DNA of 34,081 nt from a virus (Duplodnaviria > Caudoviricetes), in the IMG/VR virus record IMGVR_UViG_3300016667_000440, positions 1 through 34,081 of that record; one strand, 5' to 3'. The first letter of the stretch is position 1. Every line of letters starts with the position of its first letter. Both the position numbers and the translations under genes were made by a program. Positions 1-34,081 of the stretch are shown here, piece by piece. A model generated the notes under the pieces. That model searched no databases. It saw only the letters and a program-made list of their open reading frames with translations, and had not been told where the DNA came from.

Positions 1-2
1 TT

Positions 3-965
3 AGAAAGGGTAACTTCATATCTGATAGAGGAGTATTATTTAGTAATCAAGGTTATAAGAATGGTAACTATAATGATAGAGGTGGTGTTCATATTGAGGA
101 TGATGCTGAAGATGATGGTTATGTATCTTGGTGGGCTACTGGTTTGCAAAAAATTAATAGTATGATAGATACTGGATTTAATATAACTCCAGAAGAAAGT
201 ACTTGTGCTTTACCTCCTAAGAAGGAAGAACCTGAAACTAAGATAGTTACTATCATTAGTAAAGAAACTAATAGTGAGATCAAGACTACCATCAATACTA
301 GTTTTGATTTTTCACTAGAAGTTTCTGAAACTGTTAAGCCTCCTATGACTATAGTTCATACTGGTAGACCTACTAAGAAAAAGTCACCTCCTAAGATTAT
401 TAATCTAGATGCAGGTAAAGTTTATCAAACAATTAATGATTTTAATTTACCTATCAACATTAATAGAGATAATAAAGATCATTTTATCTTAAAGGCTATT
501 GAAGATATTGTTATAGTAGGTAAAACTATTCCTAAAGATAAAACATTCTTTGTGTATAATTGTTATGTTAGTAGTGATACTAATACTGTTAGAGCTTTAT
601 GTCTAAAGCCAACTGATCCTGATGATGAAGCTCCAGTAATTACTAAAATATCTGATGTACAAGATAGGTTTCAAGTAATACCTAAACTTGCTTATTATGA
701 GATGTATAAAGATTATATGAAGCTAGTTAACTTATATGGTGTTGAGATGTCTAAGAATAAACAAAAGAAACTTGCTCAACTATACAATAGTATTTCTAGA
801 AATATTAAAGTAAATCCAAATACTGTTAATAATTTCTATAAAGCTAAATATAATTCTAGAGCATTAGCTGCTTTCTATGAGAATTTTGTAAAGCAAGATA
901 CTCCTATGATTAAAACAAGACAATTGACACTAAATAATATGCTGGATGAGTATGGTCGTGACTAA
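3..965 (+). CDS. 5'-truncated hypothetical protein; the visible N-terminal part may be the end of a class II glutamine amidotransferase-like domain
   Basis: The frame of ORF 144..965 is open back to position 3 (RKGNFISDRGVLFSNQGYKNG...), so the gene starts upstream of the window. GxF..xGVLFSNxGY weakly resembles the C-terminal motif of phage class II GATases (from recall). Confidence 0.6.
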   Translation, partial: RKGNFISDRGVLFSNQGYKNGNYNDRGGVHIEDDAEDDGYVSWWATGLQKINSMIDTGFNITPEESTCALPPKKEEPETKIVTIISKETNSEIKTTINTSFDFSLEVSETVKPPMTIVHTGRPTKKKSPPKIINLDAGKVYQTINDFNLPININRDNKDHFILKAIEDIVIVGKTIPKDKTFFVYNCYVSSDTNTVRALCLKPTDPDDEAPVITKISDVQDRFQVIPKLAYYEMYKDYMKLVNLYGVEMSKNKQKKLAQLYNSISRNIKVNPNTVNNFYKAKYNSRALAAFYENFVKQDTPMIKTRQLTLNNMLDEYGRD

Positions 966-1353
966 GAAAAAAGATGTTAATGTGAAAAGTATTATAGCAA
1001 CTTCCTTCGACTATACAGTTGAGGAGGTTGCTCCTGATACTAATATAACTTATACTACTAAAGATTTTAATGACATTAAGTATGAGTTAGCTGCTTATGA
1101 TTCTAAATGTTATTATGGTGTAGGAGATAATAGTCTATTTATAACCCAAGGTATGTTATTGGGATTAATTGATAGATTAATTACTAATTATAATATACCA
1201 TTAATTAGTATAGGTTATATAAAAAAATTATTACATGATCACTATAGTGTTATATGGCATCCTGAAGAAGATATACATAAGTATATTACAATTATTAAAG
1301 ATAAAAAGGATGACTTAGAATATGATATGTATGATCACTGGTATGGATGTTAA
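946..1353 (+). CDS. hypothetical protein
   Basis: 135 aa ORF overlapping its neighbours in a tightly packed co-oriented operon; no recognisable motif. Confidence 0.65.
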   Translation: MSMVVTKKKDVNVKSIIATSFDYTVEEVAPDTNITYTTKDFNDIKYELAAYDSKCYYGVGDNSLFITQGMLLGLIDRLITNYNIPLISIGYIKKLLHDHYSVIWHPEEDIHKYITIIKDKKDDLEYDMYDHWYGC

Positions 1354-2332
1354 AACTGATAAAATGAATACAAATAGTTTAGAAATATTGCGCAATTTAT
1401 ATATGTTTACTTGGGAATCTATTAATGAATCAACTGATAAATTTCAAGTAATGAGTAACATACCTTTTTATAAAAAACATGGTTCATTTGATGATGATTT
1501 TATAGATAAATTTATTTATAATATTGAGAAAAATATAATTCTTGTTCCTTTAAAAATAGTTAATGTTAATACTAATAGTGAAAATCCTCATGTTATTGAT
1601 CATGAAAGAGTTGAACGTAGAATTAATAGTAAATTAAATGAGAATGGTATTAAATTTAAAATTAATATAGTTACTAATTTACAAAGTATTCACTTTTCTT
1701 TTACTCAAGATTTTGAGAATGATTATCATACAAAACTACCTGATTGTGATTATGTTATCTTAACATTTTATAATGGTGATAGTGATTATTTTAATGATTT
1801 TAAAAATGATTTGATGGATCATTTTGCTAGTTATAAATCTCTTTATGCTACTTATAAAAATGTGCAAGAAAGTATAATTAAAGGTGATCCTAATTATCAT
1901 AAACTTATTAATGAAAAGAATAAGAATAATGTTATATTGAGTAGAACTGAAGAAAAGCTCAAAAATATAAATAATGAGATTGCTAGGATTGAAACTAAAA
2001 TCTTAAAAGATGAATTAGTATGGGATGCTCAATCTGATTTTAGTAATGAAAAGGAAAAGTGTTTCTATAATATAATTAGTCCTAAAACACAACTTAAATC
2101 TAAAGTAACATATAAAAATACTGTTAGCGATGTTATAAATGCAATAAATAGTATGAACCCTCCTGTTACTGGTGTTACTACTAACAATACTACTTATGTT
2201 ATTAATAATGCAATGACTCATTCTTGGACAGATTATCTGCATCCAGTTAATGAGCCAGTGCATCCACCAATCTATGAAGAACCTTTTGAATTTGAACCAG
2301 ATCCAGAAAATAATCAAGAGTTGCCAATCTAA
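1322..2332 (+). CDS. hypothetical protein with a central coiled coil and a Pro/Glu-rich C-terminus
   Basis: 336 aa ORF; true start may be a downstream Met. Heptad-like segment LSRTEEKLKNINNEIARIETKILK. Confidence 0.7.
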   Translation: MICMITGMDVKTDKMNTNSLEILRNLYMFTWESINESTDKFQVMSNIPFYKKHGSFDDDFIDKFIYNIEKNIILVPLKIVNVNTNSENPHVIDHERVERRINSKLNENGIKFKINIVTNLQSIHFSFTQDFENDYHTKLPDCDYVILTFYNGDSDYFNDFKNDLMDHFASYKSLYATYKNVQESIIKGDPNYHKLINEKNKNNVILSRTEEKLKNINNEIARIETKILKDELVWDAQSDFSNEKEKCFYNIISPKTQLKSKVTYKNTVSDVINAINSMNPPVTGVTTNNTTYVINNAMTHSWTDYLHPVNEPVHPPIYEEPFEFEPDPENNQELPI

Positions 2333-2936
2333 TAATATAGATTTTCAAGCATATGTGTTGTTATATGGTCTACATACTGATAACATGGACTTAGTCTGTG
2401 ATTATCATGATGTAGAGCCATATACTCCATATATCATTAATAATCTAGTTCATCAAGGATTATTAACTAAAATACTATCTACTGATAGTAAAGTAGGATT
2501 AGAAGATTTATATGCTAATAATCTTAAACTTACTCAATTAGGTAGTTTAATATTCAAAGATTCTATTGTAAGTGCTCCTAGTAATGAGAAATTATTTACT
2601 TATAAAGTAACTTGGATAGAAGAATATTATGAACTATTTCCTAAAGGTATAAAATCAGGTGGTTTTTATGTAAGGAGTAGTATACAAGATTGTAGTAACA
2701 AAATGTTTAAATTTCTTAATGATAATCCTCAATTTACAAAGGATATAATTCTTGCAGCCACAAAGAATTATATTAAAGATTGTGAAGCCAGGAATTATGA
2801 TAAGATGAAATTAGCTCCATATTTTATAATTAAAGATGGAACTAGTATGTTATCTGGTTATTGTGAAGCCTATGTCCAAGGTATTAATGATAATCAAGAT
2901 ACATATACAATAAGTAATAATATAGAAGGAGTATAG
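2274..2936 (+). CDS. putative replication initiator/helicase loader-like protein
   Basis: ORF 2250..2936, likely start ATG 2274, ending 1 nt before the helicase start. Possible winged-helix N-terminal part and a helical C-terminal domain (WIEEYYELFPKG...ILAATKNY...YFIIKDG). Function inferred from position only. Confidence 0.45.
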   Translation: MKNLLNLNQIQKIIKSCQSNNIDFQAYVLLYGLHTDNMDLVCDYHDVEPYTPYIINNLVHQGLLTKILSTDSKVGLEDLYANNLKLTQLGSLIFKDSIVSAPSNEKLFTYKVTWIEEYYELFPKGIKSGGFYVRSSIQDCSNKMFKFLNDNPQFTKDIILAATKNYIKDCEARNYDKMKLAPYFIIKDGTSMLSGYCEAYVQGINDNQDTYTISNNIEGV

Positions 2937-2937
2937 A

Positions 2938-3990
2938 ATGAGTGATTTAAAGCTTAGGATAGAAGAGGGGTTAGAAGGTAAGTATGAAGGACTATCTAAC
3001 GGTTTTAATAGATTAAACAACTTTATATTTGGTGTTCAAAGAAAGTGTAAAACCCTTATAGGTGGTAATTCAGGTACTGGTAAAACTACCTTATGTGATT
3101 ACATGATTAGTAATGCTATTCAAGATGCTGATAGAAAAGGTATAAAACTAGACGTGTTTTATTATTCTTATGAGATTGATAAAGTTACTAAGCAATGTAA
3201 TTGGCTAAGCACTATTATTTACAACAAATATGGTATCATAATTCCTCCTGAAACAATTAAAGGTTTAGGTCAAAACAGATTATCTCAATCTGAACTAGAA
3301 ATAGTTAACAAGGAAATACCTTATATGGAAGAGATGTTTTCTAGAATAAACTTCTATTTCAAACCAGAGAATCCTACAGGTATGTATTTTACTTTGTGGG
3401 AACATGGTAGAAAACATGGACAGTTTAGTTATGAAACATATACTGATTCTGAAGGTAGACAAAAACAAAAGATCGTAAGCTTTAAACCTTATGATCCAAA
3501 CTGGCAATGCGTAGTAGTTTTAGATCACTTATCTTTAATGAGCTTAGAAAGAGGTTTCTCTGTTAAGGAAAATATTGATAAGTGGTCTGAATATTGCGTA
3601 GAATTGTCCAACCAGTTTGGTATGAGTTTCTTTAATATTAGCCAATTTAATGACTCATTATCTAGTGTAGAACGTAGTAAGCTTAAAGGTGTGGATATAT
3701 CACCACAACAATCAGATTTTAAGAATACTAGGAATCCATATGATGATAGTGATGTTGTTATTGGTCTAATGAATCCTTGGAAATTAGATATGAGAGAATG
3801 TTTAAAGTATAAACTTCATGAGTTTAGAGGTAACTTTGTAATGTTAAAGATCATTAAGAATAGATTATCTATTGACAATATTGCAATAGGTACTTTATTT
3901 AATGCAAGAGCTGGTACATTTATGGAATTACCTAAAGCTGATGAAATGACTGACAATCTATATCAAGAATACATAAACAAATTAAAATAA
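2938..3990 (+). CDS. dnaB: DnaB-like (SF4) replicative DNA helicase
   Basis: Walker A GGNSGTGKTT, YSYE motif, Walker B VVLDH, SQFN motif, DSDVVIGL and the KNR arginine finger (IIKNR). Confidence 0.9.
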   Translation: MSDLKLRIEEGLEGKYEGLSNGFNRLNNFIFGVQRKCKTLIGGNSGTGKTTLCDYMISNAIQDADRKGIKLDVFYYSYEIDKVTKQCNWLSTIIYNKYGIIIPPETIKGLGQNRLSQSELEIVNKEIPYMEEMFSRINFYFKPENPTGMYFTLWEHGRKHGQFSYETYTDSEGRQKQKIVSFKPYDPNWQCVVVLDHLSLMSLERGFSVKENIDKWSEYCVELSNQFGMSFFNISQFNDSLSSVERSKLKGVDISPQQSDFKNTRNPYDDSDVVIGLMNPWKLDMRECLKYKLHEFRGNFVMLKIIKNRLSIDNIAIGTLFNARAGTFMELPKADEMTDNLYQEYINKLK

Positions 3991-3994
3991 CTAA

Positions 3995-4738
3995 ATGAGT
4001 GTAGAAGCAAAAGCGTCTAAAGTTATTTTACCAACTACTAGGATTCCTCCTAGTAGAAAATCTCCAGGAGTATTGGTAATTTATTCTAAACCAAAAGCAG
4101 GTAAAACAAGTCTAATTTCACAATTAGATAATTGTTTATTGTTAGATTTTGAGAAAGGCAGTGATTTTGTAGATGCCATGAAGGTAACTATTAATGATCT
4201 AGCTGATCTTAGATTATATGGTGAAGAAATAAAGAAAGCAGGTAAACCTTATAAGTATATTGCTGTAGATACTATTACAGCTTTAGAAGATATGGTAATG
4301 CCACTTGCTATAAAAAAGTATAAGGAAACTCCAATGGGTAAGAATTTTGATGGTGAGAGTGTTCTTAAACTACCAAACGGTGCAGGTTATCTTTATTTAA
4401 GAGAAGCATTCTTTGATGTTGTTGATTATATAAAGACATTATCACACAATACAATATTCCTAGGTCATCTAAAAGACAAGTCTATTGAAGTCAAAGGTAA
4501 AGAAGTAATGGCAGCAGATATTGATTTAACAGGTAAACTTAAGAGTTTATTGTGTTCAACTGCAGATGCTATTGGTTTCTTATATAGAGATGGAGATAAT
4601 ACTATATTAAATTTCAATAGTAGTGATCTAATTACTTGTGGTGCTAGACCAGAACATTTGAGAAATCAAGAAGTTGTTATGGCTACCATGAAGAACAATA
4701 AATTAGAAACTTATTGGGATAAAATCTATATTGATTAA
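3995..4738 (+). CDS. AAA_24 / Sak4-like P-loop ATPase (putative single-strand annealing recombinase)
   Basis: Walker A YSKPKAGKTS, LLLDFEKG, Walker B IAVDT, GAGY, FLGH and ADAIG. Lies directly upstream of an SSB gene, as is typical for Sak4. Confidence 0.85.
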   Translation: MSVEAKASKVILPTTRIPPSRKSPGVLVIYSKPKAGKTSLISQLDNCLLLDFEKGSDFVDAMKVTINDLADLRLYGEEIKKAGKPYKYIAVDTITALEDMVMPLAIKKYKETPMGKNFDGESVLKLPNGAGYLYLREAFFDVVDYIKTLSHNTIFLGHLKDKSIEVKGKEVMAADIDLTGKLKSLLCSTADAIGFLYRDGDNTILNFNSSDLITCGARPEHLRNQEVVMATMKNNKLETYWDKIYID

Positions 4739-4800
4739 TAGATATATAATAATACTTACACACATAGTCCGTTTAATTTTTAACTTTAATACAATTTATT

Positions 4801-5340
4801 ATGAGCAATATCACATTTAATTTCAGCGACGTTCAATCAAGTTCAAGTGTAAAACCTACTATTAAGCCAGGTGTTAATGAGAATGTAACAATAGGAACTG
4901 TTACATCTGAAACTACACCAAATGGTAAAGCAATCTTGCGTGTACCATTTAGTTTAGATAATGGTGCAGAACTTAATATTGATATGTCTATGGAAGGTAA
5001 TGCTCCTCAATATACTATGAGGAAATTGAAACATCTAATGACTAAAGTTGTTGATGAGAATGTAGTTAATTCTGCAACAACTCTACAAGATATTAATAAG
5101 ATTCTTAGTGGTAAGAAACTAAGAATTAAATTTACAGGTGAAGAATATGTATCACAGCGTGATGGTAAAGTATATGTTAAGACTGTACTAGGTCTTCCTA
5201 ACTTTGCTGAGCCTATGACTATTACACCTGAAATGAGTGCTTTGGTTTATAATCCAAATATTGAGTATGATCTTAAGCGTGTAAATAAAGCTACTGTTGA
5301 AGCTAATGCACCTAAAGTAACTGACGATCTACCATTCTAA
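4801..5340 (+). CDS. ssb: single-stranded DNA-binding protein
   Basis: 179 aa, beta-rich, with the acidic-aromatic C-terminal tail DDLPF; located between the Sak4-like ATPase and the primase. Confidence 0.75.
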   Translation: MSNITFNFSDVQSSSSVKPTIKPGVNENVTIGTVTSETTPNGKAILRVPFSLDNGAELNIDMSMEGNAPQYTMRKLKHLMTKVVDENVVNSATTLQDINKILSGKKLRIKFTGEEYVSQRDGKVYVKTVLGLPNFAEPMTITPEMSALVYNPNIEYDLKRVNKATVEANAPKVTDDLPF

Positions 5341-5370
5341 TTAATTAATACTAACATAAAAATCTAGGTT

Positions 5371-6393
5371 ATGTTTGATTTTTCAAATGTTAAGTCCGAA
5401 GATTCTTACATAACCAAAGATTTTGTGTTAAGTAGGCTATCTGATCAACAAATTATTGAATATTATCTTAATATCAAGTTACAATATAGTAACCTAATAT
5501 CTTCTCCTTTTAGAGAGGATAAAAATCCTAGCTTTGGCATCAAGTATGTTGGTGATAAATTTATTGCAAAGGATTTTAGTACTAATGAAACATTTGATTG
5601 TTTTAGTATAGTACAAAGATTATACAGTTGTAATTTTCAGGAAGCTCTTAAAATCATCTCTAATGATTTCAAATTAACAGAGATAAGTACTAATGCTACA
5701 AGAATGTTATTTAATTCTAGCGATAGTATTAAACCTACTGTTAAGAAGAATATTATTACAATAGAAAAACAAGACTATACATCAGTAGATAAAACTTATT
5801 GGAGTCAATACCACATCGGTCCAGATACTCTAAATCTATTTAATGTACATAGTTGCAAATATGTATGGTTGAATGGTAGTTTGTGTCGTATATATAATAA
5901 TAATAATCCTGTATATGCGTATGAATTTCATCAATCATACAAAATCTATTGTCCTTTAACTAAAAACAAGAAGACTAAATGGCTGTTTTCTGGTAGTCAA
6001 AATGATATAGAGGGATATGACTATTTCAAAACCAAGTGTTTTTTAGACTGTAGTAAGAAGTTTACTTCTGAAAATGTACTAATTATAACTAAGAGTTTAA
6101 AAGATGTTATGTGTCTATACAAATTGGGCTACCAAAGTATAAGTTTACAAGGAGAAATGAATTCATTATCTAATAAGATTTATGAAGAGCTTAAAGAAAA
6201 TGGTATTGAATATATTTATTCTTTATATGATAATGATAAGGGTGGTAGACATGGTACTGCTCATTTAACTAATACATATAAAGATATAATACCTAAATTT
6301 ATTCCTGATGAATATGGTGTAAAAGATATTAGTGATTTTATACGTGTATATGGATTAGATGATGCTCAAATGTTGATAGATAGCTTACTTTAA
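5371..6393 (+). CDS. DNA primase (DnaG/TOPRIM type, atypical)
   Basis: N-terminal SPFREDKNPSF (degenerate CHC2-type Zn-finger region), TOPRIM-like IITKSLKDVMCL, DxD motif YDNDKGG, and KDISD. Confidence 0.8.
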   Translation: MFDFSNVKSEDSYITKDFVLSRLSDQQIIEYYLNIKLQYSNLISSPFREDKNPSFGIKYVGDKFIAKDFSTNETFDCFSIVQRLYSCNFQEALKIISNDFKLTEISTNATRMLFNSSDSIKPTVKKNIITIEKQDYTSVDKTYWSQYHIGPDTLNLFNVHSCKYVWLNGSLCRIYNNNNPVYAYEFHQSYKIYCPLTKNKKTKWLFSGSQNDIEGYDYFKTKCFLDCSKKFTSENVLIITKSLKDVMCLYKLGYQSISLQGEMNSLSNKIYEELKENGIEYIYSLYDNDKGGRHGTAHLTNTYKDIIPKFIPDEYGVKDISDFIRVYGLDDAQMLIDSLL

Positions 6394-6415
6394 CACACAT
6401 AAAAAATAGATTATC

Positions 6416-7003
6416 ATGGGATATAGAATAGAGGAGAAAGATATAATCTATCAGGTAAGTATTAAGGACTACATTGAATATGTAACTCTTAGTAACAAAA
6501 GAAGACCTGTTTATTATAAAAAAACAGATAAGATACCTAAGAAGTATCAAAATAATAAGCATAGTTTTAATAAAGCAGGTGAACTTATAAATACTGAAAG
6601 TAAAAAAAGGGTATTGAAAAATATCCGTAGTGTAGGTAAACCAAGATATAAAAAAATATCTGGACAAAATATATGGGTAGGTCTTAATCATAATCTTAGA
6701 AATAAAATTGCTTATGAAATTAAAAAATTCTTTTATAAACATCTAAAAGATTTAAAAGTAATACCTAAACAATTATTTCCAATAGGTGTTGATATAAAAT
6801 TTATTAAACCAATAGGGAGTAACAATTGGGATTTAGATAATCTAGCTTTAATATATCGTAAGGTATTGTTAGATTGTTTAAAAAATATAATAGGTGCTGA
6901 TGATTCTATTGAGTTTATAAGAGAAATACCTACTAGATATAGTGCTAGTCCAGATGAAAGTCGAAAACTCATTATAACAATTTATACTATAAATGATGTA
7001 TAA
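6416..7003 (+). CDS. rusA: RusA-like Holliday junction resolvase with a basic N-terminal extension
   Basis: WDLDNL...LLDCL...ADDS pattern matches the RusA DxDN...D...DD catalytic residues; C-terminal strand KLIITIY. Confidence 0.65.
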   Translation: MGYRIEEKDIIYQVSIKDYIEYVTLSNKRRPVYYKKTDKIPKKYQNNKHSFNKAGELINTESKKRVLKNIRSVGKPRYKKISGQNIWVGLNHNLRNKIAYEIKKFFYKHLKDLKVIPKQLFPIGVDIKFIKPIGSNNWDLDNLALIYRKVLLDCLKNIIGADDSIEFIREIPTRYSASPDESRKLIITIYTINDV

Positions 7004-7253
7004 CTACGCTGAAAAAGCAATTAGAAGTGTTGATATCACTTTAAATTCATTAACAGTAGCTCAAGATCTAGCAGATATCTTTATTAAAAATAAATATAAA
7101 ACTATGGAAGAAATCTTTGATTATGATGATGCCAATGATTGTTATATTTATAAAGAATCTATACAAATAGAATATGAAGCTGTTGTTGATAATTTGAATG
7201 AATATCTAATTAATCAATATAGTAATGTTAATATCTATGACAAATACAGATAG
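6993..7253 (+). CDS. small acidic hypothetical protein
   Basis: 86 aa ORF overlapping both neighbours; no recognisable motif. Confidence 0.6.
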   Translation: MMYNYAEKAIRSVDITLNSLTVAQDLADIFIKNKYKTMEEIFDYDDANDCYIYKESIQIEYEAVVDNLNEYLINQYSNVNIYDKYR

Positions 7254-7551
7254 GGTGTTATATTCTCAAGCATTAGTTGATGCTATAGAAATCAAATTTG
7301 GTAAAGAATCACAAGAATATGAAGCAGTAATTAATGGTGATTATGCTTTAGGTAGTATGTTAGAGGAATATTCATATCCTGATCAAATACCAGCAGATCA
7401 ATTTATTATTGCTTATGAACAAGGTGATGAAGAATTGTGGCGTTATTATCAAATGTTTATACAGAATGAGCCGTATAGACGTATGTATAATCTATGGCTA
7501 GAGTGTATGCATGAAGAAGATCTTGTAGAAGATTTGCAATATGCAGAATGA
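7237..7551 (+). CDS. acidic hypothetical protein
   Basis: ORF 7225..7551, likely start ATG 7237; strongly Glu/Asp/Tyr-rich. Confidence 0.6.
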   Translation: MTNTDRVLYSQALVDAIEIKFGKESQEYEAVINGDYALGSMLEEYSYPDQIPADQFIIAYEQGDEELWRYYQMFIQNEPYRRMYNLWLECMHEEDLVEDLQYAE

Positions 7552-8413
7552 AACAAAAATTAATGTTAATAGTCAGCTAAGGAGTTCCTTAGTTGACTAT
7601 ATTAACAATGTGAAGGTTATACAACAAGGTGACTATAAAGTGGCTGTTATAGATGCTGATAGTATAATTTTTGCAACAGCTGCTGATAAAAAGCAGACAG
7701 ATGAACAAATATTGCAATATGGTGATCAAACTGAAAGAACTTTAGAACAAGTAATAAATGAATTTAATATTCATTTTACTAATATTCTAATGGCTACAGG
7801 TTGTATATATTATATTGCACTATTAACTGGAGGATCACATAGATATAGTATTTATAAAGAGTATAAAGCTAATAGAAAGGGATCTGAAAAACCTAAACAT
7901 CTTAAAGACTTAACTAATTATTGTATTAATAATTGGAAGTTTATTAAGATAGAAGGGTTTGAGGCTGATGATTTAGTTAATGTGGCTAATAACTATTTTA
8001 TTACTCAAAAGATCTCTACTAAGATAGTACATACTGATAAAGATCTAAATCAAATCCAGGGAGTTCATTTTAATTATAAGACAAATGATTCTTATGAAGT
8101 TAGGAGTGATGAAGCAGCTTATAATTTATGGACACAAGTTATAGTTGGAGATTCTACTGACAATATTAAAGGTCTAAAAGGTAAGGGTAGAGTATTTGCT
8201 GATAAGCTTTTACTTAATCTTGATGATAATGAATCTATGAGAACAGCAGTTCTTGATGCTTATGTAGATGTTTTAGGTGAACATCTAGGTATCAATGAAT
8301 TTACTCTAAATTACAATATGATCAAACTTTTAGATAATATAAAAGATGTAGAAACATTTATTCCTAATAAGATAGAAGAAATCATTAATTTTGAAACTTC
8401 AATAAATATATAG
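7541..8413 (+). CDS. 5'-3' exonuclease / flap endonuclease (PIN fold, T7 gp6/T5 D15-like)
   Basis: Motifs IDADS, YKANRK, FEADD, DKDLNQI and the helix-hairpin-helix GDSTDNIKGLKGKG. Confidence 0.92.
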   Translation: MQNETKINVNSQLRSSLVDYINNVKVIQQGDYKVAVIDADSIIFATAADKKQTDEQILQYGDQTERTLEQVINEFNIHFTNILMATGCIYYIALLTGGSHRYSIYKEYKANRKGSEKPKHLKDLTNYCINNWKFIKIEGFEADDLVNVANNYFITQKISTKIVHTDKDLNQIQGVHFNYKTNDSYEVRSDEAAYNLWTQVIVGDSTDNIKGLKGKGRVFADKLLLNLDDNESMRTAVLDAYVDVLGEHLGINEFTLNYNMIKLLDNIKDVETFIPNKIEEIINFETSINI

Positions 8414-8423
8414 AAACTAGTAA

Positions 8424-8996
8424 GTGGGAATGACTGTTGTGGAGAATGATGAAACTAGTAAAAAGAAATCTAACTTTGATTATACAAAGCTAACTAAAGC
8501 AAGACTTTTTGTTAGAGCTATGTTAGGTTATCCTTTAGATTTTTATGGTGAGGATTTTTATAATTGTTATGTAGGTAAATCTGATAACGTAATGTATTTA
8601 ACTTTTAAGAAACCTTTGAAAGATATTCAAAGTTTTAATAAGGTACTTGAAACATTAACTACAGATGAATATTATAGTGGACAAAAATCTATAACAGATT
8701 GGTACATTATAAAGATGAATATACCTCAACAATATGTAAATGATTATTATAAATTTTTAGATGGTAAATATTCTAAAATGTCTGAGGACTATAAAGAAAA
8801 TCTGTTAAACATGTTGTTAAAATATGACAGAACTAAGATAGTCTATAAAAAGATTAAAGAATGTTTATATCCTACTAAAGAAGCAAGAAAGAAACTTGAA
8901 GAAGAACTAGGTGCTTCTTTAGATGTTGATGCAGAAGTTATGAGTATACCAAATTTAGAAATTGAAATTTATAGAGATGAGTACTTTAAGGAGTGA
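8424..8996 (+). CDS. hypothetical protein
   Basis: 190 aa ORF (GTG 8424 or ATG 8430) within the operon; contains F.DGKYSKMS but no function can be assigned. Confidence 0.7.
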   Translation: MGMTVVENDETSKKKSNFDYTKLTKARLFVRAMLGYPLDFYGEDFYNCYVGKSDNVMYLTFKKPLKDIQSFNKVLETLTTDEYYSGQKSITDWYIIKMNIPQQYVNDYYKFLDGKYSKMSEDYKENLLNMLLKYDRTKIVYKKIKECLYPTKEARKKLEEELGASLDVDAEVMSIPNLEIEIYRDEYFKE

Positions 8997-9000
8997 TGAG

Positions 9001-9357
9001 ATGGCAACAAAGTTTGATCAAGGTAAACCTAGTTTTACTAGTATACCTCAAAAAGCTTTGTTAGAAGTAGCAAAAGGTTTTACTGTTGGATTAAATAAAT
9101 ATGGACAATTTAATTATTCTAAACGTATGCCTGTAACTAGATATTTAGATGCTTTACATAGGCATCTAAATCAATATCTAGCTTATGCTGATAAAAATGA
9201 CATTGATGAATCTGGTGTACATCATTTAGCATTAGCAACATGTAATGCAATGATGGCATTAGATGGTATCTTAACAGGTACCATAATTGATGATAGAAAT
9301 AGTACTTATAAACTAGTTAACAAAATTAATAATCAAACAGAATTAGCATTTGAATAA
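9001..9357 (+). CDS. DUF5664-like dATP/dGTP diphosphohydrolase domain protein
   Basis: KFDQGKP...G..KYG..N...RYLDALHRHL...DESGVHHLALATCN matches the family signature. ORF 8962..9357, likely start ATG 9001. Confidence 0.8.
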   Translation: MATKFDQGKPSFTSIPQKALLEVAKGFTVGLNKYGQFNYSKRMPVTRYLDALHRHLNQYLAYADKNDIDESGVHHLALATCNAMMALDGILTGTIIDDRNSTYKLVNKINNQTELAFE

Positions 9358-9826
9358 TATGAATGAAAGTGTAGAAAAAGCAAATAACTTTGTTTATGTA
9401 AAGTTTAAGAAATTACATCCTGATGCTAAAATGCCATCATATGCTAATTTAAGTGATGCTGGTGCAGATTTAACAGCAGTTAGTGTAGTTCATGTACCAG
9501 CTACTCCTGAAGAGGCATCTTATTATGAGTATTGTACTGGTATTGCTGTAAAGATTCCTGAAGGATATGCAGGATTTATATTCCCAAGAAGCAGTATATC
9601 TAAGAAAGATTTGTATCTTAGTAATGCTGTTGGTGTAGTAGATTCAGGATATGTAGGAGAAATTAAACTCCGATTTAAGTATAAGACTAATCCTAAAATT
9701 TATAGTGTAGGAGATAGAGTAGGACAATTAATTGTTATGCCTGTACCTACTATTCATTTTAGTGAAGTACATGAATTACCTATAACTGATAGAGGACATG
9801 GAGGATTTGGAAGCTCAGGACAATAA
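9350..9826 (+). CDS. dut: trimeric dUTP diphosphatase
   Basis: All five motifs present: AGADL, PRSS, GVVDSGYVGE, GDRVGQL, RGHGGFGSSG. Confidence 0.96.
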   Translation: MNNMNESVEKANNFVYVKFKKLHPDAKMPSYANLSDAGADLTAVSVVHVPATPEEASYYEYCTGIAVKIPEGYAGFIFPRSSISKKDLYLSNAVGVVDSGYVGEIKLRFKYKTNPKIYSVGDRVGQLIVMPVPTIHFSEVHELPITDRGHGGFGSSGQ

Positions 9827-10010
9827 TAATCCATATACAATATTGGATTATACAGCTGAATTATTAAAGATAAAACCTGGACAAGTTAAAACATTACATG
9901 ATCATTGTTCTGATGAAGAAAAAGCATTCATTAAGAATTTTCTTGTAAATGAAAATCTAGATTTTAGACCTAAAATTCAAGCTATTATTAACAAATATCT
10001 AAACGGATGA
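9798..10010 (+). CDS. small hypothetical protein
   Basis: 70 aa ORF filling the gap between dut and the exonuclease; ATGA overlap with the next gene. Confidence 0.5.
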   Translation: MEDLEAQDNNNPYTILDYTAELLKIKPGQVKTLHDHCSDEEKAFIKNFLVNENLDFRPKIQAIINKYLNG

Positions 10011-10771
10011 GTATAAATAAAAGGGAAGTTAACAGGATCAAAAGATTGTACTTTGATATAGAAACTAGTTATAACATTGTAAAATCCTGGAGGATTGGTT
10101 ATGATGTAAATCTAGATCATAATAGTATAATCAAAGAGAGAGCAATAATTTGTATTTGCTATAAGTGGGAAGGTGAGAAAGATGTTAAGAGTTTAACATG
10201 GAATAAAGGTGATGATAGTAGCATGATAATTAAGTTCTCTGAGATCTTAAATTCTGCTGATGAAGTGGTAGGGCATAATAGTGATAAATTTGATGTTAAA
10301 TGGTTTAGAACTAGGTGTTTGTATCACGGAGTAGCATTAACTCCTTATATTCAATCTATTGATACCTTAAAAGAGGCTAAGAAACTATTCTTATTTAATT
10401 CTAATAAGTTAGATTATATAAGTAAGTTTATTGGTCTTGATGGTAAGATGGAAACTGGAGGATTAGAGTTGTGGGATGATATCATTCTAAGAAATAATAA
10501 ACAATCTCTTAATAAGATGGTTGAGTATTGTAAGAATGATGTTGTCTTACTAGAGAAAGTATTCTTAAAACTTAATCCTTATCTGAAAAATAAGATTACA
10601 AAAACTGTTCGTGTAGAAGGTGATGGTATTCATTGTGTAGAATGTAACTCTGATAACATCAAAAAAGTTAAGTTGCGTATTAGTGCAGCTGGTAGGTATA
10701 CACAACAGTATAAGTGTAATGATTGTGGTAAGTATCATTCAATTTCAATTAAGAACCCTAATAAAAAGTAA
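10007..10771 (+). CDS. RNase H-fold 3'-5' exonuclease (DEDDy, PolB-exo/RNase_H_2-like) with a C-terminal Zn ribbon
   Basis: ExoI FDIET, ExoII GHNSDKFD, SNKLDY, ExoIII YCKNDV; C-terminal CVEC...CNDC. Confidence 0.88.
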   Translation: MSINKREVNRIKRLYFDIETSYNIVKSWRIGYDVNLDHNSIIKERAIICICYKWEGEKDVKSLTWNKGDDSSMIIKFSEILNSADEVVGHNSDKFDVKWFRTRCLYHGVALTPYIQSIDTLKEAKKLFLFNSNKLDYISKFIGLDGKMETGGLELWDDIILRNNKQSLNKMVEYCKNDVVLLEKVFLKLNPYLKNKITKTVRVEGDGIHCVECNSDNIKKVKLRISAAGRYTQQYKCNDCGKYHSISIKNPNKK

Positions 10772-10772
10772 T

Positions 10773-11099
10773 ATGTATCCAGGTTATTTAAGTCAATATC
10801 TTAGTAAAATATTAGCAGGTAGATCATTAGAAGAATCTATTGAATCTCAACTTAATAAGTCTGAAATGACTAAAAAAGTATATGAAAAAGATGGTGTTAT
10901 TGTAACAGAAATTAGTGGTAGAACTGCTAGTGGAGGTTTTTATTCTGAAACTACTTATAGTTATAGGAATGAATCAACAGATTACAGTAAGCTTATTGAA
11001 CAAAAGTCGAATGAATTAAGTGAGGCTATAAAAAAACAAGATTTTGAAAGAGCAGCTATCTTAAGAGATGCAATTCTAGCTCTTAAACAAAATCAGTAA
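10773..11099 (+). CDS. small protein with a C-terminal UVR (UvrB/UvrC) coiled-coil motif
   Basis: C-terminus LSEAIKKQDFERAAILRDAI is a canonical UVR motif. ORF track start is 10683; likely start ATG 10773. Confidence 0.8.
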   Translation: MYPGYLSQYLSKILAGRSLEESIESQLNKSEMTKKVYEKDGVIVTEISGRTASGGFYSETTYSYRNESTDYSKLIEQKSNELSEAIKKQDFERAAILRDAILALKQNQ

Positions 11100-11127
11100 A
11101 TACTATTCTATATATTATTAGAATAAG

Positions 11128-11158
11128 TTGGGAATGACGAGTCGGGGGTATATATTTG
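11128..11158 (+). promoter_or_regulatory. Bacteroidota-type sigma70 promoter upstream of nrdJ
   Basis: TTG at 11128-11130, a 20 nt spacer, then TATATTTG (TAnnTTTG, the -7 element) at 11151-11158, within a 99 nt intergenic gap. Confidence 0.65.
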
Positions 11159-11169
11159 TACCCCCACTC
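11139..11169. repeat. GC-rich inverted repeat (11 bp stem with one bulge, 8 nt loop)
   Basis: GAGT-c-GGGGGTA / TACCCCC-ACTC around the loop TATATTTG; no U-tract on either side. Confidence 0.85.
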
Positions 11170-11198
11170 AATTAAGTGTGGAGAATTAAATAATATAT

Positions 11199-13067
11199 AT
11201 GATAGAAAACAAAAGAGAAACATCAATTGATGTCCTAAGCGACATTGTAGTATTTAACAAGTATGCAAAGTATATTCCTTCCTTAAAAAGGAGAGAAACT
11301 TATGGTGAAGTAGTAGATAGGTATATAAGTATGATGATTAAAAGATATCCTCAATTAAAAGAGGATATTATCTATAACTCAAAGTTTATATATGATAAGA
11401 AGATATTGCCTAGTATGAGAGCTATGCAATTCTCTGGTGCTGCTATTGAGAAGAATGAAGCTAGAATTTATAACTGTTGTTATTTACCTATAGATGACTA
11501 TAGAAGTTTTAGTGAGATTATGTTTCTCTTATTAGGAGGAACAGGTGTAGGATATTCTGTACAGAATAACCATGTTGAGAAGTTACCTGAAATTCATAAA
11601 CCTACTAAGGAACAAAAGTATCTTGTAGGTGATAGTATTGAGGGTTGGGCTGATGCTGTAAGACATCTTATGGCTAGTTACTTTGGACTTAGAACTACTA
11701 AACCTAATTTTGATTTTAGTGATATTAGAGCTAAAGGACAAAGACTTATTACAGCTGGTGGTAAAGCTCCAGGACCTGAACCCCTTATGAGGTGTTTATT
11801 TGAGATAGAAAGAATTCTTGATAGAAAAAATAATGGTGAGAAATTAACATCATTAGAAGTACATGATATTGTATGTCACTTAGCTGATTCAGTACTTGCA
11901 GGTGGTATTCGTAGAGCAGCATTAATCTGTTTATTTAATGCAGATGATGAAGCTATGCTTACTTGTAAGTTTGGTAATTGGTGGGAACAAAATCCTCAAA
12001 GAGGTAGAGCTAATAACTCTGCTGTCTTAGTAAGACATAAGATATCAGAAGAATTCTTCTTAGACTTGTGGAAGAAAATTGAGTTATCTAATAGTGGAGA
12101 ACCAGGTATTTATTTTACTAATAACCCTGACTGGGGAACAAATCCTTGTTGCGAGATTGCACTAAGACCTTATCAGTTTTGTAATTTATCTGAGATTAAT
12201 GTATCAAACTTAGAATCTCAAGAAGATTATAATCAAAGAGCAGCAGCTGCTTCATTCTTTGGTACATTACAAGCAGGTTTTACAGACTTCCATTATCTTA
12301 GACCTATTTGGAAGAAAACTACTGAGAAAGATGCTCTAATAGGTATAGGAATGACTGGTATTGCTTCTAATGAAGTATTTAAGTATAATCCTAGAGAAGC
12401 TACAGAAGTTGTTATTAAAACTAATAAAGAAGTAGCTAAGATAATAGGTGTTAATCCTGCAGCTAGAACAACTTGTATTAAGCCATCTGGTACTACTAGT
12501 TTAGTATTAGGTGTAAGTTCAGGTATTCATGCTTGGCATAATGATTACTACATTAGAAGGATGCAGATGAATAAATCTGAAGCTATCTATGAGTATTTAA
12601 GTGCTAATCATCCTGAGATTATACAAGACTATAAGATGATTCCTAATAGTGCTGTAGTAGAGATTCCTATTAAAGCTCCTGAAGGTGCTACTATTAGAAA
12701 TAAAGAAACAGCTTTAGAGTTACTTAATAAAGTAAAAACACTAAATGAAACTTGGATTAAACCAGGTCATAATGCTGGAGAAAATACTCACAACATATCT
12801 GCTACTATATCTGTAAAAGATACTGAGTGGGAATCTGTAGGTAAATGGATGTGGGATAATAGATCTTGTTTTAATGGATTAAGTGTTTTACCTTATGATG
12901 GTGGTAGTTATATTCAAGCACCTTTTGAAGATATAACTAAAGAGCAATATGATGAATTAATTAAACATGTTCATTCTATAGATCTTACTAAAGTTATTGA
13001 AGCTGATGATAATACAACATTAGTTGATGAAGTAGCTTGTGGAGCATCTGGTTGTGAAGTAAAATAA
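11199..13067 (+). CDS. nrdJ: class II adenosylcobalamin-dependent ribonucleotide reductase (monomeric RTPR type)
   Basis: LPSMR, YNCC, GTGVG, GGIRRAA, GEPG, TNPCCEI (thiyl Cys), CNLSE, KPSGTTS and the C-terminal redox pair CGASGC; no beta-subunit gene adjacent. Confidence 0.93.
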   Translation: MIENKRETSIDVLSDIVVFNKYAKYIPSLKRRETYGEVVDRYISMMIKRYPQLKEDIIYNSKFIYDKKILPSMRAMQFSGAAIEKNEARIYNCCYLPIDDYRSFSEIMFLLLGGTGVGYSVQNNHVEKLPEIHKPTKEQKYLVGDSIEGWADAVRHLMASYFGLRTTKPNFDFSDIRAKGQRLITAGGKAPGPEPLMRCLFEIERILDRKNNGEKLTSLEVHDIVCHLADSVLAGGIRRAALICLFNADDEAMLTCKFGNWWEQNPQRGRANNSAVLVRHKISEEFFLDLWKKIELSNSGEPGIYFTNNPDWGTNPCCEIALRPYQFCNLSEINVSNLESQEDYNQRAAAASFFGTLQAGFTDFHYLRPIWKKTTEKDALIGIGMTGIASNEVFKYNPREATEVVIKTNKEVAKIIGVNPAARTTCIKPSGTTSLVLGVSSGIHAWHNDYYIRRMQMNKSEAIYEYLSANHPEIIQDYKMIPNSAVVEIPIKAPEGATIRNKETALELLNKVKTLNETWIKPGHNAGENTHNISATISVKDTEWESVGKWMWDNRSCFNGLSVLPYDGGSYIQAPFEDITKEQYDELIKHVHSIDLTKVIEADDNTTLVDEVACGASGCEVK

Positions 13068-13074
13068 AAATCTC

Positions 13075-13737
13075 ATGAGAACACCTAATAGACCAAGAAA
13101 AAATGAAATTAAAGCTATCAATGCTATTCAGTTAAATGATGAGCAGAAAAGAGCTAAACAATTAATAATTGATAACCAAATAGTTATAGTGACTGGTAGA
13201 GCTGGATCAGGTAAATCCCTGGTCTGTGCTCAAACAGCACTAGATTTCTTAAAGAAAAAACAAGTAGATTGTATCTGGAATACTAGAGCTGCAATTGAAG
13301 TTGGTAAATCTTTAGGATTTTTACCTGGTGAATTGAATGAAAAGTTTGATCCTTATATGGAAGCTTTTTTAGATAACCTTAATAAGTGTTGTACTAATAA
13401 AGAAGAAGTTGATACTCTATTAAAGAGTGAAAAGATTAAAGCTTTACCTATTCAGTTTATTAGAGGTAAAACTATTGATGACATATTAATAGTTGAGGAG
13501 GCACAAAATACCACCAAAGCTGAAATGTTAGCTGTACTTACAAGGTTAGGAAAAACTGGTAAGATAATTGTTAATGGTGATAATGAACAGAAGGATATAA
13601 AGGATGAGTTTAATGGACTATCTTATGCTATTGAACTGTCTAAGTCAATAGATGGAATTAAGTGGATTAAACTTAAAGAAAATCATAGATCTGACCTAGT
13701 AGGTAAGATATTAGACTATGAATACAATGGTAAGTAA
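13075..13737 (+). CDS. phoH: PhoH-family ATPase
   Basis: GRAGSGKS, LGFLPG, RGKT, EEAQN, TRLGK, GDxxQxD and HRS. Confidence 0.93.
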   Translation: MRTPNRPRKNEIKAINAIQLNDEQKRAKQLIIDNQIVIVTGRAGSGKSLVCAQTALDFLKKKQVDCIWNTRAAIEVGKSLGFLPGELNEKFDPYMEAFLDNLNKCCTNKEEVDTLLKSEKIKALPIQFIRGKTIDDILIVEEAQNTTKAEMLAVLTRLGKTGKIIVNGDNEQKDIKDEFNGLSYAIELSKSIDGIKWIKLKENHRSDLVGKILDYEYNGK

Positions 13738-13759
13738 TAACAATTTTAAATTAAAGATT

Positions 13760-14002
13760 ATGAAGAAAGGTAAAGGAACTACAAAAGGTAAAGTTAAATG
13801 TGTAACTACTAAAACTATTAAAGGTAAACGTATTACAAGTACAGGTAAGACACTTCCTACAGGTATTTATGTATCCAATAATAATCCTGATAATGTGACT
13901 TATATGGCACGTCCTACTATTAATGGTACTAGAGTATACCTAGGTAGTTTTAAATCAATTAATCGAGCTAAAAAGGCTATAAAACAAGCTAGTAATGCAT
14001 AA
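13760..14002 (+). CDS. small basic protein with an AP2-like DNA-binding domain
   Basis: TGIYV...YMARPTINGTRVYLGSFKSINRAKKA fits the AP2 three-strand plus helix pattern; Lys/Thr-rich N-terminus. ORF 13718..14002, likely start ATG 13760. Confidence 0.7.
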   Translation: MKKGKGTTKGKVKCVTTKTIKGKRITSTGKTLPTGIYVSNNNPDNVTYMARPTINGTRVYLGSFKSINRAKKAIKQASNA

Positions 14003-14006
14003 TAAG

Positions 14007-14038
14007 AAAGGGGAGCCAATAACTCCCCTTTTTATTTT
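14007..14038. terminator. intrinsic terminator between convergent operons, possibly bidirectional
   Basis: AAAGGGGAG-ccaataa-CTCCCCTTT followed by TTATTTT on the + strand; the A-rich 5' side gives a weaker U-tract on the - strand. Sits between the stops at 14002 (+) and 14037 (-). Confidence 0.88.
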
Positions 14039-17000
14039 AATATTCATTATTCTTATCTCTTTCAAATGGTTCAAATAGTTTTGCAAGTTGAAAACCATAT
14101 AACCATTTAAAACTATAATAAAAAAGAGGAGTATCATCTTTTTTCTTAGCTTTTTTACCTGTTTTACCAGAAAGATGAATTAATGACCTACCTTCAGCTT
14201 CACCAAAAATATCTAAGGCTTCATCAAAAGTATTACCAAGGGTGCTATAAAATTCATCAGCTAAACCCATAAGAGGGATAGGATTTTTAAATAAAGCATA
14301 CCAGTCAGCAGGATTGATTATACCAACTAACTCTCTACGATATCTATTAAGAGTTCTATAAAGTTCTCGCGTGGCTAAGTTTTTTTTATAGTACTTCTCA
14401 TCATCATCACCTCCACCTGCTAACATAGATAATAATGTATATATACCTATAATAAATCTTAATTCTGTAGCAAGAGCTTTTATTTGACCTTGTTTATATT
14501 CTAAAAAATCTTCAAATCTATAGGTACCATTAGCAACTGCAGGTATATTAGGATTTTGTAATTTATAATGTTCAAAAGCTACTCTAGCTCTATGTTCATT
14601 AACTTGATATCTTAAAGGTGATGTTGCTGACATTTTGTCAAAAAATCCACCAAATGTAACTATTTCAAAACTAAGTTTAGCTACACTTTGTGCTATATAA
14701 CCAAGTAATCTAAATGAAGCTTTTTCATCAGGACCTAATTGATCAGTTAAAAAAGCAGTATATCTAGCTTCAGTAATAGTACGAGTTCTAGGTGAATATC
14801 TTAAACTACTTCTATTAGAATTATTAACAAAAATATTAATAAGTCCATCATCAATACCTCTAAACCTTTCTTCAGCAAGAGCAGGTAACCAACCTCTAAA
14901 AGCCATAGCTAACTTACCAAACATAGTAGTATTAAATGCATTTAAATCTTCAGAGTTTATACCACCTTTAATAGTATTAACAGTAGCCATAACAGTACCT
15001 CTAAATTCAGAATATAATCTTGCACCTTCTTTAGTTAATCCATTCTTATCAAGAATACCATCTATAATAAGATCATCACCTTCAATTCTAGCTGTATCTA
15101 ATAAACTTTTATAAGTACCAGCTTCTCTATCTTTTTTAGTTAATCTTGTTAATTGTCCATTAAGAATAGTATAATTTTGTAACATACTATACATTACTTG
15201 TTCATCAACATGTTCATCACCTGATCTAAAAGCAGCTAATAAAGTATCATAATTTATTAGTTTAGCAACTTTATTTTTAGATGAAAATTCTTTAGCAACA
15301 TCAGTACCACGTTTATTTGCATAAGGTTGAAAAAAGTTAGCTAAAGCAAAGTATAATTCTTTATTTCTAAATCTATCGTTTAAAGATTTTCTAAACTGTT
15401 GTTTAGTATAAAAATAACCTTTTTCAGCTTCAAATAAAGCATTAGTTCTAGCACCAGCTAAGTTAACTGTAGCTGATTTAAAACTAAGTGCTAATTGTTT
15501 TAATTGTTGATAATTTTTACCTTTTAAAAGTAATTGACCAAGTTCATTACCTTGAGCAGACATACCATATAAATGAAAATCTACTAATTGTTCAAATGTT
15601 TTAGATTCATCACTTTGTTTAGATTTCTCTCTATTAGGAGTATTAACACCACTAATTGATTTAGTAGTACCATCACTAGTAGTTTCAACAACACCTTTTG
15701 TAGCTAATATTTCTTTTAAAGCTTCCATATTAGCTTCAATCTGTTTAAGATTGTTATAATTATAAGCCATCTCAGCAAATAAAACTACACTTTTAGATAA
15801 GTCAAAAGATTTTAAACTATTATCTATATTTCCTTGTTGATTAATAATAGGATTAATAAATAATCTAGGTATTTGTCTTTTAGCTAAACCAGTTTCAGGA
15901 TCTATTTCAGTACGAATTGTCATAGTATCTTGTCTATACGTTGTAACATTTTCTTGAATAGACATCATTTCTTTAAACTTTTCTATTGAAAGTGTAAAGT
16001 TACCTGTTAAATATTGTTCTACTAAATCAGCTTTAATATTAGGAATAAAGTTATTTGGTATTTTATTATATGGTAAATCTAAAAGTATTCTAAATTCTTC
16101 CATACTATCATTCCAAAAATTATAGTAATCTAATAATGGTTTATTATTTTTAATCTTTAAAAAATCAGGATTAAAATCAGATTCAGATAAAGTACTTTCA
16201 TCAACTTCTTGATAAATATACCAATAATCACTATACTTTACTTTATTGTTTACATTATCAGGATTATTTTCTTTCATCCAGTCATCAAGTATTGAACTAT
16301 TATCTTGATCAGCAACACTTATTGAGTTAATAGCCATAAACTTAAGTTTACGTTCTTCATAAATTTCTTTATAATTATCTTTAAACTTAAGATGTTTTTT
16401 TAAAAAAGCACTATCTTTTGAATCTCTAGCAATTTTAAGTTTATCATAAAACTCTGCTTTTATTTTAGTATGTAAATTACCAGTTTTTTCATTTACTAAT
16501 AACTTATATACACTAAAACCAGGCATTCCATTAGCTTGACCCCACTTTTGTATTTCTTCATCAAACTTTTTAAGTTTTTTAGAAAATGATTGTACAGACA
16601 ATCTTGTGTTATCATTAGCTCTACTTATTTTATTATAAGCTTCTTTAAATATAGTATTATTAATACCACTAAACTTTCTAAAAAGTTTATCCCACCAACT
16701 TATGCTTTTATCTCCTTTAAGAAGTTCTTGTTGATCAGCACTTAAATTTCTATCAATAAGTTTTTGTTGTAATATTTTTGCTAAAGCATCAGTCTTACCA
16801 CCTAATACATTAATTGCATTAATATATTCTATTTTTTTAGCATCTGATAAGCTAGGAAGAGTTTTAAGAAACTCTGAAGAACTTGCTGCAATACTTTTAA
16901 ATATAGCAATATCTGCTTTTAAATCAAGAATTTTATCATTACTTAAATACTCAGGACTATTAGGATTATCAATATCTTTAGTAATATTATTAAAATCATC

Positions 17001-18224
17001 TAAATAATTTTTAACAATGCTTTCATATTCTTTTTTTACATATTCAAAATCTTTAGATAACATTAATTGACTAATACTAGTATTTAAATTTCTAATTCTA
17101 GTCATAAGTTTTTTATACTCAGGAGAACTTTGTACAAGTTCTTGAGCACGTTTAGTTAAGTTATTTCTAAGAATTAAAGCATCTTCTAAACTTTGATTTA
17201 ATGTTTCACTACCAGTATCTTCTAATATAAGAGGGATTTGTTGTAAAAATTCATTTGCACCAGTACCAATTTTAATACTTTTTATCTTACCAGTAAGTGT
17301 TTGACCTGGTTTTTTAGTAGTATCTGTTTTAACTTTACTTTGAAGATTCATTTGAATAGGAGCAACTCTAGCAAATCTATAATTTTTAACACCTAAAGTT
17401 TTACCCATTTCCATAAGTAATGGTATCTGAGCATTAAAATCTTCCATCTTATAATCAGGAATCCAATTAGGATCTGTAATTCTTCCTGCTTTAACAGAAG
17501 ATGGTTTAGGAGTAATAGTTTTCCAATCTATAAGACCACCAGTTTTATCTGAAAAAACAACATGAACGTCAGCAGTACCACCTATATTTTTAAGTTTATT
17601 AAATAGAGTAGCTTCAACTTGTAATAAAGCTTTACCATTAGGATTTATTTTTTTCTGAGTATCAATAATAAATTTAATATTATTTTCAATTTCTTTAAAT
17701 AAATTATCCCAATCAGTATTAGAAGGCAATCCTAATTCTTGTTGAATAGTTGCTAAAGACTTAACTTTATTTTTATCATAAATAGATTCTAATATGTTTG
17801 TAGAATCATTAGCAATTAAAAACTTAAATATATCTTCTATTGCTTTATGAACTTTAGTACCAGCATTAGCTTTAATTTCATTATCAGGAAGTTTATTTTC
17901 ATCAGCAGCAGTACCAGCACCTCGTCTTCTACTATATCTAGCTTTAGCAATATCTGTAGTTCTACCTTTAAATGCTAGTTCTTTAGTATCTAACCACACA
18001 TAACGCATAGTTTTACCACTAGGATCTAAATGATATCCTTTAGTTAATTGTGTATTATCTACTAACTCAGTAGTTAACTTATCTTGTATTACTTTAAGCC
18101 TATTAAAAACATCTTGTACACTTTCATTAGGATCAGATGATAACCAATTACTTGTTATCTTATTATTAACAGCATCTCTAACTTCAGCAATTGTTGTTTT
18201 ATTTGGATCTATTGAACAACTCAT
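14037..18224 (-). CDS. large virion cargo/ejection-type protein with an N-terminal PD-(D/E)XK nuclease domain
   Basis: 1395 aa. AGTKVH...E..L....GGTADV....LIDWKT nuclease motifs, a long helical body and a hydrophobic segment FIIGIYTLLSMLAGG near the C-terminus. Located in the giant-gene block with the virion RNAP. Confidence 0.7.
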   Translation of the reverse strand: MSCSIDPNKTTIAEVRDAVNNKITSNWLSSDPNESVQDVFNRLKVIQDKLTTELVDNTQLTKGYHLDPSGKTMRYVWLDTKELAFKGRTTDIAKARYSRRRGAGTAADENKLPDNEIKANAGTKVHKAIEDIFKFLIANDSTNILESIYDKNKVKSLATIQQELGLPSNTDWDNLFKEIENNIKFIIDTQKKINPNGKALLQVEATLFNKLKNIGGTADVHVVFSDKTGGLIDWKTITPKPSSVKAGRITDPNWIPDYKMEDFNAQIPLLMEMGKTLGVKNYRFARVAPIQMNLQSKVKTDTTKKPGQTLTGKIKSIKIGTGANEFLQQIPLILEDTGSETLNQSLEDALILRNNLTKRAQELVQSSPEYKKLMTRIRNLNTSISQLMLSKDFEYVKKEYESIVKNYLDDFNNITKDIDNPNSPEYLSNDKILDLKADIAIFKSIAASSSEFLKTLPSLSDAKKIEYINAINVLGGKTDALAKILQQKLIDRNLSADQQELLKGDKSISWWDKLFRKFSGINNTIFKEAYNKISRANDNTRLSVQSFSKKLKKFDEEIQKWGQANGMPGFSVYKLLVNEKTGNLHTKIKAEFYDKLKIARDSKDSAFLKKHLKFKDNYKEIYEERKLKFMAINSISVADQDNSSILDDWMKENNPDNVNNKVKYSDYWYIYQEVDESTLSESDFNPDFLKIKNNKPLLDYYNFWNDSMEEFRILLDLPYNKIPNNFIPNIKADLVEQYLTGNFTLSIEKFKEMMSIQENVTTYRQDTMTIRTEIDPETGLAKRQIPRLFINPIINQQGNIDNSLKSFDLSKSVVLFAEMAYNYNNLKQIEANMEALKEILATKGVVETTSDGTTKSISGVNTPNREKSKQSDESKTFEQLVDFHLYGMSAQGNELGQLLLKGKNYQQLKQLALSFKSATVNLAGARTNALFEAEKGYFYTKQQFRKSLNDRFRNKELYFALANFFQPYANKRGTDVAKEFSSKNKVAKLINYDTLLAAFRSGDEHVDEQVMYSMLQNYTILNGQLTRLTKKDREAGTYKSLLDTARIEGDDLIIDGILDKNGLTKEGARLYSEFRGTVMATVNTIKGGINSEDLNAFNTTMFGKLAMAFRGWLPALAEERFRGIDDGLINIFVNNSNRSSLRYSPRTRTITEARYTAFLTDQLGPDEKASFRLLGYIAQSVAKLSFEIVTFGGFFDKMSATSPLRYQVNEHRARVAFEHYKLQNPNIPAVANGTYRFEDFLEYKQGQIKALATELRFIIGIYTLLSMLAGGGDDDEKYYKKNLATRELYRTLNRYRRELVGIINPADWYALFKNPIPLMGLADEFYSTLGNTFDEALDIFGEAEGRSLIHLSGKTGKKAKKKDDTPLFYYSFKWLYGFQLAKLFEPFERDKNNEY

Positions 18225-18451
18225 TTTATATATTCTGATTTATTTGATTTATTTATTTCATTTCTAGATTTAGTTCTATTAATACAAAATCTAACTCTTC
18301 TATTATCAAGTATCCATATCTCACCATTATCTAAAGCAACAGTAAAATAAAGATAATCTTCTTCATGTGTTTCATTAACTAAAAATGCATATCCCTCAGC
18401 ATCAAACTCAGGGATATACACAGGTATTGTTGGATTTAATTGTAATAACAT
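18221..18451 (-). CDS. small conserved phage hypothetical protein
   Basis: 76 aa, overlapping both neighbours. MLLQLNPxIPV...G.A.L....E....F.VALD.GEIW...N..VR...N.T..R resembles a recurring small phage family (from recall). Confidence 0.7.
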   Translation of the reverse strand: MLLQLNPTIPVYIPEFDAEGYAFLVNETHEEDYLYFTVALDNGEIWILDNRRVRFCINRTKSRNEINKSNKSEYIK

Positions 18452-20076
18452 TATTCACATTTAATTGGTATAGTACCATCATTTACTAAACTGTTAAAAG
18501 CTCTAGTTTCATCACTAGACATATCTACTCCAATATCAGTAGCTGTATCTCCAACATTGCCTACAAATGATTTAAATCCTTCTATAGTAGGATTAGTTGT
18601 TGTATCAAGATATTGAGAGTATAGTTGTAGAGCTTGTTGTTTTTGTTGTGGGGTTATAAATAAATCTGCTAAGTAACCACTAGTACTTATTACTTTATTT
18701 GTAGGAACTTTAGCTACTGTAGCATCTATATCAGATTTCCAATCTTCAAATCCATAAGTAGCACCTCTCTCATCAAACCTTCTTTTAAACTCTGCTTTGG
18801 GTATGGTAATTACTTTATCAAAATCTGACATTCTTTCTTTAAGAATATTAGTATTTGATACAAATAAAATCTTACCTTCTCTTTGAGCCTGTACTTTTAA
18901 TCTATCATAAAGATTAAGCATAAACTCATTATACTCTTTAGGTTTTCTACCTTTATATTCTTGTCTAGTTTCAGAACCTCTATTAGCATCTACAAAAGCA
19001 TTGACTTCATTTTTATAATCATCATCAAGAGTTATAAATCTTCCCTCACCTTGTTTCTTTAAAAAGCTTTTACCAATAGTAGGATGCCCAAATACTACTT
19101 TATCATTAGGAGTAATCATTTGATTAAACCCTAAAGCTTCATACACAGCATTAGCTAATTCAGGATTAGATTCAAATAGTTCTGATACACCTGGTTTAAC
19201 ACTATAACCATATCTTTTTTCTATAACTTTAGTAGTAGCGTTGATTATTTCATCTAAAGCAGAATAATCTTTATTTACAAATCCTAATTTTTCTAAAATG
19301 CCGTTTATTATTTTAACAAATTCTTCATAAACACTTGATTTTTTACCTCCTTTATACCCAGATAGTGTAACATTTTTAAGCTTTGCTTGAAAATTAGGAT
19401 TAGTCATTCCCTCTGTATAAAATTCCCACCATCCTATAACACCATATTCATTTTTAAATTCAGGTAAAGTTTTTACATAATCAAATAAAGTAATTAATTC
19501 TGTTCTAAATTCCTGTTCTTCATTAATAACTGTATCTAACAAACTATGTAAAAATTCATGAAGTTTATATCTAGAAGGTTCAGTTGTTGATTTAGAATTA
19601 AAAATAACGGTTGGTTTTTCAAAAAGTTCCCTTTCATTAAGTCCTATAATATTTCCTTGATATTTATCATTTATTACAAAATCAAAACTATTTAATTTAT
19701 TTAAATCTATAGAAAGTAAAAAACTTTTTAATTTTTTTTCAAAATCATTTACAGGAATAATGCTTTCTAAAAATTGTTTAGCTGTTACTTTATTACCTTC
19801 TTTTTTAAGATTTATTATTTCTTGTTCAGAAAGTGTTTTGCCAAAATCAGAATAATCTGCAAAACTTCTTTTAGACTCAAATAGTTTTGCTATTCCTGGT
19901 TTAACACTAGTTATAGGAGAAATACCCAACTCTTGTAAAGTTGGGTATCTATCATATATTTCATTCTCAGTCATCCATTTAGAAACCATCATAGCAAACA
20001 CGCCTTGTTTCTGTCCACTTTCAGCTAGTAGCTTTTGGAATTCAGGATTACTAATTGTTATACAAAATATAGCCAT
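18451..20076 (-). CDS. polyvalent protein: zincin-like metallopeptidase plus P-loop kinase-like domain
   Basis: HEFLH at 19546-19560 with a downstream EFYTEGMTNPNF; GHPTIGKS at 19066-19089; repeated SVKPGxxxLFES segments. Confidence 0.75.
   Translation of the reverse strand: MAIFCITISNPEFQKLLAESGQKQGVFAMMVSKWMTENEIYDRYPTLQELGISPITSVKPGIAKLFESKRSFADYSDFGKTLSEQEIINLKKEGNKVTAKQFLESIIPVNDFEKKLKSFLLSIDLNKLNSFDFVINDKYQGNIIGLNERELFEKPTVIFNSKSTTEPSRYKLHEFLHSLLDTVINEEQEFRTELITLFDYVKTLPEFKNEYGVIGWWEFYTEGMTNPNFQAKLKNVTLSGYKGGKKSSVYEEFVKIINGILEKLGFVNKDYSALDEIINATTKVIEKRYGYSVKPGVSELFESNPELANAVYEALGFNQMITPNDKVVFGHPTIGKSFLKKQGEGRFITLDDDYKNEVNAFVDANRGSETRQEYKGRKPKEYNEFMLNLYDRLKVQAQREGKILFVSNTNILKERMSDFDKVITIPKAEFKRRFDERGATYGFEDWKSDIDATVAKVPTNKVISTSGYLADLFITPQQKQQALQLYSQYLDTTTNPTIEGFKSFVGNVGDTATDIGVDMSSDETRAFNSLVNDGTIPIKCE
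19166..19909. repeat. 39 bp imperfect direct repeat pair (19166-19204 and 19871-19909) flanking the zincin domain
   Basis: ttagattcaaatagttctgatacacctggtttaacacta vs ttagactcaaatagttttgctattcctggtttaacacta, 34/39 identical and in frame. Confidence 0.9.
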
Positions 20077-20486
20077 TAGTGTAGATTTTCGAGTTTGTAC
20101 ACAACATGAGCAAATTGCTCAAGTATATTATCAATCATTTGTTGTATATAACCTTCAGTAACTTTAGTTCTCATAGACTCAATCTTAGCCATTTCTTTCT
20201 TAATATAAGAAATAGGTTCTACATTATTAGTAATATTCATACTAGTGTAGTTCATCATAAGACCAGTCTTAACAAAACTCTTTTCTACTAAATCATCATT
20301 AAGATCAGCTAGTGATGAGTAGAATGCACCAAGAGCTTCATGCATTGCAAATGATTTATCTCTTGCTTGTAAATGTACTATATGCATTTGAATTTCAACT
20401 TCAAATAAGCATTGTGATATAGCTTGCACAGCAGCTTTAGTTGAACCAGCAGGTTCCATTTGACTTCCTTTTAGTTTAGGTAACAT
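20076..20486 (-). CDS. ferritin/Dps-like four-helix protein (DUF5856-like)
   Basis: HIVHLQ...SFAMHEALGAFY..L.DL.D.LVE...MIDNI......YKL matches phage Dps/ferritin-like proteins. Confidence 0.8.
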   Translation of the reverse strand: MLPKLKGSQMEPAGSTKAAVQAISQCLFEVEIQMHIVHLQARDKSFAMHEALGAFYSSLADLNDDLVEKSFVKTGLMMNYTSMNITNNVEPISYIKKEMAKIESMRTKVTEGYIQQMIDNILEQFAHVVYKLENLH

Positions 20487-20506
20487 AATATTTTATATTT
20501 ATTTAT

Positions 20507-23500
20507 TTAACAATTAATCATAAATTTAATTGCTTTTTCTTTATCAATTAGTAACATTGTATTTAATTGATCTATAGCATCTTTTTCAGATTCAGCACCA
20601 TACTTAGCTATCATTTTATCTAATATAGTAAATTTTAGTTCATCTGAAAAACCTTTAAGATTATAAAATGTATCAGCTTGTGGTGTAGTTTGTAATCTAG
20701 GATTAGAACTACTAATAGATTTACCTAACTGTTGTTCTACATGTTTACCAATTATATCTACAAACTCATTTGCTAATTCATTACTAAGTTGAGCAAATCT
20801 TTTTTCTACAGCAACTGTTCTTCTATTTGCTATAATAATATCATCTCGATTTATTTTACTTAACTCTTTTGCTAAAGGTCTTAAAGCATCTAATCTTTTC
20901 TTGTCTTCTTCAGTAAGAAAATCAAACTCATTTAAATTTAAATCTGCTAATATCATTATATTATCAGCAACTTGATCTATAGATGTTTTAAAAGCATTTA
21001 ATCTACCTTTTGGTCTAGGACCTTCACGAAAATCATTTGATAAAATTACTTTAGCATTTCCATAAGCATCTAATCTTTCATTAAGTCCTTCTATAGGTGT
21101 AAAAGTATTATCAGAAACATCAGCTTGTGGTTGAGTATTAGGTAATAATTTATCAAAGTTTTCATTAAACACAATGTTAAATGGAATAGGTCCAGCAGAA
21201 CTAAACATGTCTGCCATTTCTTTTCCTGTATATCCATTTAGATTGCTTTCAGAATAATCAGACACTAAAAACTCTTTTTCTGGATTTTGCTTAGCATATT
21301 CATATAAACCTTTAATTTCTTCTATAATTTCTTGAGGAGTACTAGATTTTTTTACATCATAATATTTTTTAGTTACAATACCATAAGATTTTCCTTGAAT
21401 TCCTCTAGGTTTTCCTTGTATTGCTCCAAATCTTTCTTTAGCTAATTTAGCAGCTCCTGCTCCATGAGTAGGAGCACCACCTTTAGAACTACCTATATTT
21501 GAGCCAAATACAAATATTTGATTATCTTTTAAAGTAGTTATTTTTCCAGAGTATGTTTTTCTAGTAGTACTTACACTAGCTTGTGGTTGAGTAGGTGTAG
21601 TAGATTGAGTAGATCGAGCAGGTTTAGTAGGTTTATTAACTGATTGTTTAATTGCATTTTTTATTTCATAAACTAAATCCTTAAACTTACTTATATCTTG
21701 AGTATAATCCATACCATCATATCCACCTATTGGATTTATAATTTCATCTGTTACAGTATTTACTAACTTTATTTTACCATTAGTATATCTAAAAGTTCTA
21801 AATATTTTAAACGGATTAATTTCTTCCTCATTTGGATTATATAAATCTTCATCAGGATTATATGAAGTATCTTCATTATCTGGAGCAGGAGCAAAATCAT
21901 CTGGATCAAAAGGTGATTCATTCTCAACACCTCCCATATCAGCTAATACTTCTAAAGCTTCATTTTCAAGTTCTTCTTCTCTAAGTTTACTAAAATAACC
22001 ACCAATTTTATTTTTATATACTTTCTCATTAAATGAATTACTTAGCATAAATTTAACAGTAAAATCTGCTAATTTCTCATCAGTAATTGATTTAGGATCT
22101 AAATTAACTAACGCCTCCAGGATATTTTTTTGTGCTTCATAAGATATTACTTTAGAGTATTGATAAGTACCATTACTAATACCTGATTGAAATATATTAA
22201 AAATTACTAAATCATTATATAAACTTGGATTAAGACTTTTTAATTCTTGATAAGCTTCAATTAAACTGTTTGATTCACCTACAGTTAATTGAGTTAAAAA
22301 TATTTTTAAATTATCAATTGCTATATCTCTTTCAACATTATTACCTATTTTCTTATTTAATATTGGTACTAAGTTTTGAATAATAGGATTGTTTATATAT
22401 TTTTCATCATATTTAATATCTTGAATCTTCCTAGGAAGGCTATTATTACCTGTAAATAATTTATTAAATCTATCTTTAAATTTACCTGATTCATTTTGTA
22501 TTAAATAAGTAATTAAACTTTCATCAAACTTTTGTATTGCTTTTTTCTTTTCTTCATTTGTAAATATATGAGAAAATAAATTAAGTTTTATTTGGTTTAA
22601 TTTTTCTTTAACAATTTTATTTTGTCTAGTAATATATAGTTTACCAAATACATCACTGATAGATTGTCTACTATTAACAAATGGAGCTAATAATGTTTCA
22701 TTTAAAAGTTTTTCTACATCTTCTTGAGGTACAATACCCTCATCAGACATAACCTCTGCATATAAGTTAATAGTAACATCATCTACTTCAGAAGGACTTT
22801 TTAGATACCTTGTATCAGCAGAAATTAAATCTTTAACTTTAGTTATTGCTTTAGCTTGATCTGAAGCTGCAATATAAGTTAAAAGATTACTCATTTCATC
22901 TTTACTATATTTTGTTCTTAAAAAATCTAGTATTAGTTTATTTGAAGATAATCCAGGATAAGCATTTGTTGATAAAGCACGTCTAGCATTTTTTATTTTT
23001 AAATACTGTACAACAATTGGAGAATCTATAATATCAATAATACTTTGAGTTGGAGTACCTCTACTTACTAAATAACAAACAGTATTTAAAGTACTAAGAC
23101 ATATATTAACAAACGCAGCATAATCATCTTTAACAATATCTACTTGACTAGTCATTAAAGCACTATATATATTTTCTACTTCTTCTTTTAAATCAGTAGT
23201 AGTAGTATTAGCTAATTGTATATAATTACCAACTTGTGTATTATTAATACCAGGTATATTTAATTTAGCACTAGATTTAAGTCTAATATTATATCTTTCA
23301 GCAATATTTTGAAATGTAATCCAAGTAGCAATAATACCTACACCTTTTTTACCACCAGTAAAGTTTAAAACTGCATCAACTAAAGCATCAAGTTGAAACA
23401 TATTAATACCAGGCTTGTTGGCTATTTTTAAGTTAGCCTTTTGTTTATTTTTAGCAATTTGTTTAAAACTACCTTCAATTACAGGAGTTAAGAATCTTTT

Positions 23501-26500
23501 AGCTCTAGCAGGATGAAGTAGTAATTTTAATTCTATATCAAGAAGTCTATTTTCATGAGCTTGTTTTGGATTAAGATCACTAATATCTACTTGATTAAAT
23601 TGATCTCTATAAGAGTCTTTAATAGTTTCTCTATTAATATATAATAATTCTAGTATATCTTTTTTCTGAGCATTAATATCAGTTTTTCTTTGCTTACTTT
23701 GTTTATCATATAATAAGATATTATCAATAACTGTTTGTATATATCTTACATCTTCAAACAATTGTTTTTTTGTTTTATCTAATTCTTCAAAGTTTTCAAT
23801 ATAAGTTTTAGCTTCTTTAGCTTCACTTCTAGTTTTTCTATATACTTTATCTAAATACTTACTTATTTCTATAGCTCTATCACGCTTTTCTTTTCTAGCT
23901 TTATTAAGTGCATCAAAAGCATCTTTAATGTTATTTGTTTTAGAACCAGTAATATTTTCTACAAAATTATAAAACTGTTTAAATTCTTCTTTAACATTTA
24001 ATTTATTAGCTAATTCTTGTTCTTTAATATCAACTAAATCTTCAACTAATGCTGAATAATCTTGATCATTATCTAAAACTTCTTTACCTATAGTATTATA
24101 AAACCAATTATCAAATAAGTTTTCTTTATTATATTCATATTGATAAGGTTTATTACTATCATTTAAGTTAGGCATATAGATAGTTAATTTATCAATATCA
24201 TAATCCGATCCATTTTTTACAATAAACTCACTAGGAACTAATATTGTTTGATTATAGATAGGATTTAACCATCTCCTTACTCTGAGTACATCTGTACTAG
24301 ATAATTGCTGATGTGGAATCCTAAGTGCCTTTATCATAGGTACATCATCAAGATTACCTGACTCAAACTTTTGATCTAACTCAGCATTTAAAATATCTAA
24401 TAGTTTATTAATATTTCTACCAGCTTGTGGATATTGTTGAAATAACTTATCTATATCTTTAGGATTTAAAGGCATTGCACATTCTGCAGGTATTAATTCT
24501 AATACATTACCATTCTCATCAAGTATAGGTTGGTAATACTTTAAATAACTACCTGCTGTAAACTTACCATCAAGTACTTGTCTACTAGCACTTTCCCATC
24601 CAGTACTAGGAGCTTGTGGTAACATAGTACCATTTCTTTTTAATATAAGAATATTGTTAGTAATAATACTAGTTAAGATATATTGTACTTTGTTATAATT
24701 AGGTAATGATTCAATTGGTTTTAAGTTTTCATCAGAATCTAACCAATTTACAATAGCATCTAAAATATTATCTGGAGTACCTCTTTCAACAGCAGCATCT
24801 TTAATAAGATTAACAAATCCTATAGGATCAGTTATATTATTAGCATTATCTATTTTATACTCATCAAATAAAGTATTAGTTAATTTATTAACATAATCAC
24901 TAATTGCTTGATCTTTTTCTTCTAAAAGATTAAATAAATCAGATTGTTGTCTTTGTTCTTCATAAGATAAACTATCCCATTGTTCTACAATACCATTAAA
25001 ATCAATAGGTAACTCACCATCTAACATAATACCAGCATTCTCATTCTTTCTAGCCTGAGTAGCATCAACTATTTTATCTTTAGTTTCATAAGCAATTTCT
25101 TGTTGCTTACCCATATATCTAAAATCTAATACACCTCTTTCATTATCTTCAATAGCAAGTGTATTAAATCCAACAGTATATTGACCATCTTCTGTTTTTA
25201 TAGTATTATAAAAATCTCTAGAAGTAGCAGCACCAAATTTAGCTGCAGAACTAAAATGTATAACATCTATACCATTTTCTAGCATAAAGTTATTAAGTTG
25301 TTCTAATACAGTACCTCTAACCATACTAGGCATTAAAAATCCATAAGATGTTTTTCTACCTGCAACAACTCCTATTCTATCTTGCCAATTACCATCAGTA
25401 CCTTCTGCAATATAATCTTCTCTACTTTTTTGATAGTTAGGACCTACATATTGAAATTTTTGTTGTGTAAAAGGTCTTAAACTATTGTTAATATAATATT
25501 CAGCTGACATACCTTCAGGTACAGTGTATAGATTATAAAACTCTTCTTCAGTAGCACTAATTGCTTTAATTTCTTTCTTAGCTAATTCTAACCTACCAGG
25601 ATTAATACCTTCAGTTCTAAATAAAGTTTCTATAGCAAAGAATATATTACCTATACTATAACCATCTGATTCTTCAAATCCTTTAGTATAAGCTTGATAC
25701 TCAGGTGAATTTTCACCAAATAATGTTTTAAGTTCATTACCAATAGAACTTATTGTTTCAGGATCATTAATAATTAACTCATTAATGTCACCATTAAAAT
25801 CTTTTTTATATTCAAATGTTTTACCATCTAAAGTAATTTTAAAATCATTTGACTTTAAAATTGAATTTAAGAAACTATTAGTAGTATTATCAACAACAGA
25901 TACTTGTTTAGTTGATGATTGCATATTTAACCTTTTAATCATATCATAGATTAAAATACCATCTTTTGCTTTAGCACTATATAAAGCAGGATCACCAAAA
26001 AATAGTTTAGATTGTTCTACAGCACTAATAAAATGTTTAGCTGCAGCAATTTTTATAAGTTCATCATAGTTATTTTTAATAGCAGGAATACGTTTAAAAT
26101 ATTCTTCAGCTACTGCTTTATCAATACCATCACCTTTACCTGTACTATTTATTTCAGCCATTTGGGCTTTAACAACACTAGTATCAAGATAGTTATTTAC
26201 CCATTTATTAACTAACTTTTGAACATTTACATCACTTGATAAGTTATAAGTATTAAGGTTTTCTTTAAGTAACTTATCTAATATTTTATTATCATTTTCA
26301 GTTTTACCAAATAAACCATCAAATAAAACAAAGTTAACTCCTTGTTTATCCATTAAAGGTATACCTGTTTTAGTAGTTCTAACTGATTTAATTCTTTTAA
26401 GTTCAGTTCTTAAATATTGATATATATAAGTTTTAAATTTATTTTCCCAATCAGGAGCAGAATAAAATTCACCTCCATTACCTAAAATATCAGTAGAACC

Positions 26501-28381
26501 ATAAGGCATTTTAATACCAAGAAAACTACTTCTATCTGAATGTTTAACTGGTGTTAATACATTATGTAAATTACTATTAATAAATGTAGACCAAAGATCT
26601 GTTTCAACCATTGAACCTGTAGTAGTATTCTCATTTTTAGTTGTAGATTTCATACCATCTAAAAGAGAAAACTCAATATTTTCACCATCTATTAGTCTTT
26701 CAAGAATCATACTATCTGATGACCATAGATTTAATATTTCAGGAGTTTCATTTTCTAATTGTTCTAAAATTAGTTTTTTAAGTTTATTTTGATCTTTTAA
26801 TTTAGAATTATTTTTTCTAACTTTTTTAATAGTATTTTTAACTCTATTTAATAATAAAGTTTGATAACTATTTAAGTTATTTTTAGATATTCTATCACCA
26901 TTACTATTAAATAACTGACCATCATAATCTTGTCTATAAGGACTATTATGTTCTATTAAACCAACACTTAATACATATAAATCTTTATTTACTTTAGGAT
27001 TAAATAGTTCTTCAAAATCAAAGTCTTTTCTTTTTAAATTCTTTTCTAAGTTATCTATAAAATCTGATACTACATCTATAAAAGTATTATTAGCACCTTT
27101 AATAAGTATAGTATTATTAGATGCTGGTGAATCAGGATCTAATAAATCATAATTGGCTATAGGAAATTCTAATAACTCTAAAATTTCTTCAGCTTCTTTA
27201 TCTTTAATTAATTCTTTTAACTCAGATACAAAATTTTTATCAAGAAGTTTATTTAATAAACCACTTCTCCATTCATCCATCATCTTACGCTGAATACTAT
27301 TACTATCAGCATCTTGAGGTTTAATTACATAACCATTTTCACCAGGTTGTACTACATAAGTTATTAAGTTATACTTATTATTACTAAATGATTGTATAAA
27401 CTTAATCATTAAGTTAATCTTTGGTAAAGATGTTATACTATTATCTTTTAATTCAGCAATAGTATTACCTTCATCATCTGAAATAACATCAATAGCATTA
27501 AATACTTTATTATATAACCATTGTAATTCTGGAAATTGATCTTTATTATTTTCTATAACTTCTATAAAATTTTCTACTGTTGGAGTTACATTAGCAAATA
27601 AATTAGTTAATGTGTTATTAATTTCACTTTGATCCATAGCTCTAATTAATCCTAATGCATCTTCAGATTCATTAATATCATAACTAGAAAAATCTTTTAA
27701 ATCTTCAGCATTTAATAATCTAGGAACACCTGATAATAATAATTTAATACCTCTAGAAAAACTATCTTTTCTATTTTGTTCAATAGATTCTTTTATCCAA
27801 CTATCTTTAATTTGTTCTTTATTATTATTGTTTTGAGTATCTTTATCTTCATCTTCTTGATTTTCTTTAAAATTTAATACAGTACTCATATAAGTTTTAA
27901 ATTGCTCATATACTGCATTACGATGACTACCTTCTGAAGGATCAACACCTAAGTCTTCAGCTAAATTATTATTAGCATAATCTTGAGCTAAAGCAATAGA
28001 AATTTCATCATGCTGTTCTGGTAAATTATTAATAACTTTACTTAATGCTTTTTCATATACTGGTTGAAAAATTTCAGCCGCATCCATACTATCATCTAAA
28101 AGATTAGCATAGTCTTGACTATTATCTAAATCATTAACTAAAGTACTAATAAAATAATATTTTAAACTACTAAACAATTCATTTCTTTGAGCAGCATTTA
28201 ATTCTACACCTTCAAAAATAAATTTATTAAGTATATCAGGTGTTTGTTTAAGTATTTTATCAGCTTCTTTTAATGAAGGTATAACACCATTATTTCTATA
28301 ATATAAAAGATAAGCTTTATCTTCTTTATACTTAGCTTCTAAAGCTTTCCATTCATCAGTATTTATATTAGGACACGTCAT
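20507..28381 (-). CDS. crAss-like virion-packaged single-subunit double-psi-beta-barrel RNA polymerase with C-terminal accessory domains
   Basis: 2624 aa. Catalytic GSDYDIDKL (DYDID at 24191-24205) preceded by RIPHQQLSS; also FFGDP..Y, KR, DG, SAAK and KQQE motifs. Size and context match phi14:2 gp66-type RNAPs, which carry DFDID. Confidence 0.9.
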   Translation of the reverse strand: MTCPNINTDEWKALEAKYKEDKAYLLYYRNNGVIPSLKEADKILKQTPDILNKFIFEGVELNAAQRNELFSSLKYYFISTLVNDLDNSQDYANLLDDSMDAAEIFQPVYEKALSKVINNLPEQHDEISIALAQDYANNNLAEDLGVDPSEGSHRNAVYEQFKTYMSTVLNFKENQEDEDKDTQNNNNKEQIKDSWIKESIEQNRKDSFSRGIKLLLSGVPRLLNAEDLKDFSSYDINESEDALGLIRAMDQSEINNTLTNLFANVTPTVENFIEVIENNKDQFPELQWLYNKVFNAIDVISDDEGNTIAELKDNSITSLPKINLMIKFIQSFSNNKYNLITYVVQPGENGYVIKPQDADSNSIQRKMMDEWRSGLLNKLLDKNFVSELKELIKDKEAEEILELLEFPIANYDLLDPDSPASNNTILIKGANNTFIDVVSDFIDNLEKNLKRKDFDFEELFNPKVNKDLYVLSVGLIEHNSPYRQDYDGQLFNSNGDRISKNNLNSYQTLLLNRVKNTIKKVRKNNSKLKDQNKLKKLILEQLENETPEILNLWSSDSMILERLIDGENIEFSLLDGMKSTTKNENTTTGSMVETDLWSTFINSNLHNVLTPVKHSDRSSFLGIKMPYGSTDILGNGGEFYSAPDWENKFKTYIYQYLRTELKRIKSVRTTKTGIPLMDKQGVNFVLFDGLFGKTENDNKILDKLLKENLNTYNLSSDVNVQKLVNKWVNNYLDTSVVKAQMAEINSTGKGDGIDKAVAEEYFKRIPAIKNNYDELIKIAAAKHFISAVEQSKLFFGDPALYSAKAKDGILIYDMIKRLNMQSSTKQVSVVDNTTNSFLNSILKSNDFKITLDGKTFEYKKDFNGDINELIINDPETISSIGNELKTLFGENSPEYQAYTKGFEESDGYSIGNIFFAIETLFRTEGINPGRLELAKKEIKAISATEEEFYNLYTVPEGMSAEYYINNSLRPFTQQKFQYVGPNYQKSREDYIAEGTDGNWQDRIGVVAGRKTSYGFLMPSMVRGTVLEQLNNFMLENGIDVIHFSSAAKFGAATSRDFYNTIKTEDGQYTVGFNTLAIEDNERGVLDFRYMGKQQEIAYETKDKIVDATQARKNENAGIMLDGELPIDFNGIVEQWDSLSYEEQRQQSDLFNLLEEKDQAISDYVNKLTNTLFDEYKIDNANNITDPIGFVNLIKDAAVERGTPDNILDAIVNWLDSDENLKPIESLPNYNKVQYILTSIITNNILILKRNGTMLPQAPSTGWESASRQVLDGKFTAGSYLKYYQPILDENGNVLELIPAECAMPLNPKDIDKLFQQYPQAGRNINKLLDILNAELDQKFESGNLDDVPMIKALRIPHQQLSSTDVLRVRRWLNPIYNQTILVPSEFIVKNGSDYDIDKLTIYMPNLNDSNKPYQYEYNKENLFDNWFYNTIGKEVLDNDQDYSALVEDLVDIKEQELANKLNVKEEFKQFYNFVENITGSKTNNIKDAFDALNKARKEKRDRAIEISKYLDKVYRKTRSEAKEAKTYIENFEELDKTKKQLFEDVRYIQTVIDNILLYDKQSKQRKTDINAQKKDILELLYINRETIKDSYRDQFNQVDISDLNPKQAHENRLLDIELKLLLHPARAKRFLTPVIEGSFKQIAKNKQKANLKIANKPGINMFQLDALVDAVLNFTGGKKGVGIIATWITFQNIAERYNIRLKSSAKLNIPGINNTQVGNYIQLANTTTTDLKEEVENIYSALMTSQVDIVKDDYAAFVNICLSTLNTVCYLVSRGTPTQSIIDIIDSPIVVQYLKIKNARRALSTNAYPGLSSNKLILDFLRTKYSKDEMSNLLTYIAASDQAKAITKVKDLISADTRYLKSPSEVDDVTINLYAEVMSDEGIVPQEDVEKLLNETLLAPFVNSRQSISDVFGKLYITRQNKIVKEKLNQIKLNLFSHIFTNEEKKKAIQKFDESLITYLIQNESGKFKDRFNKLFTGNNSLPRKIQDIKYDEKYINNPIIQNLVPILNKKIGNNVERDIAIDNLKIFLTQLTVGESNSLIEAYQELKSLNPSLYNDLVIFNIFQSGISNGTYQYSKVISYEAQKNILEALVNLDPKSITDEKLADFTVKFMLSNSFNEKVYKNKIGGYFSKLREEELENEALEVLADMGGVENESPFDPDDFAPAPDNEDTSYNPDEDLYNPNEEEINPFKIFRTFRYTNGKIKLVNTVTDEIINPIGGYDGMDYTQDISKFKDLVYEIKNAIKQSVNKPTKPARSTQSTTPTQPQASVSTTRKTYSGKITTLKDNQIFVFGSNIGSSKGGAPTHGAGAAKLAKERFGAIQGKPRGIQGKSYGIVTKKYYDVKKSSTPQEIIEEIKGLYEYAKQNPEKEFLVSDYSESNLNGYTGKEMADMFSSAGPIPFNIVFNENFDKLLPNTQPQADVSDNTFTPIEGLNERLDAYGNAKVILSNDFREGPRPKGRLNAFKTSIDQVADNIMILADLNLNEFDFLTEEDKKRLDALRPLAKELSKINRDDIIIANRRTVAVEKRFAQLSNELANEFVDIIGKHVEQQLGKSISSSNPRLQTTPQADTFYNLKGFSDELKFTILDKMIAKYGAESEKDAIDQLNTMLLIDKEKAIKFMINC
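20672..21593. repeat. three short direct repeats encoding TQPQA-type linkers in the RNAP C-terminus
   Basis: agcttgtggttgagta is exact at 21578-21593 and 21122-21137; atcagcttgtggt is exact at 21119-21131 and 20672-20684. Confidence 0.88.
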
Positions 28382-28397
28382 ATTAAAATTTTATTTA

Positions 28398-31300
28398 TTA
28401 CTCTGTACTTTTGTTTTTATTTAATTTAGTAGGTTTAGATGCAGGTGCTAATATATCATCATTTATATCAGTATTAGTAGTTGTCTGTTTTGATTTAAAA
28501 CCAAAATGTGCCATTCCTTGTGCCATATCTTTTGCATAAGCTTCCATTTCTTCTTCAGTCATTTCACCAGCAGTTCTTTTTTTACCAGTACTTTTTTTAC
28601 TACTACTTTTTTTACCACTACCTGTTTTACAATTTTCTTGTTGTTCTTTAGCTTTTTCAGTAGTTGTTTCAGCTGCTTGATTACTAGTTTTTGTAGTTTT
28701 ACCTTTACTAGCAGTTTTTTTACCTTTATATGTTTTTTTCTCAGGTTTTGCTAAAGGTTGATCTGCTATAAAAGTATTTTTAGTTTTTATTAAACCATCA
28801 TTATCTGTTTTTAATATAACATTTTTTGAAGCAAATAATATATCTTCAGACTTAGTTTTTGAATCAGCAGTTTCTAAAGGTTCTGATACAGCATTTGTAG
28901 TTAATATTGGATCACTTGCTTTACCTCCATTAAACAAATAAGAAAGATATCCTCCTTTTATTTGTTCCCAAGATATCTCATTTGTAGTTCTATTTAAATA
29001 AGGTTTATAATAAACTCCTCCTCTACCAGCAGCTGTTTGCAACATTGCTGTAGGTATATTAATTCTTTTAGTAGCTAAGAAAGCAATAAGATTTCTACGT
29101 TCTACACTATCTTTTCCTAAATTAGCAATAGTTACAGAAGTAAATATATTGTTATTGTTAGGATCAGGAAAATGTACTTTACCACCTTGGATATAAATAC
29201 TATTTTTATTTAACTTACCTTTACCACTTTTAGTAGCATTTTTAGGTACTCCCCAATAGATAATATTATTCATTAAAGATAATCTATTAGAAGACATAAA
29301 AACAGGCAATTTACTACCTTGTTTTTTATCATAATAATACTCACCTGTTTCAGAATTATTTATATTAACAAATAAATCTTGTAAAGCACTATCTTTATTA
29401 CTACCATACTTTTGAATAATATGTAATATTAAATCAATTTCATCACTATTTACAAATCTTTGTGTAGCATAAAAATATTCTTTTGTTTCTTTATTGTAAA
29501 TAATAACTGAACCTATTTTAGCATTCTTAACTATAATATTACTACCTTGTAATTTTTGCATAGATTTAGTAACTACTGTTACAGTTACTTTATCTAAACC
29601 TTCCTCTGTTGAAACATCAATGCCTCTTTTATATCTAAGAACATTTCTTACAGGTTTGTAATTATTAATCTTATTACCTTTACTATCTTTATTATTAGTA
29701 GTTAATAATATACCATTAGTAACTGAATCTATAGGTAAATATACTTCACCTTCTTTTAAATCATTAATAATTTTACTAATAGATTCTTTATGTTTAGCAA
29801 TAGCAAAATTAACAATCTCTTCTCTTATTTCGAATAAAGGTACAAGATTTTCATTTTTCTTCCAACTTAAAGCACTAAATGGATCATGTTTAGTATTTAT
29901 AATAGCACTACTTGGTAATGGTCCTTCATGTTTACTATATTTCTTATAAAAATCTAATAAACCTTTCATATTGATTTTATCAATAGAACCATCTTTTTTT
30001 AAAGTACCAGCAAATAATCTATCAGATTCAGGTAAAAATGTAAATACATATCCACCATCTCCATTAAGTTTACCATTAACATCAGCTTTAATAAATGAAC
30101 CATCTTTAGTAGATACCATAGCAACTACTATAGTATTATCTGTTTCATTACCTTTTAATGCATTCTTAACAGCTTTTTTTAGATCATCAGGCATCTGATC
30201 ATCTGTTTTATAATGGAATGCTTGTAGAGTATATTCAGCTTTCTTATATGGATCTTTAATATCAGGATTCATTTCTAAGAATGAGTTCCATCTTCTAGAG
30301 TCATCATTAGAATTAAGTATAGGTTTACCATTATTATCATATAAAGTTTGGAATGTTTTAGAATCTGGTAAGTATTCCACAACTTTATTAGTTGTATAAT
30401 ATAAATTACTACTTAAAGCACCTTTGTATAAGTTAGCAGATGCTTGTTGAGTAGGAGGATTATCTTGACTAAACTTAGGATCACTTTCTTGGCTAAGAGG
30501 TATTTTAGTTGCTCTTAGTGCACGATTTAAAGCAATAGCATAATCTATTGCTATTTTATCTATATTAGCTTTTAAATTATCTACAAAAGATTCTTGTGAT
30601 TTAAATTCAATTAAATTATCAATTGTTCTTAATTCTTTATTTAATTTATCAAGATCTTGTTTAGTAAGTAATATTTCATTTTCAATACTTTGTTGTTCAG
30701 CATAATTAGCTTGAATTTCAAGTTCTTGTTGTACCTTATAATAATCTTGCATAAACCTATCATAAGCTTGATTAGGTGTTATGTTATTACGTTCAGCATA
30801 TTTATTTATACCATATTGAAATCTAGCAAATTGAGTAGGATCTTTAAATAATTTTTCAATATTATTTCCAGATACAGGATAAAATACTTTCCATTTATTA
30901 GTAAACCAAGCAGGCATATCTGCTTGTTTAGTACCAACTACAAAGTTTTTATAAGCAACTGATTTAGCTTTTAGAGCTTCAAGAAAATCTATTTTTCTAT
31001 TTAATATCTGAATTCTATTTTCAACACTTTGTTTTAATTCATTTAAATTATCTAAAGCTTCATTATAATCAGTCATGTCAGCTAATGTTTCTAAATCTTC
31101 AACAAGACTTAAACCCATTACTCTATCTATATTATCTATAAATCCACTTTCTAAAGTATTTAAAAATTGTCTAATAGAAAAGTTTTCTTTTTCTAAAGAC
31201 TCTTTAATTAAATCAATTAAATCATTAACTTCTTGTTTTTGTCTATTAATAGCATTAATAGATTTATTAATTCTTTCTATTGATTTATTACAAACTTCTA

Positions 31301-34079
31301 ATTGTTCAGTAAGATTTTTAATTAAACTATCAATTAATTCTTTATCAGCAACATTATTTTTAACATCCTCAGCTAATTGTTTAGCATAAAATAGTTCTTT
31401 TTCTATTTTATCTTTATTAGTTAACTCATCATAAATATTATCTAGTTCTGTTCTAACATCACGATTTAATTCACTAGCTAATTTTTGTAAAGCATCAATT
31501 TTAGCTTGATTAGATCTTCTAATATTTAATTTAGTTTTTAATGCTTTAGCTTCTTCTTTAGATAAAAACTTTATTTTATTATAATATTGAATAGCAAACT
31601 TATCATCAAAGGCAATTTCTTTACCATCTTTATCTACAATATAACCATTATCTTCAAGATTTTTAATAAATCCTCCTGATGTATTAGCAGAAATTGCTTG
31701 TGCAATTAAATCCTCATAATCAAGTGTAACTTGTTTTATACCATCTACATTCTTAGGATCCATTTCAGCTATAATACCATCTCTTTCAGCAATTAGATCT
31801 TTTCTAATTTGTACAGCATTAGTAGATTCTATTTCAAATGTTCTAGTACCTTTACTATCAGTCATGGTAAAGAATGTACCAAAATAAGGATTACCATCTT
31901 TATCTACATAACCAGCATCCTTAGCTCTAGTTTTAACAAGATTAAGTTTAGCTTCATCATCTAATTCAGCATTAAACTCATTCATTTCTTTTTGATTCTT
32001 AGCTGCATTAGCTTCTTCAATTCTTTTATTAATTGCAGTTACTAAATCAGAAAAATCATTCTTACTAAGTTGAGCTAAAGTAACATTAGCACTTGCTCTT
32101 TCAGTAATTAAATCTACATAATCTTGAAACAATTGTCTTGTTTGTTTAACATCAACACCATTAAGTTTAGCATCAAGAGTGTTCATAAACTTATTAAACT
32201 CATCAATAATAGTTTTTCTGTTGGCTTTACCACCTTCAAAATCTTGTGTAAAACTATCATCAACAAGTTTTTGTAAATTCATTACATCACTTACTTGATC
32301 AGCATTTTTATCATCACTTACTTTATAATGTCTAGTTAAAATATCAGATACTTTACTTCTCAAATCTGCTATTCTTTCATCTCTTTTTTTACCCATATAA
32401 AACATTTGGGTAATCATATCTCTAGCTAATATTTCAACATCTTTACCATTCTCATCTTTTATTTTAACAAAAGTGTTTTGATATAGAGTTGATAAGTTAT
32501 CTTTCAAATCTCTAAGATTTTGATATTCTGTTTTAACTTTATTAATTGTACTAGTAATAGTTGATTTAATTTCAGTAGCATCTTTATTTTCAAAATAACT
32601 TACTTCTTGACCATCAGAATTTATATAACTGTATTTCTTTTTAATTTCTTCAATATCTAAATCTGCTTCAGATTCTATTAAATCTAAAAAGTCTTCGTAT
32701 TTACCTGCATCAATAAAAGCATTAGCCAGATTAAAAAACTTTTGATGTTTTAAATCTTCATATGCTTTTCTATTATTTTCAAGAATAGCATTATTTTGTT
32801 CACCTGATAAAGCAATATTACTATAAAAAGCTTTAGCTAATATAGAATCTTTATTATTAGTTAAATTACCTTCTTGAATAAATTTATTAAGATTTTCTAT
32901 AACTCTAGCTTCGTCAGCAGTTCTAGCTTTAAGATCTTTTAGTTCACTCATAAAACCACCACCAACACCTGGTATACCTACTGCACCAAATAAAGCTCCA
33001 GCAAAGAAATTTTCCCAACCTTCAGCAGAACCATAAGTTTCAGAAAAACCATCAGATAATGCTTTACCTAAACTTTGTGCATAATCATTACCATTATATA
33101 AAGCATTAATATAACTACCTGTAGCTTTATCAATAAGAAACTGTACTTGTTCTTCTTGAGATTCTCTAAAAGCATCAACAGCTTTTTTCTTAATTGCTGT
33201 TTTCATAATTGATGGAGCTACATAATTATATCCTGTAGCAATACTACCTTCTGCTTTACCTATTACATTTTTTACATTATAATCATAAGGTTTTAAAAAG
33301 CTATCTCTCCATCCTAAATAATTACTTCCAGTTAATACTAAAGCATTTGATAACCAAGAAACATTTTGATATGCTTCTACTTGCTTATCAATTTTTTTTA
33401 ACTCCTCATTATATTCATCTTCAGTAATTAAACCTTGTTTATATTTTTGATTTAAAGGTGTTAATAATGATTCTCTATATTGATTACCATTACCAATAGC
33501 TTCCATTCTAGCTTCACCAAAAGAACCTAATGTTGATGCTCCTGCTTGTACTTGGAAAGTTTTAGCTCTAACTTTTTGAGCTGCATTTCCTAAATCTTTC
33601 ATAACAGCTTCAGATGCTGCATTATACATTGCAGGATCATTTTTAGCAATATTAATTATTTCATCTATATTTTTAGCAGCTATATCTTCACCTAGTCCTA
33701 ATTTTGTTGCAGCATTTTGTATAGTTTTAAATTCAGTTCTAGCAGCTTCTAATCTAGTTAATTTAGATAATCCAGCTCCAACTAATTTACTAGCACTCAT
33801 AGCACCTACCATAAAGCCAGCATTCTTTAATATATTTTCACCCCAAAAGTTAGCAGCACCTTCAGCACTTAAAGCATTTTCCCACCACTCATTATCCATT
33901 TCTTTTTTAGTTCTATAATTAACTAAAACATCACTATCAAGCCATTCATTAAAATCATTTAAACTTCTTGAAACAGGATTATTTACAAAAGCATTAAGTA
34001 CAGATTTAGTACTATCCCACCAATTATCTTCTTTATCATCTGTGGCTAATTCAATACTTCTTAAACCCATATTAAGTAA
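28398..34079 (-). CDS. 5'-truncated giant virion cargo/ejection protein (membrane-like helices plus long coiled coil)
   Basis: At least 1890 aa; the frame stays open to the window edge. Gly/Ala-rich hydrophobic segments (AGFMVGAMSASKLVGAGL, FFAGALFGAVGIPGVGGG), EARMEA and ESQEEQVQ motifs, extended coiled coils and a Lys-rich C-terminal tail. Immediately upstream of the virion RNAP. Confidence 0.75.
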   Translation of the reverse strand, partial: LLNMGLRSIELATDDKEDNWWDSTKSVLNAFVNNPVSRSLNDFNEWLDSDVLVNYRTKKEMDNEWWENALSAEGAANFWGENILKNAGFMVGAMSASKLVGAGLSKLTRLEAARTEFKTIQNAATKLGLGEDIAAKNIDEIINIAKNDPAMYNAASEAVMKDLGNAAQKVRAKTFQVQAGASTLGSFGEARMEAIGNGNQYRESLLTPLNQKYKQGLITEDEYNEELKKIDKQVEAYQNVSWLSNALVLTGSNYLGWRDSFLKPYDYNVKNVIGKAEGSIATGYNYVAPSIMKTAIKKKAVDAFRESQEEQVQFLIDKATGSYINALYNGNDYAQSLGKALSDGFSETYGSAEGWENFFAGALFGAVGIPGVGGGFMSELKDLKARTADEARVIENLNKFIQEGNLTNNKDSILAKAFYSNIALSGEQNNAILENNRKAYEDLKHQKFFNLANAFIDAGKYEDFLDLIESEADLDIEEIKKKYSYINSDGQEVSYFENKDATEIKSTITSTINKVKTEYQNLRDLKDNLSTLYQNTFVKIKDENGKDVEILARDMITQMFYMGKKRDERIADLRSKVSDILTRHYKVSDDKNADQVSDVMNLQKLVDDSFTQDFEGGKANRKTIIDEFNKFMNTLDAKLNGVDVKQTRQLFQDYVDLITERASANVTLAQLSKNDFSDLVTAINKRIEEANAAKNQKEMNEFNAELDDEAKLNLVKTRAKDAGYVDKDGNPYFGTFFTMTDSKGTRTFEIESTNAVQIRKDLIAERDGIIAEMDPKNVDGIKQVTLDYEDLIAQAISANTSGGFIKNLEDNGYIVDKDGKEIAFDDKFAIQYYNKIKFLSKEEAKALKTKLNIRRSNQAKIDALQKLASELNRDVRTELDNIYDELTNKDKIEKELFYAKQLAEDVKNNVADKELIDSLIKNLTEQLEVCNKSIERINKSINAINRQKQEVNDLIDLIKESLEKENFSIRQFLNTLESGFIDNIDRVMGLSLVEDLETLADMTDYNEALDNLNELKQSVENRIQILNRKIDFLEALKAKSVAYKNFVVGTKQADMPAWFTNKWKVFYPVSGNNIEKLFKDPTQFARFQYGINKYAERNNITPNQAYDRFMQDYYKVQQELEIQANYAEQQSIENEILLTKQDLDKLNKELRTIDNLIEFKSQESFVDNLKANIDKIAIDYAIALNRALRATKIPLSQESDPKFSQDNPPTQQASANLYKGALSSNLYYTTNKVVEYLPDSKTFQTLYDNNGKPILNSNDDSRRWNSFLEMNPDIKDPYKKAEYTLQAFHYKTDDQMPDDLKKAVKNALKGNETDNTIVVAMVSTKDGSFIKADVNGKLNGDGGYVFTFLPESDRLFAGTLKKDGSIDKINMKGLLDFYKKYSKHEGPLPSSAIINTKHDPFSALSWKKNENLVPLFEIREEIVNFAIAKHKESISKIINDLKEGEVYLPIDSVTNGILLTTNNKDSKGNKINNYKPVRNVLRYKRGIDVSTEEGLDKVTVTVVTKSMQKLQGSNIIVKNAKIGSVIIYNKETKEYFYATQRFVNSDEIDLILHIIQKYGSNKDSALQDLFVNINNSETGEYYYDKKQGSKLPVFMSSNRLSLMNNIIYWGVPKNATKSGKGKLNKNSIYIQGGKVHFPDPNNNNIFTSVTIANLGKDSVERRNLIAFLATKRINIPTAMLQTAAGRGGVYYKPYLNRTTNEISWEQIKGGYLSYLFNGGKASDPILTTNAVSEPLETADSKTKSEDILFASKNVILKTDNDGLIKTKNTFIADQPLAKPEKKTYKGKKTASKGKTTKTSNQAAETTTEKAKEQQENCKTGSGKKSSSKKSTGKKRTAGEMTEEEMEAYAKDMAQGMAHFGFKSKQTTTNTDINDDILAPASKPTKLNKNKSTE

Positions 34080-34081
34080 AC

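What the first reader, a model, noticed from the sequence alone, without database searches (positions are those of the whole stretch)
14037..28631. Terminal cysteines suggest head-to-tail disulfide chaining of injected proteins
Seen (counted by eye): the 1395 aa protein has one Cys (residue 3, MSC). The 541 aa protein has two (residue 5 and the penultimate residue, IKCE). The 2624 aa RNAP has five, including residue 3 (MTCPN) and the last residue (MINC). The upstream giant has two visible Cys, one in its C-terminal tail (28629-28631). Among these four large genes, each C-terminal Cys is followed by a protein with an N-terminal Cys, and the last protein lacks a C-terminal one. Inference: short terminal docking modules link the cargo into an ordered chain for packaging or sequential ejection, released in the reducing cytoplasm. 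Inter-chain metal binding is an alternative.
Basis: partly seen in the sequence, partly recalled or inferred. Interest (0 to 1): 0.85.

Follow-up and report, generated by a model that had tools for sequence, protein, structure and literature searches.

The report
Terminal cysteines link crAss cargo proteins
Four large proteins of this crAss-like phage, one of them its RNA polymerase, carry a cysteine at each end that faces the next protein and very few elsewhere; relatives keep such a pair wherever the genes are separate and lack it where they are fused, so the proteins are likely tied end to end by disulfide bonds into one ordered chain that would be packed and injected together.

Summary
The counts are right. 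The four genes are a phi14:2 gp67-like giant, the virion RNA polymerase (RNAP), a 541-aa accessory and a gp65-like protein. Six of their 10 cysteines sit at facing ends; the giant's is 76 aa from its end. In 89 dereplicated crAss-like loci, RNAP N-terminal Cys and upstream C-terminal Cys occur together (28 both, 39 neither, 2 discordant). RNAP C-terminal Cys and downstream N-terminal Cys agree in 79 of 80. Free chain ends never carry one (0 of 63, 0 of 60). Pairs vanish at gene fusions and persist in crAss001, where the partners lie on opposite strands. The accessory is a plug-in link: 21 homologues keep both ends around swapped enzyme payloads. One modelled end pair gave weak support (0.55, best control 0.00). 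Best reading: cognate end modules dock and form a disulfide, giving an ordered chain equivalent to a gene fusion. No bond is shown in any crassvirus. A single such bond is seen by cryo-EM in cyanopodophage A4. I found no crassvirus report in print. This scan found the rule before on other DNA (335 notes, at least 283 genomes).

The parts
28398..34081 (-). gp67/gp47-like giant, first link; at least 1893 aa, N-terminus cut by the window edge
   Evidence: BLASTP to phi14:2 gp67 E 8e-5
28629..28631 (-). Junction 1 donor Cys of the giant, 76 aa from its end
20507..28381 (-). Virion RNA polymerase, 2624 aa, gp66/gp50-like; Cys3 and Cys2624
   Evidence: tblastn to phi14:2 g066 E 7e-6
28232..28381 (-). 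RNAP N-terminal module with Cys3 (codon 28373-28375); a portable module found at protein starts
   Evidence: 29 of 30 hits among 1.84 billion representatives lie at the N-terminus with a Cys in the first 8 residues
24191..24205 (-). DYDID catalytic motif of the RNAP (residues 1393-1397)
   Evidence: D1393, D1395, D1397 invariant in 24 homologues
21134..21553 (-). Swappable domain in the RNAP tail (phrog_2072; DUF7831 in a close homologue)
   Evidence: replaced by other sequence in contigs of two other studies
20507..20686 (-). RNAP C-terminal module ending in Cys2624 (codon 20510-20512), junction 2 donor
20076..20486 (-). Ferritin/Dps-like gene, 136 aa, between the junction 2 partners; not part of the chain
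   Evidence: phrog_858 E 2.6e-16, PF19174
18451..20076 (-). 541-aa accessory link: Cys5 module, zincin HExxH domain (motif at 173), P-loop domain (motif at 330), Cys540 module
19903..20076 (-). Accessory N-terminal module with Cys5 (codon 20062-20064), junction 2 acceptor; strand plus two helices, pLDDT 82-86 over residues 11-50
18451..18534 (-). Accessory C-terminal module with Cys540 (codon 18457-18459), junction 3 donor; helix plus short strand at low confidence
18221..18451 (-). 76-aa ORF between the junction 3 partners; no Pfam match; not part of the chain
14037..18224 (-). gp65/gp49-like last link, 1395 aa, single Cys3 (codon 18216-18218), free C-terminus; PD-(D/E)XK nuclease-like domain near residues 108-260
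   Evidence: BLASTP to phi14:2 gp65 E 0.002; phrog_298 E 6.8e-6; 8 of 8 homologues have Cys3 as their only Cys
14005..14033 (.). Bidirectional terminator-like hairpin closing the cargo block against the converging replication block

Best explanation
The facing terminal cysteines of these four proteins follow a rule kept across crAss-like phages, and they likely form disulfide bonds between short end modules predicted to dock pairwise, which would join giant, RNA polymerase, accessory and gp65-like protein into one ordered chain of at least 730 kDa. Shown by sequence: the pairing rule, its loss at gene fusions, bare free ends, and the accessory's fixed ends around a variable payload. Inferred: each C-terminal module docks on the next protein's N-terminal module during assembly in the reducing cytoplasm, and the Cys pair oxidises after lysis, as tail disulfides do in crAss001. 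The chain is then the functional equal of the gene fusions that other crassviruses use. It would fix stoichiometry at packaging and let the unfolded cargo thread N to C through the tail as one strand. Reduction in the next host's cytoplasm would free the parts. My odds: covalent S-S link in this order about 0.7; a role in ordering ejection, given the link, about 0.6.
For: Window: 6 of 10 Cys at facing ends. RNAP homologues: 48 of 48 have a Cys in the last 12 aa, 33 of 48 in the first 8; the 15 without are 3664-4482-aa fusions, many near-identical; interior Cys 0.035% (includes the query). Loci: of 105, 102 had one RNAP ORF, 89 after 90% dereplication. RNAP N-Cys vs upstream C-Cys: 28 both, 39 neither, 0 RNAP only, 2 upstream only, n=69. 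RNAP C-Cys vs downstream N-Cys: 78 both, 1 neither, 1 RNAP only, n=80. Architecture predicts the N-Cys in 76 of 76 rows: 44 fused lack it, 32 split have it; 9 rows without an N-end and 4 broken rows were left out. Free ends: 0 of 63 and 0 of 60. The opposite fusion (RNAP+gp65-like, 3 Intestiviridae) keeps junction 1 and has no Cys in its last 12 aa. crAss001: gp47 one Cys (2339 of 2341), gp50 C5, C1334 and C2404, gp49 only C5, although gp47 is on the other strand about 11.6 kb from the gp50 start; DAC15 and cr126_1 alike. L070 is a split form nested in a starred clade of 20 fused forms and has a full new Cys pair. Accessory family: 20 of 21 Cys5, 21 of 21 penultimate Cys, payloads ART-PolyVal 6, GNAT 4, AAA_33 1 of 20 scanned; L001 keeps both ends with another middle. 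Complex model of RNAP 2566-2624 with accessory 1-58: weak support, 0.55 (runs 0.55, 0.38, 0.55), best of 3 controls 0.00, runs agree in at least 85% of contacts, partner pLDDT at least 73; the mark was reached by 116 of 157 solved and 2 of 215 mismatched pairs, at 0.60 or under by only 18 of 157 and both mismatches. Precedent: A4 gp27 Cys1715-gp26 Cys5 disulfide by cryo-EM (PMC12002296, passages); these are the only Cys of the two proteins. crAss001 virions do form inter-subunit disulfides in tail and vertex (PMC10172136, passages).
Against: No bond or oligomer is shown for any crassvirus; cargo gp47, gp49 and gp50 are unresolved in the crAss001 map and gp66's terminal residues are missing from its crystal model. 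Independent contrasts are few: 6 changes on a FastTree tree, 4 forced by starred branches, 4 of 4 pairs concordant, sign test p 0.125. Facing modules are neighbours on the DNA in 67 of 78 cases (gap 100 bp or less), so module co-variation can be co-transfer; in the strictest subset it was not significant (221 of 2000 permutations). The 80-aa cut-off for upstream Cys was chosen after seeing the window's giant. L070 carries near-identical N-modules at both junctions (score 122), which would blur a strict order. Virion location of this phage's proteins rests on homology only.
Confidence: 0.68

Rival explanations
1. Same partners, other timing: the thiols stay free in the particle and are joined only during ejection, by the host's periplasmic disulfide machinery, to stitch a trans-envelope conduit or tether.
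For: Ejected proteins cross an oxidising periplasm; Schitoviridae ejection proteins lack Cys, which the authors tie to that passage (PMC11445570, passages). Many crassvirus hosts live in the anoxic gut, where air oxidation is limited (general knowledge).
Against: The A4 bond is present in the mature virion; purified crAss001 virions carry other disulfides. The tunnel candidates C1/C2 have no facing Cys pair: the C2-like protein has none at its C-end and the giant none at its N-end.
Confidence: 0.1
2. The two cysteines bind a shared metal ion (Zn or Fe) with further ligands, or four Cys from two junctions bind one ion, giving a non-covalent clip.
For: Sequence cannot tell S-S from S-metal-S; a ferritin-like gene sits in junction 2 here and in L001.
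Against: 0 of 112 junctions have a second Cys within 8 aa; His occurs in 16, against 17 expected by chance; A4 shows a direct disulfide.
Confidence: 0.08
3. Cys-mediated protein ligation or trans-splicing makes a true peptide-linked polyprotein, or the Cys are sites of lipid or other terminal modification.
For: Split and fused forms are interchangeable across lineages.
Against: The N-side Cys lies at position 3-6 in 111 of 112 junctions, not at the alpha-amino position; the C-side Cys lies 0-76 aa from the end; no signal peptide or intein-like domain is seen at the ends.
Confidence: 0.04
4. Two-Cys proteins close on themselves (RNAP and accessory as rings) while the giant pairs with the gp65-like protein.
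For: The Cys count in split genomes allows it.
Against: Either fusion removes exactly the two Cys that face each other and keeps the outer ones; the cognate inter-chain pair scored above controls.
Confidence: 0.04
5. The cysteines are inherited passengers of a DNA junction cassette and have no function.
For: Facing modules are usually adjacent on DNA and move together.
Against: The Cys is kept while the flanking sequence diverges beyond recognition, against an interior of 0.037% Cys; it is kept when partners are separated by genes (11 of 78 gaps over 100 bp) or by an inversion.
Confidence: 0.03

Closest known systems
Cyanopodophage A4 (Anabaena phage A-4L) pre-ejectosome pair gp27-gp26 (PMC12002296; outline and passages read)
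   Same: Two consecutive ejection proteins; the upstream one has its only Cys two residues from the C-end (1715 of 1717), the downstream one its only Cys at position 5; the C-terminal helix docks in the partner and a disulfide is seen by cryo-EM.
   Different: One link in a T7-type pre-ejectosome ring, described as stabilising. No RNA polymerase, no multi-link chain, no fusion/fission rule, no plug-in accessory. No sequence relation to crAss cargo was tested; the paper does not mention crAss.
RNAP-associated cargo block of Crassvirales: phi14:2 gp67-gp66-gp65, crAss001 gp47-gp50-gp49 (bioRxiv 10.1101/2020.03.07.982082, PMC10172136, PMC7886860, PMC10136315; passages by term search)
   Same: Homologous genes in the phi14:2 order; virion-packaged by MS in the two cultured phages; fusions known; both cultured phages show the same Cys rule.
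   Different: No mention of cargo cysteines or cargo disulfides in the main texts searched; a fourth, swappable link lies between RNAP and the gp65-like protein here.
Schitoviridae (N4, DEV) ejection proteins and virion RNAP (PMC11445570, PMC13434306; passages)
   Same: Ejected giant RNAP; strong Cys depletion linked by the authors to periplasmic passage.
   Different: N4-like proteins lack Cys altogether and use a T7-type polymerase in one polypeptide; crAss cargo keeps single Cys at facing ends.
Polyvalent proteins of phages and conjugative elements (Iyer et al. 2017, PMC5512222; passages)
   Same: Payload domains of the accessory family (zincin MPTase, ART-PolyVal, GNAT, kinase) and the idea of delivering many activities in one unit.
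   Different: There the unit is one polypeptide, thought to be cut by its peptidase; here separate genes would be joined after translation. The paper has no mention of cysteine or disulfide.

Membership tests
Crassvirales | Giant virion RNAP with DxDxD motif related to phi14:2 gp66 | tested here: met
   DYDID at 1393; tblastn hits to phi14:2 g066 and cr phages at 23-25% identity
Crassvirales | crAss-type DnaG primase | tested here: met
   111 phage records matched; the 15 best listed are crAss-type cr phages or unannotated gut phages at 32-36%
Crassvirales | crAss major capsid and muzzle proteins | tested here: inconclusive
   Outside this 34-kb fragment. In 4 related records, PF23898 in 2 (both complete ones) and PF25731 in 3, the closest relative included
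Crassvirales | Terminase and portal phylogeny; placement in a named family | not tested
   Genes not in the window; on the RNAP-core tree the window sits with environmental contigs, apart from the named families
A4-type disulfide-linked ejection proteins | Near-sole Cys at the upstream C-end and downstream N-end | tested here: met
A4-type disulfide-linked ejection proteins | C-terminal element docks on the next protein | tested here: inconclusive
   weak support for junction 2, 0.55 against 0.00, no contacts; junctions 1 and 3 not modelled
A4-type disulfide-linked ejection proteins | Disulfide present in the virion | not testable with these tools
   needs gel, MS or cryo-EM
Polyvalent proteins | Several conflict-type domains, MPTase as hub, next to virion genes | tested here: met
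   HExxH domain matches phi14:2 gp65 E 1e-5; ART-PolyVal in 6 of 20 accessory homologues
Split inteins / native protein ligation | Nucleophile at the first residue and a splicing domain | tested here: not met
   Cys at position 3-6 in 111 of 112 junctions; no intein family hit
Cys/His metal sites | CxxC or nearby His/Cys ligands | tested here: not met
   0 of 112 second Cys; His at chance level

The most novel reading that the evidence does not exclude
Crassviruses build a post-translational polyprotein: portable cysteine-tipped lock-and-key modules couple separately encoded cargo into one redox-releasable thread of fixed order, fed through the tail behind the C1/C2 tunnel. The chain is extensible, so any effector given the two right ends (the 541-aa accessory family, with peptidase, kinase, acetyl- or ADP-ribosyltransferase payloads) is packaged and injected in line with the RNA polymerase.
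Probability: 0.4. Interest if true: 0.9.

Novelty: new variant of a known kind. Interest (0 to 1): 0.78.

Why it matters
How crassviruses package several MDa of unresolved cargo and eject it in order through a channel under 50 A wide is stated as open in PMC10172136 and PMC13434306. The rule gives a specific, cheap test in two cultured phages: three proteins with one to three cysteines each, a non-reducing gel and two predicted cross-linked peptides. If true, it explains why the RNAP block can be fused, split, inverted or extended without loss. It would give a sequence signature for finding injected effectors, and it suggests a general packing device, since cyanopodophage A4 shows one such bond.

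Tried and rejected
IQ-TREE on 76 RNAP cores did not finish; FastTree was used, with long-branch warnings. Lock-and-key co-variation of modules: significant for all pairs and for cores under 40% identical (20.7 vs 10.1, 0 of 2000 permutations), 1 of 2000 across junction positions, but not in the strictest subset (221 of 2000); overall rank correlations were near zero outside the full set. Charge complementarity: rho -0.32, p 7e-4 on 112 junctions, but p 0.06, 0.10 and 0.03 after clustering, and absent in the window's own three junctions; not used as evidence. Junction modules within one genome are dissimilar in all loci but L070, yet no more than background, so selection for orthogonality is not shown. 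The opposite-strand ORF control (5 of 50 N, 8 of 50 C) may include shadow ORFs and was given little weight. Apparent exceptions: L077 and L093 are frameshifts, L031 is an RNAP broken into three ORFs that fits the rule when read together, L016 (IAS) has unknown bases at the break, L001 has the ferritin gene fused in front of an intact Met-Cys module, L046 has a Cys 62 aa from the end of a C2-like protein; L005, L017 and L025 had no single RNAP ORF by my motif and were not counted. The AlphaFold model of the accessory was poor overall (mean pLDDT 46.9) and Foldseek found nothing at E 0.001. phmmer of the RNAP against PDB found nothing. Promoter-like sites were at chance level. No RNA holder listed. 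Literature searches listed no paper on terminal cysteines of crassvirus cargo. The Nature version of Drobysheva et al. was not read, Extended Data Tables 2 and 3 of PMC10172136 are not held as text, one of its supplements is a scan, and bioRxiv supplements are closed; these may bear on the claim that it is not in print. Alternative genetic codes do not change the four ORFs from their start codons.
Full report
What the window is. A 34,081-bp fragment of an aquatic crAss-like phage; the record holds nothing more. The best holder among public runs is a freshwater metagenome. The plus strand carries replication genes: DnaB-like helicase, primase, exonucleases, ribonucleotide reductase, PhoH. A terminator-like hairpin at 14005-14033 separates them from the converging cargo block. 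The primase's best matches are crAss-type phages. Close relatives carry the crAss capsid and muzzle families. The cargo block in reading order: a gp67-like giant cut by the window edge, the RNA polymerase with DYDID at 1393, a ferritin-like gene, a 541-aa accessory, a 76-aa ORF and a gp65-like protein.

The observation. The four proteins hold 10 Cys in 6453 aa, a tenth of the rate in the plus-strand genes. Five lie within 8 residues of a facing end. The sixth, in the giant, lies 76 aa from the end before a Lys-rich tail; in close relatives the same last Cys is 17-37 aa from the end. Contigs from three other studies cover the junctions.

The rule in relatives. Among 48 RNAP proteins, the query included, all have a Cys in the last 12 residues and 33 in the first 8. 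The 15 without are long fusions with the gp67-like part. I called ORFs in 105 loci; 102 had one RNAP ORF and 89 remained after dereplication. The RNAP's N-terminal Cys and a C-terminal Cys on the upstream gene were both present in 28, both absent in 39 and discordant in 2. The RNAP's C-terminal Cys and a downstream N-terminal Cys were both present in 78 of 80. The exceptions trace to broken reading frames, unknown bases, a ferritin fusion in front of an intact module, or one C2-like protein with a Cys 62 aa from its end. Whether the RNAP is split from or fused to the giant predicts the N-terminal Cys in 76 of 76 usable rows. The chain's free ends are bare: 0 of 63 last proteins and 0 of 60 first proteins. 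Three Intestiviridae use the opposite fusion and keep only the first pair. phi14:2 gp67, gp66 and gp65 have one, two and one Cys, all at facing ends. crAss001 keeps the rule although gp47 is on the other strand, about 11.6 kb from the start of gp50. On a FastTree tree of 76 RNAP cores the state changes at least 6 times, 4 forced by well-supported branches; all 4 independent pairs agree, too few for significance (p 0.125). L070 is a split inside a clade of 20 fused forms and has gained a complete pair, its new N-module resembling that of the next gene.

What this window adds. The accessory is a removable link. Of 21 homologues, 20 have Cys5 and all have a penultimate Cys, at lengths of 302-940 aa, with 10 Cys in 10,761 interior residues. 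Payloads differ: ART-PolyVal, GNAT, AAA_33. In the window the payload is a zincin domain like that of phi14:2 gp65 and a P-loop domain 75% identical over 168 aa to part of another phage's gp65-like protein. Its C-terminal module resembles the one that ends the RNAP itself in L029 and L037, where the RNAP is followed directly by the gp65-like gene (scores 27.5 and 33; 97th percentile of background 25). I infer, with moderate confidence, that the accessory arose by splitting off the RNAP's variable tail with a new junction. Both partners of junctions 2 and 3 are separated by unrelated small genes. The RNAP's N-module is itself portable: 29 of 30 library hits lie at protein starts, on proteins of 56 to 3464 aa.

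Mechanism. One modelled pair, RNAP 2566-2624 with accessory 1-58, scored 0.55 against 0.00 for the best control. The tool rates this as weak and gave no contacts, so the distance between the cysteines is unknown. Sequence disfavours a metal site (no second Cys in 112 junctions, His at chance level) and ligation chemistry (Cys at position 3-6). A disulfide has a direct precedent: in cyanopodophage A4 the C-terminal helix of gp27 docks in gp26 and Cys1715 bonds to Cys5 (PMC12002296); I checked that these are the only Cys of both proteins. That lead came from earlier notes of this scan. crAss001 virions form disulfides elsewhere, and N4-like ejected proteins avoid Cys, which the authors link to the periplasm. 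I therefore take an ordered disulfide-linked chain as most likely (0.68). Docking, oxidation after lysis, threading as one strand and release by reduction are inferred steps. Evidence for strict lock-and-key specificity is mixed: co-variation failed the strictest test, adjacency on DNA confounds it, and L070 repeats one module.

Known and new. The genes, their fusions and their presence in virions are known for phi14:2 and crAss001. Term searches in the main texts of the gp66 preprint, the crAss001 structure paper, Yutin 2021, the 2023 review, the 2026 N4 paper and the polyvalent-protein paper found no cargo cysteine or cargo disulfide. Eight library searches listed no such report. Tables and supplements that I could not see may bear on this. 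The bond type is known from A4; the multi-link, order-wide, extensible form is not described in what I could read. This scan's earlier notes report the same rule on other genomes; they are not independent evidence and did not enter the score.

Verdict. Observation confirmed; chain topology strongly supported; disulfide likely but unshown. New variant of a known kind, interest 0.78.

Noticed in passing
window 17445-17903 (-): The gp65-like last protein carries a PD-(D/E)XK nuclease-like domain near its N-terminus (phrog_298 E 6.8e-6; PDDEXK_1 E 0.0096, under the cut-off), a possible injected nuclease.
   Followed up: partly
window 18604-18657 and 19140-19200 (-): Two short linker motifs flanking the accessory's P-loop domain draw very high contig depth in other samples and many loose ends; they look like stereotyped cassette ends shared by many cargo proteins.
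   Followed up: partly
window 20684-21578: Part of the RNAP tail is replaced by other sequence in contigs of runs X3 and X4 while the Cys-tipped C-module is kept.
   Followed up: partly
window 20076-20486 (-); L001 17741-20203: A ferritin/Dps-like gene sits inside the cargo operon; in L001 it is truncated and fused in frame to the accessory, whose own Met-Cys start is intact.
   Followed up: partly
window 23075-23101 (-): Interior RNAP Cys1761 and Cys1769; Cys1769 is invariant in 16 close homologues, an exception to the Cys-poor interior.
   Followed up: no
L070 junctions 1 and 2: A split RNAP nested among fused forms; its new N-module resembles that of the next gene (score 122), suggesting fission by copying a junction.
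   Followed up: partly
L007 625-4124; L008 1456-3129: C1-like proteins of Intestiviridae have a Cys close to the C-terminus, while the next (C2-like) protein has no N-terminal Cys; unexplained by the rule.
   Followed up: no
L092 1179-5159; L049 14233-15984; L033 17262-19751: Other lineages have accessory proteins with both terminal Cys, one of them upstream of the RNAP, so extra links arose at more than one position.
   Followed up: partly
P0100 (protein library): A 282-aa protein with a hydrophobic N-terminal part carries two internal copies of the RNAP N-module, the only non-terminal hit of 30.
   Followed up: no

Follow-up and report, generated by a model that had tools for sequence, protein, structure and literature searches.

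The window analysed here is the whole of a 34,081-nucleotide stretch of viral DNA (IMGVR_UViG_3300016667_000440:1-34081). Its minus strand encodes a giant RNA polymerase that ends in a tail divided by short repeated linkers. The gene and the parts of its tail are listed below.

20507..28381, minus strand: giant crAss-type RNA polymerase of 2624 aa, with homology to phi14:2 gp66 and a variable tail from about aa 2260
24191..24205, minus strand: catalytic-type DYDID motif at aa 1393-1397, identified as a sequence motif
21572..21593, minus strand: linker 1 (TQPQASV), with 5 mismatches to the 21-bp family motif described below; a junction in contigs of X3 and X5
21137..21574, minus strand: cassette 1, of the A1S_2505 family (NF049995, E 1.3e-25; phrog_2072)
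21116..21137, minus strand: linker 2 (TQPQADV), with 6 mismatches to the 21-bp family motif
20690..21118, minus strand: cassette 2, a conserved helical-bundle domain without known family (31 cluster representatives; model pLDDT 93)
20670..20690, minus strand: linker 3 (TTPQAD), a junction in X5 and the start of the block shared with locus L094
20507..20671, minus strand: terminal module of 55 aa with a Cys end, likewise exchanged between lineages

The protein belongs with the crAss-like virion RNA polymerases on the basis of both its DxDxD motif and its homology to gp66. Residues 1010-1454 match phi14:2 gp66 in tblastn searches (E 3e-6, 23.8% identity), and the crAss002 RNAP gives a weaker match (E 7e-4, tblastn). 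HMM searches of PDB sequences with the window polymerase returned nothing relevant. According to the available text of 10.1101/2020.03.07.982082, gp66 has a DFDID motif and is translocated with the DNA. By analogy with gp66 (10.1101/2020.03.07.982082) and with crAss001 (PMC10172136), we infer that the polymerase, tail included, is packaged in the virion and translocated into the host.

The first-pass annotation had described three in-frame linkers conserved as exact 16-bp and 13-bp pairs, and these are located as claimed. Their core sequences begin at aa 2264 (TQPQASVS), aa 2416 (TQPQADVS) and aa 2565 (TTPQADTF). The 16-bp pair lies at 21578-21593 and 21122-21137, spaced by 456 bp, and the 13-bp pair at 21119-21131 and 20672-20684, spaced by 447 bp; both are in frame and the repeats are in direct orientation. 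The same annotation had split the tail into two unrelated domains of about 145 aa and a short terminal module. As cut here, the cassettes measure 146 and 143 aa and are followed by 55 aa, and the two show no relation to each other (hhalign probability 0.25%). Judged from the window alone, the linker repeats are modest evidence: codon shuffles of the tail produced a repeat of at least 16 bp in 8 of 1000 cases and one of at least 13 bp in 153 of 1000, and the sharing of all codons by the two TQPQA copies has P = 0.13 under the codon usage of the polymerase gene. The DNA-level conservation of the linkers is established through comparison with relatives, not through the window. A fourth copy of the 10-mer shared by the linkers (24611-24620) was discarded, as it merely encodes PQA codons within the polymerase core. 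Separately, a linker-like CTACTCAACAA (PTQQAS) with one mismatch occurs at 30444-30454 on the minus strand, at the upstream 1890-aa gene, and may be due to chance.

Cassette 1 scores 89.8 bits against NF049995, for which the cut-off is 45, and has no Pfam match. It is homologous to DUF7831 (hhalign 93.75%, E 1.8e-7); in the ESM Atlas it retrieves its own family, with DUF7831 as the nearest Pfam family (0.90). When compared with eight Macro sequences, it aligned colinearly over 116 columns at a level that is not significant (hhalign probability 1.4%, E 0.038), and the NADAR and cassette 2 controls gave short alignments only. Cassette 1 may have a Macro-like fold. Comparisons with T4 Tk.4 and with E. 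coli YmdB, each taken singly, were not significant, the single-sequence fold model was unusable (pLDDT 39), and PDB sequence searches returned designed helical repeats or nothing.

The cassette also occurs well beyond the close relatives of the window. Protein P0015 carries it at 98.6% identity over 141 aa, while the two polymerases are just 28-34% identical, and the stretch that they have in common includes linker 1. A search among longer proteins returned 122 matches, of which the best 62 were inspected; TQP-type flanks surround the cassette in many of these best 62 and are absent in some, mainly the more distant ones. Proteins bearing cassette 1 also contain ART-PolyVal domains (P0077, P0096) and 2OG-Fe(II) domains. 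By analogy with the NADAR, SLOG and ART domains that neighbour it in this slot, cassette 1 is predicted to bind or process ADP-ribose-type molecules.

Cassette 2 has no match in Pfam, NCBIfam or PADLOC and no usable match in the ESM Atlas. Its 31 representatives are found in polymerase tails and in other giant cargo proteins. The model is mostly helical and confident (pLDDT 93, pTM 0.86). A search of BFVD gave no match at E <= 0.001, and the best VIA-align result (Z 7.2, rmsd 3.0, 87 aligned) retrieved only generic helical bundles, which indicate neither a function nor a new fold. We predict that cassette 2 is a binding module rather than an enzyme.

The terminal module has a history distinct from that of the polymerase core. 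It is 82-84% identical to its counterparts in P0011 and P0053, whose core is about 44% identical, and only 60-65% identical to those in P0002, P0040 and P0042, despite a core identity of about 90%. The module itself has moved between lineages. A metagenome scan with an alignment of the module returned at least one locus. A short helical match to AbiEii (PADLOC, E 8e-4, 45 aa) was set aside.

It is the comparison of close relatives that decides the question of exchange in the tail. The polymerase-core search recovered 39 proteins, and cluster look-ups for eight of these yielded 23 members. Four proteins that share 92.7-98.1% identity over the 480 aa preceding the slot (P0001, P0002, P0040, P0042) have variable stretches of 320, 175, 513 and 23 aa, respectively; among these stretches one pair alone matches, and weakly (26%). 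Three others, 100% identical over the same 480 aa (P0011, P0053, P0054), contain DUF7831, nothing and NADAR, respectively. A third group at 97-99% identity (P0008, P0049, P0050, P0051) contains a DUF7831-like domain, nothing, nothing and an A1S_2505-like domain. In the empty alleles P0013, P0042 and P0053, the left half of linker 1 runs directly into the terminal module. Domains found in the slot among polymerase relatives comprise NADAR, DUF7831, cpYpsA SLOG and helicase. Linkers are degenerate in P0005, P0006 and P0010, and a recognisable linker is not kept in every relative.

Contigs from public sequencing runs, compared for 8 of the 21 listed runs and used as evidence only for the parts that they cover, contain junctions at the same positions. 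One is record 7 of X5 (3597 bp), in which 21578 is joined directly to 20674; 903 bp are skipped and 10 letters fit both sides. Compared with the window, this contig has 23 differences over 21578-22100 and, over 19871-20674, 56 differences plus 3 gaps; at least 255 letters lie on each side of the join. Record 13 of X3 differs from the window at a single position in the 256 bp that lead to 21578, continues with 392 other bases and rejoins at 20684, and record 29 of X8 links 21626 to 20684 through 47 other bases. X1 holds the whole stretch as one contig with no differences and no such joint, and it is possibly the source of the window and so not independent. These junctions are alleles of related phages, not deletions in the window phage. 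A joint of 20674 to 21578 in X4 had been considered as such a deletion and was rejected, as one side consists of just 34 letters and the record has a loose end that belongs to another lineage.

The main prediction of the first-pass annotation, that domain content would change at the linkers, is supported by these observations. Tail content varies among relatives that are 93-100% identical just upstream, with junctions at the linkers. Its second check also came out in favour, as both cassettes are present in further host proteins and TQP-type flanks often accompany them there. A precise repeat-to-repeat join, for which it had suggested looking, exists between linker 1 and linker 3 in one public contig (X5 record 7). 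We are very confident that the joints are where cassettes are exchanged.

TQPQA is only a small part of a much wider family of joints. The family motif is 21 bp long and codes TQPSTSV, and the linkers in the window are variants of it; one variant, ACTCAACCATCTACTAGTGTT, was seen in L093 and L096. The first 20 bases of ACTCAACCATCTACTAGTGTT retrieved 45 viral loci, and all 45 encode TQPSTSV in frame within long or edge-open ORFs. A DxDxD motif lies within the fetched stretch at 22 of these 45 loci, several of which are duplicates. When viral contigs were scanned with the 15-mer of the window itself, nearly all of the 92 loci were chance matches. L071, which is the L094 contig, was the single clear relative, and L025 was a further tail in a long ORF. 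A locus search with a single protein returned no relative.

Codon counts indicate that the motif is fixed as DNA. A scan that left third positions free found 108 loci in 86 distinct contexts; 41 were dropped for GC content of at least 40% or a short ORF, and 45 AT-rich, long-ORF cases were kept, one of which (L150) looks unrelated. The same six codons are used in 39 of the 45, where local codon usage predicts 4.6%; GTT is the seventh codon in 44 of the 45 (46% expected). These loci have common ancestry and are largely the same contigs as the 20-mer matches, and the counts do not represent independent events. Among 23 TQP linkers of these ORFs that had not been selected by pattern, 12 start with the nine bases ACTCAACCA, compared with 14.7% expected. 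The linker peptide varies (TQPQA, TQPSTSV, TQSST, AQPSTSV) while the silent sites stay fixed, and out-of-register hybrid joints (TQPSTQP) also occur. At the level of sequence, these comparisons show a joint conserved at synonymous sites across distant phages.

The joints also mark the limits of exchanged DNA. A comparison of 44 sequences yielded 29 segments, 150-1500 bp long and at least 85% identical, that otherwise unlike loci have in common, and 35 of their 65 distinct ends fall at a linker. When only ends away from the selected 20-mer are considered, 14 of 44 lie at another linker by a strict rule, versus 0.6% at random (1.3% locally). Of the remaining 30, some lie within ordinary conserved genes, some at joints too degenerate or too short (half joints) for the rule, and one is a true exception. 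The exception is L095, in which a 375-bp domain lies inside a SLOG domain without a linker (~14671-15045); the same domain is linker-flanked in L123. Joints are not obligatory, therefore, as this domain was inserted without one. The 14/44 count replaces an earlier breakpoint count (42 of 58 ends versus 6%), which was inflated by having chosen the loci for the motif.

Downstream of the polymerase lie two further genes that take part in the pattern.

20076..20486, minus strand: conserved small gene (DUF5856, phrog_858), within an exchanged block bounded by joints
18451..20076, minus strand: second slot gene of 541 aa, with constant ends and a variable middle by comparison with relatives
19895..19911, minus strand: joint 1 of the 541-aa gene (TSVKPG), the right half of a TQPSTSV-K motif, where record 11 of X6 departs from the window
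19190..19204, minus strand: joint 2 of the 541-aa gene (SVKPG), which opens a cassette found elsewhere, in other phages, after linkers of the TQPSTSV type

Four relatives of the 541-aa gene each have a different middle. In the window, we take this middle to be a HEFLH zincin-like module followed by a carrier module with a P-loop insert. The two SVKPG joints are 705 bp apart, and record 11 of X6 contains the first module in another context with 30 differences in 741 bp. The carrier module (ELFESNPELA ... QQKQQA; 18602-19189, minus strand) itself contains a nested slot, which in the sequences compared holds four different inserts of 137-341 aa between conserved arms that are unrelated to the joints; the insert in the window contains a P-loop-like motif. 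A larger unit of 788 bp (19897-20684) spans the terminal module and the DUF5856 gene and extends into the beginning of the 541-aa gene; its limits are linker 3 and the first TSVKPG joint. This block is 92.8% identical to L094, although the polymerase DNA of L094 is 66-71% identical (polymerases ~44%), and it is 84% identical to the closer relative L093. These comparisons show the joint in use in the second gene as well. In L093 (16741-19203), the DUF5856 gene is fused with the slot gene in an 820-aa ORF, and blastn skips the intervening stretch relative to the window.

Two genes on the plus strand are relevant to the question of which proteins may carry out the exchange.

3995..4738, plus strand: Sak4-like ATPase, a candidate annealing protein (PF13479, E 1e-26; phrog_124, E 7e-29)
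4801..5340, plus strand: possible SSB with an acidic DDLPF end, judged from its sequence ending

The first-pass annotation had allowed for a Sak4-like ATPase and an SSB as possible recombination proteins and for no other dedicated recombinase. The former is confirmed as a Sak4-like gene (phrog_124), while the SSB call was not upheld by any family match; the acidic DDLPF end is an SSB trait. The window also encodes a RusA-like resolvase. The first-pass statement that there is no dedicated recombinase agrees with the absence of tyrosine, serine and IS110 recombinases (PF00589, PF00239, PF02371) from all five related records searched, four of which are at least 90% complete; the window itself is a fragment. 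The PF00589 search recovered 14 of 14 controls. ERF and Rad52 were found in 0/5 of the related records and AAA_24 in 3/5. G002 (locus L096), a complete relative with terminal repeats that carries the 21-mer and a cassette, has no match to AAA_24, ERF, Rad52 or the Sak4-like protein of the window.

Comparison of relatives shows slot variation, junctions at joints and near-identical cassettes that have moved between distant phages. We think it probable that domains are gained, lost or exchanged at the coding joint by homology-driven crossover between co-infecting genomes. In-frame replacement of the tail would take two crossovers, the first at a joint and the other either at a further joint or in downstream DNA that is conserved. 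If two copies of the joint on a single genome recombined, the slot would be emptied. Pairing could be performed by a phage annealing protein, for which the Sak4-like protein is the candidate here, or by host RecA. Two effects would keep the joint fixed: cassettes bearing it have many recipients open to them, and it is copied in each exchange. The exchanged domains would be carried into the host together with the polymerase, to act early in counter-defence or in manipulation of the host; this role is predicted because the slot neighbours include NADAR and SLOG, because of the roles proposed for such domains (PMC9503650, available text) and because of the translocation of gp66.

Homology-driven crossover is favoured because the joints are degenerate, with half-joints and out-of-register hybrids used, because a three-gene block of 788 bp was exchanged between two unlike joints, because the nested slot uses a second, unrelated type of homology arm and because none of the five records contains PF00589, PF00239 or PF02371. 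Some observations weigh against it. The joints offer just 10-21 bp of identity, and the minimum for Red- or RecA-dependent recombination is about 30 bp, with RecET acting on 5-13 bp only at ~1e-8 (PMC2327257, available text). G002 lacks a detectable annealing protein, and near-total fixation of synonymous sites would also be expected from sequence-specific recognition. The 21-bp motif could accordingly be the site of a site-specific recombinase, whether encoded by the phage and so far unrecognised or supplied by the host, that inserts and excises domains in frame in the manner of an integron. Such an enzyme would account for the fixation of third positions, seen in 39 of 45 cases among phages that are very distant from one another, for common segments that often begin two bases before the motif and for the complete relative without a detectable annealing protein. 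AAC and GTT triplets are present in integron core sites and in the XerD arm of dif, and the motif resembles these in having both; their 11-nt spacing here matches neither site. Given that the working joints of the window are 5-6 mismatches off the motif, that half-joints and hybrids are in use, that the three-gene block moved between unlike joints and that no tyrosine, serine or IS110 recombinase occurs in the five records (4 at least 90% complete), we regard a site-specific enzyme as unlikely. We hold the same doubt about a broader proposal, that the joint is the site of a dedicated, unrecognised recombination system of environmental crAss-like phages, an integron inside coding sequence drawing on a common domain pool; if this were true, cassette 2 would be a new class of counter-defence binder.

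Selection might instead act on the linker as a peptide (a flexible spacer, an aid to unfolding on the way through the tail, or a protease site), with domains landing by illegitimate recombination at the one place that tolerates them and DNA identity hitch-hiking with cassettes that spread recently. The linker is indeed rich in Thr, Gln, Pro and Ser, the codon identity within the window is unremarkable (P = 0.13) and the L095 insertion lacks a linker. In the available texts, ejection needs partial unfolding of cargo proteins (PMC10172136) and cleavage of fused cargo polyproteins has been proposed (10.1101/2020.03.07.982082). This explanation is quite improbable, since identical codons stand before many cassettes that are unrelated to one another, a pattern that hitch-hiking with a single cassette would not produce, the peptide is free to vary while silent sites are fixed, and a 10-bp overlap lies on both sides of the join between linkers 1 and 3. 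A peptide role may exist in addition to the DNA role of the joint. Finally, every record is a metagenome assembly and the comparisons used contigs, not raw reads, and the variable tails could in principle be chimeras assembled at repeats. The usual assembly word is 31, longer than the joints of 10-21 bp. Empty or replaced slots recur across sources (JGI, ENA, Logan) and across runs from separate studies, and X1 spans the stretch as one contig without differences, although it may be the source and not independent. We consider assembly chimeras very improbable.

Crossover at short conserved DNA has precedents in phage mosaicism, in which joints include lambdoid boundary sequences, T4-type PeSL repeats and the His-box joints of T-even tail fibres. 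Joints of that kind lie between genes or are limited to receptor-binding proteins, whereas the present joint is coding and recurs in several cargo genes across phages whose polymerases are about 30% identical. Integrons contain cassettes bounded by repeats, and the R64 shufflon alters a protein C-terminus in frame through repeat-bounded segments. The tail cassettes are likewise bounded by repeats, but no cognate recombinase was found in the five related records, the repeats are direct and degenerate, and the cassettes are domains rather than genes. By the features tested (absence of PF00589 and PF00239, in-frame domains, direct repeats), the system is neither an integron nor a shufflon. As in mosaicism joints and Red-driven homeologous recombination (PMC2327257, available text), short conserved DNA would permit unrelated modules to be exchanged by homology.

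A close parallel is with polyvalent proteins (Iyer et al. 2017, PMC5512222), which are large, probably injected and accrete varied effector domains. Variable and unrelated effector-type domains, a criterion for that class, are present among the polymerase relatives. The polymerase probably works like a polyvalent injected protein, with presumed delivery to the host and with a conserved joint in its coding sequence at which domains are swapped. For one polyvalent system, the available text of PMC5512222 considers that recombination might generate variability; the differences here are that a DNA-fixed, in-frame joint marks the exchanges and that the host protein is a virion polymerase. Gp66 of phi14:2 and the crAss001 cargo proteins resemble the window polymerase in the DxDxD motif, detectable homology and a place between two other giant genes. 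The window protein has in addition ~360 residues in a variable slot, and no exchangeable tail is described in the available texts on those phages (10.1101/2020.03.07.982082, PMC10172136). The slot domains NADAR and cpYpsA SLOG also correspond to viral NAD+/ADP-ribose counter-defence domains (Macro, NADAR, SLOG), for which virion packaging and counter-defence have been predicted (PMC9503650, available text). Those are typically standalone in DNA viruses, in contrast to the in-frame cassettes on the polymerase (PMC9503650). The words "linker" and "crAss" do not occur in the main text of PMC5512222 or in the available text of PMC10684548, nor "linker" or "repeat" in that of PMC7886860. The DNA joint was not described in the published literature searched, which covered articles without their supplements, where domain-architecture tables may be held.

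These findings would provide a concrete DNA-level mechanism for building and rebuilding polyvalent injected proteins, for which earlier work described domain accretion only. Exchange of tails would let phages reshuffle a predicted toolkit of injected counter-defence proteins. The joint can serve as a search handle, as domains downstream of it are predicted to be delivered in the first minutes of infection, including those without a family such as cassette 2. It also makes testable the long-standing question of whether short conserved joints drive phage mosaicism.

Several other features of the window and its relatives were recorded. A RecD/Pif1-like helicase adjoins cassette 1 relatives in many large proteins (P0073-P0145), and the gut phage cr50_1 has a 67% DNA match inside a gene annotated as a helicase. 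The window encodes a dATP/dGTP pyrophosphohydrolase-like gene (8962-9357, plus strand; phrog_801, E 1e-24) and a 1395-aa protein (14037-18224, minus strand) that is exonuclease-like over residues 108-260 (phrog_298, E 7e-6). Cys residues lie at or near both ends of the polymerase (20507-20520, 28370-28381) and of the 541-aa protein (18451-18465), and near the start of the 1395-aa protein (18215-18224). Most relatives likewise have a Cys at or near the end.
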